NCBI GenBank assembly: GCA_013334575.1
Contig: JAAXXG010000002.1
Location: 69,377-133,376, forward strand
Direction of reading: 5' to 3'
Length of the DNA: 64,000 nucleotides
Source: Candidatus Moraniibacteriota bacterium
GTDB lineage: Bacteria; Patescibacteriota; Minisyncoccia; Moranbacterales; UBA1568
Shown here: in pieces, positions 1 to 64,000 of the stretch
Layout of the letters: each line of letters starts with the position of its first letter
How positions within the stretch are numbered: position 1 is the first letter of the stretch
Notes under the pieces: generated by a model
What the model was told of the DNA's origin: nothing
The model's database searches: none
The model's input: only the letters and a program-made list of their open reading frames with translations
Made by a program: the position numbers and the translations under genes

Positions 1-409
1 CTCCTTCGATCGATACTTCCTGCTCATGGCCCTGTCGGGAATATCGCTCGGCATCTGCCTTACCGCCGAACGCGCCCTTCAGAAGATGACAGGGTTCTCG
101 GCTGGCACGCTCCTCTCGTGGTGGTCACAGAGCGCCTTCCTCGGGCTGACAACGCTCGCATACCGGGAAAAGGGTCCGTATTCCGCCATCGATATCTCCG
201 TGACCGGCATTCTCCGATTCCTGCAATCCCTTTCCTGGGTCATCCTCATCTTCGTCGTCGGAAATCTCAGTATCGTCTCGAGCATTACCACGTTCAAGGT
301 GGTGATCGTCTTCGTCTTCGCAGCCCTCTTTCTCGGCGAGCGGGACGACATTCGGAGAAAAATCATCGGCAGCCTCGTCGCCGTCGCCGGACTCCTGATG
401 ATGAAATAG
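1..409 (+). CDS. DMT/EamA-like transporter, C-terminal part (5' end outside window)
   Basis: ORF 26..409 is open to the window edge. Hydrophobic helices and an EamA-type C-terminus VVIVFVFAALFLGERDDIRRKIIGSLVAVAGLL. Confidence 0.45.
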   Translation, partial: SFDRYFLLMALSGISLGICLTAERALQKMTGFSAGTLLSWWSQSAFLGLTTLAYREKGPYSAIDISVTGILRFLQSLSWVILIFVVGNLSIVSSITTFKVVIVFVFAALFLGERDDIRRKIIGSLVAVAGLLMMK

Positions 410-423
410 GTCCGACAACCAGG

Positions 424-1542
424 TCACCTACCGATAATACAGTCGAGGGTCTCGCGAGCGCAGCGGTCCCAGGAAAATCCACGCACACGCTCGTACCCCT
501 TCGCCCGCAGGTCGTCACGGACCGACGCGTCGCCCCAGAGGAGCGAAAGTTTGCCGGCGATATCGTCCTCATCATGCGGATCGGCATAGAGCGCCGCCTC
601 GCCACCGACCTCCGGCAGGCTCGAGACGTTGCCGAGCAGGACCGGCGTTCCGGATGCCATGGCCTCGAGCGCAGGAAGCCCGAACCCCTCGTACAGGGAC
701 GGGAACGCGAACAGACGGGCATTCCGATACCATGTCGGCAATTCCGAAAACGGCACCTTTCCGGTCCGCACGATATCGCCGGAGAACGGACTCCGGTCCA
801 TTCTGGTTACGATGGAATCGGACAGCCAGGCGCGCTCACCGACGATCACCAGCTTCATCTCCGGATGATGCAGTTTCGCCTTCTCGAAGGCGCCGACAAG
901 CCGGATCAGGTTCTTCCGAGGCTGGATCGCACCGACATAGAGCGCATAGGAACCGGGTTCGAGCCCGTAGCGGGACAAGATCGCGTCCCGCTCGGATCGG
1001 GGCGGTTCGGCCTCGAAAAAACCGGCATTGACCCCGTGATGAACGACATGGATCCTGGTCTCGGAAAGATCCGGAAACGAGACGAGCAGGTCCCGCTTCG
1101 TCGCTTCGGAGACCGCGATGATCCGGGTCGCCTTCCGCACCGTCGCCCCGAGCAGCAGGTTGAGCTTCGCGCGGGAAGCCGCCGGGAACGTTCCCGGAAA
1201 ATGCCGAAAGGCGAGGTCGTGTACGGTCGCGACGATCTCGACTCCATCCGGGGTCGCGATCGGCACGGCCTGCAGCGGTATGAATACCCGATCGGGACGC
1301 AGACGGAACAGAGCCTTCGCGAACGCGGTCTGCATCCACATCCGATCACCCGGAAACGTCCGGATATCGTAGTTCGGAAAGAAAGGCGGCGTCAGCTCCG
1401 GATTGAATGCCTCGCGATGGCAGACGAGAAACATATCGTCCGGCGCGAGCGCGCCGAACCGCTTCAGCAGTTCCAGGAGATAGACCCGAGTCCCATCCAC
1501 CCGCGAGGCGTCCAGATCGGCAGCCTGTACCGCGATACGCAT
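424..1542 (-). CDS. glycosyltransferase family 1 (GT4-like)
   Basis: Only the C-terminal ~373 aa of the 734-aa ORF look real, starting [10 protein letters not shown] at rc ATG 1540-1542. GT1 C-domain motifs [23 protein letters not shown] are present. The upstream part of the ORF is Arg-rich compositional read-through. Confidence 0.75.
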
Positions 1543-1547
1543 ACGTG

Positions 1548-2258
1548 TCAGGAGATAAGAGTCCCGTCGAACGCTCCGCCCGAAAGGTACCGGGAAACGT
1601 TCCCGAGATCGGCACCCGAAAGGATCGCGACTTCCATCCGTTCCTCTTCCGCGAGCCGGGAGGCGATCGGATCGAACGGCGCGCTCATGCCCGGACTCCA
1701 GCGGTCGCCGACAAGCGCACGGAATTCCGCCCAGGTCATCCGTTCGTACCGCTTCGCGTCCGGATGTTCCCGTGGGTCCCGGTCGTATACGTGATCTATG
1801 TTCGAAAGGTTCACGATACGGCGCACGCCGAGATACTTCCCGAGCAGGGTCGCGTCGTAGTCGGTGGAGAATCCCGGCCGCCAGCCGGCCGCGACGAGAA
1901 CCGGATCCTTGGCGACATAGAAGTCCTCGAGATCGTGCGGATTGGTGTTGATGCGAGGATACGCGTGATCGCGAAGGATCGTCCGGAGCAGGTGCGCGTT
2001 GAGCCGCGTCGCGTGGATACCCATCCAATCGCGATCCTCGTCCGTGACCGGGAACGCTTCGGCCGCGGCATCGATATACGATCGTGCCGTCCGTCCGCCT
2101 CCGGTAACGATGATGAACCGCTTGCCGGCGGCCACCTCGTCGTCGATGAAGGACCGGAACGATTTCAGGAACTCGCGATCGATGCCGTCCGGCACGATAA
2201 GCGATCCGCCCAACGATATGATGACGCGGTCCGATTCCTGCATACTCGTACGGTTCAA
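1548..2258 (-). CDS. pyrH: UMP kinase
   Basis: Amino-acid kinase fold with IISLGGSLI and VTGGGRTARSY motifs. 236 aa. Stop abuts the GT gene. Confidence 0.8.
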   Translation of the reverse strand: MNRTSMQESDRVIISLGGSLIVPDGIDREFLKSFRSFIDDEVAAGKRFIIVTGGGRTARSYIDAAAEAFPVTDEDRDWMGIHATRLNAHLLRTILRDHAYPRINTNPHDLEDFYVAKDPVLVAAGWRPGFSTDYDATLLGKYLGVRRIVNLSNIDHVYDRDPREHPDAKRYERMTWAEFRALVGDRWSPGMSAPFDPIASRLAEEERMEVAILSGADLGNVSRYLSGGAFDGTLIS

Positions 2259-3506
2259 TTACGCCTTCTGGGCCAGGTACGACGGAAGATCCGAAAGCGG
2301 GACGTCGACAGCCGAGTCTTCCGTCCGGCGCTTCACCTCGGCCGTGCCGGATTCCGCGGCACGCTTCCCGATGACGACACGGTACGGGATACCGAGAAGA
2401 TCGCTCTCCGCGAACTTCTCGCCCGCTCGCAGGTCGCGATCGTCGTAGAGGACCTCGATTCCCGCTTCCGAGAAGGCGCGATAGGTCTCGTCGGCGAGGT
2501 CGTCCGCCCCGAGGGAAAGCAGGTGCACCCGGAAGGGTGCGACCGACCCCGGCCACACGAGCCCCTTTTCGTCGGCGAACAGTTCGGCTATGACTCCCAT
2601 CAGGCGACTGATCCCGATGCCGTAGCACCCCATGACGATCGACTGATTCTCCCCCTTCTCGTCGTTGAACGACACTCCCAGCGCGTCGGTATATTTCGAT
2701 TCCAGATGGAACGTATTTCCGACTTCGACCGCCTTTTTCGGGACGAGAGCGCTCCGGTCGAGTCCGAGTTTCTCGAGGTTCTCGTCCGTCAGTATCTCCT
2801 CGTTCACGGCAATTCCCTTCGATTCGTCGAGATAGATGACGTCCTCCCCGACCTCGGTCAGGGTCTGGAACTCGTCGCTGAACCGCGAAGTGAAGATCCC
2901 TCCGTCGGCATGCGTGCGGTACGTGATATCGCCGAGACCGAGCCGCCCGTAGACCCTGAAATAGGCCTCGACGATCCTTTCGTATTCGCGCTCGTGCTGT
3001 TCCTGGTCCCGACTGAACGAATACATGTCCTTCATCAGGAACTCGCGCCCCCGAAGCAGCCCGCTCTTCGCCCGCAGTTCGTTCCTGAACTTGTTCTGGA
3101 TCTGATAGACGGAAAAAGGAAAATCCCTGTATGAGCTGACGTACTCGCCTATCGCATCGACGATCGGTTCCTCGTGGGTCAGTCCGACACCGAGTTCGGC
3201 GCCGCTTACCAGTCTCGTTTTGAACCAGTTATCGACTTTGGAATCGTCCCACCGGTCGGTCTTCTCCCAGATATCCTTCGGCTGCAGCGTCGTCATCATC
3301 AGTTCCTGTCCGCCGACGGCGTTCATTTCCTCGCGCACGATCGCCTTGATCTTCTCGAGGACGCGCAACCCGAGCGGCAGGTACGCATATACCCCCGCCA
3401 TCTCCTTATGGATGAATCCAGCCCGGATGAGCAGCTGCGCGTTCCGGCTTTCCTCGTCCTTCGGCGTCTCCCGTCTCGCTTTCGTGAACAACTGGCTCTG
3501 TCGCAT
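2259..3506 (-). CDS. proS: prolyl-tRNA synthetase, short bacterial-type form lacking the editing insertion
   Basis: MRQSQLFTKARRETPKDEESRNAQLLIRAGFIHK, then KDMYSFS and GCYGIGISRL motifs. About 416 aa, shorter than the INS-containing ProRS. Confidence 0.85.
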   Translation of the reverse strand: MRQSQLFTKARRETPKDEESRNAQLLIRAGFIHKEMAGVYAYLPLGLRVLEKIKAIVREEMNAVGGQELMMTTLQPKDIWEKTDRWDDSKVDNWFKTRLVSGAELGVGLTHEEPIVDAIGEYVSSYRDFPFSVYQIQNKFRNELRAKSGLLRGREFLMKDMYSFSRDQEQHEREYERIVEAYFRVYGRLGLGDITYRTHADGGIFTSRFSDEFQTLTEVGEDVIYLDESKGIAVNEEILTDENLEKLGLDRSALVPKKAVEVGNTFHLESKYTDALGVSFNDEKGENQSIVMGCYGIGISRLMGVIAELFADEKGLVWPGSVAPFRVHLLSLGADDLADETYRAFSEAGIEVLYDDRDLRAGEKFAESDLLGIPYRVVIGKRAAESGTAEVKRRTEDSAVDVPLSDLPSYLAQKA

Positions 3507-3607
3507 AGTCGAAGCGGTTAGTATCGCGTCCATGATATCCCGGATACGCCGCTCCGTCAAAGCAAAACCGGCCCGACAAGCGGACCGGAATGCGGGACGC
3601 TCGCCCC

Positions 3608-4825
3608 CTAGAACCGGACCGGAATCGCAAGTTCCTTTCCATCCCGAAGAACGAGAAGCGATGCCTCGTCCCCCTTCGAATGCCCGCCGATCGCGACCGA
3701 AAGCGGATTGTCCAGATTGATTTCCTTCCCGTCCACCGCGATAACGATATCCCCGAAACGGAGCCCGGCCTTCGCAGCCGGAGATCCGGCGAGAACCGAA
3801 AGTCCGGTCTTTCCCGACGGCGAATAGATAAGCGCGCCGCGATCGCGGCCGGAAGCCCCATCCCCGACCGCCGAGGCCTTCGTGAGCGTAAGGTAATACG
3901 CGCCAAGCGAGGCGCGATCCGACAGTTTTCCGGCGACGGCAAGCGAAAGAGTGTCTCGGACGACGTTCGAAGGAAGCAGGAAATGCCGTTCCTTCCCGTC
4001 GAAGACGACGCTCCCGAACAGTCCGACCATCTCGCCGCGAAAATTCACCGCCGGACCGCCAAGATAGGGGCTGGGATCCGCTATGTCCGCTTCAAAAACG
4101 CCCTCCCATTTCTCGGACGAGGCCACGGTCTTCCCGGACAGGTTGAACAGCTTGTTCCGGTTCGAAAGCACGCCGATCGAAAACCGGTTCTGATATTCCT
4201 CGTACGCGTTCCCGATGGCGACGAGCTTCTTTCCCGGTGCCGAATCGTCGGAATTCGCGAGTGCGATCGCCGGAAATCCCGTTCCGTCGATACGAAGGAA
4301 CGAGAGGTTCGTCAGACGGTCGTACCCGAGAAACTTCGCTTCGTGATCGGAGCCGTCATAGAGAAGCACATGGAAAGACGATCCGGGATACGGAACCTGA
4401 GCGGACTCCGAGGGGACGTCGTCCCGCTGGGAAGGGTCGCCGTACGTCGCGACGACGCCGTCGTTCGTAAGGATGACACCGGTACGGCTGCGCGACTCAC
4501 GGACGGACGAAGAAGTGCCGTTCGGGAGTGATATGACGATATTGACCACCGCCGTCGCGGGCTGCGAAACGATCGTCTCCACGGAATCGTCTTCGCGGAC
4601 GACCATCTGTTCCTTGCGCTCGATGACCATGGTGCTCCCGGCGACGTCCCGAAACAGCTCCATGCGCGACAGTCCCGGAAACGACGCGACCAGGGACGGC
4701 ACGACGTGTCCGCGAAAATAGACACCGCCCGATCCGCCGATCACGAACACCGAGACGACGAACGCGAGCCATTTCGCGAGCGTCTTCAATTTCTCCTTCC
4801 CGAACATGTTCCGTATCTTTCCCAT
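3608..4825 (-). CDS. HtrA/DegP-like trypsin-fold protein with PDZ domain, predicted catalytically inactive
   Basis: N-terminal TM helix, an S1C-like core (VAIGNAYEE, YDRLTNLSFLRIDG) and a C-terminal PDZ-like part (GLRFGDIVIAVDGKEI). Triad positions read TNDGVV (His>Gly), NLSFLRI (Asp>Asn) and PYLGGP (Ser>Leu). Confidence 0.6.
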   Translation of the reverse strand: MGKIRNMFGKEKLKTLAKWLAFVVSVFVIGGSGGVYFRGHVVPSLVASFPGLSRMELFRDVAGSTMVIERKEQMVVREDDSVETIVSQPATAVVNIVISLPNGTSSSVRESRSRTGVILTNDGVVATYGDPSQRDDVPSESAQVPYPGSSFHVLLYDGSDHEAKFLGYDRLTNLSFLRIDGTGFPAIALANSDDSAPGKKLVAIGNAYEEYQNRFSIGVLSNRNKLFNLSGKTVASSEKWEGVFEADIADPSPYLGGPAVNFRGEMVGLFGSVVFDGKERHFLLPSNVVRDTLSLAVAGKLSDRASLGAYYLTLTKASAVGDGASGRDRGALIYSPSGKTGLSVLAGSPAAKAGLRFGDIVIAVDGKEINLDNPLSVAIGGHSKGDEASLLVLRDGKELAIPVRF

Positions 4826-4909
4826 AGTCGGAGATATTCTCTTATGATCCGTGAAGCACACCATCCGGAATACCATACCGGAAGCGTTCCGGCAAGGGTC
4901 CGATGCCGT

Positions 4910-5725
4910 TCAGACCTGCAGCGTCCACGGCGACGTCGCGAGCAGGAGCGCGATAAGCAGGAACGACAGGCCGAGGTACCAGAGTGTCCGCTTCCGGGAA
5001 ATGTCTCCGGAAAACAGCGAGTTCGCCATGTCCCAAAGGATATAGAACGCCAGCAGCGACGCGGCTCCGGTCACGAGGTACCCGAACGGCCAAAAAGACA
5101 CGATCCAGGCGATTTCGCCGATTCCGAAAGCGATGATCGAGGAATAAAGCGCCACCCGACTCCGGTCTCCGGGAAGCGAAAGGGAGAGCGTCTGATAGGC
5201 AGCGCCGAACGAACCCAGCGCGAACGAGACGACGAGCGATGCGAGCGGGACGGCAAAGTTCAGATAAAACCCGAAGGCTGCCGCGAAAAAGAAGAACAAG
5301 GCGGACAGCATCGAGACCGCGAGAAAGGTCGCCGCGGTACGGTCCTTGGGCGCGAACCGCATACGGTAGAGCCCCAGGAACGCGACGTAATAGACGCCGG
5401 TCGCGATAACGGAGAATGCGAGTTTCTCCGACGGATCGTCGACGAGCGACAGGAGCGACGGGGCCGAGAACGATATAAGCAGCGGAACGAAGCCGTTCCG
5501 ATACCGTTTCGTTATCCTTTTCGCCGATACGAGCGACAGGACCGAGAGGAACAGGATCGAAAAGACGTATCCGACCCAGAACGAATCGTATTCCCGCGCC
5601 GCAACGAACTGCATTCCGAGGAAGAACGCGACCGACCAGAAAAAGACGGTGAAGTGGAAAATCATATCGTTTCGGAGATATCGGTAGCGTAGCAGGGAGC
5701 CATGAAGGAAGCAAGCCGATAACAA
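4910..5725 (-). CDS. polytopic integral membrane protein, unknown function
   Basis: 271-aa ORF with about 7 hydrophobic helices. No recognisable motifs. Confidence 0.45.
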   Translation of the reverse strand: MLSACFLHGSLLRYRYLRNDMIFHFTVFFWSVAFFLGMQFVAAREYDSFWVGYVFSILFLSVLSLVSAKRITKRYRNGFVPLLISFSAPSLLSLVDDPSEKLAFSVIATGVYYVAFLGLYRMRFAPKDRTAATFLAVSMLSALFFFFAAAFGFYLNFAVPLASLVVSFALGSFGAAYQTLSLSLPGDRSRVALYSSIIAFGIGEIAWIVSFWPFGYLVTGAASLLAFYILWDMANSLFSGDISRKRTLWYLGLSFLLIALLLATSPWTLQV

Positions 5726-5834
5726 TAGATCGAATCGAACACGGCAAACAAAACGGCGTCATCAGGGCATAACAAAAGGCTCATGCGACCGAAGTCACAT
5801 GAGCCAACACCTATTCGGTATCTTCTCTTCGTCA

Positions 5835-6662
5835 TCAGGCGAATGCCTTCTTTATCCCCCGCACCTCCCTCAGAAGATCTTTCCTTTCCGGAAGAAATCG
5901 TCGGATAACATTCTCGGCATCGGAAAGATAGAGGTTTTCGATATTCATACGTACCACCTCGATGACGACATCGGGGTGATTCGCGCCCAGAGCTGCGGCC
6001 TGATCGTAATGCCGATCGTACAAGAGCTTCCGTAAGTAGACGCGAATATATGCCTCATTCGGCTCGTCATATTCTCTCGCAAGTTCGATCTTCCGCACCA
6101 AGCCGACTTCCTCGTCACGCAACACCTCCTTTGCCAGCTCACGTTTCTGATCCTCGGTAATCGTGAACTTCGTACTCTTCCGAAGAGGATCCCAGTAAGA
6201 ATCCGCCTGAAGAAGGTTTTTATATATCAGTTTCTCGATATCGATGCGGACTTTCGCATCACTGATATATTTTCCGACCCAGTCGAGTTCCGCCGGTGTT
6301 ACGATCATACGTCTCCGTCTCCGTTCTTCGCAGAAATCCCGGAAGCTTTCGAACATTTCCCCATCATTCGTTAAAGATAGGGCATCGGGGCAAAGCGCAA
6401 TGATACTATCCAGCACCTCCAGCTTTTGAAACTCAAAAGCCCCCTTTCTCGAAACGATATACAGGAACGCTTCCTTGGTCAGTTCCCGAAGTTTGCCTCC
6501 GCTCAGGTCATTCTTAAGTACCTTTAAGCGAATCCACGGGTTACGAACGTTTTCGATCAGTGACATGATTCCCCCTTGCGATTTGAGTCCGTCGACTTGT
6601 TTGTTGGCAAAGAAAAGCCCTTGACGGCTTACTACTTTCATGAGCAGCATTCCCGATGCCAT
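5835..6662 (-). CDS. hypothetical protein
   Basis: 275-aa ORF with coding-like composition. Preceded by an AT-rich intergenic region 6663-6860. Confidence 0.4.
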   Translation of the reverse strand: MASGMLLMKVVSRQGLFFANKQVDGLKSQGGIMSLIENVRNPWIRLKVLKNDLSGGKLRELTKEAFLYIVSRKGAFEFQKLEVLDSIIALCPDALSLTNDGEMFESFRDFCEERRRRRMIVTPAELDWVGKYISDAKVRIDIEKLIYKNLLQADSYWDPLRKSTKFTITEDQKRELAKEVLRDEEVGLVRKIELAREYDEPNEAYIRVYLRKLLYDRHYDQAAALGANHPDVVIEVVRMNIENLYLSDAENVIRRFLPERKDLLREVRGIKKAFA

Positions 6663-6857
6663 AAATTCTGATATCGCAAATACTGCCCAAGAAATAACAG
6701 GACAATCTTAACGAACAAGATAAATATTTTAGCATTATTTATAATTTTAGTCAATTACTTGCACATTCATAGAAAAATCAGGGCTTGTACAAGCCCTGAT
6801 TTTTCAGAAAGCGCATTTCGGAAAAATTGCCGCTGTACACCAACCGACAACAATCAT

Positions 6858-9503
6858 TTATTTATCTGCTGTTTTCTGTCTCTTCTTCGCCGCCCCGAAC
6901 GAGAACCCTTCCTTTCCGGCATCCACCTCGATGCCCGCGGCCGGAACCTTCCCTTCGATGACCTCGAGCGCCAGCGGGTCGAGGATATCGCCCTGAATCA
7001 CGCGTCGCAGCGGCCGCGCCCCATAGAACGGGTCGAACCCCTTCTCGGCAAGACGCTTGCGGGCCGCATCCGTGAACGTGACGGCGATCTCCTTCGCAGC
7101 GAGCCGTTCGGCCACCTTCGCGAGCTCGAGATCCACGATCTTCCGGATGATATCGCGTCCGAGCGGATGGAAGATGACGATCTCATCGATACGGTTGAGG
7201 AACTCCGGACGGAAGGTTTCCCGGAGGCTCGACATCACCTTGGTACGGATCGCCTCCTCGGAAAGCTCCTCCTCTCCCTTCTTCGGTTTCTCCTCGCTGA
7301 ACCCGAGCCGCTCCGCCCTCGTAAGGGTCTCGGACCCGACATTCGACGTCATGATGATGACCGTATTCTTGAACGATACCGTCCGCCCCTTCGCATCGGT
7401 CAGTCGTCCGTCGTCGAGGATCTGCAGCAGGATATTGAACACGTCGGGATGCGCCTTCTCGATCTCGTCGAAGAGGATCACGGCATACGGCCGGCGGCGG
7501 ACCTTCTCGGTGAGCTGCCCGCCCTCGTCGTAACCGACGTATCCCGGCGGCGACCCGATGAGCTTCGCGGTCGAATGGGATTCCATGTACTCGCTCATGT
7601 CCACGCGCACGAGCGCCCGCTCGTCGTCGAACAGGAATCCGGCAAGCGCCTTCGCGAGTTCGGTCTTACCGACGCCCGTCGTGCCCAGAAAGATGAAGGA
7701 GCCGATGGGGCGCCCCTCCTCGGAAAGTCCGGCCCGAGACCGACGAATGGCGTTCGAAACCGCCTGGATCGCCTCGTCCTGCCCCACGACACGTCTCTCG
7801 AGTTCCCGCTCCATATGAACGAGCTTCTTCGCCTCGGTCTCGAGCATCTTGGAGACGGGAACGCCGGTCCACTTGGATACGACCGCCGCGACGTCTTCCT
7901 CGGTGATCTCCTCCTTGAGGATGGAGCCCGCCTGCTGAAGCTTCGTCAGTTTCTTCTCCTCGGCCGCGAGCGCCTTCTGGATCTCGGGAATCTTCCCGTA
8001 CCGGATCTCGGCGACGCGGTCGAGTTCCCCGCGTCGCTCGGCCATATCGGCTTCCGATTTCAGCCGATCGATATCGGCCTTGTGCGCCCGCAGGCCCGCG
8101 ATCAGATTCCGCTCCCCCTTCCACTGGAGCGAGAGCTTACCCGACTTCTCGCGCAGGTCCGCAAGTTCGCGGTCGAGTTCCGCGACCTTCTTCCCGGACT
8201 TCTCGTCCGAGTCCTTTTCGAGAGCGCGCTTCTCGATCTCCATCCGGCGGATGTTCCGTTCAAGCGTATCGAGTTCGGTCGGCAGCGAATCGATCTCCAT
8301 GCGGCGCAGCGATGCGGCCTCGTCCACGAGGTCGATCGCCTTGTCCGGCAGGAACCGATCGGAAATATACCGCCGGGAAAGCCGCACCGCCGCGACGATC
8401 GCGTCGTCCGTAATGCGGACCCCATGATGCAACTCGTACTTCTCCTTGATGCCGCGCAGGATCGCGATCGCGTCCTCCTCGGACGGTTCGGATACGAAGA
8501 CCGGCTGAAACCGCCGCTCGAACGCCGCGTCCTTCTCGATGTATTTCTGGTATTCCTTGAGGGTCGTGGCGCCGATCGTCCGCAGCTTTCCGCGAGCCAA
8601 AGCGGGTTTGAGCATGTTCGACGCGTCGAGCGTGCCCTCGGTCGCGCCCGCTCCGACGAGCGTATGGATCTCGTCGATGAACAGGATGAACCGGTCGGCG
8701 GAGCGTTCCACCTCCTTCAGGACCGCCTTCAGGCGCTCCTCAAACTCGCCGCGGAACTTAGCACCCGCCAGAAGCGCCCCGAGGTCGAGCGAGATGATCT
8801 CGCGGCCCGTGAGATTCTCCGGCACGTCGCCCGAGACGATCCGCTGCGCGAGCCCCTCGGCGATCGCCGTCTTGCCGGTCCCGGCCTCACCGATCAGGAC
8901 CGGATTGTTCTTCGTCCGGCGCGACAGGACCTGCATCACCCGGCGGATCTCCTCGTCGCGGCCGATAACCGGATCGAGTTTCTCCTCGCGAGCGAGCTTG
9001 GTCAGGTTCACCGCATACTTGTCGAGCGCCTGATACGACGCTTCCGGATTGTCGCTCTCGACACGCGCACCGCCGCGTATTCCCGAGAGCGCCCGGAGAA
9101 CCTTGTCCCGGTCGGCACCGGAACGTTCCAATATCTTTTTCGCCTCGCTCTCGACCGACAGGAGTCCGAGCAGCAGGTGCTCGGTCGAGACGAACGAGTC
9201 TCCCATCGCTTTCATCTCCTTCTCGGCCGCATCGAAGGTCTTCGCGAGCGCCGGCGTAAGATAGAGTTGCGGACCGGTCGACCCCTTCGGGAACGCATCG
9301 ATCACCGAAAGCGTCGCGCCCTTGAGCGCGGAGAGGTCCGCTCCGGCCTGCGAGAGCGCGACCGGAACGACCGAATCCTCCTGAAGGAGAAGCGCGTAGA
9401 GCAGGTGCTCCGGACGAAACTCGGCGTTCCCCCGCGAAAGCGCGTTCTCCTGCGCGTTACGCAGCGCCTCCTGGCTCTTCTGCGTGAAATTGCTGATATT
9501 CAT
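6858..9503 (-). CDS. clpB: ATP-dependent chaperone ClpB
   Basis: 881 aa. Clp N-domain, two AAA+ modules ([25 protein letters not shown]) and a long middle coiled-coil typical of ClpB. Confidence 0.9.
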
Positions 9504-9617
9504 AGCCGTGAAGAATCAAGGATTACGAACCGGGAACGAAAGCCTCCATTCCGTATGATTCTCGCTTCCCTTTTTCCCGATCCTTCTTCGGCTCCATTCT
9601 ATACCGAAAAACAAAAA

Positions 9618-9644
9618 TTAGCAATCTCATATAGAGAGTGCTAA
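9618..9644 (-). promoter_or_regulatory. CIRCE-like inverted repeat (HrcA operator) upstream of clpB
   Basis: TTAGCAATC-N9-GAGTGCTAA about 115 bp upstream of the clpB start. One mismatch to the CIRCE consensus TTAGCACTC-N9-GAGTGCTAA. Confidence 0.7.
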
Positions 9645-9850
9645 TCCCGTCAATCCGATCTGCGCGATACATTTTACGGAAATTTACTTTCCCAAGCGAT
9701 TCTTCTGCCTGAATTTCCGCCCCATATCCTCACGTTCTATATTTCCAAAATCGAACGGATGTCTCGTATCGAACGATTCTTGACAGGCGAAGCAGGATGG
9801 CCGAGGATGCGAATGAACGTCTTCGCTCACCTTAAAAACAAGGAGTCCTT

Positions 9851-10300
9851 ATGCTGACACCGGTTAACTTCCAGAATGATCCGCTTCGTCACGCGAAACG
9901 GAGTCTCAGGCTGATTTCCGTTCTGCTTCTCATTCCGATTCTCATTCCAGCCATCTGTTGGATGCTCCCAAAAGGGGCACAGCGTTCCATATCGGCATCC
10001 GCCGATAGATTGGCCTCGTTTCTCGACGGAAATGAGTATCTGATGTATGAAATAACCGCCACTTTCCTGCTTTTCGTTTTCGTTTTCTTCGCCTTACGCA
10101 TCGTCACCGAACTCATCACGACCATCTCCCGCCATTTACTTGAAAGATTCCGCAACGAAACGACCGAGGGCAGGATATTCCGCTTTCATCCCGTACTCAC
10201 GCTCACCTTGACGTTCCTCGCGACCATTTTTTTTCTTTTCACGGAATGGGGGCGGAACTCCATCCTGTTCCTTGCTAACATACTCTTTCTCTCGAACTAG
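9851..10300 (+). CDS. hypothetical small membrane protein
   Basis: AAGGAG about 7 nt upstream of the ATG. 149 aa with 3-4 hydrophobic segments. Confidence 0.4.
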   Translation: MLTPVNFQNDPLRHAKRSLRLISVLLLIPILIPAICWMLPKGAQRSISASADRLASFLDGNEYLMYEITATFLLFVFVFFALRIVTELITTISRHLLERFRNETTEGRIFRFHPVLTLTLTFLATIFFLFTEWGRNSILFLANILFLSN

Positions 10301-10363
10301 CGAGCCGAAAGAACAAAAAAAGGCATGTAACCATGCCTTTTTTTATTTTCGAATCCGTATCCG

Positions 10364-11629
10364 TCACTCCTTCCGCAGGGCTTCCATCGGAGAAAGACGG
10401 GAAGCGCGAACCGCGGGAGAGAGCCCGAACAGGACTCCTACCGCGACCGAGAACCCCGCCCCGAGCAGGAGCGAACGCGGTGTGAGTACAAGCGGAACGG
10501 AAAAGCCCGCGCGACCGAGGGCGAGCGACGACGCCCAGGTGAACGCGACACCGAGTGCGATACCGATAAGACCGCCGAGCCCCGTCACGATGACCGCCTC
10601 GACAAGAAACTGCGACAGGACGTCCCGTGATTTCGCACCGACCGCCTTGCGCAAGCCGATTTCGCCCGTACGCTCGGCAACTGAAACGTACATGACGTTC
10701 ATGATACCGACCCCCCCGACGATGAGCGAGATGGACGTGAGCGCGACCAGGAGGATCGAGATGGTCCCGACCACGTCGCCGAGGGTCTTCTGCGCCTCCT
10801 TGGTCGACGTCACCGCGAAATCGTCCCGCGATGGATCCTCGATATCGTGCTCCTTCCGAAGAAGCCGCGTGATGAGATCCACCGTCTCCTCCTCCCGTCC
10901 CGGGTCCTCCATGCGGACCGAGATCATCTGCACATAGTCGACACCGAGCAGCTTCTTCTGCAACGTCCGAATCGGAACGTATGCCATGGCGTCGAGGTCA
11001 AAGAAGGCGGCCGAGCCGCGTTTCCCGAGCGTGCCGATCACCCGGTACCGCTCTCCGGAAATCGTGACAGACTCCCCGACCGCGTCGCGGTCCCCGAAGA
11101 ACGACCGCTTCACCCCGTATCCGAGGACGATGACCCTGGAAAGGCTCTCATCCTCCTCGGACGAATAGAACCGACCGCTCTCGAGCTTCAGGTTGGAATC
11201 GACGAGCGGCGCACCGGCGCCGGCGCCGAACAGCATGACCCGTTTTCCGACGGAACCATAGGTAGCCCGTTCCTGCGCGATACTGCCGGCGTACGAAGCC
11301 AGGACGTTCGGTAGCCGATCGACCCGTTCCTCGTCGTCGAGCGTCAGCGTGGTTATCTGAATACCCTGCGCAATACCGCCGGAGTTTTCCGTCGAGGTCT
11401 TGCCGGTATTAGGCACCTTGACCTCGATCTGGATCAGGTCCGTCCCAAATGTCTCGACCAGGCCGGTGACATACCCCTTCACCCCGTCGCCGAGCGACAT
11501 GATCACGACTACCGCGAAGACACCGACGACCACGCCAAGCAGTGCGAGCGCGGTCCGCGCCTTGTGCGTACGGATGGTCCGGACCGCGAAGAGCACCGGA
11601 CGGAAAAAGGTGGATCGGAAGAGAGACAT
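10364..11629 (-). CDS. ABC transporter permease, MacB/FtsX family
   Basis: 421 aa. N-terminal TM helix, large extracytoplasmic domain and a C-terminal FtsX-like 3-TM bundle. Paralogous to 14954..16195. Confidence 0.8.
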   Translation of the reverse strand: MSLFRSTFFRPVLFAVRTIRTHKARTALALLGVVVGVFAVVVIMSLGDGVKGYVTGLVETFGTDLIQIEVKVPNTGKTSTENSGGIAQGIQITTLTLDDEERVDRLPNVLASYAGSIAQERATYGSVGKRVMLFGAGAGAPLVDSNLKLESGRFYSSEEDESLSRVIVLGYGVKRSFFGDRDAVGESVTISGERYRVIGTLGKRGSAAFFDLDAMAYVPIRTLQKKLLGVDYVQMISVRMEDPGREEETVDLITRLLRKEHDIEDPSRDDFAVTSTKEAQKTLGDVVGTISILLVALTSISLIVGGVGIMNVMYVSVAERTGEIGLRKAVGAKSRDVLSQFLVEAVIVTGLGGLIGIALGVAFTWASSLALGRAGFSVPLVLTPRSLLLGAGFSVAVGVLFGLSPAVRASRLSPMEALRKE

Positions 11630-11633
11630 GGCT

Positions 11634-12533
11634 TCAGGCGACCGGAGGGATACCCTTCGAGGCGGCGCGACGCCTCAGGAAGAGTATCGTCCGCGAGATG
11701 ATCCGGACGACGACGAGCGTCGCGACGAGCGCGACCGAACCGGCATACATGACCCGCGCCCATCCGTGAACGGAGTCCGTACCGCTCATGAACCCGTGCA
11801 GGACGAACAGCGGATAGGCGGCGAAGCTGGCATAATGGACGATACGCCATGACCGGGCCGGAAGCTTCGAACGGAATTCCGCGGTCAGGATAAGCGCGAC
11901 GACGAGATAGAACGCGATCACCCCGAGCGCGACCGGAATCCGGACATCGAACCCGGCGGAAGAGACGAGCCCCTCCCGGGAGAACAGAAACGGTACGAGC
12001 GCTTCGACCGGGGTCAGTCGGAGGAAGCCGTCGAACATGAGGCTCACGAAGTGGAGCACGACGGCGACCAGTCCGGCAAGCGATATCGATCGATGCAGTT
12101 CGTACGCATCCACACCGGGAATGAGACGGGTAAACGCACGCGACGAAATGATGAGGCCGAACACGACCGAAAGCGTAAGCAATCCGAAGGCGGCCACTCC
12201 CGCAGCACGACCGAAGTACCACGGATATTTCTCCGGCTGCCCGGAGATGCCCGGATCCGAGAAATCGCTCGCGGAAACGGTGCGGACGTCGGCGGACAAG
12301 GGGTCCGTCCCGTCGGTCACCTCCTGACCGTCCGATATGCCGTCCCCGTCCGTGTCGGCGTTCGCCGGGTCCGTGTGATAGATCGATATCTCCCCGTCAT
12401 CCGTCAACCCGTCGATATCGGCATCCTTGACCGCCGCCCGGGCGACGGATGTCAAAGAGAGCGTGATGATGATCGTGGCGACGGCAAGCGAAACGGAAAA
12501 CCGGCTATTTTTCGTCGGTTTCGGCATACACAT
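11634..12533 (-). CDS. exported Ca-binding-repeat protein with C-terminal ferric-reductase-like bis-His membrane domain
   Basis: Signal peptide, then D-x-D-x-DG repeats (DADIDGLTDDGE, DTDGDGISDGQE), then 5 TM helices with H-x14-H (HRSISLAGLVAVVLH) and H-x13-H (HYASFAAYPLFVLH). Confidence 0.5.
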   Translation of the reverse strand: MCMPKPTKNSRFSVSLAVATIIITLSLTSVARAAVKDADIDGLTDDGEISIYHTDPANADTDGDGISDGQEVTDGTDPLSADVRTVSASDFSDPGISGQPEKYPWYFGRAAGVAAFGLLTLSVVFGLIISSRAFTRLIPGVDAYELHRSISLAGLVAVVLHFVSLMFDGFLRLTPVEALVPFLFSREGLVSSAGFDVRIPVALGVIAFYLVVALILTAEFRSKLPARSWRIVHYASFAAYPLFVLHGFMSGTDSVHGWARVMYAGSVALVATLVVVRIISRTILFLRRRAASKGIPPVA

Positions 12534-13467
12534 AGGGTTTCATGAGGTCATTATACATCGTCCGACCGTCATCCGTCACCAGGAACATCGGGAGCGCGTG
12601 TCGCCTCGCGAACGGTTCCGCCTCGGAGGAACCCAGGATACAGAGCGACTTGGCGAACGTCTCCGCGCGGATGACCGACTCCGAGACCACCGTCGCCGAA
12701 ACGATATCCGTCTCCGCGCTCTTCCCCGTCCTCGGATCGATCAGGTGGTGCCGGACCCTCCCGTCGACCGTCGTCCATCGGCGCCGATCGGTTCCGGATG
12801 TCGCCACCGCCCGGTCGGACAGGATGAGTAACGCCGCGGAACCCGACCTGCCGACCGGATCCGCAACGTCGATCGCCCAATACGGATTCCCCTTCTCCGC
12901 GTCTCCGCCGGCAGCAAACATGTCGCCGCCCGCATCGATCAGGAAATCGGTATATCCGCGCTCACGCAGGAGACACGCTGCCCGATCGACCGCATACCCC
13001 TTCGCGATTCCGCCGAAATCGATCCGGACGCCGTCCGGCACGCGGACTTCGCCGTCCTCCCGGAGCACGATATCCCCGAACCGGAACGGCGCGACGGATC
13101 CGCGTTCTCCGAGAATCCCAAAAGCTTCGGTCCCGAAGCTACCGACGTATCCTTCGGACTCGAGCGACGGCAGAATCGCGGGATCGAAGAGTCCTTCCGT
13201 CTCCCGATAATACGAAAAGGAGTCCGCCAGCAAACGTCGGAACTCGGACGACGGGCGACGATTCGATCCGGCATTGAATCTCGACAGTTCGCTTTCCGGA
13301 TCGAATCGTCCGAACCGCCGTTCGACATCCCGGAACGAGACGAACACGTCGGCGAGATCACGAGACATGCGCCTCTCGTCTCGGCTACCGGAAACGAGCC
13401 TCACGAACACGTCGGTCCTCATGATCTCGCCGCGGAGCTCCCTTTCAACGGACCGGTAATCTTCCAT
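12505..13467 (-). CDS. apbE: FAD:protein FMN transferase (ApbE family)
   Basis: DFGGIAKGYAVD motif plus ApbE-like flanks. Start taken at MEDYRSV (rc ATG 13465-13467). The N-terminal extension of the ORF is Arg/Thr-rich read-through. Confidence 0.8.
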   Translation of the reverse strand: MEDYRSVERELRGEIMRTDVFVRLVSGSRDERRMSRDLADVFVSFRDVERRFGRFDPESELSRFNAGSNRRPSSEFRRLLADSFSYYRETEGLFDPAILPSLESEGYVGSFGTEAFGILGERGSVAPFRFGDIVLREDGEVRVPDGVRIDFGGIAKGYAVDRAACLLRERGYTDFLIDAGGDMFAAGGDAEKGNPYWAIDVADPVGRSGSAALLILSDRAVATSGTDRRRWTTVDGRVRHHLIDPRTGKSAETDIVSATVVSESVIRAETFAKSLCILGSSEAEPFARRHALPMFLVTDDGRTMYNDLMKPYVYAETDEK

Positions 13468-13927
13468 ATGCGTCAACGATGCCGTCGTGATCGGCGTCGG
13501 TCCCGTTCTCGGAATAGGCCAGGTCGTCCTCGTCGGGATGCCGATCGAATACGTTCGGGACGGCATCGCCATCGTCGTCCGTGAAGTACTCCCATTGCGG
13601 AACCTTCGGGTCCGGATCGAGCGCATCGACCAGCCGGTCGCCATCGGAATCCGTCCGGTACTCTTCCGGCATCACGAGGACCGTCCTCGTCACCTGTCGC
13701 GTCTCGTATCGCGTCTCCCAGACCGTGACCGTCCCGCCGGATGAGGATCCGTCACCGTCATCTTCCCCGTCATCATCCTCCCCGTCATCTTCGTCGTCCT
13801 CGCCGAGCACATACGCCTGCTGGACGAACCCGGATGGGATACGAAATGACGGCACGAGCACCGAGACGACTGCCGACAGCATCGCGAACGTCGCGATCAA
13901 CAGCATCCGGAACCTCAGTCGTTCCAT
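13445..13927 (-). CDS. membrane-anchored acidic Asp-rich repeat protein (putative Ca-binding)
   Basis: N-terminal TM/signal, then an EDDEDDGEDDDGEDDGDG run and DSDGDRLVD, DDDGDAVPN, DADHDGIVD repeats. Confidence 0.45.
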   Translation of the reverse strand: MERLRFRMLLIATFAMLSAVVSVLVPSFRIPSGFVQQAYVLGEDDEDDGEDDDGEDDGDGSSSGGTVTVWETRYETRQVTRTVLVMPEEYRTDSDGDRLVDALDPDPKVPQWEYFTDDDGDAVPNVFDRHPDEDDLAYSENGTDADHDGIVDAYGRLPVR

Positions 13928-13932
13928 ACGCG

Positions 13933-14346
13933 TCAGGATGATGATTTCGTCGTCCGACTGCTCGACGGCTTCGTCACCGGAACCTGGACCGGTACCGTCT
14001 CGGTGACCGTCTTGGTCGTCGTCTGCCGGCTCTCCTCGACGAGCGCCGGTTGCCTGCCGAGCAGTTCGTCATATCTCGCGCGGGCATCCTCCATGAGGCG
14101 GCGGAGTCCGTCGCGCTCGGAGGCGATCCGACCGAGGTATGCCTCTCTCGCGTCGCCCTGCACGCGCAGTGACGTGAGAAAATCGTCGAGCCTCGCGTCC
14201 CGGGCCTCGAGCCGCTTTTCCTCCTCTCCATGTAACACGGCGAACGTCGCTCCCCCGAGCAGTGCGAGCGATGCCGCCGCGACAACCGACCTGATTTCCC
14301 AGATCCGTTTCATCTCCGTCACGTTAGTACTCGTATCATACCACAA
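13933..14346 (-). CDS. hypothetical membrane-anchored coiled-coil protein
   Basis: TM segment followed by a charged helical region. 137-aa ORF. Confidence 0.35.
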   Translation of the reverse strand: MWYDTSTNVTEMKRIWEIRSVVAAASLALLGGATFAVLHGEEEKRLEARDARLDDFLTSLRVQGDAREAYLGRIASERDGLRRLMEDARARYDELLGRQPALVEESRQTTTKTVTETVPVQVPVTKPSSSRTTKSSS

Positions 14347-14357
14347 AAAAGACCGGA

Positions 14358-14603
14358 CTACGGTCCGGCCTCGATCTCCCGAACACTCCGCACAGCCTCC
14401 TGCCCGGGAGCTTCTTCGGATTCGACGCGCTCCTCGATGCTCTCGTCGTTCATGCCGCTCACGACCGAGACCAAGTCCCTGACCCTGGGATGTTCCATGA
14501 ACGGGCTCGACGGAGCGATAACAAGCGATACGAGAAAGGTCGCCACCAGCATGGCGCGGTATCGTTTCCTGATTCGGTGAAAACCTCGCTTCATACGCCG
14601 CAA
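14358..14603 (-). CDS. hypothetical small protein
   Basis: 81-aa ORF with a basic N-terminus and one hydrophobic helix. Confidence 0.3.
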   Translation of the reverse strand: MRRMKRGFHRIRKRYRAMLVATFLVSLVIAPSSPFMEHPRVRDLVSVVSGMNDESIEERVESEEAPGQEAVRSVREIEAGP

Positions 14604-14615
14604 AACATCATCTTC

Positions 14616-14867
14616 TTACGAGGCACGCGTCGAGCGAGTCGGCGTCGGCACCGACTGAGTCGCCGCTTCGCCCTTCGATACCGTGGTTGCCGTACCGGAC
14701 GAAGCACCGGCACCGGTCGATACGTCCAGAGCCGACGGACGGGACGCCGGTACCGTCGATCCTGTCGACGACTTCACTTCGGTCTTCGAGAAGACCCAGA
14801 GGAAGACTCCGCCGAATATTCCCGCCACAGCGAGTGTCGATATCACGATTATACCGATCCTTTTCAT
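14616..14867 (-). CDS. hypothetical small membrane-anchored Ser/Thr-rich protein
   Basis: MKRIGIIVISTLAVAGIFGGVFLWVF TM helix followed by an S/T/A-rich tail. Confidence 0.35.
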   Translation of the reverse strand: MKRIGIIVISTLAVAGIFGGVFLWVFSKTEVKSSTGSTVPASRPSALDVSTGAGASSGTATTVSKGEAATQSVPTPTRSTRAS

Positions 14868-14953
14868 ACCATTGGTACGTTACCGTTTTTCGGAACCCGT
14901 CGCGGTCTCCCAACCGCTCCACCGGATACTACGGGCGCTCCGAAACCAGGTTT

Positions 14954-16195
14954 TCACTCGTACCGCAGCGCCTCTATAGGCGGAATCCGCGATGCTCGCC
15001 ACGCAGGAAAAAGCCCGAAGACGAATCCGACCGAGAGCGACACGGCGAGTCCAATAAGAACGGACGATACGGGAACGATAAACTCCCACTCATACCCGAG
15101 CCGCGGGATGATGACCGACGCCAGGTAGGCCACAAGGATACCGAACGCGACCCCTGCCGCCCCGCCGAGCCCCGCAATGAACGCCGACTCGATAAGGAAC
15201 TGTGTCATGATGTGACGCGGCCGGGCACCGACCGCCTTGCGCAGGCCGACCTCGCGGATGCGCTGATTCACCGCGATGAGCATCGAGTTCATGATGCCGA
15301 TCCCGCCGACGAGCAGTGAGATGGAGGCGATCGCCGTCAGGAAGTACGTGAGCACGTTCGTGACGTTTCCCAGGACCTCGAGCGCCTGTGCGGTGCTGCG
15401 GACCGAAAAGTCCGACTCTTCGCCATCCTCGAGATCGTGCCGGTCGCGCAGGAGTGTCGCGATGTCCTCCATCGCGCGGTCGATGTGCGACGTGTCGTCG
15501 ATCTTGGCACGGGCGAAGTTGAGGTAGTCGATGCCAAGCAGCGTCTTCTGCGCCGTCGCGAGCGGGACATAGACGAGGTTGTCCGGATTGGAAAACGTGG
15601 ACGACCCGCGAGCCGCCAGCACGCCGACCACGCGGAACGGGATATCCTTGATGACGAGCGTCGATCCGAGCGCGCCGCCGTTCGGAAACAGCTCATCGGC
15701 CCGCGTCGAGCCGAGCACGGCGACACGGGAGAGATCCTCTTCTTCCTCGAGGAAGAAGAATCTCCCCTCGGAGACCTCCATGTTCTCGATCGAGACCGCA
15801 TCCGGCGACACCCCCTGATAACTCGTCACGAAGGACTCCCCGGACGACTCGACCACCGCCGATCCCGAGACGTAGCCGCTCGCGGCGACCAGATCCGGCA
15901 CGTTGGCCTTCTGGCGAAGCGCCTTGAGATCCCCGTTCTTGAGCGTGGTCGTAACGATGCCCATCGCGCTCGCCGGCGGTCCGTTCTCTTCCGACGCGCC
16001 GGGAAGGATGCCGACGAGGTTCGACCCGACCTTCTCGACCTGCGAGAGGATGAGTGCCTGCGCCGAGGCGCCGATCGACATGACGAGGATGACCGCCGCG
16101 ACCCCGATGACGACGCCGAGCACGGTCAGGAAGAACCGCAGTTTGGCGGCACGGAGCGAACGAAGCGCGATCTTGATCGGATCGGAGAATTTCAT
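14954..16195 (-). CDS. ABC transporter permease, MacB/FtsX family
   Basis: 413 aa. Same architecture as 10364..11629. Sits immediately downstream of the ATPase gene. Confidence 0.8.
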   Translation of the reverse strand: MKFSDPIKIALRSLRAAKLRFFLTVLGVVIGVAAVILVMSIGASAQALILSQVEKVGSNLVGILPGASEENGPPASAMGIVTTTLKNGDLKALRQKANVPDLVAASGYVSGSAVVESSGESFVTSYQGVSPDAVSIENMEVSEGRFFFLEEEEDLSRVAVLGSTRADELFPNGGALGSTLVIKDIPFRVVGVLAARGSSTFSNPDNLVYVPLATAQKTLLGIDYLNFARAKIDDTSHIDRAMEDIATLLRDRHDLEDGEESDFSVRSTAQALEVLGNVTNVLTYFLTAIASISLLVGGIGIMNSMLIAVNQRIREVGLRKAVGARPRHIMTQFLIESAFIAGLGGAAGVAFGILVAYLASVIIPRLGYEWEFIVPVSSVLIGLAVSLSVGFVFGLFPAWRASRIPPIEALRYE

Positions 16196-16390
16196 GTATC
16201 AGACAGCGATGAGCAGATAACATTTAACGACAGACTATGAGATTCAACTCGATGAAAAAATATGAATACATCGACTATCAATCCTCGAGACCTTTTCGTC
16301 CGTAATGATACCGATGGCCGGAAAATGGAATAATTACAGGACTTCATTTCGGTGCCCCGTTATCTGTTCATCGATATCTGTTATCTGACC

Positions 16391-17113
16391 TTATTTCAAC
16401 GTCACCTCGCCGTCCCGGGCGATACGGCGGTTCGTAACCGGCTCGTCGCCGACGATGCGCCCGTCCGCGACACGGAGGATGCGCTTGGCATGCTCCGCGG
16501 TCAGCGTCTCGTGCGTCACGAGGATGACCGTCCGCCCCGCATCATTGAGCTGCTGAAGGATCTTCATGACCTGGAGCCCCGACTTCGAATCGAGGTTTCC
16601 AGTCGGCTCGTCCGCGAAGACGATGTCCGGATCGTTCACGAGCGCGCGGGCGATCGCTACACGCTGCTTCTCGCCACCGGAAAGCTGTCCGGAAAAGTAC
16701 TTCGCCCGGTGGGTCATGCCGACTGCCTCGAGTGCCGCCGCGACGCGCTTCCCGTTCCGCTCGGTCGGATCCTCGTCGTAGAGAAGCGGCAACTCGACGT
16801 TCTCCTCGACCGTCGTCTTGGGCAGCAGGTTGAACGCCTGGAACACGAACCCGATCCGTCGGTTCCGGAGTCCCGCGAGCTCGTCGTCGGAAAGCTCGGT
16901 CGCGTTGCGGCCGTCGAGCAGGTAGGTCCCGCAGTCCGACCGTTCGAGCAGTCCCAGGATGTGCATAAGGGTCGACTTGCCCGAGCCCGAGGGTCCCATG
17001 ATCGCGACGAACTCCCCTTTCTCCACGGAGAACGACACGTCATGAAGCACGGAGGTCCGGACACCTTCGTTCTCGTACGTCTTGCAGAGATCCTTCACGG
17101 AGATGAGAGGCAT
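16391..17113 (-). CDS. ABC transporter ATP-binding protein (MacB/LolD-type)
   Basis: Walker [10 protein letters not shown], signature [15 protein letters not shown], Walker [13 protein letters not shown]. 240 aa. Confidence 0.85.
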
Positions 17114-17283
17114 GTCCGAAATAAAGCGTTATCGTTACCATTGTAACACAAATCCTTTCCAATGAACCGGAATGGACCAAGATCTCCGAGTCCGACCGAG
17201 AATCGTGTTTTTTCGATTTCACGAAAAAAACATAGCTCAATAAAGCCATGATTTCAGCCATTATTTCATTTCGACCCTATCCC

Positions 17284-17340
17284 ATTCTCCGCGATATTTC
17301 CGTCGAGGAACCGGGCGGTCGTATTCCTGATGTTCCCACT
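17284..17340 (-). pseudogene. duplicated fragment of the 3' end of nucleotidyltransferase gene 17873..18373
   Basis: About 90% identical to 17884..17940, which encodes the C-terminus EHQEYDRRFLDGYIANL, and carries a 1-nt indel. Lies downstream of the intervening 126-aa ORF. Confidence 0.5.
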
Positions 17341-17392
17341 CAAGCGGTTCTGATTAGCAAAAGATCCGCAAGTGATCTTTTGCTTGCGGATC

Positions 17393-17773
17393 TTATATCA
17401 CCGGAACCGATGGTGACGGATTCGATTCCCGCCACTCCTTAACACACTGCTCCACCGCGTCTTCATGATGCCGAACAGTCACGCTCACGTCTCCGATTTT
17501 CAGTACTTGTATTTTCATTACTTCTAAATATAATTGTCCCCCTTTCTCGACATGAAAAATATTATTTCCTAGCAAGTCGTCGGGTTTTTCCGTACAGATG
17601 ATAGTCGGAACGTCGATTATGCGGAAACACGCTCTTCCTCTAATTTTTCCGACATACGGCCCGATAAGCTCGCCGGATTCCCCTGGCTTGATGACGACAT
17701 CCGGTCCGTATTCGCAATCATGTACTGTCGCGTATGCGATCACGTTAAACGACGTTGCGTTGATAATTTTCAT
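17393..17773 (-). CDS. hypothetical protein (lower-GC ORF between direct repeats)
   Basis: 126-aa ORF, noticeably AT-richer than its flanks. Bounded by the two copies of the nucleotidyltransferase 3'-end repeat. Confidence 0.45.
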   Translation of the reverse strand: MKIINATSFNVIAYATVHDCEYGPDVVIKPGESGELIGPYVGKIRGRACFRIIDVPTIICTEKPDDLLGNNIFHVEKGGQLYLEVMKIQVLKIGDVSVTVRHHEDAVEQCVKEWRESNPSPSVPVI

Positions 17774-17872
17774 CCTACACCTCGGATTTATTTTTTGATG
17801 GATTATGCTGAAAAACTACAACCGATGAGAATACTGCCGTTTGAAAATATTGTCAACATCGGCAATATGTTC

Positions 17873-18373
17873 TCATCCTTTCCTCAAATTGGCGATATAT
17901 CCGTCAAGAAACCGGCGGTCGTATTCCTGATGTTCCCCGTCGAGGTGTTCCTTGTACTCGCGCAGCACCCGAGGGTCCATGAGCATGACAGAGACATTGT
18001 CGATCTCCATCCTCACGTCCGGATATCGGCCGTAGATCTCCCGGTTCCGGATCCACACCGCCCCGCCCTTGTCGCGCATGAGAAGCGTATCGGCGTCGGT
18101 CAGGTCGATGTCCTGTCCGTGATACGAGAGCGAGAGCGTCTCACAGTCCCACTTCTCGGTCAGATAGTGCTTCGGTCCCGCGACGATATACTCCTTCACA
18201 AGCGGGACGATGACCGGAAAAACCTTGCCGGAAATCGAGATGTCGATATCGTTCACCGGACGACCGGAACCGTAGAGCGCGGTCGCGAGTCCCCCGCCGA
18301 TCTGATACGGCACTCCGACCCCGTCGAGCACCCCGACAATCCATTTCATTGCATTGATGGTTTTCGTGATCAC
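17873..18373 (-). CDS. small nucleotidyltransferase, Lnu(A)/ANT-like family
   Basis: GGGLATALYGSGRPVNDIDISI matches the GG-x-G-x(n)-DIDI nucleotidyltransferase motif. 166 aa, similar in size to Lnu(A)-type enzymes (161 aa). Confidence 0.5.
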   Translation of the reverse strand: MITKTINAMKWIVGVLDGVGVPYQIGGGLATALYGSGRPVNDIDISISGKVFPVIVPLVKEYIVAGPKHYLTEKWDCETLSLSYHGQDIDLTDADTLLMRDKGGAVWIRNREIYGRYPDVRMEIDNVSVMLMDPRVLREYKEHLDGEHQEYDRRFLDGYIANLRKG

Positions 18374-18428
18374 ACACGTTCAAATATTATTTACCGATCC
18401 CGTGCCCCGATAAGAACATACCACCTCT

Positions 18429-19181
18429 TCACAAGACAGACACCCTTCCCAACAGCGGTCTCATGTAGTGATCAAACTTTCCCGGTCCGGACACCAGGAA
18501 TTCGCTGACGGACCCCTTCGGCAGATAGATGAGCGATCCGAATTCGGGAACCTCCCCCTTCTCGATCAGTTCCTCTTCAAACCGGGCATAATGCTCGGCA
18601 AATTCCGCCGCAGTCAACCGAAGCTTCAGCAAGAAAATCACCGCGATCGAATGGATGCCCGAATCATAACGAAGATACCCGGCATCAAGCCGCAGAACAG
18701 CCTTTCGGTCCTCGGACTCGATCCCGACTTCCTCCCGAAGCTCCCTCCCGATACCGTGTTTCATGTCGATTGCGTTTTCCCGAACATCTTCGAAGTCCAG
18801 ACCTCCGCCTACGCACTGGATATTTCCGGGATCGGACGTATGCTCGGCCATCCTGCCGAAAACGAGCACGTCATCCGCTGCCTCAATCAGACACGACGTA
18901 TGGATATTCTTGCAGGCGTACTTTTCAGGAAGCCCTACCCTCCTGGTATAGACATAGTGGGCATAATCCGAAAGATCGACAGCCACTCTCACCTCGCCGC
19001 CACGCTCTTCTATGCCCGAGATGGTAAAGACCTCGCCGCGAGTATACCGTTTCCCCTCCGCCATCAGTCCGTTCCAATACTCGTCGACCGCCTTTTGCGT
19101 CTCTGCCGGCAACATGAACCGATTCCCGGTATATGTCACGATCGGCTCGGACTTCAGTTCCAGAAGCGTATCTGACAGCAT
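18429..19181 (-). CDS. NUDIX-like hydrolase
   Basis: Nudix-box-like GGGLDFEDVRENAIDMKHGIGRELREEVGIE with the REx2EE core. Confidence 0.5.
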   Translation of the reverse strand: MLSDTLLELKSEPIVTYTGNRFMLPAETQKAVDEYWNGLMAEGKRYTRGEVFTISGIEERGGEVRVAVDLSDYAHYVYTRRVGLPEKYACKNIHTSCLIEAADDVLVFGRMAEHTSDPGNIQCVGGGLDFEDVRENAIDMKHGIGRELREEVGIESEDRKAVLRLDAGYLRYDSGIHSIAVIFLLKLRLTAAEFAEHYARFEEELIEKGEVPEFGSLIYLPKGSVSEFLVSGPGKFDHYMRPLLGRVSVL

Positions 19182-19201
19182 ATCGATACGGTTAAATAGG
19201 T

Positions 19202-19906
19202 CTAGGAAAGAATATTTGCGACCACTCTTACCATATCCTCGCGAAATGACCCGGTAAAGTCGTGCGTACCGGGAGTCGATATGACACGCATATCCGAAAG
19301 CGGGCGGGGAAGTTCGGCATCACCAAGAATCTCGTCATCCTGTGCCCGGACGAGGTACAGTTCGGTCTTCGCTGAAAATGCCTCATAGAGCGCAGGATGG
19401 TCGAGCGATTCTCGCTCCTTCCAGTACTCGGCTGGAACGATCGTAACCGTTCCGTCGGTGCGGGGCAATCGCGATACGCCATCAAGGTCGATGACCGCGC
19501 CCGGCTTTCCCTTGTAGCGCGCGATCGAACGGCGGATATCCGTCATGAACGGCGGAGCGAGAAATACCGCCTTTCGGATGCCGTCCGAATTCGCAAGCGC
19601 AGCCGTGATACAGCCCTGCGAATGTGCCACGAGGTCAATAACCGCTTCGGGATCCTGATTTCTGATTTCGCCGATCGTCTCGCTCAACCTCCGGACCTGA
19701 TCGCTAAACGGATGAACATGAAGTATCTTCCCGTCCTCGGACAGATCATTGTAGTCGAACATGACCGGAACGTATCCAACCCCGAGACCCTTCGCGATAT
19801 CCGCGAACAGCCCATCTCCGCCGCCATCCTTCCGCACGCCGAATCCGTGAGAAAAGACGACGTATCGGTGCATACCATGTTCAGGTAATTCTGTTTCGTC
19901 GTTCAT
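19202..19906 (-). CDS. alpha/beta-hydrolase fold protein
   Basis: Nucleophile elbow AHSQG (GxSxG). 234 aa. Confidence 0.55.
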   Translation of the reverse strand: MNDETELPEHGMHRYVVFSHGFGVRKDGGGDGLFADIAKGLGVGYVPVMFDYNDLSEDGKILHVHPFSDQVRRLSETIGEIRNQDPEAVIDLVAHSQGCITAALANSDGIRKAVFLAPPFMTDIRRSIARYKGKPGAVIDLDGVSRLPRTDGTVTIVPAEYWKERESLDHPALYEAFSAKTELYLVRAQDDEILGDAELPRPLSDMRVISTPGTHDFTGSFREDMVRVVANILS

Positions 19907-20057
19907 AAGAGTAATAAATACTCGGACCCGGCATCTGTCTTACCGGATTTGACCCGAAATACGTCTACCTCCATCCTGAAGTCAAACCTTTTCCCGCGAG
20001 CGTCAAAATTGATTCAGGATTACAGCGGAAATAGACAGCGCCTCCTTCAAGATTCTC

Positions 20058-20092
20058 ACACCGAAAACCCGCTTGTAAAGCGGGTTTCGCGA
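20058..20092 (-). terminator. intrinsic terminator downstream of 20169..20795
   Basis: Hairpin aaacccgcttgtaaagcgggttt, followed on the minus strand by TTTTCGG. The same stem recurs at 21352. Confidence 0.5.
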
Positions 20093-20168
20093 TTTCATCG
20101 AAAAAATGAGGCTTATATAAGCGACTAAGTAATTAGTTTTCGGATTTCAAATAATAAGGAATACCGAA

Positions 20169-20795
20169 CTAAACATCGTTGATCGATATATCTGCGACCC
20201 CAGACACCGGGTTGCGCCAAAAAAAGATTCTTCTCCGTTCAATTACGAGTATCAGGGTCATATTCACGACCGAAAGGTAAACCGGAAATGCAAGACCGGA
20301 AAAATTCCATGATTCCACGACTGCAAACCCCGTCAAGGCATTCAGCAGACCGGTAAGAAATGCAACAGCGGATTCTGATTCTGGATGACTCCACGACTTC
20401 ATGATCGTAGGTACGGCAGCAAGCAAATCGCTAGCTATCGCAAAAACAATGGCAATATTTGGCTCCTTGGTAATTCCCCATAAAACAAGCGCGAGCAAAG
20501 AAAACAGACCGCATGCATAATCGGACGTTTGTAGTCTCCAGAATCCCTTTCTATTTAAGAACGATGCGAGAAAGACAAGAAATGGAATGAATCCGGACAT
20601 AAATACCGGAACGACTGCGAGACCGACCCCCTTCGCAATCCCCGCTCCCGTTGCAATCATCGGCGCAATCGACCACAAAAGCCACGAAATCCGGTTCGGG
20701 CGAGTTCTCCCCGCCAAAGTTTCTCGGATATACGCGAATCCACCGAACAGATTTATCGCCGCACCCACAAAAACAAGATATGCCATATCGATCAT
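20169..20795 (-). CDS. integral membrane protein, unknown function
   Basis: 208 aa with 5-6 hydrophobic helices. Confidence 0.45.
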   Translation of the reverse strand: MIDMAYLVFVGAAINLFGGFAYIRETLAGRTRPNRISWLLWSIAPMIATGAGIAKGVGLAVVPVFMSGFIPFLVFLASFLNRKGFWRLQTSDYACGLFSLLALVLWGITKEPNIAIVFAIASDLLAAVPTIMKSWSHPESESAVAFLTGLLNALTGFAVVESWNFSGLAFPVYLSVVNMTLILVIERRRIFFWRNPVSGVADISINDV

Positions 20796-21328
20796 AAGCC
20801 AAATAAACGCGTATACCCGAACCGTTTCAGATCGGGAGCGATGTCGTCGTAGGTCTTGCCCGCGAGGAATCCGCCGGCGATGAACTCTTCCTGCGTGACC
20901 TCGGAGAGGCAGAAGTCCGGCATCGGGAACGCATCCTTCTCCGCCTCGGTCTCGAATTCGAAATCGACGAGGACGAGTCCCTCGAGCGCGGCCGCAAACA
21001 CGTCCACCTCCGCCGTGAGCCCCTCGTATCCGTACCGGTAGCGGACCTTATCGACCCGCTTTCCGGGAACGGACGAGAGCGCGGCATACTCTTCCTCCGA
21101 CAGTCTGATCGTCTGTTCCTCCATCCGGGACGAGTCCGCTTCCGTAAGCTGTGTCTTCTTCGTCATCTCGTATCGGTCGCCGTTCTTCCGCAGACGGAGC
21201 ACCGGGTGTCGCGCGATAACCGGCAGATAGATATCGAGCATCTCCTTACTCGGGGCATCGGAAAGCCCCTCCGGCGGCCGCTTCGCGAGATAGGTCCGTT
21301 CGAGTTCGATCATAGGAGGTGCGGTCAC
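20792..21328 (-). CDS. CYTH-domain protein (CyaB/ThTPase-like triphosphate tunnel enzyme)
   Basis: N-terminal ELERTYL (E-x-E-x-K-like) and acidic beta-strand motifs VRYRY, VDVF, LVLVDFEFE. 4-nt overlap with the downstream gene. Confidence 0.6.
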   Translation of the reverse strand: MTAPPMIELERTYLAKRPPEGLSDAPSKEMLDIYLPVIARHPVLRLRKNGDRYEMTKKTQLTEADSSRMEEQTIRLSEEEYAALSSVPGKRVDKVRYRYGYEGLTAEVDVFAAALEGLVLVDFEFETEAEKDAFPMPDFCLSEVTQEEFIAGGFLAGKTYDDIAPDLKRFGYTRLFGL

Positions 21329-21351
21329 ATATGTTCATCCCCATCTTCCCA

Positions 21352-21387
21352 CCGAAAAACCCGCCTGTAAAGCGGGTTTGTTGTTTC
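21352..21387 (-). terminator. intrinsic terminator downstream of 21398..21757
   Basis: Hairpin aaacccgcctgtaaagcgggttt followed by TTTTTCGG on the minus strand. Confidence 0.5.
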
Positions 21388-21397
21388 AGATATTCCC

Positions 21398-21757
21398 CTA
21401 TTCCTCGCGCTTGCCGGTATTCTCAAACGGATCCATCGCTTTCCGGACTTGCTCGACTTCCTTCTCCGCTGCCAACCGGTCGAGTCTCGGTTTCATGATT
21501 TCCTCTTCAAGAGGCGAACCCGGAAACTCGACGGTCTCACGGATTATTTCCTGGTCCGCAGCATCATCCCTTCGTTCCTCCTCGTACTGCTGCTGATATT
21601 TCTCGTCACTTTCCCGCATAAGCGCTTGCAAACGCTCCTCATCCGGGAGCGGTGCCCGATTCGCATTCTTGAACTCGATATCGGCCGCTATCAAAGCGGC
21701 CTCGTCATCCGGATCCGGCTCCTGGACCGGATATGTGAACTTCTCTTTCATATTCAC
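21398..21757 (-). CDS. hypothetical acidic protein
   Basis: 119-aa ORF with high Glu/Asp content. No motifs. Confidence 0.35.
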   Translation of the reverse strand: MNMKEKFTYPVQEPDPDDEAALIAADIEFKNANRAPLPDEERLQALMRESDEKYQQQYEEERRDDAADQEIIRETVEFPGSPLEEEIMKPRLDRLAAEKEVEQVRKAMDPFENTGKREE

Positions 21758-21809
21758 TCTTATCCGATTATGACCATAACTGCACGGGCGAAAACCGAGA
21801 CCAAGCTCC

Positions 21810-22805
21810 CTATTTCACCTTCGCGACGACGACCGATTCCCCTTCGGACAGCCCCGATTTGATCTCGATGGTCCCCTCGTCGCCCTCGATGCCGAGCATC
21901 ACTTCGCGCCGCTCGGACGAGATACCGTCGGGAGACACGTCCACGAACGCCTTGCTTCCCTGCCGGGTAACCGCGCGGAACGGCACCGAAAGCGCGTTCT
22001 CGGCCTTGGCCGTCACGATATCGATGGTCGCGCTCATCCCCTCGCGCAGGCGCGAATCGGCGTCGGCCATCCGGAACCGCGTCACGTAGGAAACGACATC
22101 CTGTACGACGGTAGCCGACGGCTCTATCTCGTAGATCTCGGAACGGAACACGTCGTCTTTGGTAAGCGCGTCAAAGGTGACGTCACCTTCCATCCCGTCA
22201 TGCAGCTTCGTCACGTCGGCTTCCGGAACCCGGGATTCCAGGATGAGGCCTTCACCGGCCGACACCCGACCCACGATGCTTCCCGCGATCGCGGTTTCCC
22301 CCTCGCGCAGGTCGAGCCGGGTCACGACGCCGTCCATCGGCGAGACGATGTCCGCCTCGGCGATCTGCGTTCCCAGGGTGCGAACCTTCTGCCGCGCCTG
22401 CTCGGTCGTCAATTTCTTCGCCTCGCGTTCCTCGGGCTTCAGCGAATCCCACCCGCGCCGGGCGAGCTTCTCGGCTTCGACGGCGATATCGAGCGCGATC
22501 TGCGCGTCGTGCAGCTGCGAGCGCAGTACGGAGGTGTCGAGGGTCGCGACCGTCTGTCCCTTCTTCACCGTATCGCCCCGCGTCACGAGCACCTTCCCGA
22601 CCGTTCCGACCGACGCATACGAAAGGTCGGCGTACGACTTCGGTACGAGCTCGCCGGTCACCGACACGGTCTGCATGACCGTCGCCCGTGAGACGGCTTC
22701 GGTCTCGTACAGACGCTTCGGTGGGCGCGTCATGAACCACGCGACCGTTCCGATCACCGCGACCGCCAAGACCGACAGCCAGACGACTTTCGTTCTTCTC
22801 TTCAT
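21810..22805 (-). CDS. HlyD-family periplasmic adaptor (membrane fusion protein)
   Basis: N-terminal TM, lipoyl/beta-barrel hairpin architecture. Motifs VKKGQTVATLD and VSPMDGVVT. Confidence 0.7.
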   Translation of the reverse strand: MKRRTKVVWLSVLAVAVIGTVAWFMTRPPKRLYETEAVSRATVMQTVSVTGELVPKSYADLSYASVGTVGKVLVTRGDTVKKGQTVATLDTSVLRSQLHDAQIALDIAVEAEKLARRGWDSLKPEEREAKKLTTEQARQKVRTLGTQIAEADIVSPMDGVVTRLDLREGETAIAGSIVGRVSAGEGLILESRVPEADVTKLHDGMEGDVTFDALTKDDVFRSEIYEIEPSATVVQDVVSYVTRFRMADADSRLREGMSATIDIVTAKAENALSVPFRAVTRQGSKAFVDVSPDGISSERREVMLGIEGDEGTIEIKSGLSEGESVVVAKVK

Positions 22806-22826
22806 ACGACCGTTCCGACGTTAGTT

Positions 22827-23265
22827 TCAAAACATGCGCTCCTGCGCCGCCGCGGCGGCCGCACCGTCCATCGCCTTGTTCGCTTCGGCGTCCGCGACCG
22901 TGTTCCGCTCGCGGGGCACGTGCGAGAACTCCACCTGACCGAAATCGAGCATCAGGTTCCACACCTCGAAGAAGAGCGGCTGAAGCTTCCCGTTCTCGAT
23001 CTTGTAGACATGGTTGAGCTGGCGGCACGCGAGCTCCGAATCCATCCGGCAGTCGATCCGGCACTTCTTGGCCCGATCCTTGCCGATGAGCGCCTTTATC
23101 TTGCGCAGACCGGCAGCGATAGCGGCGTATTCGGCTTCGTTGTTCGTCTTCGTGCCCAGGAACTCGCCGAAGCGCTTGTCGAGCGTCTCTATGAAGACAC
23201 CCAGGGCCGCCGGCCCCGGGTTTCCCCTCGATCCCCCGTCCGTATACATGACGATGGTTTCCATA
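22827..23265 (-). CDS. rnhA: ribonuclease H (RNase HI-type)
   Basis: METIVMYTDGGSRGNPGPAALG and NNEAEYAAI motifs. Start at rc ATG 23263-23265. Confidence 0.75.
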
Positions 23266-23281
23266 GAAGAAGTATAGCACA

Positions 23282-24970
23282 TCAGGCGGAACGCCGAAGA
23301 TCGATAAGCTTCAGCTGCACCGTCACGCGGCCGTTCCATTCGTTCTCATCGAGCTGGAAAAGTATGTCGACCGCGTCGCCAGAAACGATGCCGGCAGCCG
23401 TGTCGGCGAGCGAGAACCCGATCGCGTCAACCGTCCTGCCATCGGGAAGAGAGAGGGCAAGTTTCACATGCTTGCCGTCGGAACCGACCGGACGGATCTC
23501 GGCGACCCGGACCCCCTCGAGCAGGAAGACCGGCTCGGGATTCCCTTCGCCGAACGGCGCCAACCGCCGAACCTGTCGGACGAAATCAAGAGTGATGAGC
23601 GGATGCGGCAGACGCAGGTCCGCGGCAGGTCCCGGCTCCGGAAGCGCTCCTCCCATCCGCTCGGCAGCCAGGCGCTCGAGCCGCTCCTCGAGTTCCGGGA
23701 GGTGTTCGTTCCGCACCGTAAGCCCCGCCGCCTGCGAGTGCCCGCCGAACCGCTCCAGGATGTCGGCACACTCTCCGATCGCCTCTATGATATTGAGACC
23801 CGGGACGCTCCGGAGCGATCCACGGCTCGTCTCCTCTCCCTTCGTGAGGACGATGGTCGGACGCCCGAACTCGTTGGCGATACGGCCGGCCACCAGTCCG
23901 ACCACCCCGAAATGGAAATCCTCATGCGCGGCGAACACGAACCTGCGATCCGACCGGGCGAACGCCGTCTCGCGGACCGATTTGGCGATCCCATCGGAAA
24001 CCTTGCGACGCTCGACATTGTACGACTCGAGGATATCCGCGAGTTCCCCGGCCCGGTCGGCATCCTCCTCGACCAGCAGGTCGTGCGCCGCACGTGCATG
24101 CGCCATCCGGCTCGCAGCGTTCAGTCGCGGCGCGACATGGAACGCGATATCACGGGCGACCGGCGCCCTCCCGTCCGGCGCGATACGCGCGCGGGAAATC
24201 ATCTCGCGGAACCCGTTCCGACGGGTCTTGCCGAGCACGATGAGCCCGAAGGTCACGATGACGCGATTTTCGCCGATAAGCGGCATGACGTCGGCCACCG
24301 TTCCGACCGCCGCCACGTCGAGGAACCACTTGAGCTGTCCGTATTCATCCGGAAAGAACTCGAGATACACGGCCTGCAGTACCTTGAAGGCGATCCCGGC
24401 CCCGCAGAGCTCCTTGAAGGGATACGGTTCGCCGGGCAACCGCGGATTGATTATCGCGTACGCGTCGGGAAGGGTTTCCGGGACATGATGATGATCCATG
24501 ATGATCACGTCCATGCCGCGACGGTTCGCATCGGCGACCGCCTCGTGGTCCGTCATCCCGCAGTCGACGACACACACGAGCGTAACACCCTCGGCAGCGA
24601 AGGATTCCAGGGCGCGCAGGCTCAGTCCGTGCCCTTCGGCATGCTTGTCCGGAATATAGGTCGTGACCGGGACGCCAATCTTCGTCAGCGCCTCGCGCAG
24701 GAGAACCGACGACGTGATCCCGTCCGCATCGAAGTCCCCGAAAATGCCGACCTGCTCGCCCGCATCGCGCGCGGAGCGGAGCCTGTCCATGACCCGCCGC
24801 ATCGACCGGAACAGGAAGGGATCATGCAATCCGCGGTCGTAATCCGGCAGAAGGAACGCCTTGCGGTCCTCTTCCGTGACGATGCCGCGCAACGAAAGCA
24901 GCCTCTCGATTATCAATGCCGGGTCCGGAGCGATATCCTCTTCCGTTTTCGGATTCCATACGGACGGCAT
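23282..24970 (-). CDS. recJ: single-stranded-DNA-specific exonuclease RecJ
   Basis: DHH motifs (IFGDFDADGITS, DHH), DHHA1 region and C-terminal OB domain. 562 aa. Confidence 0.85.
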   Translation of the reverse strand: MPSVWNPKTEEDIAPDPALIIERLLSLRGIVTEEDRKAFLLPDYDRGLHDPFLFRSMRRVMDRLRSARDAGEQVGIFGDFDADGITSSVLLREALTKIGVPVTTYIPDKHAEGHGLSLRALESFAAEGVTLVCVVDCGMTDHEAVADANRRGMDVIIMDHHHVPETLPDAYAIINPRLPGEPYPFKELCGAGIAFKVLQAVYLEFFPDEYGQLKWFLDVAAVGTVADVMPLIGENRVIVTFGLIVLGKTRRNGFREMISRARIAPDGRAPVARDIAFHVAPRLNAASRMAHARAAHDLLVEEDADRAGELADILESYNVERRKVSDGIAKSVRETAFARSDRRFVFAAHEDFHFGVVGLVAGRIANEFGRPTIVLTKGEETSRGSLRSVPGLNIIEAIGECADILERFGGHSQAAGLTVRNEHLPELEERLERLAAERMGGALPEPGPAADLRLPHPLITLDFVRQVRRLAPFGEGNPEPVFLLEGVRVAEIRPVGSDGKHVKLALSLPDGRTVDAIGFSLADTAAGIVSGDAVDILFQLDENEWNGRVTVQLKLIDLRRSA

Positions 24971-25045
24971 ACGATGATCGACACGGAATAAGACCGAAGG
25001 CCCCGAGCCCCTCGAGGACCCGGAGCCGGAGACATGAAAACGGGA

Positions 25046-25597
25046 TCAGATACAGACGAGCTCCGCCTCGAACCGGCGAGAGTTCGCATCCTTGAGGGTC
25101 AGCCGAAAGGCAAGCTTCTCGCCGCCTTCGGAACAGAGAAAGTCGCGGTTGAGACCGAGATCCTGCGCGAGCCGTTGCGCGTCGAGCTCGTAAGGATTCG
25201 GGACAACAAGATACTGCGAGTGGGAGAAGAGCGCATTCAGACGGCCCAGGATGTCGCGCGGCGGCGACATGGTCGTCACGAAGAAATCGTTCACCCCGAG
25301 CACCTGTGCGCGGGCGCGGTCCTCCTCGCGGCCCATGTGTGACAGGAAAATGACCGGGATATTCGCGGTCATCACGTTCCGTTTCAGACTCTCCACCAAG
25401 CCGAACCCGTCCATCCGCGGCATGATGATACCGGTAAGGATCACGTCCGGCGTCACCTGACTCACTTTCTCGAGACCATCGAGACCGTCGACCGCCTCGA
25501 TGACATCGAATCCTTCCTGGCGGAGGATTTCCACGAAGAGCGCCCTGGTCTCGGTATCGTCGTCGATCACGAGGACGTTCCGCTTCACATTTTCCAT
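25046..25597 (-). CDS. response regulator receiver-domain protein with uncharacterized C-terminal region
   Basis: CheY-like VLVIDDD ... DVILTGIIMPRMDG. Confidence 0.65.
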   Translation of the reverse strand: MENVKRNVLVIDDDTETRALFVEILRQEGFDVIEAVDGLDGLEKVSQVTPDVILTGIIMPRMDGFGLVESLKRNVMTANIPVIFLSHMGREEDRARAQVLGVNDFFVTTMSPPRDILGRLNALFSHSQYLVVPNPYELDAQRLAQDLGLNRDFLCSEGGEKLAFRLTLKDANSRRFEAELVCI

Positions 25598-25699
25598 AGA
25601 TCGCACGTTACACCACGCATACGTGCCGATTATACCAGGAAAAGAAGGAACCGAAAAACCGGCCCGAAAAGCGGGCCGGCCATATGCGAAGTCCGTATC

Positions 25700-26791
25700 C
25701 TATCCCTTCCGCTCGGTATCCCGGAGCTGTTCCACGAGCTTCCGCTCCTTTCCCGAAAGATGTTTCGGAACGGCGACCGTCACCGTCACGAGATGGTCGC
25801 CCTGTCCGAAGCCGCGGACGTTCCGAAGGCCCTTGCCCCGTATACGGAACACTTCGCCGGGCTGCGTTCCCGCAGGAATCTTCATACGGACCGGCCCCTC
25901 GACCGTCTCGACGGAAACCGTATCGCCAAGCGCTGCCTGCGCGTACGAGATCGGCATCTTCGAAAGCACCGTCTCGCCGCGACGCATCAGCGTCGGATGA
26001 GGCTTTACATGCACCGCGACAAACAGGTCTCCCGACGGAGCGCCCGGCTCACCGGCCGCCCCCTTGCCTGGAACCGAGATCACCTGACCGTCGTCGATAC
26101 CGGCCGGAATCCGTACCGTCACTTCATCCTCGCCCGTCATCCGGCCGGTCCCGTGACATTTCGGACAGTCCTCCTCGAAGCGCTTCCCCTTCCCGTGACA
26201 TTTCGGACACTGTACGACCTGCTCGAAGGTTCCCAGGACGCTGCGGACCGCCTGCCTGATACGGCCGCTGCCACCGCAATCGGAACACGAAACCTCCTTC
26301 GACCCTTTCTTTCCCCCGGTACCCCCGCATTCCGTACATGGGATCGCCTTCCGGATACGAACCGTCTTCTCCGTGCCCGAGACCATCTCCATGAACGGAA
26401 TTTCCACATCGACCTGGATATCGGAACCCGCCCGCGGCCCACGCGAACGTGCCCCGGCAAAGCCTCCGCCGAACAGGTCCGAGAAGATGTCCTCGAAACC
26501 GCCTCCGCCGCCGAACTGGAAATCGCCGAAGTCGAACCCGCCCGCCTGACCGCCGGAAAACCCGCCGAACCCCGTCGGCCCGTCGGCACTCCCGAACTGG
26601 TCGTACCGCTTGCGCTTTTCCGGATCCGAGAGCACGCCGTATGCCTCGTTCGCCTCCTTGAACTTGGCTTCGTCGCCGCCCTGCTTGTCCGGATGGTGCT
26701 TATGCGCGAGCTTTCGGAACGCCTTCTTGATGTCGTCCTGCGACGCATCCTTCGACACGCCGAGAATGGAATAGTAGTCCTTGTTCGCCAT
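25700..26791 (-). CDS. dnaJ: molecular chaperone DnaJ
   Basis: J-domain with HPD (YYSILGV...HHPDK), G/F-rich linker and four CxxCxGxG zinc motifs. Starts MANKDYY. Confidence 0.9.
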
Positions 26792-26834
26792 AGGTTCGAT
26801 CCGTTTCCTTCCACTGTACATGAAAACGAAAAAA

Positions 26835-26861
26835 TTAGCAATCTCTTTAAGAGAGTGCTAA
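26835..26861 (-). promoter_or_regulatory. CIRCE-like inverted repeat (HrcA operator) upstream of dnaJ
   Basis: TTAGCAATC-N9-GAGTGCTAA about 45 bp upstream of the dnaJ start. Same variant arms as the clpB copy. Confidence 0.7.
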
Positions 26862-26882
26862 GAACACTCATCATCACTCTAT

Positions 26883-26911
26883 TTGACAATATCTAATATA
26901 TATAGTATACT
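26883..26911 (+). promoter_or_regulatory. candidate sigma70-type promoter
   Basis: TTGACA-17 nt-TATACT in the AT-rich spacer upstream of ORF 26994..27338. Confidence 0.35.
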
Positions 26912-26993
26912 TATTAACACAATCGATAGCGTAGAAATTTTATAACATAAAAAAGCCGTAGGAATTGCTTCTCCGGCAAAGGAGCTAGGAAAA

Positions 26994-27338
26994 ATGATTG
27001 TTATCAGATCATGGTGCTTGCCGGCACTTGATGAACAAGCGTTGAACGACTTACACGATTCGATCGTTAAGGCCGTAATTTCAACGCCGACCTCTGGGGT
27101 GAAGTCGGAAAAAGACATGCTCAATCTCTTCCCTTCCGACATGATGACTTACGGATTAGGGTGTGAGGTGTACGTCGAAATCATGCATCTCCCGGAAAGG
27201 ATGCTGCCTTTCGAACGCCAGGTACTTGGTAACCTGGTCCGGACCGAGATTTGCAACGCCCTTGAGCGCTCGGGGGAAAAGCCTCCGAACATGCAGCTCT
27301 TTATCCCCGCGACGCATCCCGACGACATCGTCATGTAA
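26994..27338 (+). CDS. hypothetical protein
   Basis: AAAGGAG RBS 8 nt upstream. 114 aa. Followed by a strong terminator. Confidence 0.4.
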   Translation: MIVIRSWCLPALDEQALNDLHDSIVKAVISTPTSGVKSEKDMLNLFPSDMMTYGLGCEVYVEIMHLPERMLPFERQVLGNLVRTEICNALERSGEKPPNMQLFIPATHPDDIVM

Positions 27339-27342
27339 CGTT

Positions 27343-27390
27343 CCCGCTACACAGAGAATCCTCTGCATACGTGTAGCGGGTTTTCTGTTT
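27343..27390 (+). terminator. intrinsic terminator
   Basis: cccgctacac ... gtgtagcggg stem followed by TTTTCTGTTT. Confidence 0.55.
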
Positions 27391-27431
27391 CCCGCGGTTC
27401 CAAGTATCGAAATCAATTCGAAGGATTCGCA

Positions 27432-28493
27432 TCAAAGCCCGTTCTTTGCCTTGTTGGCGACGTGCTCCTCGAAAGTCTCGGCGAAGACCGTCTCGCCGGT
27501 CTCGGGATTATTCAGGAAATACAGGTACCGGTTCGGTGTCGGATCGAGCACGGCCCGGATCGCGGAAAGTCCCGGGTTCGAAATCGGGCCGGGCGGCAGC
27601 CCCTTGTTCGCATAGGTGTTGTACGGCGAATCGACGGCGATATCCTTGAGTGAGTGCTTGACTTTGGTCTCGCCGAGCGCGTACCGGACGGTCGCGTCGC
27701 TCTGAAGCGGCATACCGAGCGCGATCCGACGCAGGAAGAGGTCCGCGACGACCCCGCGGTCCGCATCGGTCCGAACTTCGGTCTCCACGATGCTCGCCAG
27801 CGTAAGCGCCTCGAACCGCTGTTCGGCCGGTTTCCGCTTCAGAAGCGGCTCGACGGTCTTTCCGAACGCGTCGAGCATCTTTCCGATTACGGCATCCGTT
27901 CCCTGTGTCGGATCGAAAAAGTACGTGTCCGGAAACAGGAACCCCTCGAGAGAGGCTCCTGCCGGCGCAACCGAAAGGAACGGATACCGTTCCCGAAGCG
28001 CGGCAGCGGGATGAGCGACCGCCGACAGGAACGATGCTCCGTCGAAACCGGCAGCATCGAGCCTTTCCGCCATCTCCGCGGCCGTGAGTCCTTCCGGAAA
28101 CGTCACCTTCACCCCCTTCTCGACCGTCTCGCCGCGGACGATCTTCCGCGCGATATCGGGAATCGACATCTCGCCCGAGAGCGCATACCGGCCGGCCAGC
28201 AAACGCGTCCGAAGTCCTTCACGGAACACGTGATACAGGAAAGGAAGCTCGGAAGCGATGACGCCGCGCCTTCTGAGATCCGTCGCGAGCACGACGACAC
28301 CCTCCCGTTCGCCGACGGTGACGATGACCGGACCGGACCCACCCCGGGAATCCTCGACCGAACGCGACAGCACGGCCAGTCCGATGCCGATAAATACCGC
28401 GATGCCCACCACGAAAAACACGGTCGCCCGTGCGAGACGTACAAACATATTCCGGCTTTTCGGGGCGGGCGGGTTTGTTTCGGTAGTATCCAT
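27432..28493 (-). CDS. mltG: endolytic murein transglycosylase MltG (YceG family)
   Basis: LEGFLFPDTYFF and GLPPGPISNPG motifs. Start taken at MDTTETNP (rc ATG 28491-28493) to avoid the overlap with pcm. Confidence 0.8.
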   Translation of the reverse strand: MDTTETNPPAPKSRNMFVRLARATVFFVVGIAVFIGIGLAVLSRSVEDSRGGSGPVIVTVGEREGVVVLATDLRRRGVIASELPFLYHVFREGLRTRLLAGRYALSGEMSIPDIARKIVRGETVEKGVKVTFPEGLTAAEMAERLDAAGFDGASFLSAVAHPAAALRERYPFLSVAPAGASLEGFLFPDTYFFDPTQGTDAVIGKMLDAFGKTVEPLLKRKPAEQRFEALTLASIVETEVRTDADRGVVADLFLRRIALGMPLQSDATVRYALGETKVKHSLKDIAVDSPYNTYANKGLPPGPISNPGLSAIRAVLDPTPNRYLYFLNNPETGETVFAETFEEHVANKAKNGL

Positions 28494-28500
28494 ATCCTGT

Positions 28501-29133
28501 TCAGGTCGTCGCGGGCGAGTTCTCGATAAGCGGGACGAATATGAATCCCGCGAACCGCTCGACATAGAAGTCGTCTTTGCCACGCTTCTCGACGTATGCG
28601 AGGGAATTATAGATGGGCATCACCATCTTGCCGCCGATCGTCAACTGTTCCTTGTACGTGTCCGGAATTTCCTCCAACGAGGCGGACACGAGAATCCGGT
28701 CGTACGGAGCGTCCTTCGCATACCCCTGAGACCCGTCGCCAAGCACGCACTTCACCCGCTTGAGCGAGACGAATCCGAACTTGTCGATATTCTTCTTTCC
28801 GAAGTCGTACAGTTCCGGAATCCGCTCCACCGCCACGACGGACCCTTCATCACCGACGACCTCCGCCATAAGCGCCGACGTCCACCCTGAGCCGCTACCG
28901 ATATCCAACACCTTCTGGCCCGGGCGGAGATCAAGCAGTTCGAGCATCATCGCTACCGTCAGCGGTTGCGAGATCGTCTGGCCGTATCCGATCGGAAGCG
29001 GAATGTTCGTATCCGCCTCCGAAACGAACTCCTCGGGAACGAATTCCTCGCGACCGATACGGTTGAACGCGTCGATGAGCGCATCGGACTTGAGATACCC
29101 CTGAGTGATGAGATTGTTGATGAGTCGGCTCAT
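28501..29133 (-). CDS. pcm: protein-L-isoaspartate O-methyltransferase
   Basis: ISQPLTVAMML, SAM-binding VLDIGSGSGW and ILVSAS motifs. Confidence 0.85.
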   Translation of the reverse strand: MSRLINNLITQGYLKSDALIDAFNRIGREEFVPEEFVSEADTNIPLPIGYGQTISQPLTVAMMLELLDLRPGQKVLDIGSGSGWTSALMAEVVGDEGSVVAVERIPELYDFGKKNIDKFGFVSLKRVKCVLGDGSQGYAKDAPYDRILVSASLEEIPDTYKEQLTIGGKMVMPIYNSLAYVEKRGKDDFYVERFAGFIFVPLIENSPATT

Positions 29134-29158
29134 GATCGGAAACGTTCGTGACGGACGG

Positions 29159-29599
29159 CTATTCGCCCATGACCTGGACGACCACGTCGCGCTTGCGCGA
29201 ACCGTCGAACTCGACGGCGAATACGGTCTGCAGGTCGGTTAGCATGAGATGTCCACGCTCGACCGGGATCGTCTCACTCGAACCGAGCAGGAGCGTCTTG
29301 CAGTGCGAGTGACCGTTCGAACGGCCGTCGGATTTCATGCCGCGCTGGAGTTCGAACAGGTCGTGAGAATACTGGTCATCCACCGGAACGACCCGATAGA
29401 GGATGCGCATGAAGTCCTGCAGAAGCAAAGGCTCGTTATGATTGATCACGACGCTCAGCGTCGTATGCGGAGAAAAGACCGTCACGACCCCCTCCCGGAT
29501 CCCGGACTTCGCGAGAATCTCGGATATGCGGTCGGTCAGATTCACGAACTCGATCTGCGTCTTCGTCTCGAATTCGATACGTTCCCGGAAAATCTTCAT
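29159..29599 (-). CDS. YjbQ/UPF0047 family protein
   Basis: MKIFRERIEFETKTQIEFVNLTD ... VVINHNE ... HSHCKTLLLG, typical of the YjbQ fold. Confidence 0.65.
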   Translation of the reverse strand: MKIFRERIEFETKTQIEFVNLTDRISEILAKSGIREGVVTVFSPHTTLSVVINHNEPLLLQDFMRILYRVVPVDDQYSHDLFELQRGMKSDGRSNGHSHCKTLLLGSSETIPVERGHLMLTDLQTVFAVEFDGSRKRDVVVQVMGE

Positions 29600-29648
29600 A
29601 GCTTTTCTGTTTGTCACTTTATCGTACTATCGCGCCGTCACACGGCGC

Positions 29649-29963
29649 CTAGACCGACATGAGTTCGTCCTTGAGGCGGTCCTTCGTCTGGATGCCCATG
29701 AATTCCTTCACGACCTTCCCGCTCTTGAAGATCTTGAGCGTAGGGAGGGACATGACGTCGTATTCGGCCGCCGTATCGGGATTCTCATCGACGTTGAGCG
29801 CACCGACCTTCGCCCCCGTAACCTCCTCGGAAACACCCTTTACGATGGGCTCCATCATCTGACACGGACCACACCACGGAGCGAAGAAATCCACTAGGAT
29901 CGGAACGTCACACTCGAGGACCTCTTTCTTGAAATTCTTGTCCGTCAGATGGATCGCTGCCAT
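29649..29963 (-). CDS. trxA: thioredoxin
   Basis: WCGPC active site and full Trx fold. 104 aa. The rest of the 349-aa ORF is antisense read-through of the exonuclease gene. Confidence 0.85.
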   Translation of the reverse strand: MAAIHLTDKNFKKEVLECDVPILVDFFAPWCGPCQMMEPIVKGVSEEVTGAKVGALNVDENPDTAAEYDVMSLPTLKIFKSGKVVKEFMGIQTKDRLKDELMSV

Positions 29964-30131
29964 ACGAATTGTCTTCAAAATGTTCGAATCTGCCTCGGCT
30001 ACACAAACGCCGATATCATCATCAGTATATCGCCGCCTCGGATGGAGGTCAAAACGGGATCGGCAGACCTTGCCGCCGCAGCCGCCTTCAGCGATACTGG
30101 AAAACAGAAACACCCCCCTAACCATACCGTC

Positions 30132-30662
30132 ATGCCGCTTCACCCGTTCTCCGACGACATCGTCTTCCTCGATGCCGAATTCACGTCGCTTGATCCGTAT
30201 ACGGGAGAGATCCTGTCCGTCGCGCTCGTGAAGCCTGACGGTTCGGAGCTCTACCTCGAGATAGACCGCGACCCCGGAACACTGAGTCCCTGGGTCGCCG
30301 AGCACGTCCTCCCCTTCCTCGACGGGCCGCGTGTCGCGCCGGACGACGCCGTGATAAGGATCAGGGATTTCGTCGGTGCCGACGAGCCGTTTCCCGTCTC
30401 GTTCGTCACCCCGTACGACACCGTCTTCCTCCGCAAACTCGTTCCCGAATCGGCATGGCCGTTCCGACGGTATCCGATCGATTTCGCCGCCCTGCTCTTC
30501 GCGTCCGGCCTCGATCCGGCGAATCTCCTCGAGAACGACCGGATCCTCTCCGAAAAGATCGGGGTCGCGCCGTCGGAACACCGTCGCATGCACCATGCAC
30601 TCAACGACGCGCAGCTCCTCCGCGACGCCTACGGAAAATTCTTCCGATACCTGGCGGACTGA
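30132..30662 (+). CDS. 3'-5' exonuclease, DEDDh (DnaQ-like) family
   Basis: Exo I FLDAEFT, an Exo II-like region and Exo III HHALNDA. Start taken at MPLHPF. Confidence 0.65.
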   Translation: MPLHPFSDDIVFLDAEFTSLDPYTGEILSVALVKPDGSELYLEIDRDPGTLSPWVAEHVLPFLDGPRVAPDDAVIRIRDFVGADEPFPVSFVTPYDTVFLRKLVPESAWPFRRYPIDFAALLFASGLDPANLLENDRILSEKIGVAPSEHRRMHHALNDAQLLRDAYGKFFRYLAD

Positions 30663-30713
30663 ACGAAACCGGCCGATACCGCCGCAATCCCGGAGCAAAA
30701 GAATCCGGCCTTC

Positions 30714-31406
30714 CTATCGCAACAGGTTCCGGTTCACGTTCTCCGGAACCGAATAGAAGACCGGTTTGAAACTCATGCGGTGAATCGGACACGCCCCGAG
30801 ACGACGCAGGGCGTCCATATGCTCCTTGGTCCCGTATCCCTTGTGTTTCGCGAACCCGTACGCCGGATAGAGCGCGTCGTATTCGAGCATCATCCGGTCG
30901 CGTGTCACCTTGGCGACGATCGACGCGGCCGCGATCGACCGTACGCTCGCGTCCCCTCCGACGACCGTCTCCTGCCGCACCGAGAGATTCGGAATCATCT
31001 GATTCCCGTCGACCAGAAGCAGAAGGTCGTCCGTCGCAAGACCGGTTTCCTCCGCTTTCCGCCGAAAGTCGGACAAGGCCTCCTTCATGGCGAGGAACGT
31101 CGCCTCCAGGATATTCATCCGGTCGATCGTCTCGGCGGAAACGATTCCGACCCCCACCACGAAACGGTCCCGTACGAAAGCGAGCGCCTTCTCACGCTGC
31201 TTCTCGGAGAGTTTCTTCGAATCCCGGACGAGTTTCCATTCCTTTTCCGTTTCCGTATCGATCGGAGCGAAGTCCTGTTTCCTGAACGCGGCGACCGCCG
31301 CCACGACCGGCCCGGCCAACGGCCCGCGCCCAGCCTCGTCGATCCCGACGATACAGGTCGCTCCGTCACGCCGTCGACTCCGTTCAAACTCGAATACGCT
31401 TTCCAT
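30714..31406 (-). CDS. rnhB: ribonuclease HII
   Basis: IVGIDEAGRGPLAGPVV catalytic motif. Start MESVFEF at rc ATG 31404-31406. Confidence 0.85.
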   Translation of the reverse strand: MESVFEFERSRRRDGATCIVGIDEAGRGPLAGPVVAAVAAFRKQDFAPIDTETEKEWKLVRDSKKLSEKQREKALAFVRDRFVVGVGIVSAETIDRMNILEATFLAMKEALSDFRRKAEETGLATDDLLLLVDGNQMIPNLSVRQETVVGGDASVRSIAAASIVAKVTRDRMMLEYDALYPAYGFAKHKGYGTKEHMDALRRLGACPIHRMSFKPVFYSVPENVNRNLLR

Positions 31407-31460
31407 ACAGGGAAGATACGATTTCTCACATTCTACCGTCACCAGTTTCCGAATGCGATA

Positions 31461-31489
31461 TTGACATAGTTATTACAATATTTTATAAC
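31461..31489 (+). promoter_or_regulatory. candidate sigma70-type promoter
   Basis: TTGACA-17 nt-TATAAC upstream of 31536..32207. Confidence 0.35.
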
Positions 31490-31535
31490 AGGAATTCACT
31501 CTTTCCCAATCTTTCCCAACCAAAATCATCCGACC

Positions 31536-32207
31536 ATGCCGTTCAAAGAATACCTTATTGACCGGTCACTGCTCCCGGAGCCGTATTCCACGGCACAAAA
31601 AGCGGAAACGTACGATTGCATCGTTCCGCAGGCGTACAGCAGAAACGGCTACCCGAATTCGGCGCTCCACGAGATCCACTGCGAGAGGGTCGAGCACGGA
31701 TCCGATATCGCCATGTTCCAGTGGTTGCAAGAACAAGCCTTCGAACCCGGCCAGCCAAACCGGTTCATCTCGGAGTCCTGTTATCAGGCAGCGGAGCTCC
31801 TCGGCCGGCACGTTCCGGTCATCGGGCAGTGGGAGGTCATGTTCGCCCTCTGGAAAGCGTATCCGCAATGGTACGAGTCCAATACGGACGCTCTGGTCGC
31901 CATCTGGCCGGCGGAATGCGGCAGGCAAAATACCTACGAGCTTCTCCTGGAGGCGAGGGAGGTCTGCAAGACACGAAACGTATCCGTGCCGCTCATCCCC
32001 GCCGCACCGCAGCATACGCCAAGGACGTTCTTCCTCGCGAAGAAGATCTTCGGCACCTCGCCGGCGGTCGTAAAACGGTATCCGGATGAAGATCCGAATC
32101 ATTGGTACGACCCCAAATCGGTCCAATGGCAGACCCGATCGGAGAGGCTCTGGCTCCTCTACGAGTCACTCTCCCGGATCCACCATCACCTGTTCGGATG
32201 GCTCTGA
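31536..32207 (+). CDS. hypothetical protein
   Basis: 223-aa Trp-rich ORF with no recognisable motifs. Followed by a terminator. Confidence 0.4.
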   Translation: MPFKEYLIDRSLLPEPYSTAQKAETYDCIVPQAYSRNGYPNSALHEIHCERVEHGSDIAMFQWLQEQAFEPGQPNRFISESCYQAAELLGRHVPVIGQWEVMFALWKAYPQWYESNTDALVAIWPAECGRQNTYELLLEAREVCKTRNVSVPLIPAAPQHTPRTFFLAKKIFGTSPAVVKRYPDEDPNHWYDPKSVQWQTRSERLWLLYESLSRIHHHLFGWL

Positions 32208-32215
32208 ACCGAAAG

Positions 32216-32251
32216 AAGGCTTGCGAAAACCGCGAGCCTTTCTTTCTTTTT
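32216..32251 (+). terminator. intrinsic terminator
   Basis: aaggcttgcg aaaacc gcgagcctt hairpin followed by TCTTTCTTTTT. Confidence 0.5.
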
Positions 32252-32540
32252 CAGCCGTCTGCTATACTGTCCCCGTAACCCCTTCCCCGCGGAATCCAGG
32301 GCGCAAGCCGGAGCACGGGGGAAGCAAAAACCTATGAACTCCGTCATCCGATCTTATCGAGCGTCTCTTCCCGTCGGGACAGGCGTTTTTTGTTCGCCAA
32401 AACCAAGTAGCGCACCCGCTCCGTCATCACCCCCGGTTTCAAAATTCGAAATTCGCGTCGGTCGTTCAACCTTATAGGCATTCGACCTTCCATTGCTACC
32501 GTTTTCTGTTTACTGTTCCCTGTTGATTGCTGACTGCCTT

Positions 32541-35500
32541 ATGTCCGATTTCGTCCACCTCCACGTCCGGTCGCACTATTCGCTCCTCAACGCCCTCCCG
32601 AAAATCGAGGGGCTCATCGCCGAGGCGAAAAAGTATGGCATGGACGCGCTTGCGCTCACCGACACATCCAACATGTACGGCGCGGTCGAGTTCTACGTGC
32701 GCTGCAAGGACGCCGGCCTAAAGGCGATCATCGGGACCGAGCTGCACGTCGTGAAGGATCATACGAGCCGGACGCCGTCGGCCGACGACCGGCCGCGCAA
32801 CACGATCGTCCTGCTCGCGACGAACGAAACCGGCTATCACAACCTCCTCGAACTCGTCTCGAAGGCGCAGCTCGACGGCTTCTACTACAAGGCCCGCGTC
32901 GACAAGAACCTCCTCAGGCAGCATCACGAGGGGCTCATCGCGCTTTCCGGCAACATGACCGGCGAGATTCCGGCGAACCTCATCTACGACAACTACGAGG
33001 CCGCCAAGGCCGCGGCGATCGACTACCGGGACATCTTCGGGGAGGACAACTTCTTCCTCGAGCTCGGTCCGAACATCGAATACGAGAGTCAGGCGACCGT
33101 CAACGCGGGACTCCGACAGATCCACGAGGAAACCGGCATCCCGCTCGTTGCGGCGAGCGACGTCACCTACCTCCGACCGGAAGACCGCGACACGCACGAC
33201 ATCCTCCTGTGCATCCAGAACAACTGGACCGTCGCGCAGGAGAACCGGCCGCGCATGACACATCTCGACCTCTCTTTCCGCAGTCCCGAGGAGATGGAAA
33301 TCCTCTTCCGCGACTACCCCGATGCGATCGCGAACACGAGGCGCATCGCCGACCGCTGCGACCTGAAGATCAAACTCGGCGAGACGCAGCTTCCGCACTT
33401 CGACGTGCCGGAAGGACTGACCGCCGACTCGTATCTCAGACAGCTTTGCGAGGAGGGACTCGTGAAACGGTACGGGACGACGGACGTGGACCAGACCCAC
33501 CGGCAGCGGCTCGACTACGAACTGGACGTTATCGAGAAGACCGGCTTCGCGTCGTACTTCCTCATCGTCGCCGACTTCGTGAACTGGGCCAAAAAAAACG
33601 GGGTCGTCGTCGGACCGGGCCGTGGTTCGGCCGCCGGTTCGTTCGTCGCGTACCTGACCGAGATCACCAACATCGACCCTATCAAGTACGATCTTCTCTT
33701 CGAGCGGTTCCTCAATCCGGAACGTATCTCGATGCCGGACGTCGACATGGACTTCGCCGACGACCGACGCGACGCGGTGCTCGAATACGTCCGTCAGCGA
33801 TACGGCCGCGACCACGTCGCGCAGATCATCACCTTCGGGACGATGGCCGCCAAGGCCGCCATCCGCGACACCGGCCGGGCACTCGGATTCCCCTACGCCT
33901 TCTGCGACCAGATCTCGAAACTCATCCCGATGTTCACGTCGCTGTCGAAGGCCGTGGAAGAGGTCCCCGACCTCAAGGCGCTTTACGACGGAAACCCGGA
34001 CGCGAGACGCATCATCGACACCGCCAAGAAACTCGAGGGCAACGCGCGCCACGCCTCGGTCCACGCCTGCGGCGTCGTCATCACCAAGGATCCCGTCACC
34101 GCCTACTCGCCGCTCCAGAAGGTCGCGGGCCACGGCGACGCGGCCGTGACGCAGTACGCCTCGCAGTCCAAACTCTCCGCGGTGGAGAAGATCGGCCTTC
34201 TCAAGATGGACTTCCTCGGCCTCAAGAACCTCACGATCATCCAGAACACCGTCCGCATCATCCGCGCACTCGGGAAGTTCCCGGACCTCGCGGAGCGACT
34301 CGGGATCGACCCGGAGAAAGGCTCGGCCGCGGACGTGATGGACCGGATCCCGCTCGACGACGAGGCGACCTACCGGCTGCTCCAGGAAGCCCGCACGACT
34401 GGCGTGTTCCAGCTGGAAAGTAACGGGATGAAACGCTATCTCAAGCAGCTCAAGCCGACCGTCTTCGAAGACATCGTCGCGATGGTCGCCCTCTACCGTC
34501 CGGGGCCGATGGAGTGGATCCCCGACTTCATCGACGGCAAACACGGCCGGAAGGTCGTGGAATACCTGCACCCCAAGCTCGAGCCGATCCTCCGCAACAC
34601 CTACGGGGTCGCCGTCTATCAGGAACAGGTCATGCAGATCGCGCGCGACCTGGCCGGATTCACCCTCGGCGAGGCGGACGTGCTCCGCAAGGCCATGGGA
34701 AAGAAGATCAAGGAGCTCATCGCCGAGCAACGCGAGAAGTTCATCGAGCGCGCCGTACAGGAGGGCGTACAGAAGAAGATCGCCGAACAGGTCTTCGCCT
34801 TCATCGAACCGTTCGCCGGATACGGGTTCAACCGCTCCCACGCCGCCTGCTACGCGCTCGTCGGCTACCAGACCGCCTTCCTCAAGGCACACTACCCCGC
34901 CGAATTCATGGCCGCGCTCCTTACGAGCGACCAGAACGACACCGACCGTATCGCCATCGAGGTCGAGGAAACACGCCAGATCGGCGTCGAGGTACTCCCG
35001 CCGGACGTGAACGAAAGTTTCGAGGACTTCGCCGTCATCAAGGGGGACGACGAGAAGGAACGCATCCGGTTCGGTCTCAACGCCATCAAGAACGTGGGAC
35101 GCCCCGCCGCCGAAGAGATCGTCCGCGTCCGCAAACAAGACGGGCCGTTCGCCTCGATGGAAGACCTGCTCGAACGGGTCCGCGTAAAAGACCTGAACAA
35201 GAAGTCGCTCGAAGCGCTCTCCAAGGTCGGCGCGCTCGACCGGTTCGGAGAGCGGAATCTTCTCCTCGAGAACCTCGACGCGATCATCTCCTTCGCCAAG
35301 AATATCGACAAGATCAAGGACACCCACCAGGACAGCCTCTTCGGCGGGATGACGCTCGAGAAGCCGGTCATACGCTTCACGCCACCCGGACGTCCCGCGA
35401 CGAAGAAGGAACGTCTCTCGTGGGAGAAGCAGCTCATCGGCCTCTACATCACCGACCACCCCGTCTCCGACTACGAAGACTACCTGCGCGAGATAGCCCG

Positions 35501-36098
35501 TCCGGTCCGAGACCTCGAGACGCTGCCTGACGGCGCCCAGGTCCGCATAGGCGGCGTGGTCGCGACGGTCCGCAAGATCCTCTCCAAGAACGGACAGCCG
35601 ATGTTCTTCGTCGGGGTCGAGGACCTCACCGGCCGGATCGAGGTCGTCGTCTTCCCCCGGGTCGCCGCCGAGACCGAATCGCTCTGGGTCGAGGACAGCC
35701 TCGTCATCGTGGACGGGAAGGTGAACCGCAAGGACGGTATGACCAAGGTCATGGCCGATACCGGCAGCCGCCTTGACGAGACGGAGATAGCCCGATACCG
35801 TTCGATCAAGCTCACGAGGAAGCGCCACGAACGCCCGAGGGCGGAATCTTCCGCGACCGGTCAGGAGAAGGCCGCCACGCCTCCGGAACGTCGCTACACG
35901 CTCGTCCTCGACGAGGCATCGGCATCGGAAGCGCTCAACCGTCTCTCCGAGGAGCTCGGCCGACTCCCGAAAGGCGAGGACCGCATCTTCCTCCGAGTCG
36001 CCGGAAAACTGATCCGGACCGCCTACGCCGTAACGCTCGACGACGCGGCAAAGGACCGCCTCGCCCGGATTCCCGGAGCGCGGAGTGCCGAAGGATAG
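32541..36098 (+). CDS. dnaE: DNA polymerase III alpha subunit
   Basis: PHP domain N-terminus (HLHVRSHYSLL), polymerase core and OB fold. 1185 aa from MSDFVHLH. Confidence 0.9.
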   Translation: MSDFVHLHVRSHYSLLNALPKIEGLIAEAKKYGMDALALTDTSNMYGAVEFYVRCKDAGLKAIIGTELHVVKDHTSRTPSADDRPRNTIVLLATNETGYHNLLELVSKAQLDGFYYKARVDKNLLRQHHEGLIALSGNMTGEIPANLIYDNYEAAKAAAIDYRDIFGEDNFFLELGPNIEYESQATVNAGLRQIHEETGIPLVAASDVTYLRPEDRDTHDILLCIQNNWTVAQENRPRMTHLDLSFRSPEEMEILFRDYPDAIANTRRIADRCDLKIKLGETQLPHFDVPEGLTADSYLRQLCEEGLVKRYGTTDVDQTHRQRLDYELDVIEKTGFASYFLIVADFVNWAKKNGVVVGPGRGSAAGSFVAYLTEITNIDPIKYDLLFERFLNPERISMPDVDMDFADDRRDAVLEYVRQRYGRDHVAQIITFGTMAAKAAIRDTGRALGFPYAFCDQISKLIPMFTSLSKAVEEVPDLKALYDGNPDARRIIDTAKKLEGNARHASVHACGVVITKDPVTAYSPLQKVAGHGDAAVTQYASQSKLSAVEKIGLLKMDFLGLKNLTIIQNTVRIIRALGKFPDLAERLGIDPEKGSAADVMDRIPLDDEATYRLLQEARTTGVFQLESNGMKRYLKQLKPTVFEDIVAMVALYRPGPMEWIPDFIDGKHGRKVVEYLHPKLEPILRNTYGVAVYQEQVMQIARDLAGFTLGEADVLRKAMGKKIKELIAEQREKFIERAVQEGVQKKIAEQVFAFIEPFAGYGFNRSHAACYALVGYQTAFLKAHYPAEFMAALLTSDQNDTDRIAIEVEETRQIGVEVLPPDVNESFEDFAVIKGDDEKERIRFGLNAIKNVGRPAAEEIVRVRKQDGPFASMEDLLERVRVKDLNKKSLEALSKVGALDRFGERNLLLENLDAIISFAKNIDKIKDTHQDSLFGGMTLEKPVIRFTPPGRPATKKERLSWEKQLIGLYITDHPVSDYEDYLREIARPVRDLETLPDGAQVRIGGVVATVRKILSKNGQPMFFVGVEDLTGRIEVVVFPRVAAETESLWVEDSLVIVDGKVNRKDGMTKVMADTGSRLDETEIARYRSIKLTRKRHERPRAESSATGQEKAATPPERRYTLVLDEASASEALNRLSEELGRLPKGEDRIFLRVAGKLIRTAYAVTLDDAAKDRLARIPGARSAEG

Positions 36099-36123
36099 GC
36101 CGCCGGAAACGCAAGACGAACCT

Positions 36124-37050
36124 ATGGAAACGATCGTCGTGGTCGGACCGACCGCGTCGGGAAAATCCGACTATGCCATCTCGCTCGCGCGCGAGACCGG
36201 CGGAGAGATCGTCTCCGCCGATTCGCGGCAGGTCTACCGCGGGATGAATATCGGCACCGGGAAGGTTCCCAGAGATACGTTCAATGTAGAGACGGGGCAT
36301 ACCCCGTCTCTACGGAATGACATTTCGTATATCTCCGGCGGTATCCGGCATCACCTTCTCGACGTCGCCTCGCCGAAACGGACCTATACCGTCACGCATT
36401 TCCTCCGTGATGCCAGGGCGGCGATCGACGACATACGGAAACGCGGCAAAACGCCCATCATCTGCGGCGGGACGAACTTCTGGATAGAGGCGCTCGTCTC
36501 CGATACCTCGTTTCCCGCGGTCAGACCCGATCCGCCCCTCCGAAAAACGCTCGGCCGACTCACCGCGCCCGAACTCTTCACGATGCTCGAGGAAAAGGAC
36601 CCCGACCGCGCGAAGACGATCGACCGTCACAATAAGGTCCGGCTCATCCGGGCACTCGAGATCGTCGCGACGCTCGGTAAAGTACCGACAAGCGGAACAA
36701 GGACTCAAGAATCAGGAATGAAGCGGGATGAGAAATTCCGATTCATCGGAGTCGATATCTCACGAGAACAGTTACGTGAAAATATCGTGAGACGACTCGA
36801 TAAGCGGCTCCGGGAAGGGATGGTCGACGAAGTACGACGGCTCCGCGAGGAAGAAGGAATCTCCTGGAAGCGCCTCGAGGGATTTGGACTCGAGTACCGC
36901 TGGTGCGCGCTGTTCCTTCAAGGAAAGATAACGGAAACGGAACTGCGCGACGGTATCACCCGCGACAGCCTCTCCTACGCCAAGCGGCAAATGACGTTTC
37001 TTCGGAAACTGGAACGAAACGGGATACGGATAGAATGGAGGAGAATTTGA
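36124..37050 (+). CDS. miaA: tRNA dimethylallyltransferase
   Basis: P-loop GPTASGKS, DSRQVYRGMNIGTGK and HHLLD motifs. Contains a 28-nt palindromic element in-frame at 36286-36313. Confidence 0.85.
   Translation: METIVVVGPTASGKSDYAISLARETGGEIVSADSRQVYRGMNIGTGKVPRDTFNVETGHTPSLRNDISYISGGIRHHLLDVASPKRTYTVTHFLRDARAAIDDIRKRGKTPIICGGTNFWIEALVSDTSFPAVRPDPPLRKTLGRLTAPELFTMLEEKDPDRAKTIDRHNKVRLIRALEIVATLGKVPTSGTRTQESGMKRDEKFRFIGVDISREQLRENIVRRLDKRLREGMVDEVRRLREEEGISWKRLEGFGLEYRWCALFLQGKITETELRDGITRDSLSYAKRQMTFLRKLERNGIRIEWRRI
36286..36313. repeat. perfect 28-nt palindromic element (REP-like), copy 1, inside the miaA coding sequence
   Basis: gtagagacggggcataccccgtctctac is translated in frame as VETGHTPSL. 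Confidence 0.75.
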
Positions 37051-37063
37051 AATATCGAATTGG

Positions 37064-37100
37064 ACAGTAAAGACGCCTCAGTGGGGCGTCTTTTATGTTT
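37064..37100. terminator. bidirectional terminator / REP-like hairpin between miaA and the RAYT gene
   Basis: aagacgcc tcagtgg ggcgtctt stem followed by TTTATGTTTGATTT. The stem core gacgcc/ggcgtc resembles copy 3 of the palindromic element. Confidence 0.5.
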
Positions 37101-37632
37101 GATTTATCGGATTCTCCTCATCCGTATCCCATTCCCGAGGATTGATACGGATATATTCCTGGATCAACCGTAGAGACTCCTCGTTCCGGATAATATGATC
37201 ATGGAATCGCGATTGCCATGAGAATCCGGATTCGGCATGCGACGCCCGGATTCTTTTCGTACAAACAGATTTGAACGACCCGACAATCGTCGCCAAAGTC
37301 GGTCGTTTTCGTGGTTCACTGTTTTCCGTAGAGACGGGGCATGCCCCGTCTCTACACGGAAGGATCTCGATGATTCCGTGAACATGATTCGGCATTACAA
37401 CAAATTCATCCGTTCGGATATCTCGAAAATGGTCCGGGATACTACCCCAGCAATCCCGGACGATTTCCCCGATTCCGGATAATGTCATCTCCCCGTTTTC
37501 GATATCGCCGAACCAGAGACACCGATCCGCGGCACAGATGGTCACGAAATATGCGCCAGGTTGGGAATAATCATATCCGGGTAAGCGTGATGATCGAATC
37601 CTGTATTTGCCTTTGTAGTTATCCGCTACCAT
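37093..37632 (-). CDS. REP-associated tyrosine transposase (RAYT, IS200/Y1 family)
   Basis: YRIRSSRLPGYDYSQPGAYFVTICAADR; HuH motif VVMPNHVHGIIEI; C-terminal WQSRFHDHIIRNEESLRLIQEYIRINPREW. Flanked by REP-like hairpins. Confidence 0.75.
   Translation of the reverse strand: MVADNYKGKYRIRSSRLPGYDYSQPGAYFVTICAADRCLWFGDIENGEMTLSGIGEIVRDCWGSIPDHFRDIRTDEFVVMPNHVHGIIEILPCRDGACPVSTENSEPRKRPTLATIVGSFKSVCTKRIRASHAESGFSWQSRFHDHIIRNEESLRLIQEYIRINPREWDTDEENPINQT
37327..37354. repeat. 28-nt palindromic element, copy 2, inside the RAYT coding sequence
   Basis: gtagagacggggcatgccccgtctctac, read on the minus strand as CRDGACPVST. Confidence 0.75.
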
Positions 37633-37667
37633 AAACGTACATACATCATATCCGATTCCCTATAACG

Positions 37668-37696
37668 GTAGAGACGCCCCGGCGGGGCGTCTCTAC
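37668..37696. repeat. palindromic element, variant copy 3, upstream of the RAYT gene
   Basis: gtagagacgcccc ggc ggggcgtctctac has the same outer arms with an inverted inner core. Confidence 0.7.
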
Positions 37697-37721
37697 GGGA
37701 AAAGAAACAAATCAGAAAACC

Positions 37722-37795
37722 CTATCCTTTCATCTTCCCCTTCAGGATCTCCGCCACGACCTCCGGGTTGGCCTTCCCCTTCGTTTCCTTTCGGC
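37722..37795 (-). pseudogene. tandem remnant of the gatB 3' end
   Basis: The rc encodes KETKGKANPEVVAEILKGKMKG*, against KETKGKANPQVVSEILRKRLEA* for the true GatB C-terminus a few nt upstream. Confidence 0.5.
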
Positions 37796-37818
37796 CTGAG
37801 GCTGATCCGCGGTCGGAT

Positions 37819-39300
37819 CTACGCCTCCAGTCTTTTCCGGAGTATCTCGGAAACCACCTGCGGATTCGCTTTTCCTTTGGTTTCCTTCATCACCTGGCCG
37901 ATGAGGAACTGAAACGCGTTCTGCTTTCCGGCATGGTAATCCTCGACAGACTTCGCGTTCGCGGCAAGAATCGCGTCGACGATGCCTTCGAGCTCCCCCG
38001 TGTCGCTCACCTGCGCGAGATTGAGCCGGTCGATGATATGCGACGGATCGTTATCCTCGCCCTTGAGCATCTCACCGAGGACCGTCTGAGCTGCGCTCGA
38101 ATTGATTTTTCCATCGGCAATTATCACGATGAATTCCGCATAGTTCTCGGGAGTGATTCCCGACTCACTGATGGTTTTTCCGGATTCGACCAGTCGTTTT
38201 CGCAATTCGGTCACGATATAGTTCGCGGCGAGCCGGATCGCCTTCTCCTCCCCGGCGACCAACTCCTTGGAATCTTTCTTTTCTCCGATCTCGCTCACGA
38301 CCGCTTCGAAATAATCCGCGGTCGGCTTCTCGGCGGTGATCACCGAGACCGCTTCAGACGACAGTCCGTATTGCTTCGCAAACCGTTCTTCCTTGGCTGC
38401 CGGCAGTTCGGGAATGGTCAGACGGAGCGCCTCGATGTCCGCTTCCGAAAATGAGAAAGGCGGGATGTCCGGCTCGGGGAAATAGCGGTAATCGTGCGCA
38501 GACTCCTTCTTGCGCTGCGAAACGGTTTTCTGTCCGTTCTCGTCCCATCCGCGCGTCTCCTGTTCGATCTTCTCGCCCGATTCGAGCGCCTTCGTCTGTC
38601 GGGCGATCTCGTATTCGATCGCCCCGGCAACCGCCTTGAACGAGTTGAGGTTCTTCACCTCGACCTTGGTACCGGACAGCCGGTCCTCACCTTCCGCATA
38701 CAGCGAGATATTCGCCTCGCAGCGCATCTGTCCCTTTTCCATGTCCGCGTCCGAAATGTCGAGATACCGGAGGATCTGCCGAAGCTTCTGGCAGAAGAGC
38801 CGCGCGTCGGCGGCGTTGTCGATATCCGGCTCGGTCACGAGTTCCATGAGCGGCACCCCCGAACGGTTCAGGTCGACCAGGGTATGTTTGGTACCGGCGG
38901 GATGATACAGCTTGCCGGTGTCCTCCTCCATGTGGATCCGGGTGATGCCGACCGTCTTGCCCTCGCGGATCGTGAGCGCCCCCTTCCCGCAGAACGGTTC
39001 GTCGTACTGCGAGATCTGGTAGCCTTTCGGAAGATCGGGATAGAAATAGTTCTTGCGGTCGAACTTCGAGTGCCTGGCGAGTTCGCAGCCGAGCGCGAGT
39101 CCGGCCCGCTGCACCGATTCGATTGCCAGCCGGTTCGGAGTCGGAAGCGCTCCGGGCTGTGCGGTACAGACCGGGCAGATGTGTACGTTCGGTTCGGCCT
39201 CCTGTCCGAGACCGTTCCTGCACGAGCAGAACATCTTGGACTCGGTCCGAAGCTCGACATGGACCTCCATACCGATGACGGGAGTGTATTTCATAATCAT
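37819..39300 (-). CDS. gatB: Asp-tRNA(Asn)/Glu-tRNA(Gln) amidotransferase subunit B
   Basis: MIMKYTPVIGMEVHVEL N-terminus and C-terminal GatB/YqeY tail. The upstream ORF extension is Arg-rich read-through. Confidence 0.9.
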   Translation of the reverse strand: MIMKYTPVIGMEVHVELRTESKMFCSCRNGLGQEAEPNVHICPVCTAQPGALPTPNRLAIESVQRAGLALGCELARHSKFDRKNYFYPDLPKGYQISQYDEPFCGKGALTIREGKTVGITRIHMEEDTGKLYHPAGTKHTLVDLNRSGVPLMELVTEPDIDNAADARLFCQKLRQILRYLDISDADMEKGQMRCEANISLYAEGEDRLSGTKVEVKNLNSFKAVAGAIEYEIARQTKALESGEKIEQETRGWDENGQKTVSQRKKESAHDYRYFPEPDIPPFSFSEADIEALRLTIPELPAAKEERFAKQYGLSSEAVSVITAEKPTADYFEAVVSEIGEKKDSKELVAGEEKAIRLAANYIVTELRKRLVESGKTISESGITPENYAEFIVIIADGKINSSAAQTVLGEMLKGEDNDPSHIIDRLNLAQVSDTGELEGIVDAILAANAKSVEDYHAGKQNAFQFLIGQVMKETKGKANPQVVSEILRKRLEA

Positions 39301-39337
39301 ATGACAGATAGCACTGAACGGATGGCGGGGAACGGAG

Positions 39338-39763
39338 TCACTGCCTCCCCGTACTCCCGAAATGCCCCTCTCCGCGTATCGTAGCATCGAGCTCCGAAAC
39401 CTCGCAAACCTCCGGAAGCGCGATCGGCACGACGAGCATCTGGGCGATCCGCTCTCCCGACGCGACCTCATACGGCTCATCCGAGGTGTTGAGCATGATA
39501 ACCTTCCATTCCCCGCGATAGCCGGAATCGATGACGCCGCCGAGATTCGTGATCCCGTGCTTCGCCGCGAGCCCGGACCGGTCCATGATCAGTCCGACGT
39601 ACCCCTCCGGGATCGCGATGGCGACCCCCGTCGGTACGATGCGCCGCTCTCCGGGACCGAGGGCGGATCCCTCCGTCGCGTACAGGTCGAGACCGGCATC
39701 GCCCGGGTGAGCGCGCATCGGTAACACCGCATCCGGATGGAGTCGTTTTATTTCCAGTTTCAT
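39338..39763 (-). CDS. dut: dUTP diphosphatase
   Basis: MKLEIKRLHPDAVLP ... AGLDLYA ... GVIDSGYRGE motifs. 141 aa. 4-nt overlap with tmk. Confidence 0.85.
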   Translation of the reverse strand: MKLEIKRLHPDAVLPMRAHPGDAGLDLYATEGSALGPGERRIVPTGVAIAIPEGYVGLIMDRSGLAAKHGITNLGGVIDSGYRGEWKVIMLNTSDEPYEVASGERIAQMLVVPIALPEVCEVSELDATIRGEGHFGSTGRQ

Positions 39764-40464
39764 AAGAGTCCTTCCACGACTTCGTATACCTTCTCGGCGA
39801 TGTCCTCGCGCGCGAGGAGTTCCCCCTTCCGGACACATTCGACCTGGTGCCAGTCGTTCCGCCTCCGAACGAGCCGAAGCGCGCTCTCGCGGCTTTTCGC
39901 GAGATACCGCTCGTCCGTCTCCAGGGTATCCTTCCGGCTTCCGCCCCGAAGATACGGTTTTTTTGATACTGCCTCCTTCCCGGCCAGGAGGCGTCGCGAT
40001 ACCTCGGTCGGAACATGCAGATGGATGATCGCATCCGGACGCGGCAATCCGAATACGCCGAATTCCATCCGGTCGAGCCATTCGAGAAATTCGCGCCGTT
40101 TCCGCGGCTCGGATATCTTTCCTCCCTGATGGATCTGATTCGAACTCACGTACCGGTCAAGAATGACGACGCATCCGTCTCGGAGCCATCGTTCGATCGT
40201 CGCCTTGGATTCGAACCGGTCGGCCGCATAAAGGACGGAGGTGATCTTCGGGTCAAGACCCGCGAAATCCCCATGTTCACCGGCGAGGCATTCGCCGATC
40301 AATGCTCCGAACAGGTTCGATTCGTATCGCGGAAAATCGAGCATCCGCACGCGATACCCGTCCTTCCGCAGACGGGACAACAGAAGCGCCGCCTGTGTCG
40401 CCTTTCCGGATCCATCGGAGCCGTCGATCACGATGAGTCGCCCCTTGCCGTGCCGCTTCGCCAT
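39760..40464 (-). CDS. tmk: thymidylate kinase
   Basis: P-loop IVIDGSDGSGKATQ, DRY-like DRYVSSN, and a lid region. Confidence 0.85.
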   Translation of the reverse strand: MAKRHGKGRLIVIDGSDGSGKATQAALLLSRLRKDGYRVRMLDFPRYESNLFGALIGECLAGEHGDFAGLDPKITSVLYAADRFESKATIERWLRDGCVVILDRYVSSNQIHQGGKISEPRKRREFLEWLDRMEFGVFGLPRPDAIIHLHVPTEVSRRLLAGKEAVSKKPYLRGGSRKDTLETDERYLAKSRESALRLVRRRNDWHQVECVRKGELLAREDIAEKVYEVVEGLL

Positions 40465-40478
40465 ATATCCGTTTTCAG

Positions 40479-41078
40479 TTATTCGCCCGACTCCGCATCG
40501 CGAAGCCGTTTCCGATCGGAAGCCTCCTTCCGCATCTCTGCGATCGCGGTATCGACCGCCGCATAGAGCTCCTCGAGCGACCCCTCGTTGCCAATCACGT
40601 ACCGGGCCTGTCCCTTGAGCGCGGGAATACCGACTTCGGTCTCGAGCGAATGGTCACGTTTGAAATCCTCGAAAGTCTTGGTATCGTCGTCGGCGTTCTG
40701 TCGGCGTTTCACGATACGCCCGTACCGCGTCTCCATCGATGCCTCGACATAGATGAGCGAGAACTCGGGAAATCCTTTCACGGCCTCGATGTCGGACTGT
40801 CGACGCACACCGTCGATGACCACGAGCGGATTCGGATCCCGCACCGCGTCCTCGGCGATGGCGTGTGAGAGCAGGTTCTCGCCGAAGGCGCTACGGAGCG
40901 CTCCCGAGACCTTCGTCAGGTTCTCCCGGGTCTGCGCGACATGGATCCGGTTCAGGACATCCCGCAGCGGATCGGAAAACATGAACGTCCTCGCGCCGTA
41001 CTGGTTGGCCAGATAGCGTGCGACCGTATCCTTCCCCGAGGCGATCTCGCCCGCGATCCCGACGATGATCTTTCCCAT
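40479..41078 (-). CDS. deoxynucleoside monophosphate kinase, phage T4 gp1-like
   Basis: P-loop IVGIAGEIASGKDTVARYL. The C-terminal VIGNEGSLEELYAAVDTAI closely parallels T4 dNMP kinase VITNDGSLEELFSKIKNTL. Confidence 0.55.
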   Translation of the reverse strand: MGKIIVGIAGEIASGKDTVARYLANQYGARTFMFSDPLRDVLNRIHVAQTRENLTKVSGALRSAFGENLLSHAIAEDAVRDPNPLVVIDGVRRQSDIEAVKGFPEFSLIYVEASMETRYGRIVKRRQNADDDTKTFEDFKRDHSLETEVGIPALKGQARYVIGNEGSLEELYAAVDTAIAEMRKEASDRKRLRDAESGE

Positions 41079-41099
41079 ATGCGTGATTATTAGCCCTTA

Positions 41100-42404
41100 T
41101 TATTCGTCCGTCGGCTTCTCCGTGATATCCTGTCCGCCACGACGCACGTCCCAATCGTCCCGGTCCCGGTCGATATGGAGCGCGACATCCGGAAACCGCT
41201 CCGAGATCTCGTCCGCCATCCGCCATGCTACGGGCCGAATGGTCGGATGCACCGTCTTGCCGCTGCGCAGTTCGACGAAGTAGACGAGGGCCGGCAGGTC
41301 GAAGGTGAAGCGGCACGGCACGCGATAGCCCATGGCGACGAGATACTGCCGCTCCTCCGGGTGCGCTCCGATCGCCGCGATGGCCGCCGTCTGCCCGGCG
41401 ATAAGTTCCTCGGCCTCCTTCCGCACCGCCTCCGGCAGCTGATCCAGGTACCACGGATGGAACCCGTGTCGCGTCGAAAGGAGCGGCATGTGATGGATAC
41501 CGGCGCGATGCCGCTGTATGTCACGGTACGAACCGTAGTCGAGCAGGAAGTCGAACGTGAAGGTGCCCGCGTCGCGTACGTACTGCGGCAGGTTCGTCTT
41601 TTGCGGACGCTTCGCGAGGATATCGCGATACGACGCGAGCGCCCCGGCCGAAACCGTCGTCGTAGCACGGAAGTCCGGCGGGAAATCCGCCGGGTCGAAA
41701 TAGGTTTCCGGCGCGAGAACGTCCTCCCGATACGCGTCCTGTTCCGGATAGCGCTTGTGCGAGAAGCTGTTCGGATAGCGCTCCGAAAGTCTCGAAAGGA
41801 CCGTCTCGGCCATCTCGCGGACCTCGGAAAGCGGATGATGCCGCAGAAGCGAGAGTTTGTCCCATGCCTGCCGCAGGTTCGTATGCCACGAAAGCTGCGT
41901 CGTGATACCGGCCGGGAGGAAACCGCGGAGGATATCGAACGTGCGCGCCTTGATCGCCTTGTCGTAGAGCTTCTCGTCCTCGTCCGCGCGACGCGGATAC
42001 TTCACCCGCAGGTGATCCTCGACCGCGGGGCCCGATGCGACATAGAACGAAAGCCACCGTTCCTGTATCGCCCGCGAAGCGTCGTTCCCGACCGGATCGA
42101 TCATCGGCTGACGGCTCATGTCGATATAGCGGGTACTCGTCTCCTGGCCGGAGTACAGCGGCCAGTCCTGGATCGCCTTGTCGCAGAGGATGCTCACTCC
42201 CTCGATGAAGATTGTCGTACTCCCGCAGTCCGCGATCGAATGGTGCCCGTAGCCCACGTAGAACCGCTCCATGAACTTCCCCGATCCGGTCTCCGCGACC
42301 TTCGCGGCGTGGATCTCGACACTCTCGGCGCTCCGGGAATAGAGCGCCTGCATCATTGCGGTATCCTCGGGTCCGTACTCGTCATAGAGGAAGATCTTGG
42401 GCAT
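41100..42404 (-). CDS. thyX: FAD-dependent thymidylate synthase ThyX, tandem-duplicated (two Thy1 domains in one chain)
   Basis: N-domain: GHHSIADCGSTTIFIEGVSILCDKAIQDWPLYSGQETSTRY, with RHR replaced by QDW. C-domain: FTFDFLLDYGSYRDIQRHRAGIHHMPLLSTR plus RFTFDLPALVYFVELRSGKTVHP. Each half also has the FxWTxNxRxL region. Confidence 0.6.
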   Translation of the reverse strand: MPKIFLYDEYGPEDTAMMQALYSRSAESVEIHAAKVAETGSGKFMERFYVGYGHHSIADCGSTTIFIEGVSILCDKAIQDWPLYSGQETSTRYIDMSRQPMIDPVGNDASRAIQERWLSFYVASGPAVEDHLRVKYPRRADEDEKLYDKAIKARTFDILRGFLPAGITTQLSWHTNLRQAWDKLSLLRHHPLSEVREMAETVLSRLSERYPNSFSHKRYPEQDAYREDVLAPETYFDPADFPPDFRATTTVSAGALASYRDILAKRPQKTNLPQYVRDAGTFTFDFLLDYGSYRDIQRHRAGIHHMPLLSTRHGFHPWYLDQLPEAVRKEAEELIAGQTAAIAAIGAHPEERQYLVAMGYRVPCRFTFDLPALVYFVELRSGKTVHPTIRPVAWRMADEISERFPDVALHIDRDRDDWDVRRGGQDITEKPTDE

Positions 42405-42557
42405 AGAGGTTCCCGTTAAGATGACGACCCTAGCACCCTATTTTCGCACGAATCACGACGGGTCGCAAACGTCGCCGCGCAACCGAAAAACGGACGAAAG
42501 TCCGAGAAAAGGAAAAAGCGCCCGCGGTTTCGCGAACGCCCCCTTCCGTTTCCGGGC

Positions 42558-42800
42558 TCAGGCCGTATACGGCGTGATTGCAAGGAATGAGAACTGACCG
42601 ATATTCACGCCTGCCTCAGTATTGAGGTGCGCGACTCGATCTCCTCTTTTTCCGGCGGAACTGATATAGGAAACCACAAAAGGACCTTCCGAATGAGCAT
42701 CCTTTTTATGCCCGTAATCAGGATGGTCGGGATTCCACGTCACCAGATCGCCGACTTCGAACATGACCTTCCTCTCACTCAATTTCTCCGTTTGAGACAT
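42558..42800 (-). CDS. hypothetical small protein
   Basis: 80-aa ORF. Weak support only. Confidence 0.3.
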   Translation of the reverse strand: MSQTEKLSERKVMFEVGDLVTWNPDHPDYGHKKDAHSEGPFVVSYISSAGKRGDRVAHLNTEAGVNIGQFSFLAITPYTA

Positions 42801-43185
42801 AATCCCTCCGCTTTTTTAACTTGCCGATATTCCGTTTTCCGATGCGGGAAATTATCGCACGGACATCGGAACCTGTCAATCGCGATCCCTTCCCGTCGTC
42901 CGTCATCCCTTTGTGTATGAGTGCACGTTCCGTCATTGGAGGAGGACCTGATCTGCATTCACGGATTGACTCGGAATGTGTTCCGTGCTATCGTACCGCT
43001 TTGTGGTCTTCTTTCACAATCGCACGGTGTCCGGCCTTCCTCCCGCCGATATGGTGGGCGGGCGGCCGGACATCGTACCGGCATGCGCTTCGGGCTTCCC
43101 GTCGGAAGGGTCGGCATCATAGTGATGCCTGTATCCTGCCGATTTCCGGCATACCGATGGAACGACCGAATAAACAAATGACGTC

Positions 43186-43767
43186 ATGAGAGCCGTAACT
43201 GTAACAAACGAGCGACAGGAACCGAAAATCACGGTCGAGAAAAAGTTCATCATCAAAGAGGTTGACCGCTGTGGAATCCGGTTGTCGCGAGGTAAAAAAG
43301 AGCCCGTTTTCGTCCTGGTCGGAGAGCGTGATGCTTCCATCGTGAGACGGTCGACCGACTCGAAAACATCCTTCTTCGTCGACCGCATCGGACTCTCCCG
43401 CCGAATGACAGATTTCGGAGACTGGCGATACCGGCTTGTCGATGAACGATTCGGCCAGCGATATCCGAACGACTCCGTCCTGATCCGACTTATCATCGAT
43501 TCAGGAACCGATGATAGCTGCAAGATCCATTACGATCCCGCGGTGGAGATGATCAGCGTGCAGACCTACGCCAAAAAGGAATCTGAGCAAATCTTCACCC
43601 GCTCGGAGGCGCTCGCCATTCTCAAACCGGGACAGTCCCTCTTCGCCGAACGGCATGGGAGCGGCATCGACAAACCGTACGGGTGCATCAGAAACCATAA
43701 CGGACGGATCGAGGTCACCTGGAGCGAATCCAAGGACGATCTGCCTGCCCTCTTCTGCACCTACTGA
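43186..43767 (+). CDS. hypothetical protein
   Basis: 193-aa ORF with no motifs recognised. Confidence 0.4.
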   Translation: MRAVTVTNERQEPKITVEKKFIIKEVDRCGIRLSRGKKEPVFVLVGERDASIVRRSTDSKTSFFVDRIGLSRRMTDFGDWRYRLVDERFGQRYPNDSVLIRLIIDSGTDDSCKIHYDPAVEMISVQTYAKKESEQIFTRSEALAILKPGQSLFAERHGSGIDKPYGCIRNHNGRIEVTWSESKDDLPALFCTY

Positions 43768-43914
43768 TCCGGCAACCGATTATCCGAAACCCTTCGTCAG
43801 CGCACGGAGGGTTTCAATTTTCAATACCTTCCAACCCGTTACGAACCAGAGCGTCTTTTTTTTCCGCTTTGACGTCTCGGGATAAAACCTGCAACACCGC
43901 CCGAATCGTCACGA

Positions 43915-44015
43915 GACGACAGCGGGAAGGTTTTTTCGTTTCAAGCCCCTCCTTTCCGATTTCATCAAAAAAATGAGGCTCATATAAGCCTCATTATTTG
44001 ATCGTTTCGGATTTC
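43915..44015. repeat. intergenic repeat element A (about 100 nt, terminator-containing)
   Basis: Near-identical to B at 44677..44774. Contains a hairpin aatgaggctcatataagcctcatt with an A-run before and a T-rich run after, acting as a bidirectional terminator. Confidence 0.7.
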
Positions 44016-44132
44016 TGACAAAATGAAAGCGTTTGCCTCAGGCAACACCCGGAATTTTGACAGCACCGAAAGAACCCTATAACATGCCAAAAAAAGCCCT
44101 TTCCCATCAACCGAACGATTCCCGGAGGCAAC

Positions 44133-44624
44133 ATGCGAACGCAACGAAGCTATTATCTCGCCGCATTTCTTGGCGCGCTATATGCGCCGATTCTCGGGAC
44201 GGTCTACCCGGACGCCTTGTCGATCGAAGTACCGCTTAGTGTATCCGTAACAGTTGCGGCCGTCTTTATACTGGTCTTCTCCACGCTCCTTCGAAGAAAC
44301 GGTTTCCGCTCCGCGCTTGGGGTAGCGGGTTACCAACTGGCATACCTGACAACTCTACTGTCGCTCGCGGTACAATATCTTAAACATGGAACCGGAGCAG
44401 TCGCTCCCGCCTTCTTCGGAACATTCGCCCATTCTTCCGTTACTGTTCTTTCCTCGATTCAAGACGAGAAATTCCTACTGGTATTTATCTGGACGGCTGT
44501 CGCCATGAACAATGCCATGGTGTACCTTCATCCGCCAATCCACGTATTGTGGACCGTCGCCCTCATGTTCTACGTCCTCTACGGACTGTCCGAGGAGCCC
44601 GAGACGATCGCTCCGGAATCGTAG
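44133..44624 (+). CDS. small integral membrane protein
   Basis: 163 aa with 5 hydrophobic helices. Flanked by repeats A and B. Confidence 0.45.
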   Translation: MRTQRSYYLAAFLGALYAPILGTVYPDALSIEVPLSVSVTVAAVFILVFSTLLRRNGFRSALGVAGYQLAYLTTLLSLAVQYLKHGTGAVAPAFFGTFAHSSVTVLSSIQDEKFLLVFIWTAVAMNNAMVYLHPPIHVLWTVALMFYVLYGLSEEPETIAPES

Positions 44625-44676
44625 GGCCTGTGCCGAATCAAGAATGAAGCCTCCCCGCTCGAATCATCGCAAGATG

Positions 44677-44774
44677 ACGACGGGGAGGTTTTTTCGTTTC
44701 AAACCCCTCCTTTCCGATTTCATCAAAAAAATGAGGCTCATATAAGCCTCATTATTTGATCGTTTCGGATTTCG
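44677..44774. repeat. intergenic repeat element B
   Basis: Same element as A, with an additional upstream stem cctccccg ... cggggagg followed by TTTTTT. Confidence 0.7.
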
Positions 44775-44864
44775 GGCAAAATCTGAACCTATGAACGTCC
44801 CTCGTGATCCGGTAAGAAAGAAGCCCGTGTTCTTGGAACACGGGCCTCGAAAAGAACATACCTG

Positions 44865-46029
44865 TCAGAGGTTCGTCATGATGGCCTCCCCCATCGCCTC
44901 GGTACCGAGAATCATATCGCGGTTATCAACCAGCCTCGCCAAATCCGCGGTACGATATCCCGCCAAAAGCGTCTTCTCCACCGCCTTCTCGATAGCCCCC
45001 GCACCAACCTTCGCTCCGATATGACGAAGCATCATCGCAGCCGTCAGGATCCGACCGATAGGATTCACCTTATCCTTCCCCTTAAGGTCGCAGGCCGTTC
45101 CCGCTCCGCTCTCGAACATTGCGGAACCGGTTTCCGGATTCACGGCGGAACTGCACATCATACCAAGACTTCCCAGCATGCCAGCAGCGCCGTCGGAGAG
45201 AATGTCGCCGTGTTCGTTTCCGCACATGATGACTCCCGCAAGCTTCATCGGCATGCCGAGCAGTGCGTTCGCCGCATCGACATACAGATGGGAAAGCGGG
45301 ACATCGGGGAATTCTGCCTTTCCGATCTCGGTCGCCATTTTCCGCCACAGTACGTAGCGAGCCATCACGTTCGTCTTATCGATCGAGATGACCGGAAGAC
45401 CGCGCTCCCGGGCATACCAAAACACGGCACGCATGTACTTCAGGAGCGTCTCGCGACGATAATAGGCAAGTTCAACGACCGCCTCCTCATCCCCGACGAC
45501 TTCCTTCTTCAACTTGATCATCAACTGGTCCCGCACTCCGCAACCGATATGATCATACAGATCCGAAGTGCCAAAGTAACTGTCCTCGAGCAGCATCCGG
45601 ACGAAAACCTGTACTATACCATCCGATGGGATATTTTCCGGCCGCACGAGACACAGATGATCCAGCGACTTGTGATAGACGACCGGCCGGAAGTTGAGCA
45701 ACAAGCCCATTTCCTTGCGCAGGGCAAGTAATGCCCGTGCTTCCGGCATCATCTCCGGATGTTTCACGCCGAGCGTCTTATCAATCTCAGTATCCCCCAC
45801 TCCTCCGAAGAAGAGTGTCCCGATCTCCACTGCTCGTTTCAACGACTCGGCAGGAAGCGTATCGCCGAATTCCCTGAAGGCGTTCCACCCCATCGGCGTT
45901 TTTTCGAAGACGATCTCGATACCGTCCTTTTTCGCGGCTTCGATGGCGACCGCACATGCGGCCGCCATCATTTCCGGAGCCGCCCCGTCGCCCGTCACGA
46001 GCGCGATTCGAACTTCCCTTCCTTCTTTC
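44865..46029 (-). CDS. isocitrate/3-isopropylmalate dehydrogenase family (LeuB-like)
   Basis: IALVTGDGAAPEMM, a GSLGMMCSSAV region and a dehydrogenase C-terminus. Start assigned to TTG at 46027-46029, preceded by AAAGGAGGG, to avoid a 115-nt overlap with the upstream gene. Confidence 0.7.
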
Positions 46030-46051
46030 AAGAGTCCCTCCTTTTGTTGAT

Positions 46052-48019
46052 TTACAGCTTTCCTTCCGCCTGCAATCCGGCGGCTGTCTCGAACATGAAC
46101 GGGATGACTCCGCCTTTCCTGAGCAGCTCCTTCTGCAGCCAGGTAAGCTTGAACGGAATCTCCCACATGTCCTCACCCGCCGTACCGACGCGGACCACAC
46201 CCTCGTCCGGAAGCACTTCGACCGTGTCCGGTCGCCTCTCACGCAGGTCATTCATGACCTCGTCCGGGAGTTCGACACACAGCAGGCCGTTCGCAAACAT
46301 GCTGGCACTGAAAATACGTGCGAAGCTCGACGCGATAACGCATGTGATTCCAGCCTCGAAAAGGGACCAAGGAGCATGTTCACGCGACGAACCGCAACCG
46401 AAGTTCTTACCAGCGACCAGTACGCTCGACCGGAACAGCCGTTCCTGTTCCTCCCCGGTCAGGTCGACCCCTTCAAGACAGTGCTGTCCAAGCCCGGTTT
46501 TCACGGACGTCGTCAGGTACTTCGCCGGGATGATGACATCCGTATCGACATTGTCCCCTCTCTTCCCCTGGAGATACAAGACTTTCCCCGAGAACTCCGG
46601 CTTGACCGTGATGCGCGTGGCCCGATGCAGTACGCCGTAGTCCGGCCGACTCAACTCGGTCACCCCATCCCAGTCTGTGAGATTGAGCGGATGACCTTCT
46701 TCGGACATGCTCGCGATATCGTCGAGCACACGTCCACACAGCTCCGGACTCGGCACCGCGACGCTTCCCGTCATGGCCGACAACGCCGCCACCGCCGGAG
46801 AACAGAGATGCACCATACCGCCCTTACCCATCCTTCCCTTGAAGTTCCGGTTACTGGTCGAAATGCACACCTCTCCGGGAGCGAGGACGCCTCCGCTCAT
46901 ACCCAGGCACGGTCCGCACGTCGCTGACATGACGACGCATCCCGCGGCCATGAATACATCGATGAGACCCTCATACAAAGCTCGCCGATAGATATGCTGC
47001 GTCGCCGGAATAACGATACACCGCGTACCGTCAGCGATCCTGCCGCCGAAATCACGCATGATGCCGGCCGCGATGCGCAGGTCTTCCAGGCGTCCGTTCG
47101 TGCAGGATCCGATGAACACCTGCTGAAACGGCATACCCTCCAGATCGGACGCTGGCACGACATCGGCCGGGGTATACTCCACCGTGATGAGCGGCTGCCT
47201 GTCAGTCACGTCGATCGTGATGACCTGATTATACTCGGCATTCGGGTCGCTGTTCCACGCCAGCAATTCCTCTTCCTCATATCCCGCCGACTCGATGAGC
47301 GGCCGCAGATATTCGATGGTCTTGTCGTCCACCGCCACCATACCGGATGTCGCCCCGGCCTCGACCACCATGTTCGTCATGGTCATCCTCGCCTCCATGC
47401 TGAGCGCCTCCACGACCGGCCCGCCGAATTCGATGACCGCATTCGTCGCGCCGGCAACTCCCATCACCTCGATCAGCATCAGGATGAGGTCCTTGGCGAA
47501 CACGTTCGCCGGGAGTGTCCCGACATACTCGACGCGGATCACCCGCTGAGGCTGACAGAACCAGAGCTCGGTCGAAACGGCCGCCATCATCTCCGAAGTC
47601 CCGACTCCCGCGGTAAGCGCACCGAACGCGCCACCGGTACAGGTATGACTGTCACCCATGACGGCAATCTGCCCCGGGAACAGCCACCCGCTCTCGGGAA
47701 AAAGCGCGTGACAAACGCCCCCCTGCCCCGCATCGCGGAATTCGATGCCGTGTTCCTTACACCATTTTCGCAGCGTATCGGCCTGAAACGCCGTCGCCTC
47801 GTCGTTGGACGGGCAGACGTGGTCGATCGTCGCTTTTATCCTGTTCGGATCGAATACCACGTCACAGCCGCGGGCCTTCATGTCCACGATACCAGGAGGC
47901 GTCGTGATTTCATGACAGAAGACCTGATCCACTTTCAGCACCATGGTCCCGTCCGGAAGCGTTTTCAGCAAATGCGCATCGACGATTTTCTGATACGCCG
48001 TTTTTCCTCGTTTCTGCAT
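46052..48019 (-). CDS. aconitase-family hydro-lyase, fused large+small subunit (LeuC/LeuD-like)
   Basis: 655 aa. Fe-S cluster cysteines in GSCTNGR and TCGPCLG contexts, and a LeuD-like swivel domain at the C-terminus. Confidence 0.8.
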   Translation of the reverse strand: MQKRGKTAYQKIVDAHLLKTLPDGTMVLKVDQVFCHEITTPPGIVDMKARGCDVVFDPNRIKATIDHVCPSNDEATAFQADTLRKWCKEHGIEFRDAGQGGVCHALFPESGWLFPGQIAVMGDSHTCTGGAFGALTAGVGTSEMMAAVSTELWFCQPQRVIRVEYVGTLPANVFAKDLILMLIEVMGVAGATNAVIEFGGPVVEALSMEARMTMTNMVVEAGATSGMVAVDDKTIEYLRPLIESAGYEEEELLAWNSDPNAEYNQVITIDVTDRQPLITVEYTPADVVPASDLEGMPFQQVFIGSCTNGRLEDLRIAAGIMRDFGGRIADGTRCIVIPATQHIYRRALYEGLIDVFMAAGCVVMSATCGPCLGMSGGVLAPGEVCISTSNRNFKGRMGKGGMVHLCSPAVAALSAMTGSVAVPSPELCGRVLDDIASMSEEGHPLNLTDWDGVTELSRPDYGVLHRATRITVKPEFSGKVLYLQGKRGDNVDTDVIIPAKYLTTSVKTGLGQHCLEGVDLTGEEQERLFRSSVLVAGKNFGCGSSREHAPWSLFEAGITCVIASSFARIFSASMFANGLLCVELPDEVMNDLRERRPDTVEVLPDEGVVRVGTAGEDMWEIPFKLTWLQKELLRKGGVIPFMFETAAGLQAEGKL

Positions 48020-48182
48020 GTTCGTCCCCTGTTTTCGTTGAGTGAATATACTATTTGTTAAACAAAACGGATCCTACAGTGCAGGATCTCGTGCCATTCC
48101 GATATACCAGGAAACGACTCGTATAGCAAGCGGATAATGACATTTACGACTTCAAACCGTCTTTTGGCCACAATCTTCCCAG

Positions 48183-48238
48183 TTTCACCAAAAAAATGAG
48201 GCTCATATAAGCCTCGTTATTTGATCGTTTCCGATTTC
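48183..48238. repeat. intergenic repeat element C (core of the A/B family)
   Basis: tttcaccaaaaaaatgaggctcatataagcctcgttatttgatcgtttccgatttc. Confidence 0.65.
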
Positions 48239-48284
48239 GGGCAGAACCGGGCAGATTCTGGAAACGTTACATAATCTGACGACC

Positions 48285-48401
48285 GCATTATTTTGTAACG
48301 TTTTCTGAGCGATGGATGGAAACGACTTGGTAGATGATTGTGTCGATCGCGGTCACGGTCAGCACCGGCATATCGTCTTCCGTCGCACGGATGAGGTTCA
48401 T
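48285..48401 (-). pseudogene. detached 5' fragment of the GNAT acetyltransferase gene (copy X)
   Basis: rc encodes MNLIRATEDDMPVLTVTAID ...; the first ~50 nt match the start of 50113..50574. Confidence 0.5.
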
Positions 48402-48556
48402 AGCGACCCAGCTCTTCAGGATCGTATCAGGCCCCTTTTCCGATTCCAGATAGCGTTTCGTTCCGTCAATTATTTTTTTCCACGCGAGCGGAATGTTTTT
48501 TTATCTAAAAAAAGCAGGTCCCACATTCGTGAGACCTGCTAAATACTCTCCTTTCA

Positions 48557-50008
48557 TCAGAAATTGCCGCCTCCGCCTGCGCCTGCGGTTTCACCTCCGC
48601 CAAAGGAGATGCCGCTGTCCGGGGTTGAACTCGAATAAATCGGACTCGGACTATATGGCGAAGAAGGACTCGCGACATATGGGTGGCCACCCTCATCGGA
48701 CCGGCTTGACCTGTGCGATACGCCGGACGAAGCATGACTTCCTGACGGCCGTGCGGAGAACGACCGCTGCGGCACGTATATCGACTTCGGAGCAATCTCG
48801 TCGACTGCGGATTTCCTGATCGACCGTGCTTCGTCGTTCAGCAGTTCAAGCAGCAGCGCCGCCTGTAAGAAGTCGAACTGCTTCGGACTCGGCTCTCTCA
48901 ACAGATCCCGACGGAGACTTTCATACGCCTGCCGCTGATCTTCACAGCGATCGCGAAGACGCTGTGAGACACCTGGCTTTCGGACCGCGTCTTCGGCCCG
49001 ATTGATGGCGACACCCGCAGCATCAAGCTTCGCATCGATACCGGATACCGTCTGACGAGCTCCGCGATATACCCTCATCAGCCCGGACAGTTGTGCGATA
49101 AGAGAAACGGCTGCATATCTCGCACCGCTCCAGCCGGTCTCATCAGAACGCTCACCGATACCGGACAACAATCCGTTGAATTTCGATGCTATGTCCGCAG
49201 CCTTCTGACGGGCTTCCATAATGGCAGCATCGGTGACGTACTGACCGGCATTGTCGAGTTGCCGGTTGAAAGAGTCCATCTCCCGATTGAAATCAGCCTT
49301 GAGTTGCTCCACCGCCGCACGACGGCTCCTGGCCCTGCGAGACCGAGCGAACAGATACCGGATTCCGACCCCGATTCCGACTATAGCGAGTACGACGAGA
49401 AACGCCAACAACACGTCTTCGGCTTTCGCATCTGATTGAGCTTTGCCGGTCGCTTCAACCCGCTCTATGCTCTGCTGATGTTCCGTGGAGATCTTCGGCC
49501 CGAGGACCGTCATGATGTCCCGCGACATCTGTTCAAGCGCCGGACCGATATCACCAGCTCGCAGACTACTCGCCAGCAACGGCTTCGCACGGTTGAAGAT
49601 TCTCCCGCATTCGGCATCCGTCAACTCCGTTTCAACCCCCTTTCCGGTCGTAATCCTGACTTTCCGAGGATTGGTGCAGACCGTTATCAGGACACCGTAG
49701 TCGTCACCTTTCTGTCCGATGCCGGTCTCGTGAAAGACGTCGACTGAATACTGCTCGATCGTCGCCCTTCCCGCAAAGTCCTTCGTCGTAAGCACGACGA
49801 TCTGGACCTTCGAATCCTTCTCATACCCCGAGAGAAGCTGATTCAAGTCCGACTTTGACGATTCGGAAATGATACCGGCGAGGTCCGTAATGCGCTCCGT
49901 GAGTTTCGGAAGTTCTTCACCGTTCCCTTCAGCCGCGAATGCCGTTCGGCACCCGTGAGAGAGAAGGAGCAGCAAGAACACCGCCAGAACTTTCATGATT
50001 TTCCTCAT
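48557..50008 (-). CDS. TPM-domain (TLP18.3/Psb32/YgcG-like) membrane protein with Gly-rich C-terminus
   Basis: Signal peptide, TPM-like KVQIVVLTTKDF ... DDYGVLITV ... RKVRITTGKGVE, a TM helix, a long charged linker and a GGGETAGAGGGGNF tail. Confidence 0.6.
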   Translation of the reverse strand: MRKIMKVLAVFLLLLLSHGCRTAFAAEGNGEELPKLTERITDLAGIISESSKSDLNQLLSGYEKDSKVQIVVLTTKDFAGRATIEQYSVDVFHETGIGQKGDDYGVLITVCTNPRKVRITTGKGVETELTDAECGRIFNRAKPLLASSLRAGDIGPALEQMSRDIMTVLGPKISTEHQQSIERVEATGKAQSDAKAEDVLLAFLVVLAIVGIGVGIRYLFARSRRARSRRAAVEQLKADFNREMDSFNRQLDNAGQYVTDAAIMEARQKAADIASKFNGLLSGIGERSDETGWSGARYAAVSLIAQLSGLMRVYRGARQTVSGIDAKLDAAGVAINRAEDAVRKPGVSQRLRDRCEDQRQAYESLRRDLLREPSPKQFDFLQAALLLELLNDEARSIRKSAVDEIAPKSIYVPQRSFSARPSGSHASSGVSHRSSRSDEGGHPYVASPSSPYSPSPIYSSSTPDSGISFGGGETAGAGGGGNF

Positions 50009-50112
50009 GCTAGACTCCGTGTTTTCGTTGTAGGATGCTATTCACTTATAAAAAATACTTCGGTATACGATAATACAGAATATGAATTCTGTCAAACCAA
50101 TCTCTCACTTTC

Positions 50113-50574
50113 TTATATAGAATCGTCTCTTTCTTTCGTGTCACACTCCCTCGTCATGATGATCCGAGGCTGTCCGTCGCCGTAGAGATTATCCTCCCGA
50201 CCGGAAGCGACGAAGCCGAGCGACTCATAGAGCTTCACGGCGTGATTGTCCGGGTGAACGTCGAGGCTCACGCGGTCGAATTCCCGCAATTCCTCGAGCA
50301 GCATTCCCATAGCCTTTCGGGCCAATCCCCTCCGTTGGAACTCGGGCGCGATAATAAGTCCGCTCACGTAGGCATAATCGGTATCCTTCACCCGGTAGGA
50401 GATATCCCCGACGATCACTCCGTCCTCCTCGATCAGATAGACAGTCTCGTCGCGGATCCACTGCCGCATCTCCTCGTCGGTGAAACCCCAGTTGTAGACA
50501 ATCAGATCCCTCGCGGTCTCCTCGATCGCGGTCAGTACCGGCATATCGTCTTCCGTCGCACGGATGAGTTTCAT
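50113..50574 (-). CDS. GNAT family N-acetyltransferase
   Basis: MKLIRATEDDMPVL start, acetyl-CoA motif RRGLARKAMGMLLEEL. 153 aa. Confidence 0.75.
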   Translation of the reverse strand: MKLIRATEDDMPVLTAIEETARDLIVYNWGFTDEEMRQWIRDETVYLIEEDGVIVGDISYRVKDTDYAYVSGLIIAPEFQRRGLARKAMGMLLEELREFDRVSLDVHPDNHAVKLYESLGFVASGREDNLYGDGQPRIIMTRECDTKERDDSI

Positions 50575-50745
50575 AAGATCACATATCATTCATGATCGTA
50601 TTCCTCTCCTGTTTTGATAGACTATCAACAAAAATATCGCCTTTCCAAGCCATAAAATGACACTTGATTTATCTAAGATTTTATGATATCATAAAACGTT
50701 GTGCCTTCATAATCTATAAGCATACTCTCGAGGAGGAGAGTCATC

Positions 50746-51192
50746 ATGCCAAAACTTCTCAAATACGGGCTTTCAACCCTGGGCGTCTGTGGCATTTTTG
50801 CGATTATCATCGTAGCGATGCTTAGCCGCGGGACTTTCGGTCATCTCGTGCCACTATCGGACGAGGATCTGAAAACGATTACCGAGGTGACTACGCAGGA
50901 TTCGAATTCATCCATCGCGTTCCGTTCCCATTCGGAAATACTACGGTGCGGCCCGCTTTCGCTTCGAAAAACAAGCCGCATCTCGGCATTCGTTTTTCGT
51001 GGAGAACCTATCTCGGCGCGCAAGACCGTCATGTACGGTTCACTCCGGTTCGGCAACCAAGCAGACGAAATGATGCCCCCGCTCCGAATACCAGACGGTG
51101 CGAACTCAATGTACTGGTATGAATGCGGCAACACCACCGTATCCCTTGGATCCATACCGGATCCGCATATCGGAATCGGATTCAATTTCTGA
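50746..51192 (+). CDS. hypothetical membrane-anchored protein
   Basis: GAGGAGG RBS, N-terminal TM helix, 148 aa, followed by a terminator. Confidence 0.4.
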   Translation: MPKLLKYGLSTLGVCGIFAIIIVAMLSRGTFGHLVPLSDEDLKTITEVTTQDSNSSIAFRSHSEILRCGPLSLRKTSRISAFVFRGEPISARKTVMYGSLRFGNQADEMMPPLRIPDGANSMYWYECGNTTVSLGSIPDPHIGIGFNF

Positions 51193-51196
51193 AAAA

Positions 51197-51240
51197 AAAC
51201 GGCCGACACGTCATAACGAGTGTCAGCCGTTTTTTCATTC
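51197..51240. terminator. bidirectional intrinsic terminator
   Basis: A-run, then the cggccgacac ... gtgtcagccg stem with one mismatch, then a T-run. Confidence 0.5.
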
Positions 51241-51292
51241 CCTTGTAACACCGAACAACCGCGTAACGCTTCAACATCCGAAACGACCCTAT

Positions 51293-51390
51293 GCGATCAT
51301 GACCATTGCATTGAATTTGCCGTCCTTCTCGGTCTCCTCGATCGCAGTCAGCACCGGCATATCGTCTTCCGTCGCGCGGATCAAGTTCAT
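51293..51390 (-). pseudogene. detached 5' fragment of the GNAT acetyltransferase gene (copy Z)
   Basis: rc encodes MNLIRATEDDMPVLTAIEETEKDG... then a stop after 32 codons. About 90% identical over ~60 nt to the start of 50113..50574. Confidence 0.5.
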
Positions 51391-51394
51391 AGGA

Positions 51395-51850
51395 CTATAA
51401 GGAATCGCTCGTCTTGTGGAACGGCTTCCCGGTTTCGAGGAATGAAAAGATTCCCGCCTTGAGGGAATCGGGAAGAATGTGATGCTCGCGAAGCGAATCC
51501 GCAGATACGACCGCGAACTCGAGATGATCCTCCTGCGATCCGAGAGATATTCCCGTCGGAACCCGGACCTCGAAGACGAAATTCACCTCGTGCTGACTCG
51601 ACGTCTCCGATATCGGAAATGCGTTTTCGCAGACACCGACGAGATCGCCGATCAGATAGTCTCCCTCTCCGAGTTCCTCGACGAGTTCGCGGGCGAGCGC
51701 CGATCGTGCGGATTCCCCGTCTTCCACGTGTCCCCCTGGCAGAAAATTCCAATCCTTGCCCTTCAATCGACAAAGGATCACGTCTTCGCCTTGCCGAAGC
51801 AGCGCCCGCGAAATGAAATGTATATGCGATTCAGGAGCTTCGTAGGTCAT
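51395..51850 (-). CDS. NUDIX hydrolase
   Basis: Canonical Nudix box GGHVEDGESARSALARELVEELGE. Confidence 0.75.
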   Translation of the reverse strand: MTYEAPESHIHFISRALLRQGEDVILCRLKGKDWNFLPGGHVEDGESARSALARELVEELGEGDYLIGDLVGVCENAFPISETSSQHEVNFVFEVRVPTGISLGSQEDHLEFAVVSADSLREHHILPDSLKAGIFSFLETGKPFHKTSDSL

Positions 51851-51859
51851 ATATAATCA

Positions 51860-52411
51860 TTATTCAGATAGCTTACGAAATATATCCTCATTAAGCAATT
51901 CTTCAGATGTTTTATTTATTTCGTTTAGATATGAACGCAATGTTTTTAAATCTAGTTTAATAAAATCCCCATATACCCCATCTTTATCGACGCCAATTTT
52001 CGTCAATACGACAAAGTCATTGCCCATTTCCAACCAACGAGCGTGTATAGCCTTATTCCTTATTACGGCCGCTTCTTTTAATCTCAAATGTAATGATGCA
52101 TACAAAGAAGACAACTCCGGTTTTCCAACATGTTTGCACATGGGAACAAAAAAATCTCTAAACAAATCGACTTTTTGTGAAAAAGTTAGTTTCGCAATAA
52201 CCGTGTAGCCTAAATCACTGGACCTAGAATGAATAAAACTAGTTAGCACATCATCAAGAACACTCTCAAGATAATTAAAGTCCAATATAATTTCCCCAAG
52301 TATCAGCTTTATTTGCTTCAATTTCGCAGCTGATATCGTTGTATCGAAATCATGATTAAAACTCCCATCATCGAGATATATTTTCATATAATTATTTTGG
52401 TTTCGCTCCAT
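51860..52411 (-). CDS. hypothetical protein in an AT-rich island, possible HEPN-like domain
   Basis: GC drops sharply over 51860-52440. R-x4-H motif in AAVIRNKAIHARW. 183 aa. Confidence 0.4.
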   Translation of the reverse strand: MERNQNNYMKIYLDDGSFNHDFDTTISAAKLKQIKLILGEIILDFNYLESVLDDVLTSFIHSRSSDLGYTVIAKLTFSQKVDLFRDFFVPMCKHVGKPELSSLYASLHLRLKEAAVIRNKAIHARWLEMGNDFVVLTKIGVDKDGVYGDFIKLDLKTLRSYLNEINKTSEELLNEDIFRKLSE

Positions 52412-52440
52412 GAAAAAAAGAGGGTCTACTCGCCTCTCTT

Positions 52441-53043
52441 TTATATCGCCTTCACATAACGCTCCGCGACGCTTCGGAAGTCCTCCGTTCCATCGATCAG
52501 CACCGACTTGATCCCAAAACTTCGACCGACCTCGACGTTCTCTTCCTCATCGTCGAAAAAGATGACCTCTTCAGGAGAAAGGTCCAGTTTCTCCAGGATA
52601 ACTTCGAAAAATCGGGGGTCGGACTTCGAGAGTCCCGACTCGAACGAATAAAAGAAACCGTCGAGCTCATGCCCTATCCCGAGGTTCTTCTCTATATATT
52701 CGGCACGATATTTTTCCTGGTCCGTGGCCAAATAGCATTTCAAACCTCTCTCCCGCAGGTCTCTGACCACATCCAAGACATCCGAATCAACGACGCTTTG
52801 GGAAAACCAAAATTCAAGAAAACTCTCGACATCACCCTCCCACTTCCACTGTTTCAGAAACGGCACCAGTTCTTCTTTCAGATCCGCAGTCGCCTTCTGA
52901 CAATCCCTGAACCGCGTCTTAAAGAACGGAATGACCATCTCGGCTGAAACACCGTACTGTTCGTGAAGAATATCGCTGAAATAACGCTGTTTCTTGATCA
53001 GAAGACCGTCGGCGTCCAGTAGTATGGCCTTGATGTCGTTCAT
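52441..53043 (-). CDS. HAD-superfamily hydrolase
   Basis: Motif I LLDADGLL, motif II-like CYLATD, motif IV FFDDEEENV. Confidence 0.7.
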   Translation of the reverse strand: MNDIKAILLDADGLLIKKQRYFSDILHEQYGVSAEMVIPFFKTRFRDCQKATADLKEELVPFLKQWKWEGDVESFLEFWFSQSVVDSDVLDVVRDLRERGLKCYLATDQEKYRAEYIEKNLGIGHELDGFFYSFESGLSKSDPRFFEVILEKLDLSPEEVIFFDDEEENVEVGRSFGIKSVLIDGTEDFRSVAERYVKAI

Positions 53044-53061
53044 AGAGGTTTCCGTTTAACT

Positions 53062-53703
53062 CTATCCTTCAGACCGCACAGATCTACTTGCCTCTTTTTT
53101 GGTCGTTTTCTTGGTTGTCTTGGCCGTGGACTTCTTGCCTTTGGCGAAGTTGAGATACATCTTGGACGCGACGGGCTTCTTGTCGCCGTAGTACTTGGAA
53201 TTGAGCCCCTCCGAGCCGTAGGGCTTCTCGCAGGGCGAGGAGAGCTCCTCGAAGGCGACCTGGCCGATTGCCATCTTGTAGTGAAGCTTGATCGGGAGGC
53301 GCCCCGCGTTGAAAAGCTCGAGGGTGAGCTTGAGCGAATTGCCCGGGTCGAGAAATCCCGCGGTCGTATGGATGATGAGCCCCAGGCGGCCGAGCGAGCT
53401 CTTGCCCTCGAGCCGGCAGGCGTAGCGGTCCGAGACGCCGGTCTCCTCGTAGATGAGGCCGAGCGCGAACTCGCCGGGATGCAGGATGAACGGCTCGTCC
53501 GGCCGGATTTCCATCGGCTTCATAAGGCCCTGCGTGGGGGCCTTGGGATCGATGACGAAGTTGTGTGTCGTATCGAAGACCAGGAAGTGTCGGTCGAGGT
53601 GGACGTCCACGCTCGCCGGCTGGACGTGCTTGCGGTTGAACGGCTTAATGGTGATGTCGCCCTTGCGAAGGGCCTTCACGATGTCGCGGTCGGAAAGGAT
53701 CAT
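53062..53703 (-). CDS. dcd: dCTP deaminase with Lys/Thr-rich C-terminal tail
   Basis: MILSDRDI ... PASVDVHL ... jelly-roll dUTPase-like core, plus a KKSTAKTTKKTTKKEASRS tail. Confidence 0.8.
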   Translation of the reverse strand: MILSDRDIVKALRKGDITIKPFNRKHVQPASVDVHLDRHFLVFDTTHNFVIDPKAPTQGLMKPMEIRPDEPFILHPGEFALGLIYEETGVSDRYACRLEGKSSLGRLGLIIHTTAGFLDPGNSLKLTLELFNAGRLPIKLHYKMAIGQVAFEELSSPCEKPYGSEGLNSKYYGDKKPVASKMYLNFAKGKKSTAKTTKKTTKKEASRSVRSEG

Positions 53704-53927
53704 AGGAGTCTTCGGTTATGGGGATCTGCCGACTCCCTCCGGCACCCATTGTACGGGAAAGGCCGATAAAAAGGAACCTTGGCAGAATTCCATCCCCGTG
53801 TCATCCCGAGCGCAGTCGAGGGATCCACGGATATATCAGGACCAGAGTCGATTCTCCTGGCAGATTCCTCCACTCGAAGACTCTCCGGCATTCGCCGGAC
53901 TCCGGGTCGGAATGACAAGACAAAAAA

Positions 53928-53993
53928 ACAGGCCCCGAGAAGGGCCTGCTTCTGCATTTCGTGCTGTCGGAAACTAGGAGAGCTTCACCGTGA
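53928..53993 (-). repeat. 66-nt direct repeat: duplicate of the rplA 3' end plus its terminator hairpin
   Basis: About 92% identical to 54751..54816. Includes rc ...VKLS* and the aggccc ... gggcct hairpin with a T-run. Confidence 0.65.
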
Positions 53994-54111
53994 CTCACCG
54001 AGTCCGGCAGGAACATAGGCCGGAAGACGCGTTTCTTCCGCGTGTCGGAGTCATAAAATGAAAGAGGAGAACCGATACCGGTTCTCCTCATTCTTGACGG
54101 AATGAATGATG

Positions 54112-54540
54112 TCAGGAGATGTTCCCCCGAATCCCATATACCGCTCGCGTGATGCTCAAGAGAATAAGGAACGCGAGCGCCAGCAGCACCGAGTGGGCCG
54201 TCATCGCCCCTCTCCAGTCAGTGAAGGAGTAGACGCCTGAAATCGCACAAGCGATCAATCCAAACGCCATGTTCGCCGTAAACAGGATGACGAGTCCGGT
54301 TAAAACCTGCGGTACCGAAATGGTCCTTGATGACTCGGGTAGGACCACATACCCGGCGAGCGCAAAGACGAAACATACACCCGCGTACTGAACGAGTGGC
54401 CGATGAAACAACGGCAACCCGATCCCATGCATCCACAGCAGGAAAGCCGTGATAGTCAGTGCTGCAAAAAACGCGGACAGAAAGAAAAACATCCCCGAAA
54501 GCCTTACTCTTTGTGGTAAGACGAACGCAAAATGATTCAT
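54112..54540 (-). CDS. small integral membrane protein
   Basis: AAGGGGG RBS. 4 hydrophobic helices. Lies between the two rplA-3'-end repeats. Confidence 0.45.
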   Translation of the reverse strand: MNHFAFVLPQRVRLSGMFFFLSAFFAALTITAFLLWMHGIGLPLFHRPLVQYAGVCFVFALAGYVVLPESSRTISVPQVLTGLVILFTANMAFGLIACAISGVYSFTDWRGAMTAHSVLLALAFLILLSITRAVYGIRGNIS

Positions 54541-54750
54541 GGTATCCCCCTTTAGCACTTCGTGCCTTAATTTATAGAGTTATTAAACACGAAATGACTC
54601 TAGCATTAAATCCATATAATGTCAAGTCTCTTCACATCAACACAGAAGTCATCTTCTTGTCGTCCAAGCGAGGGCAGGGCCTTTCCGTGCCGAGTAGAAG
54701 ATTCCCGCCTTCGCGGGAATGACCGATAGAGAAGGCTCGACGATACGAAA

Positions 54751-54816
54751 ACAGGCCCCGGGAAGGGCCTGTTTCGGCATTTCGTGCCGTCAGAAACTAG
54801 GAGAGCTTCACCGTGA
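54751..54816 (-). repeat. 66-nt direct repeat (true rplA 3' end and terminator)
   Basis: Overlaps the last codons and stop of rplA. Hairpin aggcccttcccggggcct followed by GTTTTCG. Confidence 0.65.
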
Positions 54817-55489
54817 TGCCCGGGCCCATGGTGGAGCAGAGCGTGATCGAGCGGATGAACTTCCCCTTGAGCGCCTCCGGCTTGGCCTTCTGGACCGCAT
54901 CGCGGAAGGCCTCGAAGTTGGCCGCGAGCTCCTCGGCCGAGAAGGAGAGCTTGCCGATCACCTGATGGACGTTCCCCGAGTCGTCGTTCTTGAAACTCGC
55001 CTTCTTTCCCTTGGAGAGCATCTCCACGGTCTCGGCGATCTTGGTCGTGACGGTCTCGTTCTTCGGGCTGGGCATGAGTCCCTTGGGACCGAGGATCTTG
55101 GCGACCTGCGCGAGCTTGGGCATCATATCGGGCGTCGCGAGCAGAAGGTCGAACGCCGACCCCGGCACCACCTTCCCCTCCTTGATCTGCGCGACGAGTT
55201 CCTCGCCGCCGACCAGGACCGCTCCGGCGTCCTGCGCCTCCTTTGCCTTGTCGACGGTCACCACGGCGACACGCTTCACCCGGCCGGTGCCGGAGGGAAG
55301 GACGACCGTGGCGCGGACCGCCTCGTCGGACTTCTTGGCGTTGATCGAGAGCTTCATGTGCGCCTCGACGGACTCGTCGAACTTCGCGACGGCATTCTCT
55401 TTGAGGAACGCGATCGCATCGGCAAGCGCGTACTCCTCCTTGTCGACCACCTTGCCCGCCGCCTGGCGGTACTTCTTCCCGTGCTTCAT
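54797..55489 (-). CDS. rplA: 50S ribosomal protein L1
   Basis: MKHGKKYRQA ... VVLPSGTG ... GKLSFSAEEL are typical L1 features. Confidence 0.9.
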   Translation of the reverse strand: MKHGKKYRQAAGKVVDKEEYALADAIAFLKENAVAKFDESVEAHMKLSINAKKSDEAVRATVVLPSGTGRVKRVAVVTVDKAKEAQDAGAVLVGGEELVAQIKEGKVVPGSAFDLLLATPDMMPKLAQVAKILGPKGLMPSPKNETVTTKIAETVEMLSKGKKASFKNDDSGNVHQVIGKLSFSAEELAANFEAFRDAVQKAKPEALKGKFIRSITLCSTMGPGITVKLS

Positions 55490-55556
55490 ATGCTTGTCTT
55501 TCGTGGTGATAGCGACCGGATTTTCGCCCGTGTCTCCCACAAATGGATTATATCGC

Positions 55557-55982
55557 CTAGCCCTCCACCTTGATCCCCATCGAGCGGGCGGTGCCGGCCA
55601 CGATCTTGGCCGCCGCGTCCACGTCGTTGGCGTTCAGGTCCTCCATCTTCTGCTCGCCGATCTCGCGGACCTGCGCCATCGTAACGGTGCCGACCTTGTC
55701 CTTGAGCGGGTTCGCCGCGCCCTTCTCCACCTTGGCCGCCTTCTTCAGAAGCTCGGCTGCCGGAGGGGTCTTGAGCACGAAATCGAAAGTGCGGTCCTCG
55801 TACACGGTGATTTCCGCCGGGATGATGTCGCCCATCCGGTCCTTGGTCTGCTCGTTGAACTGCATGCAGAACCCCTGGATATTGAGTCCGTGCTGACCGA
55901 GCGCCGGACCGACCGGCGGAGCCGGGTTCGCCTTCCCGCCCGGGATCTGGAGCTTGATGACCGTCTTGATCGTCTTTGCCAT
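55557..55982 (-). CDS. rplK: 50S ribosomal protein L11
   Basis: [32 protein letters not shown]. Confidence 0.9.
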
Positions 55983-56025
55983 ATGCGTTCGAAAATGATT
56001 GCCGTACCGATCCCTCCATCCATCC

Positions 56026-56571
56026 CTACGCCTTCTTCACCTGGAGGAAGTCGAGTTCCACCGGCGTCTCGCGTCCGAAGAGGGACACGAACACCTTGAG
56101 TTTCCCCTTCTCCTCGTCCACCTCCTCGACCTTGCCGTCGAAATTCTTGAACGGCCCGTCGGTCACCTTGACCACGTCGCCCTTGCGTACGTCCACCTTA
56201 TACTTCGGCTCCGAAACGCCCATGCGCTTCTTGAGGCCCTCGATCTCCTTGGGGTCGATCGGGGTCGGCGTGGTACCGAGACCGATGAAGCCGGTGACGT
56301 TCGGAGTGTTGCGGACCACGTACCACGACGCGTCGGTAACGACCATGTCGACGAGCACGTAGCCGGGATAGATGCGTTCCTCGACGGTGACGCGCTTCCC
56401 GCCCTTGATCTTGATCTTCTTCTCCTTCGGAACGAGGATGTCGAAGATGAAGTCCTGCATGTCCATCGACTCGATGCGCTGGCGCAGGTTGCGGGCGACA
56501 TTGTCCTCGTATCCGGAATACGTGTGGAGGACGTACCAGGCCCGGCCGTGATGCTGTGACTGCTTCGCCAT
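56026..56571 (-). CDS. nusG: transcription termination/antitermination factor NusG
   Basis: NGN domain [11 protein letters not shown] and [14 protein letters not shown]. Confidence 0.9.
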
Positions 56572-56589
56572 AGGATTGGACGTTAGTGC

Positions 56590-56775
56590 CTAGAAGAGGA
56601 AACGTTTCGCAAGGGATTCGAACACGAAGTCGAGCGAACCGAGGAAGACCGCCGTCGCGGCCGAGATACCAAGGACGATCAGCGTATCCCGAATCATGCG
56701 CTCCTTGGTGGGCCAGACCACCCGGAGCAGCTCCGCCCTCGCCTCCTTGAGGAATTCGACGATCTTCTGCATACG
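56590..56775 (-). CDS. secE: preprotein translocase subunit SecE
   Basis: 61 aa with a single C-terminal TM helix. KEARAELLRVVWPTKE motif. Conserved secE-nusG-rplK-rplA order. Confidence 0.7.
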   Translation of the reverse strand, partial: RMQKIVEFLKEARAELLRVVWPTKERMIRDTLIVLGISAATAVFLGSLDFVFESLAKRFLF

Positions 56776-56866
56776 GTTTTCCCGGTCTAAAAAAAGCCCC
56801 AGACAGGCTTCGTATGGGGCAAGCATACCAAAGCCGAATCTTCCTGTCAACCCGCCGCCGCCAAGC

Positions 56867-57613
56867 CTAGGCGACGGACGAATACTCGTCCTTTTTCGAA
56901 TCGGCATCACCTTCCCCGACCTCGTCGGCGATCCGAAGAATCGATTTTGCCGCCTCGGCGACTTGCTTGAGCGAACCGTCCCCGCCTTGCGACCGCGCTT
57001 CAAGGATCTTCCCGAGCTGTTCGCGAACCAGGCTCCATCTCATCTCGAAACCGGATTCCGGCAGATCGTCGAGTTTCGGGATATCCCGTTCGCCGAGGAC
57101 CCGGAGAACGGCTATCATCGCGCGAGCGACTTTGAAATACGACTGTGGTCCGACGGATTCTGCGCGCATGGCGATCGCTTCCGCTTCCCCGACGGCCGAT
57201 CCGAATATCGCCATCCGTTCGGCATCCTGCGCGAGATGATACATGTCCACAACCATCCCCCCGAGACGCACCCTGTCGGACTCGGCCGCCTTGTCGGCCG
57301 CGATCCGCTCCCATTCGGCGGCGATATCCCACTTCATCTTTTCCAGCCTGTCGTTGACCTCCTGCGAATAAGCGGGGTCGAGAAGCCTTCCGGGAAACCC
57401 GTCGTCATGACGGGGCGTCAGTTCGGAGAGCGGAGGGAGGCCGAGAACGCGCATCAGGCGCACGAGCGGCGCATGAAGACACCCGGCATTCCGGACATCC
57501 TGATCAGACAGCTCTCCTACGACCCCGAAGACCGCCTCCCGGTCCGGATTCCAGACAGACGGAACGGCAGTGCGTCCCTCGAAACCGATATTCTCTCGAC
57601 TCATACGGTTCAT
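56867..57613 (-). CDS. hypothetical protein
   Basis: 248-aa ORF with coding-like composition and no motifs. Confidence 0.35.
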   Translation of the reverse strand: MNRMSRENIGFEGRTAVPSVWNPDREAVFGVVGELSDQDVRNAGCLHAPLVRLMRVLGLPPLSELTPRHDDGFPGRLLDPAYSQEVNDRLEKMKWDIAAEWERIAADKAAESDRVRLGGMVVDMYHLAQDAERMAIFGSAVGEAEAIAMRAESVGPQSYFKVARAMIAVLRVLGERDIPKLDDLPESGFEMRWSLVREQLGKILEARSQGGDGSLKQVAEAAKSILRIADEVGEGDADSKKDEYSSVA

Positions 57614-57621
57614 CCGGTCGT

Positions 57622-58152
57622 TTACAGCAGTTCCAGCTCCTTGAAGAAACTCTCGTAGAAGGCAAGGAGCTCGTCGGTCTCCTCTTTCGGGAGGGTGAAG
57701 TCCGGTTCGCGGATGATGCGGTTCCGGACCTTGTGCGCCTCCTGCAACCGCTCGGCGGACAGAAGCTGTCCCGGCATGATGAGCGAGAGCCGCTCGCCGA
57801 TGTTGCCGCCTTCGTAGCCGATTTCCCCGAGCATCTCGTCGGCAAGCGCATCCGCCTCGAGAATCGCAGCCTTGTAGTATGACGGGTTGTCACTCTGGGT
57901 CCGCGCCTTGATAGCCTCCCACCGCTTAAGAAACTTCATCGGCTGGATGAGCGGGCGACGGCCGCCGAAACGCTGTTTCTGGATACTGGCACGAAAATCG
58001 TGCAGGAGAAGCAGCATCACCAAGTCGGCGAACGTGACGACGGTGTATATGCCGAGAAAAAGCTTCGCGAGAAAGAAGAACGCCGAATGCTGCAATCCGT
58101 GCCAGAAGAGGACGGCTATACCGACGAGCGTTGGAATGATATCGGTCGACAT
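57622..58152 (-). CDS. hypothetical membrane protein
   Basis: Start taken at MSTDIIPTLVGIAVLFW. Two TM helices. The upstream part of the ORF overlaps the gatA frame. Confidence 0.4.
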   Translation of the reverse strand: MSTDIIPTLVGIAVLFWHGLQHSAFFFLAKLFLGIYTVVTFADLVMLLLLHDFRASIQKQRFGGRRPLIQPMKFLKRWEAIKARTQSDNPSYYKAAILEADALADEMLGEIGYEGGNIGERLSLIMPGQLLSAERLQEAHKVRNRIIREPDFTLPKEETDELLAFYESFFKELELL

Positions 58153-58165
58153 CCCGGTGTATGCG

Positions 58166-59623
58166 TTATCGTTCCCCGGCGGAGGCCCGTTCGTAGGCGT
58201 CGGCTGCCCGAAGCATCGTTTCCTCGTCGAACCACTTGGCCATGAGCTGTCCGCCGAGCGGGAGCTCCTTTCCGTCCTCGGTGACCGTTCCCATGGGGAA
58301 CGAGACCGCCGGAATGCCGGCAAGGTTGGCCGTCACGGTATAGACGTCGGAGAGGTACATCTTGAGCGGGTCGTCCCCCTTCGCCCCGAACCGGAACGCC
58401 GGTTCCGGCGAAGTCGGCGAGAACACGAGGTCGACGTCGCGGAACGCCTCGGAGAAATCGCGACGGATAAGCGAACGGACCCGCTGCGCCTTCTTGTAGT
58501 AGGCGTCGTAGTAGCCGGCGGACAAGGCATAGGTTCCGAGCATCACGCGGCGTTTCACCTCGGGACCGAAGCCGTACGCGCGCGAATCGAGATAGGTCTC
58601 GAGAAGCGAGTCGGATTCCTTGAACCGATCCGATCCGTCATCGACGGACATACCGTAGCGGATGCCGTCGAACCGTGCGAGATTGGAACTCACCTCGGAC
58701 GGCATGATGATGTAGTAGACCGGAAGCGCATATTTCGCATGTGGAAGAGAGATCTCGCGTACCTCGGCACCGAGGGACCGGAAGCGTTCGACGGCCGTCT
58801 CGAAGACGGAACGGACGCGCGGATCGAGATCTTCCGAGAGGTATTCCTTCGGGATACCGATGCGGAGTCCGCGGATATCGCCGGAGAGAAAATCCTCGAA
58901 CCGCTTGCCGTCACTCTCGGCGGTGGTCACGTCCGCGGGATCGTATCCGTAGATTTCGGAAAGGACTATCGCCGCGTCTTCGACGGATTTCGCGAACGGT
59001 CCGATCTGGTCGAGAGAGGACGCCATGGCGATAAGCCCGTAGCGGGACACGCGGCCGTAGGTCGGCTTAAGCCCCACGACACCACAGAAGGATGCCGGCT
59101 GTCGGATGGAGCCGCCCGTATCGCTCCCGAGCGCGAATACCGCCAGATCCGCCGCGACCGCCGCGGCCGAACCGCCGGAAGATCCGCCGGGCACGCGCTC
59201 CGGATCGATGGGATTCCTGGTCTGCCGATAAGCGCTCGATTCGGTGGACGACCCCATCGCGAACTCGTCGAGGTTCGTCTTCCCGAGAACGACCGAACCG
59301 GCCTCAAGAAGGCGGGACACCGCGGTCGCATCGTACGGGGCGATATAGCCGTCGAGGATCTTCGAACCGGCCGTCGTCCGTGTTCCGGTGCGGCACATGT
59401 TGTCCTTGATGGCACACGGGATTCCTTCCAGGAGACCGATATCCTCGCCGCGAGCAATCTTCCCGTCGACGATCCGAGCCGACGCGAGCGCCTGTTCCCC
59501 AAGCACCGTCAGGTAGGCACCAAGCTCGCCGTCACGCTCGGCGATGCGTGAAAGGTACGCCTCGGCGAGTCCGGTCGCGGTAACCTCGCCATTCTTCAGC
59601 TGTTCGTGGATCGATCGGATCAT
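58166..59623 (-). CDS. gatA: Glu-tRNA(Gln)/Asp-tRNA(Asn) amidotransferase subunit A
   Basis: Amidase signature GGSSGGSAAAVA and Ser-cisSer-Lys region. 485 aa. Confidence 0.9.
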   Translation of the reverse strand: MIRSIHEQLKNGEVTATGLAEAYLSRIAERDGELGAYLTVLGEQALASARIVDGKIARGEDIGLLEGIPCAIKDNMCRTGTRTTAGSKILDGYIAPYDATAVSRLLEAGSVVLGKTNLDEFAMGSSTESSAYRQTRNPIDPERVPGGSSGGSAAAVAADLAVFALGSDTGGSIRQPASFCGVVGLKPTYGRVSRYGLIAMASSLDQIGPFAKSVEDAAIVLSEIYGYDPADVTTAESDGKRFEDFLSGDIRGLRIGIPKEYLSEDLDPRVRSVFETAVERFRSLGAEVREISLPHAKYALPVYYIIMPSEVSSNLARFDGIRYGMSVDDGSDRFKESDSLLETYLDSRAYGFGPEVKRRVMLGTYALSAGYYDAYYKKAQRVRSLIRRDFSEAFRDVDLVFSPTSPEPAFRFGAKGDDPLKMYLSDVYTVTANLAGIPAVSFPMGTVTEDGKELPLGGQLMAKWFDEETMLRAADAYERASAGER

Positions 59624-59652
59624 GGGAGCGCGTCTTGCCGGATAAATCTCGG

Positions 59653-59940
59653 TCAGAATACCGAACGGACCTTCACGTACCCGTCCTTCACGGACGGGAC
59701 GTTCTTCATGATATCGTCGCGACCGACGGAACCGAACGGCTCCGCGCGGTCCTCACGGGTATCGTTCTCCTTCACGGGAACACCCTCCTCGTCCGCCCCG
59801 TCCGACAGATCAAGCGCCTCGAGTTCCCGGAAGAAATCGAGGACCGATGAAAGATCCTTCCGATACCGCTCAATTTCCGCATCGGTAAGTCCGATCCGGG
59901 CAAGGAGCGCGATCCGTTTCACTTCGTCCGTCGAAAGCAT
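59653..59940 (-). CDS. gatC: amidotransferase subunit C
   Basis: MLSTDEVKRIALLARIGLTDAEIERY. About 95 aa. Confidence 0.8.
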   Translation of the reverse strand: MLSTDEVKRIALLARIGLTDAEIERYRKDLSSVLDFFRELEALDLSDGADEEGVPVKENDTREDRAEPFGSVGRDDIMKNVPSVKDGYVKVRSVF

Positions 59941-59975
59941 GTGGGTAGTCTCAGAAAAAGAGGGGGGGGGAACCA

Positions 59976-62060
<2,085 letters not shown>

Positions 62061-62083
62061 TCATACCGGGTTGTCACCGCCGA

Positions 62084-62704
62084 TCAGATCGAGCCGGCGG
62101 CATAATCGTAATCGCGCAACGAGACCGTGGATTGCAGACTCGTTCCGAGCGAGGAAGTCGGTGATTTCTTCACCGAAACAAAGACGGTCACCCGACCGAC
62201 CGAACCGCCCGGAGGATACTCCGTCGGATTCCTGGACGGGGTAGCTTCGAAATGTCCCGTCACCGACGAACCGCTTGAGGCGGTAAGGTTCTGCCACGAA
62301 CAGGAGGGGCTGCCGCACGCGTTCAGAATCCCGGACGTACACTGCGTCTTGACGCTGGTAATCGGCCCGCTTACGGACATCCAACGAGCCTGGATCGCCC
62401 CGGTTCCCGCATCGAACCGGTATCCGAAACAACGGCTGGTCGAATGATCGAAAAAGGTCATGGACTGCGAGGCGGCTTCGATAACCGTACTCGTCCGCAG
62501 GTATTTCGAAAGCGAGTTTACGGCGTACTGCGCCGACTCTATGTCGCGCTGGATTTCGCGAGAATTCCCGAACATGGAAAAAGCCGAGGAGGAAATAGCC
62601 GAGACTCCGGCAGATATCACCGCAAAAATTCCGATAGATACGATAAGCTCCACGAGGGAGAATCCCCGCATCTTCCGTTTCCTGGTTCCGCGCTTCGGTT
62701 TCAT
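62084..62704 (-). CDS. type IV pilin-like protein (prepilin N-terminal cleavage/methylation domain)
   Basis: Basic leader MKPKRGTRKRKMRG, then FSLVELIVSIGIFAVISAG. Confidence 0.6.
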   Translation of the reverse strand: MKPKRGTRKRKMRGFSLVELIVSIGIFAVISAGVSAISSSAFSMFGNSREIQRDIESAQYAVNSLSKYLRTSTVIEAASQSMTFFDHSTSRCFGYRFDAGTGAIQARWMSVSGPITSVKTQCTSGILNACGSPSCSWQNLTASSGSSVTGHFEATPSRNPTEYPPGGSVGRVTVFVSVKKSPTSSLGTSLQSTVSLRDYDYAAGSI

Positions 62705-62727
62705 ACTTTTCTTCGGACGGGATAATC

Positions 62728-63309
62728 CTACGGCCCCCATGGCGTAAGCGTCGACTCCGCGTAGACACAGCCGTTTCCGGCGCGACAATTCGCCCGGATA
62801 TCGGCCGCGTTCGCCGTATTGGAATACGACCCCCAATATACCGCACTGACACAGGTCACCTGTTCCTGCTGAGTGCCGCTCGAATAGGAAAGATATATCC
62901 TCCGTTTGAAACGCCCGCTGGTTCCGGTATGGATATAGTGCCCGCCGGACTCCGCCAGATCGAACGAAGACTGTCCGCAGGATATCTTGGTCGCCGGCGT
63001 ACTGAGCGCGGAGCTGGTAACGTCGATCCGGCAGTTGCTCGCGCTCCAGGGAGCGGACGACGTCGGCAGCCACGCGGTCAGGCTCCGATTTCCGGCCAGG
63101 ACGTTGTTATCCTTCACGTTCTTCAGGAGTTCAATTCCTTCCTGCGCGAGTTCGGATGCGGCGACGGTGTCCCGACTCCGTAACGAGGCATTGAATGCCT
63201 TCGTCGCCGATAACAGCACCGGAAGGATGCCGATAGTAAGAACGGCCACCGAAAGAAGTACTTCAAGGAGCGAGAAGCCTTTCAGATGTTTCGGTCTTGG
63301 ATTCCTCAT
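62728..63309 (-). CDS. type IV pilin-like protein
   Basis: MRNPRPKHLKG, then FSLLEVLLSVAVLTIGIL. Confidence 0.6.
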   Translation of the reverse strand: MRNPRPKHLKGFSLLEVLLSVAVLTIGILPVLLSATKAFNASLRSRDTVAASELAQEGIELLKNVKDNNVLAGNRSLTAWLPTSSAPWSASNCRIDVTSSALSTPATKISCGQSSFDLAESGGHYIHTGTSGRFKRRIYLSYSSGTQQEQVTCVSAVYWGSYSNTANAADIRANCRAGNGCVYAESTLTPWGP

Positions 63310-63328
63310 GTCTTTCTGCTTTTCCTCC

Positions 63329-63781
63329 TTAGCAACCCGAGCCGATCGGACGCTCCTCGACCCTCCCGAGCGGGTAGACGCAGACATGAGCCGTCACACC
63401 GCCTTTCGTGAGCGAGAAATCGACGGATCCGGAAACGAGTTCGACGCCTCCGGAATTTATCGGCTCTCCCTGCGGGACACGGAACGCCACCGCTTGAGAT
63501 GCCGATAAGACGACTCCGTCCGGCAAGTTCACCGCTCCCGACTGGAACGGAACGCAGGGAATCGACGAGCACGAGGAGATATTCTTTCCCGTGACAGCAT
63601 CGTTCTGCGCCTGCCGTAGGGCGGCGGCAACGACACGTTCACCCCCTTCGACCGCGCGACGCGCCTTGAACGGAACGAGGGAAGCCAGGGATGCCGTCGT
63701 AACGATGGCAATGAGTGCCGTCGTGATCATTATCTCGATAAGCGTGAACCCCGCTTCCGTTCGCTTCCGTTTCTTGCGCAT
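63329..63781 (-). CDS. type IV pilin-like protein
   Basis: MRKKRKRTEAG, then FTLIEIMITTALIAIV. Confidence 0.6.
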   Translation of the reverse strand: MRKKRKRTEAGFTLIEIMITTALIAIVTTASLASLVPFKARRAVEGGERVVAAALRQAQNDAVTGKNISSCSSIPCVPFQSGAVNLPDGVVLSASQAVAFRVPQGEPINSGGVELVSGSVDFSLTKGGVTAHVCVYPLGRVEERPIGSGC

Positions 63782-63788
63782 ATCAGCA

Positions 63789-64000
63789 TCACATGAGACC
63801 GACGAACAGTTCTTGAACCATTGTACCAAAGAAGAGCATGAAAATCACGCTTGCCACCAAAAACGGCGCAAACGGCAACTGACTCTTAAGTCCCTTCCGA
63901 CCCGAAACCATGAGTACGATTCCGACGATCGCCCCGGTTCCGAACGCGATCGTCAGAGTCGGCAAAAGAAGACGCCAGCCGACGACGAGCCCGAGCACGA
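63789..64000 (-). CDS. prepilin peptidase (A24 family), C-terminal fragment; gene continues beyond the window
   Basis: Hydrophobic C-terminus LPFAPFLVASVIFMLFFG typical of PilD-type peptidases. The ORF is open at the window edge. Confidence 0.45.
   Translation of the reverse strand, partial: VLGLVVGWRLLLPTLTIAFGTGAIVGIVLMVSGRKGLKSQLPFAPFLVASVIFMLFFGTMVQELFVGLM

Follow-up and report, generated by a model that had tools for sequence, protein, structure and literature searches.

The window analysed here, 64 kb of DNA in total, is from the chromosome of a Candidatus Moranbacteria bacterium (Patescibacteria/CPR). It carries the chromosomal genes clpB, recJ, dnaJ, dnaE, miaA, gatABC, ligA, rplKA and nusG, and the gene order is identical in a Moranbacteria MAG at 97–99% identity. 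Several ORFs in the window are without any family match. A first-pass annotation described four consecutive minus-strand genes at 39338–42404, and ORFs were found at exactly this position (Table 1). The gene content that it proposed (ThyX, an extra kinase, tmk and dut) was supported by profile searches, as was its dcd gene, and the HAD and Nudix genes that it mentioned nearby were both found. The dcd gene lies ~11 kb upstream and is parted from thyX by HAD, Nudix, GNAT and TPM genes and a 4.1-kb insertion; the genes between dcd and thyX are not conserved.

Table 1. Genes and features at and around the thyX-kinase-tmk-dut locus
Feature	Coordinates	Strand	Evidence
ThyX, two-domain (tandem), flavin-dependent thymidylate synthase, 434 aa	41100..42404	-	Pfam Thy1 2.9e-26, 2 stretches
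Orphan P-loop NMP-kinase-fold protein, 199 aa	40479..41078	-	AAA_17 5.6e-10; DNMK 33.7 bits; PHROG 139 1.1e-20
Tmk, thymidylate kinase, 234 aa, divergent	39760..40464	-	Pfam Thymidylate_kin 5.4e-18
Dut, trimeric-type dUTPase, 141 aa	39338..39763	-	TIGR00576 9.6e-47, above cutoff
gatB	37819..39294	-	GatB_N and GatB_Yqey domains in a near-identical relative
Dcd, dCTP deaminase	53062..53703	-	TIGR02274 178 bits vs cutoff 92.8
Terminator-like hairpin, 14 pairs and T-run	42513..42544	-	Consensus scan only

The gaps read from the sequence are 21 nt between thyX and the kinase gene and 14 nt between the kinase gene and tmk; the tmk stop and dut start codons overlap by 4 nt (ATGA), and gatB follows 43 nt downstream of dut, so the arrangement is operon-like. 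The start codon of dut is an internal ATG rather than the start of a 247-aa ORF. The terminator-like hairpin follows an upstream 80-aa ORF, and this predicted structure likely delimits the thyX-kinase-tmk-dut(-gatB) unit on its upstream side.

Dut was identified at the equivalog level (TIGR00576, 158.3 bits against a cutoff of 102.55; NF001862, 156.6 against 103). Tmk scored 65.8 bits with Pfam Thymidylate_kin (gathering score 27), and its translation contains the P-loop GSDGSGKAT and a DRY motif; it scored below the equivalog cutoffs of TIGR00041 (67.8 vs 83.25 bits) and NF005923 (122.9 vs 193 bits, 1.1e-35). ThyX likewise fell below the TIGR02170 equivalog cutoff (40.2 vs 87.9 bits). Because Tmk and ThyX are below the NCBIfam equivalog cutoffs, we infer their exact activities from family membership.

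The whole ThyX protein scored 92.9 bits with Pfam Thy1 (gathering score 24.8), and both halves pass; the C-half by itself scored 31.5 bits over profile positions 59–190, the first ~58 positions of the profile being missing. In the N-half, the S-x4-S-x-RY substrate loop (YSGQETSTRY) is retained, and DWP stands in place of RHR (motif region QDWPLYSGQETSTRY). The C-half keeps RHR (QRHRAG) in the motif region QRHRAGIHHMPLLSTR, of which the Ser/Arg residues vary in the family (consensus RHRNGVCRMPLLTT). Neither domain on its own holds an intact RHRxxSxxxxSxR motif, which is complete only when both halves are taken together. The residues invariant in the family are H54, S90, R92, Y93, R160 and R178 in the N-half and R298, H299, R300 and R380 in the C-half. 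More than 4177 homologues of the tandem protein were found, with ~60% identity across Patescibacteria, and the split motif patterns are invariant across the family. The AF2 model has a pLDDT of 88 and its PDB fold matches were only ThyX and PolB, with no two-domain ThyX among the best 50.

The canonical homotetrameric ThyX (T. maritima, M. tuberculosis and PBCV-1) shares the Thy1 domain with both halves, and residues 61–227 of the M. tuberculosis enzyme align with the N-half, an alignment that takes in the S-x4-S-x-RY loop and a pair of conserved arginines. Unlike the canonical enzyme, the protein described here has two Thy1 domains in one chain, and the motif is split, with DWP...S....S.RY in the N-half and RHR alone in the C-half. 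Since the motif losses of the two halves complement each other, we infer from the motif patterns alone a model of composite active sites, in which the N-half would supply the substrate loop and the catalytic histidine region and the C-half would supply the RHR flavin/phosphate motif. The tandem protein would probably act as a dimer imitating the canonical homotetramer. With its motif divided over two domains, this protein is a putative structural variant within a family of antibacterial drug targets.

The orphan kinase belongs to a DNMK/UPF0200/PRK08356-like group. Its motifs are the P-loop GEIASGKDT, DGVRR, a short arginine-rich LID (R118/R121/R125) followed by NADD, and a C-terminal NEGSLEEL, and the residues G15, K16, R62, R92, R118, R121, R125 and N164 are invariant in the family alignment. 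The P-loop lysine is among these invariant residues, and the five invariant arginines appear to lie at positions like those of the short LID and the DGFPR motif of Adk. The AF2 model has a pLDDT of 93, and the Foldseek search ranked AMP-bound SSO1041 (3lw7) first (TM 0.70/0.80), followed by AK1/AK5, UMP-CMP kinase and CoaE. The fold is therefore like that of the NMP kinases even though the cutoffs of the canonical profiles were missed (Adk TIGR01360, 19.5 vs 284.1 bits; archaeal Cmk TIGR02173, 23.7 vs 102.1 bits). With PRK08356, the alignment was full length (2.6e-31) but the score of 108.9 bits was below the equivalog cutoff of 189, so the kinase is, by sequence, a homologue of the UPF0200/PRK08356 proteins and not an equivalog. 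By sequence or by fold, dCMP is not distinguishable from other (d)NMPs as the substrate.

The first-pass annotation had called this kinase T4 gp1-like. The broad dNMP-kinase-like grouping was upheld: the score with PF21448 DNMK is just above the gathering score of 27.1, although only profile positions 3–48 of 232, the P-loop region, are aligned; PHROG 139 'dNMP kinase', from a collection whose annotations are mostly without experimental test, aligns over the full length (residues 2–186 on profile positions 82–267 of 342); and the viral structural neighbours in BFVD are annotated as dNMP kinases. The T4 type was not upheld. T4 gp1 (PDB 1DEK) and the kinase have the P-loop SGKDT and a C-terminal motif TE-G-[IL]-P ... 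N-[DE]-G-S-L-E-E-L in common, but T4 gp1 is a 241-aa protein with a large insert (~residues 45–200) that has no counterpart here, and alignment was confined to ~38–45 N-terminal residues and the C-terminal motif. By phmmer, only residues 6–42 and 145–177 were matched (7e-4), by hhalign only 38 N-terminal columns at 72% probability, and 1DEK was absent from the best 50 Foldseek PDB matches. Other phage relatives are the Basilisk- and Bcp1-type Bacillus phage proteins, which are ~30% identical over 92–95% of the length (Basilisk gp76 of PHROG 139, 31%); the phage dNMP kinase genes lie in replication modules, whereas this kinase gene lies in a cellular housekeeping operon.

The best PDB sequence match (2e-12, residues 6–172) and best fold match (rmsd 3.2 A) is the Sulfolobus solfataricus 'adenylate kinase-related protein' SSO1041 of the UPF0200 family (PDB 3LW7, 3H0K). 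The two proteins share size, P-loop, DG-x-R motif and the arginine-rich short LID, but their identity is only 23–24%, and the P-loop is SGKDT in the kinase and SGKS in SSO1041. A literature search gave no assigned function for this archaeal family, and the match therefore transfers no activity to the kinase.

The kinase family comprises 1152 clusters at 50% identity (E<=1e-30), whose members now go under the names 'AAA family ATPase' or 'dephospho-CoA kinase', and relatives occur in 237 GTDB species representatives. Neighbourhoods were analysed for 80 kinase loci in GTDB species-representative genomes, 6 kb on either side. The order of the cluster is rplA, (dcd or dCMP deaminase), (thyA-folA or tandem thyX), kinase, tmk, (dut or mazG) and gatB. 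A gene for thymidylate synthase was found no more than 6 kb from the kinase in 67/80 loci (ThyA in 43, tandem ThyX in 24), and the two occur together in none. DHFR is found beside ThyA in 40/43 loci, and none of the 24 tandem-ThyX loci has ThyA or DHFR within 6 kb on each side, an exclusion that canonical ThyX also displays. Dcd is present in 29 loci and dCMP deaminase in 38, again never both, while Tmk is present in 65, Dut in 41 and MazG in 19; at least one pyrimidine-dNTP gene accompanies the kinase in 78 of the 80 loci. The matched neighbours share the strand of the kinase except for one dCMP deaminase. Directly upstream of the kinase is dCMP deaminase (30 loci) or DHFR (27), and directly downstream is Tmk in 29. 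GatB, within 6 kb in 53–60 of the 80 loci, is the conserved downstream neighbour across Patescibacteria, in many of which the cluster has the rplKA operon on one side and gatB-miaA-dnaE on the other. In sister genomes, dcd is directly ahead of thyA-folA-kinase. An archaeal protein encoded next to dcd and tmk (P0068) joins the kinase to dCMP deaminase, and in some genomes dCMP deaminase is fused to tandem ThyX (P0144, P0186). The enzymatic steps are identical to those of the classical thyA-folA/dcd-dut-tmk dTTP pathway, and the known displacement between thyA and thyX has the same exclusions, ThyA plus DHFR versus ThyX and Dcd versus dCMP deaminase. In contrast to the classical pathway, Patescibacteria gather the steps in one operon between rplA and gatB, with an extra kinase that is absent from the textbook pathway.

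The four genes are thus an ordinary housekeeping operon common to hundreds of ultra-small Patescibacteria species. We consider it probable that thyX-kinase-tmk-dut is a native, vertically conserved dTTP-supply operon of this Patescibacterium, with the kinase as a predicted salvage dNMP kinase. The pathway steps follow from established enzyme-family roles; family membership was tested here, and the activities are predicted. Dcd would convert dCTP to dUTP as the first step, Dut would convert dUTP to dUMP, the tandem ThyX would methylate dUMP to dTMP with FAD, NAD(P)H and CH2-THF, and Tmk would convert dTMP to dTDP. The kinase would phosphorylate salvaged dNMPs, most probably dCMP and perhaps several dNMPs, and would supply both the DNA pool and Dcd with dCDP/dCTP. 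The kinase would act in a cell that has no de novo nucleotide synthesis and depends on scavenged nucleic acids. De novo synthesis of nucleotides is missing from Patescibacteria, which are thought to draw on DNA or NMPs that they import (PMC11665869, PMC9530719, PMC10936435); therefore, naming a dNMP-activating enzyme would fill a gap in their metabolic reconstruction.

A broader proposal, which we put forward tentatively and hold to be clearly less probable, is that the kinase represents a cellular dNMP kinase that has so far gone unrecognised and is widely conserved among ultra-small prokaryotes dependent on salvage, and that the tandem ThyX is built on a separate 'half-site' plan. If so, the kinase would be a functional counterpart of the T5/T4 phage enzymes of broad specificity, and with it cells could turn the dNMPs of degraded host DNA straight back into dNTPs; the family would occur in Patescibacteria and, in fused or tandem form, in putative DPANN-like archaea, and the ThyX active sites would be built from complementary degenerate domains. 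For annotation, the kinase offers a lead of more than 1,100 clusters (50% identity) in the thymidylate operon of a bacterial radiation that ranks among the largest.

The kinase may instead act at another step of this pathway, either ahead of dCMP deaminase, turning dC or dT into the dNMP as a deoxynucleoside kinase, or after Tmk as an NDP-kinase substitute (dTDP to dTTP), which we regard as rather unlikely. The 30 loci with an adjoining dCMP deaminase and the archaeal fusion suit a dC to dCMP to dUMP route; a dNMP kinase would compete with the fused or adjacent deaminase for dCMP, and the layout fits an upstream deoxycytidine kinase equally well. Tmk adjoins the kinase in 29 loci, and there are weak matches to deoxynucleoside kinases (PF01712 at 5.5e-4, and precomputed matches on some kinase homologues). 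However, the PF01712 score of 20 bits is well under the cutoff of 27 and covers the P-loop only, and the fold and arginine pattern are like those of NMP kinases, the best structure being AMP-bound and the next ones AK1 and UMP/CMP kinase. To our knowledge, NDP-kinase activity is the primary role of no member of this fold.

That the kinase is the dephospho-CoA kinase (CoaE) of the organism, placed here by coincidence, appears very improbable. JGI labels many of its homologues 'dephospho-CoA kinase', CoaE structures are among its fold matches, and the C-terminal N-x-G-S-L-E-E-L motif is similar to that of CoaE. The profile matches were weak and missed the cutoffs (PF01121, 25.9 vs 27 bits; TIGR00152, 27.7 vs 65.55 bits) with only residues 4–72 aligned, and the CoaE structures rank behind SSO1041 and the adenylate kinases at a TM of ~0.53–0.61. 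A role in CoA metabolism would also leave unexplained why the kinase is linked with dCMP deaminase, ThyA/ThyX and Tmk (78/80 loci) and why it occurs fused to the deaminase.

The first-pass annotation had proposed a module in which a ThyX paralog and a gp1-type kinase make and phosphorylate a non-canonical pyrimidine dNMP such as 5-hmdUMP. The DNMK match above the gathering score, the phage dNMP-kinase relatives, the distance of tandem ThyX from canonical ThyX (TIGR02170, 40 vs 88; PDB E ~1e-3 to 0.04) and the 31–34% identical tandem ThyX of jumbo Vibrio phages are in line with it. However, ThyX is the sole thymidylate synthase of its locus, where it fills the ThyA-DHFR slot, and in some genomes it is found in deaminase fusions. 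As ThyA plus DHFR and ThyX are mutually exclusive in the loci analysed, ThyX is most probably the thymidylate synthase of the cell and not a hydroxymethylase paralog, and the coupling to DHFR in sister loci indicates that the synthase slot makes dTMP. The kinase is present with either synthase, a separate Tmk is always nearby, and the operon is a core locus in hundreds of species. We know of no flavin-dependent dUMP hydroxymethylase. DNA-modifying enzymes (glycosyl-, amino- or other transferases), which had been suggested as something to look for, were absent from the genes nearest the operon; the sole glycosyltransferase identified is a GT4 enzyme ~37 kb away without a link to the operon. We give this proposal almost no weight.

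The composition of the operon is native: the GC3 of the four genes is 0.69–0.81 (gatB 0.75, dnaE 0.86), and their GC matches that of neighbouring genes. The suggestion of a domesticated phage remnant, or of a recently acquired viral nucleotide-metabolism island, is hardly credible in view of this composition and of the synteny with rplKA, gatB, miaA and dnaE kept across Moraniibacteriota and beyond, even though all four gene families have PHROG matches and phage homologues are known for the kinase and tandem ThyX, since no phage protein is more than 34% identical and a pattern-limited search of IMG/VR (2.9 million viral contigs) gave only 2 distant kinase relatives (27–32% identity) against the 237 cellular species. 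Phage hallmark genes were absent among the annotated genes of the window, and no integrase or structural phage genes were found near the operon. The two exotic readings, modified bases in the DNA and a relic of a phage, can thus be put aside. The sole mobile gene near the operon is a RAYT-like transposase located beyond gatB.

The four packed minus-strand ORFs and the separate dcd gene called by the first-pass annotation were confirmed by ORF reading and family profiles, and their coordinates are listed together with those of the other features discussed here. The four genes are members of the ThyX, P-loop kinase, Tmk and Dut families, and the thyX-kinase-tmk-dut arrangement is operon-like, with spacings of 21 nt (thyX/kinase) and 14 nt (kinase/tmk), a 4-nt overlap of tmk and dut, and 43 nt between dut and gatB. 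A terminator-like hairpin, recognized as a consensus match only, lies just upstream of thyX.

Coordinates of the thyX-kinase-tmk-dut operon and of other features in the window
Feature	Position	Strand	Details
Whole operon	39338-42404	-	four packed ORFs
Tandem ThyX	41100-42404	-	434 aa; Pfam Thy1 2.9e-26, two stretches
P-loop kinase	40479-41078	-	199 aa
Tmk	39760-40464	-	234 aa; Thymidylate_kin 5.4e-18
Dut	39338-39763	-	141 aa from internal ATG; TIGR00576 158 bits vs cutoff 102.6, equivalog-level
dcd	53062-53703		confirmed
TPM_phosphatase-domain protein	48557-50008	-	483 aa
ORF between HAD and Nudix genes	51860-52411	-	183 aa; GC1/2/3 = 0.43/0.27/0.30
Segment of ~4.1 kb	44016-48175		flanks 43954-44015 and 48176-48237
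Fused aconitase/isopropylmalate-isomerase-family protein	46052-48019		NF001614 479 bits; in ~4.1-kb segment
Isopropylmalate/isocitrate-dehydrogenase-like protein	44865-46166		in ~4.1-kb segment
Further ORF			163 aa; in ~4.1-kb segment
IS200/REP-associated tyrosine-transposase-like ORF	37093-37632	-	NF047646 63 bits, below cutoff 80

Comparative gene context was the decisive evidence of the analysis. GTDB species, each represented by a single genome, were scanned with a sequence pattern; this yielded 237 loci with a relative of the kinase, and the best 80 of these were analyzed. The record labels, taken as given, are mostly Patescibacteria (Moranii-, Parcu-, Falkow-, Lipton-, Portnoybacteria and others), and many others are labelled differently or generically, for example "uncultured Bdellovibrionales" or "uncultured bacterium". 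ORFs up to 6 kb on either side of the kinase were profile-searched, and since many loci end at contig ends, the counts are lower bounds. At least one pyrimidine-dNTP gene was present in 78 of the 80 best loci, and the matched neighbours share the strand of the kinase with the single exception of one dCMP deaminase. Tmk was detected in 65 loci, GatB in 53, RplA in 45, Dut in 41 and MazG in 19. ThyA (43 loci) and tandem ThyX (24 loci) never occurred together, and DHFR (41 loci) accompanied ThyA in 40 of its 43 loci and tandem ThyX in none of its 24. Dcd (29 loci) and dCMP deaminase (38 loci) were likewise never found at the same locus. Genes found directly upstream of the kinase were dCMP deaminase (30 loci), DHFR (27) and ThyX (8); those directly downstream were Tmk (29), ThyX (9) and ThyA (6). 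The association of the kinase with pyrimidine deoxynucleotide genes is phylum-wide.

The same slot can be followed between individual genomes. Another Moraniibacteriota genome, whose kinase is 55% identical, carries rplA-dcd-thyA-folA-kinase-tmk-mazG-gatB-miaA-dnaE, which is the slot found in the window with ThyA and DHFR replacing tandem ThyX and MazG replacing Dut. In a Paceibacterota genome, a dCMP deaminase-kinase pair adjoins a 451-aa tandem ThyX beside nusG-rplK. The four-gene cluster is a conserved housekeeping operon.

The kinase matches AAA_17 and AAA_18, two generic Pfam domains of P-loop kinases, and, over its full length but below cutoff, the NCBIfam "hypothetical protein" model PRK08356 (2.6e-31). 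Its best PDB sequence match is the archaeal protein SSO1041/UPF0200 (3LW7/3H0K; 2e-12, residues 6-172), whereas the T4 gp1 structure 1DEK aligned at 7e-4 over residues 6-42 and 145-177 only. The AF2 model (pLDDT 93) shows a predicted NMP-kinase fold, for which Foldseek placed SSO1041 nearest (TM 0.70/0.80, crystal with AMP), followed by AK1/AK5, UMP/CMP kinases and CoaE; 1DEK was not among the top 50 matches. When the family profile was compared by hhalign with a T4 gp1 sequence 100% identical to T4 gene 1, 38 N-terminal columns were aligned with 72% probability. Among viral predicted structures, those with a dNMP kinase annotation match about as well as SSO1041 does. Bacillus phage proteins of the Basilisk and Bcp1 groups share ~30% identity with the kinase along the full length, the Basilisk gene being located in a replication module. 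The phage dNMP-kinase group PHROG 139 matches residues 2-186 (1.1e-20), so the proposal of a T4-type dNMP kinase holds as regards a dNMP-kinase-like protein, but not as regards T4 gp1 itself. The DNMK profile of Pfam scored 33.7 bits, above its gathering score, over profile positions 3-48 only.

At 50% identity, the kinase family falls into 1152 clusters with E<=1e-30 and 7081 with E<=1e-10. Its invariant residues are G15 and K16 of the P-loop, R62, R92 (in DGVRR), R118, R121, R125 and N164. The DGVRR and R-x3-R-R-Q-N-A-D-D motifs are similar to the DGFPR motif and the short LID found in adenylate and UMP-CMP kinases, and as sequence features they would suit a phosphorylated acceptor. A role as a deoxynucleoside kinase or NDP-kinase is therefore rather unlikely for a protein with this predicted fold. 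That the protein is CoaE seems very unlikely: CoaE appears among the structural neighbours, but its Pfam model scored 25.9 bits, below the gathering score, and the kinase lies far below the cutoffs of the NCBIfam equivalog models for CoaE, Adk, Cmk and Udk. In P0068 (342 aa; L007 6001-7029, contig ERZ930069 k127_86655), the kinase is fused N-terminally to dCMP deaminase, with a long Dcd and Tmk as neighbours; the GINS and RIO1 kinase genes nearby indicate that this contig is archaeal. The metagenomic proteins P0192, P0207 and P0213 (379-395 aa) contain two family copies in tandem, one SSO1041-like and the other like the kinase of the window, which suggests paralogues of differing specificity. 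A search of open-access papers found nothing on UPF0200, SSO1041 or PRK08356.

The inferred activity of the kinase is phosphorylation of salvaged dNMPs, with dCMP as the most plausible substrate. In Dcd-type genomes, including that of the window, salvaged dCMP would be raised to dCTP before entering the Dcd, Dut, ThyX and Tmk route; in genomes of the deaminase type, dCMP would be shared out by the kinase and dCMP deaminase to the pools of dCTP and dTTP. Such a role fits the published picture of Patescibacteria as lacking de novo nucleotide synthesis and relying on imported DNA or NMPs (PMC11665869, PMC9530719, PMC10936435).

The C-terminal 206 residues of the ThyX protein alone scored 31.5 bits against Thy1 (gathering score 24.8; profile positions 59-190), so this is a genuine two-domain ThyX. 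ThyA oxidises folate to dihydrofolate and makes DHFR necessary, whereas ThyX has no such need, and the alternation of ThyA plus DHFR with ThyX lacking DHFR is a textbook signature of non-orthologous displacement between thymidylate synthase classes. The pattern at the kinase loci therefore assigns dTMP production to the slot and makes tandem ThyX the predicted thymidylate synthase of the cell instead of an additional paralog. Two proteins in which dCMP deaminase is fused to tandem ThyX (P0144, 627 aa; P0186, 638 aa) point to dUMP as the probable substrate. The first-pass annotation had combined the kinase and a ThyX paralog into a module for non-canonical pyrimidines; with tandem ThyX occupying the dTMP-making slot and accompanied by neither ThyA nor DHFR, base modification is highly improbable. 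The HAD and Nudix genes beside dcd, which had been added to a nucleotide-pool module, were rejected as members, being missing from the syntenic locus of sister genomes, where dcd directly abuts thyA, and giving only generic family matches.

The tandem ThyX family (more than 4177 matches) is ~60% identical across Patescibacterial classes and far from canonical ThyX (TIGR02170 40 bits vs cutoff 88). A profile search against PDB reached E ~1e-3 with the N-half only, and the only fold matches of the AF2 model (pLDDT 88) are ThyX and PolB, every one a single-domain structure. The N-half Q-D-W-P-L-Y-S-G-Q-E-T-S-T-R-Y aligns to M. tuberculosis I-R-H-R-H-F-S-Y-S-Q-L-S-Q-R-Y, while in the C-half Q-R-H-R is kept but the Ser/Arg pair is missing; neither pattern varies within the family. 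The ThyX motif is thus divided between the halves, and the protein may be a dimer mimicking the canonical tetramer, with composite active sites that are probably fewer than in the tetramer. The domain duplication is supported by the Pfam matches on each half and the predicted secondary structure; profile-profile alignment of the halves paired no more than 20 columns, within the last helix, BLASTP between them gave no significant match, and phmmer of the C-half against PDB nothing meaningful. No description of a two-domain ThyX or a thyX-kinase operon in Patescibacteria was found in open-access papers. Jumbo Vibrio phages also carry a tandem ThyX, 31-34% identical over ~90% of the length of the Patescibacterial enzyme; those of BONAISHI (L092 4884-6326) and vB_VmeM-Yong are annotated as hypothetical or "thymidilate synthase-like".

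Proteins of Candidatus Moranbacteria MAGs match the kinase and ThyX at 99-100% identity. The window shares 96-99.6% identity with a 53-kb contig of GCA_013336155.1, which preserves the order ligA-gatC-gatA-...-secE-nusG-rplK-rplA-...-dcd-HAD-x-Nudix-x-GNAT-TPM-...-thyX-kinase-tmk-dut-gatB-miaA-dnaE-...-rnhB. The other genes of the window are ordinary chromosomal ones, including a GT4 glycosyltransferase, a class II aminoacyl-tRNA synthetase, HtrA, ClpB, MacB/FtsX transporters, ApbE, RecJ, DnaJ, MltG/YceG, PCMT and RNase HII; no tRNA or Rfam element was found in the window. The GC content and GC3 (0.69-0.81) of the four operon genes are like those of their neighbours, and neither these values nor the gene content revealed prophage or island marks in the operon region. 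With this native composition, the conserved synteny and only two distant relatives of the kinase (27-32% identity) among 2.9 million IMG/VR contigs in a pattern scan of similar kind, a domesticated phage remnant, or phage origin in any recent sense, is scarcely credible.

Several minor observations concern the surrounding genes. The TPM_phosphatase-domain, GNAT, Nudix and HAD genes part dcd from the thyX operon here, unlike in other Moraniibacteriota, where dcd directly abuts thyA. In GC content the 183-aa ORF lies strikingly below its neighbours, and neither Pfam nor NCBIfam gave a match to it. The DNA of the transposase-like ORF, between miaA and gatB, is also present in GCA_013336155.1, with no gene called there. 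The ~4.1-kb segment is missing from that 97-99% identical relative, in which a 62-bp stretch aligns to both flanks, indicating an indel bounded by direct repeats; its aconitase/isopropylmalate-type enzymes are unusual for a Patescibacterium.

Follow-up and report, generated by a model that had tools for sequence, protein, structure and literature searches.

A double-length ThyX of Candidatus Moranbacteria with the canonical site residues divided between two Thy1 domains

The DNA window analysed here, a stretch of 64,000 nucleotides from a Candidatus Moraniibacteriota genome (contig JAAXXG010000002.1), carries on its reverse strand a thyX-like gene. Judged from its sequence, the product of this gene is a double-length ThyX, i.e. 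the known flavin-dependent thymidylate synthase in a fused two-domain form, with the chemistry as known. The degeneration of the two halves is complementary, and as far as the alignments tell, neither half forms a site alone. We consider it likely that the protein is a functional ThyX in which a fused pair of divergent domains builds a dimeric pseudo-tetramer with two composite sites.

Two Thy1 domains in one reading frame

The open reading frame runs from an ATG start over positions 41100..42404 (reverse strand) and encodes 434 aa, exactly as the sequence-only reading had given it, and the ORF listing shows it to be uninterrupted. In a homologue search the protein proved to be identical to HGA38_03640, which is encoded in a metagenome-assembled genome (MAG) of Candidatus Moranbacteria and annotated as a ‘hypothetical protein’. 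Scanned as a whole, it matched the Pfam family Thy1 (PF02511) in two stretches, with an E-value of 2.9e-26 and 92.9 bits (gathering cut-off, 24.8).

A fusion of two ThyX domains had also been proposed from the letters alone, together with an HMM comparison of each half to Thy1. This comparison was carried out, and both halves match Thy1 above the gathering cut-off. The N-terminal domain (residues 1-219; 41748..42404, reverse strand) covered profile positions 13-191 with an E-value of 5.9e-18 and, scanned alone, 65.8 bits against the cut-off of 24.8. The C-terminal domain (residues 220-434; 41103..41747, reverse strand) is strongly diverged, and its match is a partial one, covering profile positions 59-190 with an E-value of 2.2e-7 and, scanned alone, 31.3 bits against the same cut-off. 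In most relatives Pfam recognises the N-terminal Thy1 domain only: the C-terminal one was detected in 5 of 22 members and missed in 17.

Similar differences were seen in the comparison with characterised enzymes. The profile of the N-terminal domain matched ThyX of Mycobacterium tuberculosis (Mtb; PDB 3gwc) with an E-value of 1.4e-7, and hhalign aligned this domain with ThyX of Thermotoga maritima (Tm) at 1.9e-4. In the case of the C-terminal domain, the profile found no match among the PDB sequences at E ≤ 1; hhalign aligned it with the Tm enzyme in a consistent register, but the alignment is weak (E 0.004). An unrelated C-terminal domain was considered and ruled out by the Pfam score above the gathering cut-off, by the ungapped FTF..R..RHR match and by the LR...H match to the Tm enzyme.

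Comparing the two halves with each other gave little. BLASTP of the N-terminal against the C-terminal half detected no significant similarity, and the two domain profiles were weakly similar in hhalign (E 0.0058). Since this direct comparison is null or weak, the homology of the halves rests on Pfam, on the hhalign alignments to Tm ThyX and on the topology of the AF2 model. In this model (pLDDT 86, pTM 0.86) strands and helices follow in the same order in both halves. When Foldseek was run against the PDB, all matches at E ≤ 0.001, and all 50 shown, were single-domain ThyX or PolB.

Division of the canonical residues between the domains

To describe the domains at the residue level, conservation was counted in a sample of 110 diverse members (38-79% identity). 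The Tm sequence used in the alignments was verified to be identical to PDB 1kq4. All positions given in this section are on the reverse strand of the window.

In the case of the N-terminal domain, most of the catalytic and dUMP-binding residues are present, namely the equivalents of Tm H53, E86, S88, R90, Y91, R147 and R165. Alignments to the Mtb and Tm enzymes locate a GHxS block at G53-H54-H55-S56 (42237..42248). In the profile alignments H54 corresponds to Tm H53 and S56 to Tm T55 and Mtb S71; the histidine is kept in 107/110 members and the serine in all 110. The dUMP loop and catalytic lid are found at Q87-E88-T89-S90-T91-R92-Y93 (42126..42146), where E88, S90, R92 and Y93 correspond to Tm E86, S88, R90 and Y91 and to Mtb Q103, S105, R107 and Y108. 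S90 and R92 are kept in 110/110 and Y93 in 108/110 members, and these residues are invariant in the phage homologues too. Further downstream, R160 (41925..41927) aligns with Tm R147 and Mtb R172 and is kept in 105/110, and R178 (41871..41873) aligns with Tm R165 and Mtb R190 and is kept in 93/110. The position of Mtb R199 is occupied by L186.

What this domain has lost is the RHR motif. At the canonical position (Tm R78-H79-R80), both HMMER and hhalign place D80-W81-P82 (42159..42167), so that the earlier claim of a missing RHR in this half holds, in agreement with the alignments to Mtb and Tm ThyX. None of the 110 members carries RHR there, and in the wider family neither W81 nor P82 is fixed.

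The C-terminal domain retains only the RHR flavin/phosphate motif and the equivalents of Tm R74 and R174. Its motif, R298-H299-R300 (41505..41513), was located by an ungapped FTF..R...RHR match to Tm F62..R74..R78-R80, with R294-D295, four residues upstream, corresponding to Tm R74-Q75. R294, R298 and R300 are kept in 110/110 members and H299 in 102/110. In the segment E378-L379-R380 (41265..41273), hhalign places R380 at Tm R174 and Mtb R199, and both R380 and H386 are kept in all 110. The GHxS block, the SxRY arginine and the equivalents of R147 and R165 are absent: an invariant Q353 stands at the position of Tm R147, and P371 at that of Tm R165. The sequence-only reading had described a GH..S block in each half. 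In the C-terminal half it was found in 0/110 members, and the Pfam match begins there at profile position 59.

It had further been stated that the ThyX signature is intact only in the C-terminal domain. As regards RHR this is right, since RHR is confined to that domain; as regards the rest of the signature it is not, since S-x-R-Y is invariant in the N-terminal domain and not conserved in the C-terminal one. After its RHR, the C-terminal domain of this protein reads S310-T-R312-H, but these serine and arginine residues are not conserved family-wide, with an arginine at the R312 position in only 15/110.

Over the sample as a whole, the same division was seen motif by motif. RHR is present in the C-terminal domain of 101/110 members and in the N-terminal domain of none; GH.S is found in 93/110 and E.S.RY in 106/110 N-terminal domains, each with 0/110 in the C-terminal domain. 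A contiguous R-H-R-x7-8-S-x-R-Y within one domain is therefore absent, and the motif is present but split over both domains. The polypeptide nevertheless holds the full canonical residue set, with H54, S90, R92, Y93, R160 and R178 in the N-terminal and R298, H299, R300 and R380 in the C-terminal domain, and each residue of this set (Tm H53, R78-R80, S88, R90, Y91, R147, R165, R174) is kept in 93-110 of the 110 members.

The notion of the N-terminal domain as a dead copy was also ruled out, since the catalytic loop lies in this domain and its conservation exceeds that of the other half. Its mean pairwise identity is 44%, compared with 32% for the C-terminal domain, and it is higher in 99.4% of pairs.

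Composite sites, gene context and alternative readings

In canonical ThyX each site is built from three of the four identical subunits (PMC6514825). In the Mtb enzyme, subunit A contributes RHR 95-97 and R199, subunit B contributes S71 and R190, which contact the FAD phosphates, and subunit C contributes Q103, R87, S105, R107 and Y108 (PMC6514825). The roles of Tm S88, R90, Y91 and R174 in catalysis have been described (PMC8316439, PMC11940539), with R174 as the dUMP-activating arginine (PMC8316439). Measured against these roles, the C-terminal domain alone keeps the residues of subunit A, and the N-terminal domain alone those of subunits B and C. With the motif split in this way, no domain can fill every role by itself.

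Two chains would then form a pseudo-tetramer, with the C-terminal domains placed diagonally (A, D) and the N-terminal domains at B and C; this placement is proposed because a complete site would arise in none of the alternatives. Because the residue sets come from different subunits in Mtb ThyX, exactly two complete composite sites would be expected, each from one C-terminal domain and both N-terminal domains, and the remaining two site positions would be wholly degenerate. Each 434-aa chain would be expected to bind one FAD and to account for one active site, with dUMP, CH2-THF and NADPH converted to dTMP. Domain identity, residue mapping, conservation, synteny and distribution were observed directly; the dimerisation, the domain placement, the number of sites and the catalytic activity are all deduced from sequence. 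Of the earlier proposal that one dead motif halves the number of sites, one part stands, as the residue pattern fits half the sites per ThyX domain; the other part does not, as the N-terminal domain is not simply dead.

Compared with the canonical homotetramers (T. maritima TM0449, 1kq4/1o26; M. tuberculosis Rv2754c, 3gwc/2af6), the tandem protein shares the Thy1 fold in both halves, the full residue set of one site, an arginine at the Tm R74 position and the pathway context. It differs in being one chain of two ~215-aa domains instead of identical ~220-aa subunits, and in having two predicted sites, in contrast to four per four domains.

The gene neighbourhood is in line with this pathway context. 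Directly downstream of thyX lies a P-loop nucleotide kinase of 199 aa (40479..41078, reverse strand; Pfam AAA_17 and DNMK), with a PRK08356-like NCBIfam match of 2.6e-31 that is below the cut-off. It is followed by tmk, a thymidylate kinase of 234 aa (39760..40464, reverse strand; Pfam Thymidylate_kin, 5.4e-18), and by dut, a dUTPase of 141 aa (39338..39763, reverse strand; Pfam dUTPase, 5.3e-33), whose ATG at 39763 results in a 4-nt overlap with the tmk stop codon. All four genes point in the same direction in the window. Among 80 related loci, the kinase was present in 56, tmk in 51, gatB in 49 and dut in 45, and in most of the 56 loci with the kinase it lies directly downstream of thyX. Upstream of thyX, a consensus scan alone showed two terminator-like hairpins (42491..42544, reverse strand). 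These probably end the transcript of the preceding small ORF, in which case they would precede the start of the thyX operon.

In the relatives P0073 and P0115 the tandem ThyX is fused to a dCMP deaminase, and in phage Tunturi_5 the tandem thyX adjoins a dCMP deaminase gene, with a dUTPase nearby. The conserved thyX-kinase-tmk-dut operon and the deaminase fusions thus support a role in dTMP synthesis. The co-transcribed dUTPase, and in some relatives the fused dCMP deaminase, would supply dUMP, and the dTMP product would pass to the co-transcribed thymidylate kinase. The earlier suggestion that asymmetric sites bind a different substrate finds no support, given the retained full canonical site and a gene context of dUMP → dTMP → dTDP.

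A less probable reading is that the protein is an active ThyX in which the degenerate pseudo-sites are re-used, e.g. to bind NADPH or folate or a nucleotide that acts allosterically, or are plugged by the C-terminal tail R422-G-x-Q-D-I. If so, the architecture would add regulation and not merely halve the sites. The tail, W418-D-V-R-R422-G423-x-Q425-D-I427 (41124..41153, reverse strand), was noted for its conservation and is without counterpart in canonical ThyX: R422 is kept in 110/110 members, G423 and I427 each in 108/110. In the AF2 model, residues 423-431 have a pLDDT of less than 50. Several other conserved positions have no canonical catalytic role, namely S23-R24, K76, Q79, D80 and D157 in the N-terminal domain and R266-P267, W318-Y319, Y375 and R390, besides R422-G423, in the C-terminal one, and the N-terminal domain is more conserved than would be expected for a half that only lends loops. 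However, a ligand-binding motif was not found in the protein, W81 and P82 at the lost RHR are variable, K76 is not conserved in the phage homologues, and a role at the domain interface or in the live sites would account equally well for the conservation.

A stronger version of pseudo-site re-use, to which we give a rather small chance, describes an obligately asymmetric enzyme whose dead positions have become a new functional site, e.g. one for docking NADPH or folate or for sensing an allosteric nucleotide, that includes the invariant R-G-x-Q-D-I tail. Were this true, the new site would separate the reductive and methylation half-reactions, which share one pocket in canonical ThyX.

It is improbable that the protein has a different activity on the ThyX fold, e.g. 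as a UMP/dCMP C5-methylase or hydroxymethylase like PolB, and is not the thymidylate synthase of the cell. Such an activity would fit the score against the NCBIfam thyX equivalog TIGR02170, which matched the N-terminal domain only (40.2 bits, E 2.6e-10) and stayed below the cut-off of 87.9. It would also fit the large distance to characterised ThyX, with an E-value of 0.04 for Mtb ThyX in a phmmer search against the PDB, and the presence of PolB (4p5b) among the fold matches. PolB (4p5a/4p5b), the UMP/dUMP C5-methylase of polyoxin biosynthesis, shares the ThyX fold, but it is a single-domain protein from a secondary-metabolite context, unlike the dut-tmk operon found here. This reading is further opposed by the retention of all residues of one canonical dUMP/FAD site, by the conservation of the operon with dut and tmk and by the fusions to dCMP deaminase, a dUMP maker. 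An indirect argument comes from Acidobacteria. A COG table lists ThyX in 6/6 and ThyA in 0/6 genomes of this phylum (PMC5954106), which fits the long form as its sole thymidylate synthase; the long form is apparently the only ThyX-type gene in these ThyA-less bacteria.

Distribution and meaning of the tandem form

A survey of related genomes for the same fusion, proposed in the sequence-only reading, was carried out and showed that the genomes of at least 593 GTDB species, most of them Patescibacteria, carry the tandem gene. The search returned more than 4000 homologues, and almost every one of the 120 top entries listed has a length of ~430 aa. Among the best-scoring 150 of the representatives at 50% identity, most are of tandem length, and the shorter ones match part of the query only. 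Loci labelled ‘uncultured Gammaproteobacteria’ or ‘Bdellovibrionales’ were not counted as distribution outside CPR, as these labels look like placeholders from automated submission of MAGs. An origin of the fusion in a frameshift, in mis-assembly or in reading through from one thyX gene into a neighbouring one has next to no probability and was ruled out, given the uninterrupted ORF, the wide distribution at full length and the recurrence of the architecture in finished phage genomes. The window itself derives from a MAG, and no point was counted for an artefact.

Longer relatives occur in Acidobacteriota (~515-530 aa) and in large phages (461-518 aa; genomes of 108-309 kb), among them Vibrio phages vB_VmeM-Yong and BONAISHI, Tunturiibacter phage Tunturi_5 and Microcystis phage Mvi-JY20. 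They have the same N-then-C order of domains, with ExSxRY in the first half only and RHR in the second half only. Their identity to the present protein is only 24-35%, and their interdomain linker is longer. The CPR form (~430 aa) is the most compact. Like the present protein, they score below the TIGR02170 cut-off. The split-motif two-domain pattern was found in this protein, in the 110 CPR-type proteins, in four phage proteins, where the invariant columns recur, and in 115/115 Acidobacteriota-type proteins.

Altogether the split-motif tandem form is common in databases and little described. Phrase searches of the literature returned nothing relevant on tandem, fused or two-domain ThyX or on ThyX in CPR/Patescibacteria, ThyX reviews and phylogeny papers made no mention of duplication or fusion, and a search for a solved structure of a tandem ThyX found none. 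A chlamydial ThyX of ~529 aa, about double the usual length, has reportedly been characterised biochemically by Griffin and co-workers in 2005. Should this protein prove to be a member of the same superfamily, there would be direct evidence for catalysis by a tandem ThyX. A 2004 study in PNAS is likewise said to have found that a ThyX site draws its residues from several subunits, each giving different ones. The subunits of that system are identical, and the tandem form hard-wires their division of labour into two unlike domains.

Reviews of ThyX, an antibacterial target, present the enzyme as a homotetramer whose four sites are identical, with three subunits taking part in each. The natural fusion sorts the subunit contributions into two unlike domains, so that each subunit role could be mutated independently, and it offers a system for questions of half-of-sites behaviour or inter-site communication. 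Because databases already name the family ThyX, the advance is structural and evolutionary and not a new function; the known ThyX chemistry is unchanged by the tandem form. For CPR biology, the locus confirms a compact and conserved dUMP → dTMP → dTDP operon in organisms of minimal metabolism.

Regarding annotation, Pfam misses the C-terminal domain in most members, which leaves ~200 residues effectively unannotated in a protein that is very common in CPR, Acidobacteriota and phages. Some copies bear the label ‘hypothetical protein’, among them the present protein and its homologues in the Vibrio and Microcystis phages. The long proteins of Acidobacteriota and phages are annotated variously as ThyX, thymidylate synthase or hypothetical protein.

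Two Thy1 halves in one chain

The tandem ThyX is encoded by an uninterrupted ORF of 434 aa (41100-42404, minus strand), and its product is identical to HGA38_03640, which a metagenome-assembled genome of Candidatus Moranbacteria lists as "hypothetical protein". On the full-length protein, Pfam Thy1 (PF02511) matched two stretches (overall E-value 2.9e-26). When the halves were scanned separately, the N domain (residues 1-219) covered almost the complete profile (5.9e-18), and the C domain (residues 220-434) gave a partial match at profile positions 59-190 only (2.2e-7; 31.3 bits at a Pfam cut-off of 24.8 bits). In a confident AlphaFold2 model obtained with 30 homologues as input (pLDDT 86, pTM 0.86), strands and helices follow each other in the same order in the N half as in the C half. 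Both results bear out the sequence-only reading, which had seen two ThyX folds in this chain. By the Pfam criterion, the window protein is a ThyX; with 40.2 bits it lies below the cut-off of the NCBIfam thyX equivalog model (87.9), and the contiguous ThyX motif is absent from either single domain.

All Foldseek matches in the PDB with E ≤0.001, and all of the 50 matches listed, were either single-domain ThyX or PolB, a methylase with the ThyX fold; no two-domain ThyX structure was among them. Most relatives show one Thy1 stretch in Pfam, which detects the C domain in 5 of 22 members; as it is missed in the other 17, the second domain is mostly invisible to routine annotation. The C-terminal tail W-D-V-R-R-G-x-Q-D-I (residues 418-427; 41124-41153, minus strand) is nearly invariant in the family (R422 in 110/110) and has no counterpart in canonical ThyX; in the model, pLDDT is <50 from residue 423 on.

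That the fusion is an artefact can be ruled out by the uninterrupted frame together with the wide distribution of homologues of the same length. A word-indexed search gave over 4000 homologues; nearly all of the top 120 were of ~430 aa (99% query coverage, 59-100% identity). An exhaustive search of 50%-identity representatives gave 2118 clusters at E ≤1e-3 and 539 at ≤1e-30; the best 150 representatives were mainly of tandem length, the shorter ones covering part of the query. The survey of other genomes that had been proposed as a check on the fusion drew one genome from each GTDB species and gave at least 593 stretches encoding a homologue, and the informative titles among the listed species hits were Patescibacteria/CPR (Moran-, Falkow-, Uhr- and Paceibacterota, Parcubacteria). 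Within a very large family already annotated in databases, the tandem gene is a typical representative. Many loci with a CPR-type gene (L007, L009, L014-L016, L019 and others) carry MAG titles such as 'uncultured Gammaproteobacteria', 'Bdellovibrionales' or 'Bacillota', which are probably placeholder or wrong labels of automated submissions and not the true hosts. One 590-aa relative (P0148) matches the query over residues 3-340 only, followed by an OB-fold tRNA_anti-codon domain (PF01336); this is due either to a chimeric contig or to another type of fusion.

Complementary active-site residues

For residue mapping, the sequence of T. maritima ThyX (Tm) was used after it had been verified as identical to PDB 1kq4. 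The N-domain profile aligned with M. tuberculosis ThyX (Mtb) at E 1.4e-7 and with Tm at E 1.9e-4. The C-domain profile aligned with the C-terminal 83 columns of Tm at E 0.004, and the N-terminal part of this domain gave an ungapped match to Tm F62-T63-F64...R74...R78-H79-R80. In the N domain, H54 corresponds to Tm H53, S56 to Mtb S71, E88, S90, R92 and Y93 to Tm E86, S88, R90 and Y91, R160 to Tm R147, R178 to Tm R165 (Mtb R190), L186 to Tm R174 and H190 to Tm H178. In the C domain, R294-D295 corresponds to Tm R74-Q75, Q353 to Tm R147, P371 to Tm R165 and R380 to Tm R174. As first noted from the sequence, the RHR is confined to the second half (R298-H299-R300), and D80-W81-P82 occupies its position in the N domain.

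Conservation was then assessed in 110 family members (38-79% identity). RHR occurs in 101 C domains (109 as R[HQ]R) and in no N domain. Conversely, E.S.RY is found in 106 N domains and GH.S in 93, and neither occurs in any C domain, so that the GH..S block, originally assigned to each half, belongs to the first alone. Residues S56, S90, R92, R294, R298, R300, R380 and H386 are each invariant (110/110). The N-domain positions at or near the R174 equivalent vary (L186; R188 is Arg in 35/110). The Ser-x-Arg after RHR in the C domain of the window protein, the basis for calling the signature intact there, is unconserved across the family, and R312, which would complete the classical motif, is Arg in 15/110. 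The view of the N domain as a degenerate copy was contradicted, since it is the better conserved half (mean pairwise identity 44.4% vs 32.4%; higher in 99.4% of pairs).

In Mtb ThyX, one active site is built by residues from three subunits: RHR 95-97 and R199 of subunit A, S71 and R190 of subunit B, both toward the FAD phosphates, and Q103, R87, S105, R107 and the Y108 lid of subunit C, toward dUMP and flavin (PMC6514825). Catalytic roles are described for Tm R174, S88, R90 and Y91 (PMC8316439, PMC11940539). In the tandem protein, all A-role residues lie in the C domain only, and all B-role and C-role residues in the N domain only. For Tm R147, the subunit supplying it to a site is our assumption.

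In a tetramer of 222 symmetry, each of the four sites draws on three subunits: (A;B;C), (B;A;D), (C;D;A) and (D;C;B). If two tandem chains rebuild such a tetramer as a dimer, with the A and D positions taken by C domains and the B and C positions by N domains, the sites (A;B;C) and (D;C;B) would be complete; (B;A;D) as well as (C;D;A) would miss everything. Other placements would give zero complete sites, which would fit poorly with catalytic residues that are invariant and plainly kept by purifying selection, and the homodimer is therefore preferred. From the residue pattern we infer that its two chains form a pseudo-tetramer holding two composite active sites, with one FAD for each chain. 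Halving of the sites, earlier attributed to a dead N-terminal motif, thus stays plausible, but both domains are incomplete and not the N domain alone.

The reviews consulted (including PMC6514825 and PMC11940539) describe ThyX solely as a homotetramer of identical subunits. No mention of a tandem, fused or duplicated ThyX was found in the literature searched. Chlamydial ThyX (~529 aa) was reportedly found active by Griffin et al. (2005); if it belongs to the tandem superfamily, the existence and activity of a double-length ThyX are not new. The complementary split of active-site residues and its effect on site number appear to be so far undescribed.

Phage and Acidobacteriota relatives

Searching phage genomes by tblastn yielded full-length homologues with 24-34% identity: those of Vibrio jumbo phages vB_VmeM-Yong (L081 3923-5308; 461 aa, "hypothetical protein") and BONAISHI (L083 2884-4326; 480 aa), Tunturiibacter phage Tunturi_5 (L082 3965-5521; 518 aa) and Microcystis phage Mvi-JY20 (L084 2917-4335; 472 aa). 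All four, from genomes of 108-309 kb, are split-motif tandem ThyX, several copies being labelled just 'hypothetical protein', and they also keep the invariant columns of the 110-member set. Querying with the Tunturi_5 protein brought up a very large group of 515-530-aa proteins annotated "FAD-dependent thymidylate synthase", whose named members are Terriglobales/Acidobacteriia (P0280-P0399; L085 6001-7551). These Acidobacteriota-type proteins share the split of the window protein and differ by a longer interdomain linker: in 115/115, RHR is in the second half only and S.RY in the first, and 10 of them match S.R[YF] in the second half as well. One member adjoins recA on a 3.7-Mb contig. A COG census (ThyX in 6/6 and ThyA in 0/6 Acidobacteria genomes; PMC5954106) would fit the long ThyX as a sole thymidylate synthase there, if it is the form that these six genomes carry.

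Gene context

Directly downstream of thyX on the same strand follow a P-loop nucleotide kinase, thymidylate kinase (tmk) and dUTPase (dut), whose start overlaps the tmk stop, and then gatB. The P-loop kinase (40479-41078, minus strand; 199 aa) has Pfam matches to AAA_17 and DNMK; its hit to NCBIfam PRK08356 ('hypothetical protein', 2.6e-31) stays below the cut-off; dNMP or dCMP/dUMP are possible substrates. By tblastn in 80 related loci, the kinase was found in 56, tmk in 51, dut in 45 and gatB in 49, mostly in the order of the window. As the kinase mostly lies directly after thyX, it is a conserved operon member. Two relatives, P0073 (627 aa) and P0115 (638 aa), are triple fusions of an N-terminal dCMP deaminase (PF00383) and tandem ThyX, which would channel dCMP to dUMP to dTMP within a single chain. 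In phage Tunturi_5, thyX lies right after dCMP deaminase, and a dUTPase gene is found a short way upstream on the other strand. These gene neighbourhoods speak for ordinary thymidylate synthesis as the function of the window ThyX.

The mechanical gatB ORF (37819-39480, minus strand) has a 60-residue Arg/Ser-rich N-terminal extension overlapping dut, and translation probably begins at the ATG of position 39300 (MIMKYTP..., 493 aa). Upstream of thyX lies an 80-aa ORF (42558-42800, minus strand) without Pfam match, preceded by a near-consensus sigma-70-like promoter candidate (42851-42879, minus strand; TTGACA, 17-nt spacer, GATAAT; 11/12 with extended TG) and followed by a terminator-like hairpin (42513-42544; 14-bp stem). 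ARAGORN found no tRNA or tmRNA gene across the 64-kb window (1-64000). At 44865-48019 (minus strand), an isocitrate/isopropylmalate-dehydrogenase-family gene (433 aa) adjoins an aconitase-family gene (655 aa) whose single-chain product has both large and small domains, a notable pair for a CPR genome, whose metabolism is otherwise minimal.

Follow-up and report, generated by a model that had tools for sequence, protein, structure and literature searches.

Short palindromes in intergenic DNA have been described in several forms. The REP/BIME elements of Enterobacteria and Pseudomonas, which are associated with RAYT, are short, imperfect, extragenic palindromes that are dispersed and often lie at the 3' ends of genes, where they stabilise or terminate transcripts; they are also known substrates for rearrangement (reviewed in PMC3184786). 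MITE-type repeats (Correia/NEMIS of Neisseria, ERIC/IRU, RUP and BOX) are intergenic, 70-150 nt long and fold into long hairpins. They are transcribed together with genes, may act as terminators or promoters, and vary in presence among strains. In integrons (attC) and in Acinetobacter (pdif, XerC/D), small gene units lie between imperfect palindromes of ~60-140 nt. A dif or pdif site is 28 bp long and consists of a XerC arm, a 6-bp spacer and a XerD arm, with a conserved XerD half that resembles TTATGTTAAAT. Intrinsic terminators, finally, have a stable, G+C-containing stem-loop and a U-run just past a stop codon, and an upstream A-run together with a downstream T-run permits termination in both directions. 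To our knowledge, ordinary terminators do not constitute sequence families.

The Patescibacteria (CPR) have small genomes that are known almost exclusively as MAGs, and their non-coding repeats and strain-level gene turnover are little known. Here we describe a repeat family in a 64,000-nt stretch of a Candidatus Moranbacteria MAG (the window). Direct observation of how the repeats are built and fold, of the copies of the family, of their conservation in relatives, and of an indel with its breakpoints underlies a reading that we hold to be probable: the repeats are composite terminator modules, whose palindromic cores have been the recombination substrates behind a strain-variable interval of 4,223 bp.

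Anatomy of the repeat modules and the enclosed gene

Repeats A (43897-44024) and B (44655-44782) flank an open reading frame at 44133-44624. They are direct repeats of 128 nt with 91% identity (11 mismatches in 128), lie 758 nt apart from start to start, and have different flanks; the initial annotation had recognised them as near-identical, and they prove to be longer than the ~100 nt that it gave. When gaps are allowed, the homology covers ~145 nt with a 4-nt indel (from ~43880/44642 to ~44028/44786), and its longest exact stretch is 70 nt (43946-44015 = 44704-44773). The hairpin AATGAGGCTCATATAAGCCTCATT, which had been noted along with its A-run and T-run flanks, is indeed present in both A (43972-43995) and B (44730-44753), bordered by A7 and ATTATTT. 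Another copy with 1 mismatch lies at 48195; the number of matches expected by chance, from 100 dinucleotide shuffles, is 0. A and B are each rather likely to be a composite intergenic terminator module, in which a half called T1 lies on the left and a palindromic core half on the right. Because the A/B homology runs past the core into the locus-specific T1, the pair represents a segmental duplication or conversion and not two independent insertions.

T1 has the form of a strong + strand intrinsic terminator and is found within the window only at A and B (CM R2). The copy in B (44650..44694, +) is intact, with a 16-bp interrupted stem and T6; it starts 26 nt past the stop codon of the 163-aa gene (ORF163), whose terminator it would be, folds at -27.4 kcal/mol (z = -4.8), and scores 87.1 bits. 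The copy in A (43888..43936, +) has a degenerate hairpin followed by T6 and scores 69.5 bits; with a 4-nt insertion and mismatches, it folds at only -14.9 kcal/mol (z = -1.3). This copy and its left flank equal the sequence of a sister-strain MAG (L016), the one difference lying further 3', in the linker. Orthologues of T1 lie directly 3' (~10 nt) of the stop codons of ORF163 homologues in two related genomes (L013 and L015), and T1 also follows g184 and orf61 in a genome of another species (L011). The T1 helix remains paired in 92.7% of cells and includes 2 compensatory pairs, and T1 retains 83-89% nucleotide identity across genomes whose thyX has only 76%. This conservation exceeds the needs of a generic terminator, which counts against the reading of the repeats as terminator modules. 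On balance, we predict that genes of the ORF163 family have T1 as their native terminator.

ORF163 (44133..44624, +; HGB18_01930 in the source MAG) encodes a helical membrane protein of 163 aa. The frame itself stands as first annotated; in place of the five transmembrane helices, a low-confidence AF2 model (pLDDT 61) gives six. No match was found in Pfam, NCBIfam or PHROG, and relatives are limited to three other clusters among 1.84 billion representatives (30-41% identity), with 26 invariant alignment columns that include the motif F.WT.V..NN....H.P. A promoter is predicted at 44057..44085 (+; TTGACA-17-TAACAT, 10/12 consensus match), and a GGAGG ribosome-binding site lies at ~44122-44126 (+); neither the TTGAC -35 box nor the GGAG site varies among the 4 homologous loci. 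ORF163 is a real, fast-evolving, lineage-restricted membrane protein, and, with a conserved predicted promoter and ribosome-binding site of its own and a conserved family, its gene would be an autonomous unit. Three further related genomes have a homologue at this position close to thyX, so the gene is ancestral at the locus and not obvious cargo; the idea that it is recent cargo is contradicted by the same -35 box and T1 in those three genomes.

Upstream of module A lies gene193 (43186..43767, +), a lineage-specific gene of 193 aa that has no match in Pfam, NCBIfam or PHROG; its product is found exactly on a Logan contig (L010), with 94% amino acid identity in L016 and 36% in L011. It is followed by a terminator of its own (43786..43815, +; 12-bp stem, -18.7 kcal/mol, then a T-rich tail). 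On the other side of module B, two genes lie on the - strand: an isocitrate/isopropylmalate-dehydrogenase-like gene (icd-like, HGB18_01935; 44865..46031; Pfam Iso_dh, 8e-78), whose TTG start is backed by an exact database match and whose terminator (44820..44848, -) has a 13-bp stem of -23.3 kcal/mol, and an aconitase-family fusion (LeuC/LeuD-like; 46052..48019, -; Pfam Aconitase and Aconitase_C). A relative of this pair with 77% identity was found on a contig (L009) that has no core and is too short to include neighbouring genes.

The core family

The core is an AT-rich palindrome of ~75-87 nt, with a 57-nt extended imperfect palindrome and conserved flanking blocks; direct reading of the sequence gives its centre as a 9-6-9 palindrome, AATGAGGCT-CATATA-AGCCTCATT. 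Six copies are present in the window, all in one orientation (+) and at a density of ~1 per 10 kb. Core A (43944..44030; CM R1 91.4 bits) is 97% identical to core B (44702..44788; 96.7 bits) over 72 nt, and core C (48167..48253; 85.1 bits) is 90% identical to B. Core D (20077..20163; 68.8 bits) has a degraded palindrome top, and core E (17201..17287; 66.3 bits, as part of the CM R1 training alignment) is diverged, its hairpin kept via different bases; by BLAST, E has 72% identity over 47 nt. Core F (6749..6834), which lies outside the CM R1 training set, is diverged and scores 36.1 bits (E = 3e-4), with a hairpin of -24.3 kcal/mol. The copies thus form a graded series from 97% to ~60% identity. 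Further cores, in the same orientation, were found in L011 and L013 in a census that covered the window and ~100 kb of related loci; another relative (HGA31, L017), with a thyX identity of 79%, has only a marginal core match and no T1.

Five of the six cores follow a - strand gene or pseudogene on its 3' side, at distances of 6 (D), 24 (F), ~47 (C), 77 (B) and 106 nt (E); core A follows no - strand gene. Core D follows the stop codon of a 208-aa membrane-protein gene (20169-20795, -), and core F that of clpB. Core C adjoins a second hairpin, H2 (48262..48304, strand not assigned), which overlaps the 3' end of a pseudogene (~48334-48444, -) that has homology to GNAT and represents a 5' fragment; the junction of core and H2 is common to core C, L011 copy 1 and L016. 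The initial annotation had asked whether the element always adjoins small membrane-protein genes. The cores are not tied to such genes: their neighbours include the icd-like and aconitase-like genes, clpB, genes for an ABC ATPase and for a hydrolase, and the GNAT fragment, and only D adjoins the 208-aa membrane protein. What the annotation had offered as the alternative, that unrelated genes simply share one common terminator, largely describes the family in the window and the ~100 kb of related loci.

On the - strand, core B has a 10-bp stem followed by U7 (-18.5 kcal/mol), compared with -15.5 kcal/mol on the + strand. A core just 3' of a - strand gene is thus read as hairpin plus U7, consistent with a terminator for that strand; for + strand transcripts it would be weaker. 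T1, with its long stem and U-tract, would terminate + strand transcripts, so that T1 and core together may form a back-to-back terminator, or insulator, between convergent genes. Module B would end the ORF163 transcript and back up icd-like termination. Module A, which lies past gene193 with its own terminator and ahead of the ORF163 promoter, has a T1 half that is decaying. From their folds and placement, we infer that the hairpins terminate transcription. (A reading of the core as a σ70 promoter was discarded, given poor hexamers, a 15-nt spacing judged by eye and inconsistent gene contexts; the "promoters" that A and B carry on the - strand drive no gene.)

The flanking blocks ATTTCA[CT]C.AAAAA, AAGCC and TTTCGGATTTC are kept even where the hairpin is degraded (core D and L011 copy 1), and the consensus fold of the core is weak (-2.3 kcal/mol). 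Together, these features hint at a sequence-specific function beyond what termination requires. The repeats match no Rfam family at the gathering or a permissive threshold, and no true matches were found in viral contigs and plasmids; a 19-nt match to T1 in IMG/VR was attributed to chance, since it has neither hairpin nor CM match. A scan for the core pattern in collections of genome and metagenome contigs that did not include the source genome returned only unrelated low-GC terminators. A DNA-uptake-sequence reading was set aside, as the window contains no short motif in excess of expectation. The small repeat-flanked ORFs of the window show no homology to one another.

A strain-variable interval between cores A and C

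The sister-strain MAG L016 is colinear with the window and has a thyX product with 100% amino acid identity. Two alignment blocks (L016rc 5208-12909 = window 36313-44015, and L016rc 12846-21305 = window 48175-56640) overlap by 64 nt, and the overlap matches both core A and core C. The 4,223-bp interval that runs from core A to core C, with ORF163, module B, and the icd-like and aconitase-like genes, is missing from L016, where a single hybrid module is present. Its sequence switches from the A flank to the C flank within the core, so that both ends of the indel fall inside the 72-nt core. This is the pattern of a repeat-mediated indel, with two direct repeats in one strain, one hybrid in the other, and exactly one period gone; the cores A and C thereby mark strain-level indel breakpoints in the one informative strain pair. 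Mismatches number 0-4 per 500 nt in the L016 backbone and 12-21 per 500 nt beside the junction, and the diagnostic sites at the junction form a mosaic. The initial annotation was right to group A, B and C as one repeat family, which delimits variable DNA, although the variable unit is not one small open reading frame but a 4.2-kb block (ORF163, B, icd-like and aconitase-like).

In the other species, L011, the layout is as here (g184-T1-core-H2 ... core-promoter-ORF163h ... T1-core), but the genes between the cores differ. Three genomes have different gene content between cores at one locus, and an A-type left flank is joined to a C-type right flank in both L011 copy 1 and L016. The repeats mark a spot that is prone to gene gain and loss by recombination; that they form a dedicated mobile element is improbable. 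As direct repeats of at least 70 nt, the cores would be substrates for recombination, and the indel is most simply explained by homologous recombination between direct repeats. A RecA-type exchange of core with core could have produced the deletion or, in reverse, the integration of a core-bearing circle; the resulting allele would then have spread by allelic replacement, and we infer both this origin and this spread. A and C share 88-90% identity over 72 nt with a longest exact match of 27 nt. (With 70 nt that match exactly, A and B would be expected to exchange more easily than A and C; yet the event seen is A-C, which counts against this reading.)

Alternatively, the repeats might merely be reused terminators, with A and B a local duplication and the sister deletion an unrelated event that ends nearby by chance. 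The hairpin and U-run build, the placement at gene 3' ends, the stability of cores D and E, which are unchanged between the sister strains, and the independent evolution of like hairpins in unrelated low-GC genomes all agree with this. It does not, however, account for an indel with both ends within the core and exactly one hybrid retained in the sister, for inter-core gene content that differs across three genomes at one locus, or for the shared combination of A-left and C-right flanks in L011 copy 1 and L016, and we think it unlikely.

Another proposal is that the core is a cassette recombination site of the integron or dif type, belonging to an undescribed CPR cassette-exchange system in which units leave one core as circles and integrate again at another. 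Here, ORF163, the icd-like/aconitase-like pair, orf180 and others would each be a unit that ends in a core, and a recombinase encoded elsewhere would recognise the 9-6-9 palindrome or the conserved flanking blocks. The arm-spacer-arm geometry is that of tyrosine-recombinase core sites, a core stands at every array junction with cargo that differs in three genomes, and the flanking blocks are conserved beyond what a hairpin needs; were the proposal true, cassette exchange might also generate the window's other small open reading frames that are bracketed by 60-130-nt local duplications. Yet no integrase or transposase was found among the locus ORFs, and a scan of window and locus ORFs for integrases or recombinases returned none. 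ORF163 has a promoter and terminator of its own, most cores are single, stable and located after housekeeping genes (clpB, ABC transporter), and the palindrome has been lost in several members (D, L011 copy 1). The core also lacks the R'/R'' motif of attC and has no arm like the known XerD motif. Homologous recombination explains the junction data equally well. We regard cassette exchange as quite improbable.

The core might instead belong to the non-autonomous mobile elements (MITE-, REP- or PATE-like), with a separate insertion at each of A-F, perhaps mobilised by a RAYT. The family is dispersed and graded in divergence, the whole element is one long palindrome, and a RAYT-like (IS200-like) transposase ORF is present in the window (37093-37632). 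This ORF, however, has a different palindrome within it and at its flanks, one of the classic GTAG...CTAC type (GTAGAGACGGGGC...GCCCCGTCTCTAC), which is absent from the core, and CM R1 detects no core at the RAYT locus. Target-site duplications, which the initial annotation had proposed to look for at the outer edges, are absent: no duplicated flanks appear in a 10-copy core alignment, and the TTTC on either side of the inner hairpin is a conserved part of the unit in all aligned copies. Orthologous copies are fixed in the sister, where core D has an identical CM score at its site and core E is conserved; at the three sites that could be tested in that MAG (D, E and the one A/C hybrid), no core-less empty site was found, and even the "empty" allele keeps one core. 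In addition, A and B remain homologous for 55 nt past the core, into T1, and H2 is co-inherited with the core. Independent insertion therefore seems to us a doubtful account of the family, with little chance of being correct.

That the repeat-ORF-repeat layout or the sister "deletion" reflects metagenome mis-joins at repeats, as might be feared when all data are MAGs or short contigs and the Logan contigs break at repeats, is barely credible, given that A and B differ in their flanks and at 9% of positions, and so are two separate loci instead of one bubble collapsed by the assembly, that independent Logan contigs of run SRR11449211 end at window positions 43975 and 44744, exactly where a true 70-nt repeat forces k=31 graph breaks by coordinate arithmetic, that A and C share at most 27 nt exactly, that the sister core has variants of its own and flanks diverged by 3-4%, as expected of a different allele and not of a mis-join of the same reads, and that the same layout occurs in a related species. 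(A search for ORF163 in Logan gave no match, so the support for the inner joins of A-ORF163-B comes from the NCBI MAG and the contig-end arithmetic.)

Comparison with described systems

The favoured reading, terminator modules whose cores recombine, provides a sequence-defined repeat family that doubles as predicted terminators and, resolved to the base pair, a case of near-identical strains that differ at these repeats by a 4.2-kb accessory block with two metabolic genes. It also carries a warning for assemblers, since contigs break exactly at the repeats. The case should be of use in pangenome and annotation work; the mechanism that it suggests, recombination between dispersed repeats, is ordinary.

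Set against attC and pdif sites, the locus has small gene units between imperfect palindromes, cargo that differs between relatives at one locus, and an arm-spacer-arm geometry. Unlike those systems, it has no R''/R' (RYYYAAC/GTTRRRY), consensus XerC/D arms, intI or attI; on direct reading, A and B contain no attC pair (R''-L''...L'-R'), the nearest strings (GTTTCAA and GTTTCGG) violating the consensus. The 9-6-9 arms are unrelated to the known XerC/D consensus, which may differ in this lineage. The ORF163 "cassette", unlike the promoterless cassettes of integrons, comes with a promoter and a terminator of its own, most cores lie outside arrays, and the cores are all direct, whereas pdif sites alternate in orientation.

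The resemblance to MITE-type repeats lies in intergenic position, size, long hairpins, possible terminator activity and strain variability, but the core lacks target-site duplications and any terminal inverted repeats separate from its palindrome as a whole, and no single-copy presence/absence polymorphism of the core is seen. With REP/BIME elements it shares a dispersed, extragenic, imperfectly palindromic form, frequent 3'-end location, involvement in rearrangement, and a RAYT homologue in the window. The core differs in being AT-rich, ~2x longer and present at ~1 per 10 kb; the GTAG (CTAC) that REPs conserve at the palindrome base is found on the separate palindrome and not in the core, and the RAYT, a gene that in REP systems lies between its cognate REPs, is not flanked by cores.

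As in intrinsic terminators, T1_B and the core on the - strand have a stem-loop and U-tract and lie just past stop codons in matching orientation, T1 serving the + and the core the - strand, and the A-run and T-run around the hairpin would permit both directions. Unlike ordinary terminators, the core is a sequence family, with up to 97% identity that includes the loop and ~20 nt of flank on each side, and T1 is more conserved between species than adjacent coding DNA. Finally, the indel resembles repeat-mediated deletion, or Campbell-type excision and integration, in that a hybrid repeat is kept and exactly one period (4,223 bp) is lost, though the A/C repeats are short, near the lower limit for RecA-dependent exchange. 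Taken together, these comparisons place the family among REP/MITE-like terminator repeats with repeat-mediated indels, both of kinds that are already known.

The repeats around ORF163 and their two parts

A repeat search of the window detects 128-nt direct repeats, A (43897-44024) and B (44655-44782), which are 91% identical and spaced 758 nt apart; gapped alignment extends their homology to ~43880/44642 on the left and ~44028/44786 on the right. Within this homology 70 nt are exactly identical (43946-44015 = 44704-44773), and a 24-nt palindrome, absent from shuffled sequence, is present exactly at 43972 and 44730 and with one mismatch at 48195. Two Logan contigs (an independent assembly, run SRR11449211) terminate at window positions 43975 and 44744, the final k=31 words to include a site distinguishing A from B, as is expected of a true 70-nt repeat; a third Logan contig matches 8937-18337 at 100% identity. 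Search, alignment and contig ends together bear out the initial annotation of near-identical direct repeats flanking the reading frame at 44133-44624 (ORF163). The full unit of 128-145 nt has two parts, a hairpin, T1, on the left and a palindromic core on the right.

T1 reads CCTCCCCG.TCG(AA)TCATC-loop-GATGACGACGGGGAGG, followed by T6. Copy B folds at -27.4 kcal/mol (z = -4.8), and copy A, altered by a 4-nt insertion and several mismatches, reaches only -14.9 kcal/mol (z = -1.3); a covariance model matches at A and B and at no other site in the window. Pair counts back the helix, with 92.7% of cells paired and two compensatory pairs. In two related contigs, L013 and L015, T1 comes right after the stop codon of the ORF163 homologue and is 83-89% nt identical, against just 30-35% for the proteins. 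T1 is thus predicted to be the native terminator of ORF163. A conserved micro-ORF, MKRK[N/S]LP.V..* (11-12 codons), crosses T1 on the - strand at 43888-43960 and 44650-44718 as well as in L011 and L013. In A, B and both L011 copies it starts with TTG after AAAGGAGG, in L013 with ATG, and it may be no more than a by-product of the hairpin and A-run.

The core is an AT-rich extended palindrome of ~57 nt, TCCGATTTCATCAAAAAAATGAGGCTCATATAAGCCTCATTATTTGATCGTTTCGGA, inside a conserved unit of ~75-87 nt. The repeat search finds copies at 20085 (D), 43952 (A), 44710 (B) and 48175 (C), BLAST adds 17210 (E), and a covariance model adds 6749-6834 (F; 36 bits, E = 3e-4), a copy outside its training set. 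All six share one orientation, and five follow a - strand gene or pseudogene at 6-106 nt from its stop (clpB, ORF126, a 208-aa membrane protein, an icd-like gene and a GNAT 5' fragment); the majority of window genes are on this strand. Read on the - strand, the core forms a 10-bp hairpin followed by U7 (-18.5 kcal/mol). E and F preserve the palindrome with other bases, and D has lost part of it; the consensus fold across the alignment is weak (-2.3 kcal/mol), with double changes in three of six pairs. Conservation at the sequence level is found in the blocks ATTTCA[CT]C.AAAAA, AAGCC and TTTCGGATTTC.

Other short repeats are present nearby. A second terminator hairpin, AAAACCCGC.TGTAAAGCGGGTTT, occurs at 20056-20082, and again 1.3 kb away at 21347-21379 (91% over 33 nt), one copy being fused to core D. 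Three further small orphan ORFs (126, 148 and 148 aa) lie between 60-110-nt direct repeats of 85-93% identity, which copy the 3' end of a 166-aa gene (17291-17350/17892-17950, the first remnant directly adjoining core E), the GNAT 5' end (50507-50578/51323-51394, also 48350-48444), and the rplA 3' end with its terminator (53884-53993/54703-54816). All three pairs are also found in a sister MAG, and the arrangement is consistent with single-crossover (Campbell-type) integration or with local duplication. The G+C content of the window averages ~58-60%, with low-GC patches at 6-7, 17-18, 20-21, 37-38, 44-45 and 48-53 kb.

ORF163 and its relatives

ORF163 is identical to HGB18_01930, and the adjoining dehydrogenase to HGB18_01935, of a Candidatus Moranbacteria MAG. 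Because it has its own promoter, a good sigma-70-type TTGACA-17-TAACAT (44057-44085), a GGAGG ribosome-binding site, and T1 of copy B 26 nt past its stop, it constitutes a self-contained transcription unit. The protein has no match in Pfam, NCBIfam or PHROGs, and a word-indexed protein search returned only itself; HMMER, run exhaustively against 1.84 billion representatives, yielded three relatives (41, 35 and 30% identity). The four proteins have 26 invariant columns in common, including an F.WT.V..NN....H.P motif, and the AF2 model is all-helical with six helices, at low confidence (pLDDT 61, from a thin alignment). ORF163 is therefore a real, fast-evolving membrane protein of very narrow distribution.

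The three homologues were placed on contigs for comparison of their loci. One lies beside thyX (L013/L014), as in the window, the two thyX genes being 79% aa and 76% nt identical; another follows a 192-aa gene (L015); and the third, in L011 (GCA_013334245.1, from the sister sample), follows a homologue of gene193, the 193-aa ORF upstream of repeat A. The four loci do not vary in the -35 TTGAC or in the ribosome-binding site. In L011 the order is g184-T1-core-H2 ... core-promoter-ORF163 homologue-orf61-T1-core, H2 being a second hairpin beside the core, so that the repeat-ORF-repeat pattern recurs in another species. The T1+core copies are more alike inside one genome (A-B 91%; L011 c1-c3 84%) than are positional counterparts between genomes (74-84%), which indicates concerted evolution or repeated duplication. 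Since homologous loci in relatives share the -35 box, ribosome-binding site and T1, ORF163 is ancestral at its locus; the proposal that it is mobile cargo is not borne out, as it lacks the look of a recent import and is not demonstrably mobile. L011 also carries, at 4709-8055, a Hachiman-type defence pair (HamA and a DEAD/ResIII helicase) beside the GNAT gene bordering the variable locus.

The sister-strain indel

A second MAG, HGA38 (GCA_013336155.1), encodes a thyX protein 100% identical to that of the window; the contig of this MAG (L016 and L019) is colinear with window 10346-27102, 31156-44015 and 48175-56640. Along the backbone there are 0-4 mismatches per 500 nt and scattered divergent patches, so the two MAGs are strains of a single species. 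Only one T1+core stands at the sister locus, and a 64-nt stretch of it aligns to cores A and C alike. Its left flank is of the A type (gene193 and a degenerate T1 like that of A) and its right flank of the C type (H2, the GNAT fragment and a TPM gene); consequently, the segment missing from the sister is precisely one repeat period (48175 - 43952 = 4,223 bp). Cores D and E are the same in both strains. The repeats do bound variable DNA, as had been suggested, in that the indel ends in cores; the suggested cargo of a single 163-aa ORF does not hold, the absent segment comprising ORF163, repeat B, and the icd-like and aconitase-like genes.

The junction flanks are 3-4% diverged (1.2 kb left, 0.5 kb right), unlike the backbone, and so both alleles are old; they were probably swapped by allelic replacement rather than made in these two strains. 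Loss in the sister is favoured by the ancestral presence of ORF163 in more distant relatives and by the contiguous T1-core-H2 common to L016 and L011 copy 1. Alternatively, the interval may have been gained when a core-bearing circle integrated, the same reaction run exactly backwards; diagnostic sites in the sister core are few, and their mosaic pattern points to no particular crossover position or direction.

The icd-like and fused LeuC/LeuD-like aconitase-family genes (44865-48019, - strand) make up an accessory, strain-specific block of this CPR genome. The block is not at the orthologous sister locus, and its closest database relative is 77% aa (isocitrate/isopropylmalate-dehydrogenase-like) and 64% aa (aconitase-family) identical. 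A second strain-variable spot, 9650-10346 against L019, has no core element: between the clpB upstream region and a MacB-like permease gene, 696 nt with a 149-aa ORF in the window stand against 1,615 nt in the sister MAG, where a 458-aa gene is found. Upstream of clpB (9593-9644) and of the dnaJ/hrcA-side heat-shock genes (26810-26861) there is in each case a CIRCE-like inverted repeat, TTAGCA.TCTC-N-GAGAGTGCTAA.

Putative terminators as probable recombination substrates

In the best-supported reading of these sequences, T1 and core would be terminators standing back-to-back between convergent genes, T1 serving + strand genes and the core serving - strand genes and, to a lesser degree, those on the + strand. 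The repeats belong to a terminator-type family beside unrelated genes, which, in a census of the window and ~100 kb of related loci, is largely the case that the initial annotation had set against its own proposal. As direct repeats, the cores would also serve as recombination substrates, by which intervening genes are created or removed; gene content between gene193 and GNAT differs in three genomes, with a core at every junction.

A site-specific or protein-binding role of the core has a low probability, and three features speak for it. The core flanking blocks and the entire T1 are conserved beyond the needs of a terminator. TCCGATTTCGGATT, a palindrome that joins the left and right outer blocks of the core and omits the inner hairpin, is situated in the -35/-10 spacer of the ORF163-homologue promoter in L013 (1672-1685) and L015 (1887-1900), with no repeat of it in the window. 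In addition, recombination of A with B, sharing 70 exact nt, should outcompete that of A with C, and the A-C event is the sole one seen. A scan of ORFs found no recombinase encoded in the locus, and at the repeats there are no attC motifs, arms of the known Xer consensus or target-site duplications, the last having been sought at the outer edges.

Only one gene in the window resembles a transposase, the RAYT homologue at 37093-37632 (-; Pfam Y1_Tnp; NCBIfam REP_Tyr_transpos with E = 3e-17 and 63 bits, under the 80-bit cutoff), which goes with a canonical GTAG...CTAC palindrome distinct from the core. Palindromes GTAGAGACGGGGC...GCCCCGTCTCTAC occur at 36286-36313, 37328-37355 and 37668-37696: one just upstream of the RAYT gene, one in-frame within it, and one in-frame within a miaA-like gene (reading VETGHTPSL), where the sister MAG has a different, longer segment.

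For the cores, recombination between dispersed repeats, a mechanism that is already known, is the likely one.

Follow-up and report, generated by a model that had tools for sequence, protein, structure and literature searches.

We found that the start of one GNAT acetyltransferase gene occurs three times in a 64-kb window (the whole stretch of DNA analysed here) of a Candidatus Moranbacteria (CPR) genome. All three are direct copies on the minus strand (copies A, B and C; Table 1). The locus is probably a plasticity zone driven by homologous recombination, in which displaced GNAT copies decay to stubs, and what it preserves would thus be successive gene replacements, not a mobile element of a novel type. 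The interval between the dCTP deaminase gene and thyX is best read as this plasticity zone.

Table 1. Features of the window discussed in the text, with the basis of each call or a short description
Feature	Position	Strand	Basis or description
Terminator repeat copy 1	43952-44023	-	Flanks ORF163
ORF163, between terminator repeats 1 and 2	44133..44624	+	Homologue in L007
Terminator repeat copy 2	44710-44781	-	Flanks ORF163
Segment between terminator repeats 2 and 3	44782..48174	-	leuB-like and leuCD-like genes
leuB-like gene	44865..46166	-	In segment 44782..48174
Fused leuCD/aconitase-like gene	46052..48019	-	In segment 44782..48174
Native GNAT 3' flank: stub-A tail and terminator repeat copy 3 (48175-48246)	48175..48304	-	Homology
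Stub A including decayed part	48305..48401	-	HMM match to model positions 1-27; alignment
Copy A (repeat)	48334-48405	-	Stub, GNAT start
Native GNAT leader (GAATCGGAAAAGGGGCCTGATAC...TGAA...), ahead of stub A	48402..48450	-	Same leader in relatives
TPM gene terminator	48513-48540	-	Terminator scan; TPM unit 48498..50008
TPM-domain gene	48557..50008	-	Pfam PF04536
Intact GNAT acetyltransferase gene	50113..50574	-	Pfam PF00583 and related families; family alignment
Copy B (repeat)	50507-50578	-	First 68 nt of intact GNAT CDS
Segment 1, between C and B	50575..51322		~0.75 kb
ORF148, in segment 1	50746..51192	+	Membrane or secreted protein
Hairpin terminator, in segment 1	51194-51235	convergent to stub C	Terminator scan
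Copy C (repeat)	51323-51394	-	GNAT 5' stub, -3..+68; ATG at 51390
NUDIX hydrolase gene, N1 type	51395..51850	-	Pfam PF00293

The three copies share an identical 23-nt core, ACCGGCATATCGTCTTCCGTCGC, which is the common sequence that the original prediction had proposed to look for. This core was not found elsewhere in the window with up to three mismatches allowed, and 100 shuffles of the sequence gave 0 matches (0 expected by chance). Homology begins 2-3 nt 5' of the ATG and extends to +68 between copies B and C (60/68 matching) and to +54 between A and B (49/54 matching). Past +54, copy A is interrupted by a 6-nt insertion and a gap, and a decayed resemblance can be followed to about +95-100. 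Copies A and C open ORFs of 37 aa (48288..48401) and 33 aa (51289..51390), respectively. The predicted same-orientation copies and the truncated ORFs opened by the detached ones were therefore confirmed. The copies also delimit two segments as claimed: the gene content of segment 1 is ORF148 only, and that of segment 2 is the GNAT body and the TPM-domain gene only. The lower GC content ascribed to the stretch was found in intergenic DNA (0.43-0.48) but did not properly describe the TPM and GNAT genes (0.54-0.58, versus 0.60-0.63 in the neighbouring leuCD-like gene).

The layout recurs in the sister MAG L001 (99.4% identical), in the Logan contig L002 and in a separate MAG, L168 (88%), giving four independent assemblies. 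Every source is a metagenome assembly and contig L002 terminates within copy A, so we considered whether strain variants had been joined into a chimera where they share a k-mer. Such an artefact is next to impossible: the window and L001 both have three copies, with sequence differences inside copy A, and the C-ORF148-B layout is present at 88% identity in L168, a different MAG.

Differences between A, B and C are mostly synonymous (CTC/TTG, CGT/CGC, GTA/GTG, ACC/ACT), indicating that the copies were coding while they diverged. Copy C matches copy B, the L003 allele and the L007 allele equally well (60/68). The upstream context of each copy differs, with a native leader for A, a diverged leader for B and, for C, the stop codon of the NUDIX gene 4 nt ahead of the ATG. 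It is unlikely that purely local events, in which GNAT-containing units were duplicated in tandem without foreign DNA and the redundant bodies then deleted, produced this pattern. The leaders are unrelated or (A and B) weakly alike though the coding starts are 88-94% identical, and what lies between the copies (ORF148, TPM, Fic, different NUDIX families) does not consist of duplicates. Within L168 a stub and the intact gene are 97% identical, as local duplication would predict, and L003 contains a repeated unit with GNAT stub, spacer and N2 start present twice (6628/6738 and 7257/7397). However, the L003 stub falls in another allele group than the resident gene, matching L008/L010-type alleles at 50/60 positions and the resident gene at 44/60, so that stub and intact gene come from different lineages.

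Copy A turned out to be informative about the origin of the stubs. Its native leader precedes the intact GNAT gene in four single-copy lineages (L004, L007, L008 and L010) and also the deleted GNAT in L169. The stub-A tail and 3' flank are homologous to L007 13208-13387 and L024 1255-1385 (z > 24), and the flank is homologous to the L003 sequence immediately past the GNAT stop codon. Among the stub tails aligned, only that of stub A was significantly homologous, to the native 3' flank. The TPM unit is 83% identical in nucleotides to L169 1-1525, with the match ending at 48498; L169 was the only TPM homologue in the cargo search and lies at a contig end. In L169 the order is TPM, terminator, native leader and ATG, and the GNAT that comes next has lost codons ~5-95 but still has ~96-137, while the window retains at the equivalent place just the first ~100 nt of GNAT (codons ~1-30). 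As the two deletions differ at the same place behind TPM, a whole second GNAT gene once stood there. Judged from this comparison, copy A is demonstrably the remnant of a once complete GNAT, a single gene that has undergone two different deletions. Such evidence from independent truncation applies to copy A only. The possibility that the copies are N-termini of independent paralogues, put forward as one that would overturn the original prediction, comes close to the actual situation, except that these paralogues are now dead and not intact genes. An Rfam search of the leader for known RNA elements gave sub-threshold noise only, and the idea of a genome-wide repeat was dropped, as the exact motif occurs just once in the window.

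For copy C, the neighbouring NUDIX-N1 gene has orthologues in L003 (91% aa) and L168 (89% aa), each then followed by a GNAT stub. Copy C itself is orthologous to stub s2 of L168, and NUDIX and stub are collinear between the window lineage and L003 (89%), with different DNA beyond. The best reading is that NUDIX-N1 was the upstream partner of the GNAT copy that is now stub C. Segment 1, on the other side of the stub, includes a ~170-nt AT-rich divergent promoter and leader region. ORF148 belongs to no known family, and its sole homologue (L168, 82% aa) occupies the same stub-flanked position. The last ~14 codons of the intact GNAT (below ~50155) are unlike those of relatives, and homology to L168 ends at 50155. 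A resemblance past stub C (...DG....MV...*) had raised the idea that this stub keeps the GNAT 3' end after an in-frame internal deletion; when eight GNAT 3' regions were aligned locally to it, z was < 2 relative to shuffled controls, and we rejected the idea.

Of about 10 close lineages, 5 have similar stubs. L003, L005/L009, L168 and L024 contain further detached GNAT starts followed by other cargo (a second NUDIX, Fic/RhuM or ORF148), and comparison with related Moranbacteria confirmed that the copies lie at the edges of gene blocks whose presence varies. On 160 loci, about 150 of them more distant, neither an N-terminus HMM nor self-searches locus by locus detected stubs outside the close Moranbacteria clade. 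Stubs are paired with former neighbours, namely NUDIX-N1 (window, L003, L168), a Na-type NUDIX (L168) and GDSL (L005/L009), and an intact GNAT lies downstream of each pair. The stubs end at +68 (C), about +58 (L003 and L168 s1), +47-60 (L009) and about +100 (A). Related structures involve other sequences: in L003 a 40-nt stub of the NUDIX-N2 start is joined in frame to N1, L024 has a GNAT 3' stub, and the window has a three-copy terminator repeat, so the stub pattern is not specific to GNAT.

Selection could have retained the stubs as functional short ORFs upstream of the next gene, for the initiation or coupling of its translation. The stub ORFs of L003 and L168 (s1) are open and stop 1-4 nt ahead of the NUDIX-N2 ATG, and the in-frame fusion of the N2 stub to N1 in L003 would also fit. 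We regard a function of this kind as quite improbable, since stub C ends ahead of the convergent terminator and stub A ahead of a terminator repeat, so that no gene follows either. Moreover, a stop at codon 17 closes the L009 stub about 110 nt ahead of the Fic gene, and one L003 stub has lost its ATG.

The original prediction interpreted the repeated starts as attachment sites regenerated by tandem integration, or as a cassette array using the GNAT 5' region as recombination site. The copies do lie at the boundaries of variable blocks. Neither regeneration by site-specific tandem integration nor a dedicated cassette array was supported, given the variable stub ends, the lack of an integrase in the window and in the annotated flanks of relatives, the lack of extra 5' conservation, the absence of stubs from the more distant loci and the nature of copy A as a decayed gene. 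In its most general form, a dedicated system would use the first ~60 nt of GNAT as attachment site for a recombinase encoded elsewhere, with the site regenerated at each insertion to give an integron-like or tandem array. Several observations agree with this: orthologous stubs have different cargo behind them (ORF148 in the window, NUDIX2 in L003), at least four independent junctions all fall in +47..+100, the intact gene is nearly always the last copy, as in an ordered array, and the stubs are limited to one clade, as expected of a lineage-specific system. Nevertheless we judge it very improbable. The crossover point is not fixed across copies, stub A is demonstrably a decayed whole gene, and the pattern extends to unrelated sequences, namely the start of N2, the 3' end of GNAT and the terminator repeat.

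Searches for the components of such a system were negative. A motif screen and Pfam found no integrase or recombinase among the ORFs of the 64-kb window, including segments 1 and 2, which also encode no excisionase, and the Pfam lists for the flanks of L001, L003, L004, L005, L167, L168 and L169 contained no recombinase. The sole recombinase-type candidate, a RAYT-like ORF, is syntenic and 11 kb distant. The inverted repeats reported for 46-54 kb all fall outside the GNAT 5' copies, which have no attC-like structure. Constraint on the GNAT 5' end as a DNA site was rejected, identity over nt 1-69 being about the same as over nt 70-420 in 8 lineages. No matches were obtained with the degenerate core and the GNAT protein against viral contigs, or with the 3.2-kb region against phages and plasmids (blastn). 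A defence island was also rejected, with PADLOC giving just a weak NUDIX match (PDC-S07) and a marginal Cas6-like match for a 193-aa ORF.

Traces of homologous recombination were found. The three-copy terminator repeat, which has a 7-bp stem only, bounds two further segments of the window, one with ORF163 and the other with the leuB/leuCD genes. Both are missing from sister strain L001, and the L007 homologue of ORF163 sits between that genome's two terminator repeats. Window and L001 diverge by 0.63% overall, with peaks of 17 differences in 48200-48399, making copy A a mismatch hotspot, and 34 in 43000-44015, which bracket the 4.16-kb indel. The difference between the two strains is one homologous-recombination tract, with its left end exactly at copy A. 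From these sequences it appears that ordinary homologous recombination moves finished arrays between strains.

We propose that one conserved GNAT gene stays in place while its neighbours would be exchanged between strains by recombination anchored on shared sequence, i.e. the GNAT gene, its leader and its terminator. A block bringing its own GNAT copy, or the 5' part of one, may be added instead of swapped, either by one-sided homologous plus illegitimate joining or by a single crossover of a circularised fragment, and two tandem GNAT starts would result. The redundant copy would then decay to a short stub still attached to its former upstream neighbour. Under this scheme, copy C would be what is left of a GNAT whose translation was once coupled to that of the NUDIX gene, copy B would be the working gene, having come with ORF148 and a new leader, and copy A would be the stub of the first resident gene, still between its native leader and its native 3' flank. 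Like the terminator repeats, the stubs could later serve as short homology patches for more exchange. The original insertion route and DNA uptake by transformation are what we infer from the end products, and a pilin-like ORF only suggests that this organism may be naturally transformable. The cargo-homologue search returned no donor arrangement (ORF148 adjoining GNAT without a stub), and the direction of events is therefore deduced. The clustering of stub ends is compatible but not comfortable with our preferred explanation: four independent ends within the first ~100 of 435 nt have a probability of roughly 0.1 under a simple model (joint uniform between the gene start and a uniform crossover point, upstream genes protected).

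The locus resembles several known systems in part. Integron cassette arrays likewise consist of small, mostly single-gene blocks separated by a recurring direct sequence of 60-130 nt, with the newest block beside a fixed point. Unlike in integrons, there is no attC-type imperfect palindrome, no IntI integrase (tyrosine recombinase) was found adjoining the array, and what recurs is the start of a coding gene, with ends that vary, stub A being a decayed gene. SXT/R391 elements insert in the 5' end of prfC and supply a new 5' end and promoter, much as GNAT receives its new leader and 5' coding end from the C-B segment, while the old 5' end stays behind. SXT, however, measures ~100 kb, encodes an integrase of its own and has a defined att core, whereas the C-B segment is 0.75 kb with one small ORF and no recombinase. 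Neisseria minimal mobile elements are gene blocks between conserved flanking genes that are swapped by homologous recombination after transformation; the window/L001 tract similarly swaps cassette content between conserved flanks. We know of no description of these elements leaving tandem gene-start stubs.

Closer parallels are provided by the orphan arrays of T6SS effector-immunity, Rhs and CDI loci, where sequential displacement has been attributed to illegitimate recombination facilitated by homology, with no integrase involved (Kirchberger et al. 2017, PMC5361080). There too, a conserved gene is the homology anchor, no integrase is needed to add incoming modules, older partners and gene fragments persist as displaced remnants, and finished arrays spread between strains via ordinary homologous recombination. 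As expected for sequential displacement, the GNAT remnants keep their former neighbour, the intact copy adjoins the newest block, and remnant and intact copy can be from different lineages (the L003 stub). In the T6SS/Rhs/CDI arrays, however, the 5' region is constant and orphaned 3' ends and immunity genes accumulate downstream, selected for immunity (PMC5361080), whereas here 5' stubs accumulate upstream of a small housekeeping-like GNAT in a CPR host, and PADLOC found no toxin-immunity logic or defence annotation at the locus. Regarding the joining step, one-sided homology inserts foreign DNA in homology-facilitated illegitimate and single-crossover integration, and single crossovers of circles carrying part of a gene were shown experimentally to give partial duplications of 109-950 bp (PMC3240628). 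The partial duplicate of the homologous gene flanks the insert, a geometry as at the GNAT locus. Those events were obtained in the laboratory in E. coli, Acinetobacter, Pseudomonas and Streptococcus, while the mechanism at the GNAT locus is deduced from end products only, and its duplicates are shorter (47-100 nt).

A more far-reaching idea, which we consider a long shot, is that the start and terminator of one conserved small gene may be recurrent docking sequences. Moranbacteria, and perhaps other CPR, might then accrete genes in a recombinase-light manner into ordered, integron-like arrays of single-gene cassettes (NUDIX, Fic, TPM, membrane ORFs, the leuB/leuCD pair), with either a trans-acting enzyme that has escaped recognition or a regular route of transformation plus RecA, biased towards joints in the first ~100 nt, as the driver.

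These results have practical consequences for annotation: the short ORFs 48288..48401 and 51289..51390 are gene remnants, and repeated gene starts need not be an att site. CPR bacteria have tiny genomes and cannot be grown alone, and their routes of gene gain are poorly documented. At this one hotspot, the steps by which genes were gained, replaced and left to decay can be read off, and a clean recombination tract captures an exchange between strains. The locus points to homology-anchored recombination as the driver, not integrases or transposons.

All three direct copies of the GNAT acetyltransferase 5' end were recovered, lying on the minus strand, and the two detached ones open the short truncated ORFs named in the original prediction. 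Copy B is the start of the intact gene, while copies A and C are truncated and detached (stubs). Homology among them starts 2-3 nt 5' of the ATG. Copy B matches C as far as +68 (60/68) and A as far as +54 (49/54), past which A carries a 6-nt insertion and then only decayed similarity to about +97-100. A common core was also found: 23 nt are 100% identical across the copies, with no further occurrence in the 64-kb window at ≤3 mismatches and 0 matches in 100 shuffles. In gene direction the order is HAD hydrolase, a 183-aa low-GC ORF, NUDIX, copy C, ORF148 (opposite strand, with a hairpin terminator), copy B running into the GNAT body, TPM and its terminator, a leader, copy A and a terminator-bearing repeat. 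The 183-aa ORF (GC 33-37% vs 55-63% around it) was seen in the window and its sister strain L001 only, gave no match in Pfam or PADLOC, and looks like a recent acquisition.

Coordinates of features in the window and in two related loci
Feature	Position	Strand	Description
Copy A	48334-48405	minus	detached GNAT 5' copy
Copy B	50507-50578	minus	start of intact GNAT gene 50113..50574
Copy C	51323-51394	minus	detached GNAT 5' copy
Native leader	48402-48450		~48 nt
Terminator repeat (three direct copies, 72-128 nt)	43952-44023, 44710-44781, 48175-48246		hairpin GAGGCTTATATGAGCCTC, then T run
Strain-variable cassette	44865-48019		leuB/IPMDH-like gene and fused aconitase/LeuCD-like gene (655 aa)
193-aa ORF	43186-43767	plus
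183-aa ORF	51860-52411	minus
IS200/RAYT-like ORF	37093-37632	minus
Pilin-like ORF	62084-63073	minus	prokaryotic N-terminal methylation motif
L003 NUDIX-N2 start	6738-6777		40 nt, fused in frame to N1
L003 third GNAT stub	6628-6662		decayed, ATG to ATA
L168 fused NUDIX ORF	1271-2290		339 aa, N2-type and N1-type domains

The layout is real and predates the split of the lineages carrying it (window, L001, L168), because it recurs in other assemblies. The sister assembly L001 (GCA_013336155.1, 99.4% identity) has all three copies, Logan contig L002, which breaks off within copy A, spans GNAT and TPM, and a separate MAG, L168 (GCA_013336235.1), is collinear with the window over NUDIX, stub, ORF148 homologue and GNAT at 88% identity. 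The GNAT protein was assigned to Candidatus Moranbacteria, a CPR lineage.

We compared 160 loci with this GNAT family, drawn from genomes and metagenomes, and screened them for stubs with an N-terminus HMM, a body HMM and per-locus self-searches. Detached GNAT starts were confined to the closest clade (GNAT identity of ~72% or more), where about 5 of 10 lineages bear them (window/L001, L168, L003, L005/L009 and L024); the same screen found none among roughly 150 more distant loci. Within this clade the content of the dCTP deaminase-thyX interval depends on the genome, with one intact GNAT as the constant. The cargo behind the stubs also varies: ORF148 in the window and L168, a second NUDIX gene (N2) in L003 and L168, and Fic/RhuM in L005/L009. 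Over NUDIX-N1 and its stub as far as about +60, the window lineage and L003 are collinear (89%); unrelated DNA follows. The suggestion of a cassette array was thus borne out in that the copies are cassette boundaries recording successive insertions, but not as a dedicated site-specific system. The N1 and N2 genes, fused in L168, are separate in L003 and in the opposite order.

A leader (GAATCGGAAAAGGGGTCAGGTAC...TGAA...ATG) is conserved 5' of the intact GNAT in four single-copy lineages (L007, L010, L008, L004); in the window it stands before detached copy A, not before intact copy B. Stub A is followed by DNA homologous to what lies 5' of the terminator repeat in both L007 and L024 (z > 24), and to the sequence that L003 has directly 3' of its GNAT stop codon; this DNA is therefore native GNAT 3' flank. 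The decisive case is L169, in which a TPM homologue (83% nt), the TPM terminator, the native leader and an ATG are followed by GNAT without codons ~5-95 and with ~96-137; at the matching position the window has only the first ~100 nt of GNAT. One gene has thus undergone two different deletions, which means that TPM was once followed by a second, complete GNAT. The leader is conserved across lineages with only 73% GNAT protein identity and occurs also in L169; it had no Rfam match, is not a genome-wide repeat and may be a promoter or regulatory element.

Copy C begins 4 nt past the NUDIX stop codon, as do its counterparts in L003 and L168, and resembles a gene formerly coupled to NUDIX; in the distant relative L062 a NUDIX-like ORF ends 8 nt 5' of an intact GNAT. 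Differences among the copies are mostly synonymous, so they diverged as coding sequence. In L003 the stub resembles alleles of other lineages (50/60) more than it does the resident gene (44/60), so simple local duplication is ruled out in that case. That stub C retains the GNAT 3' end was rejected after a failed homology test.

The terminator repeats of the window bound two segments, one with ORF163 (an opposite-strand membrane ORF) and one with the leuB-like/leuCD-like pair. L001 has a single repeat and is without both segments (4.16 kb). An ORF163 homologue lies between the two repeats of L007; the repeat is also duplicated in L024, and in L003 it comes after the stop codon of GNAT. The aconitase/LeuCD-like protein matched NF001614 at 479 bits, above cut-off, and a CPR genome is an unusual place for cargo of this kind, from central or amino-acid metabolism. 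Given the 115-nt overlap between the leuB-like and leuCD-like ORFs as called, the leuB-like gene probably begins further downstream.

Successive att-site regeneration, the other proposal for the copies, did not hold up as the work of a site-specific system. Stub ends scatter (+68, about +58, +47-60, about +100), GNAT nt 1-69 are conserved no more than the remainder of the gene, and the copies contain no inverted-repeat structure. Neither the 64-kb window nor the annotated flanks of relatives yielded an integrase or other recombinase, save for a single candidate; this RAYT-like ORF (NF047646 REP-associated tyrosine transposase, 63 bits vs cut-off 80) is syntenic 3' of gatB in L001 and L003. Core and GNAT gene were absent from the viral contigs, phages and plasmids searched. 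Equal geometry was seen with sequences that are not GNAT starts, namely the N2 start in L003, a GNAT 3' stub in L024 and the terminator repeat in the window; L003 carries two tandem copies of the unit 'GNAT stub - spacer - N2 start'. An enzyme with its gene beyond the window might still act in trans, and the 5' clustering of joints (~0.1 in a simple model for 4/4 within 100 nt) leaves room for a more specific process; this bias is expected in part, since the genes upstream lie directly against the GNAT start and have to stay undamaged. Overall, a dedicated docking mechanism seems improbable. Some stubs may be kept for a role in translating the gene that follows, as stub ORFs in L003 and L168 stop 1-4 nt 5' of its ATG, but this does not apply to the window's two stubs.

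Window and L001 differ by 0.63% overall. Differing positions number 17 in 48200-48399 (stub A and its tail), 34 in 43000-44015, with baseline again beyond, and 0 in copies B and C. Such a footprint marks one import by homologous recombination, with its left crossover at copy A and its right crossover in the 193-aa gene; the repeats therefore act as ordinary homology patches. Other peaks (106 differences in 38000-38499 and 24 in 39000-39499, with about 2-5 per 500 nt elsewhere) are probably further recombination tracts or an indel. L001, L003 and L007 share the 193-aa ORF, again downstream of the variable zone; it had no Pfam match and in PADLOC only a marginal one, to a type IV Cas6 model (E = 0.0012).

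We propose that recombination with the GNAT gene as anchor brings in 'X-leader-GNAT' blocks from related strains, usually as a swap of content. Occasionally a non-homologous end would be joined inside the resident GNAT, or a circularised fragment with only the GNAT 5' part would integrate by one crossover; either route would leave a truncated GNAT beside its old neighbour and an intact GNAT beside the new block. Where two whole copies resulted, as for gene A, the redundant one would be deleted piecemeal. The four 5' joints are compatible with this mechanism; donor layouts for the inserted blocks were not recovered. There are published precedents for both routes: integrase-free sequential displacement arrays have been attributed to homology-facilitated illegitimate recombination (PMC5361080), and experiments in E. 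coli obtained 109-950 bp partial duplications of the homologous gene when circular molecules integrated by a single crossover (PMC3240628). DNA uptake by the host is inferred from the pilin-like ORF only, which would fit a type IV pilus or competence apparatus. The copies are best read not as regenerated att sites of a site-specific system but as what is left of displaced GNAT genes, in a plasticity zone driven by recombination. They are of the same kind as the known pattern of displacement with orphan fragments, here in mirror geometry, and add a new example of it in a CPR bacterium.
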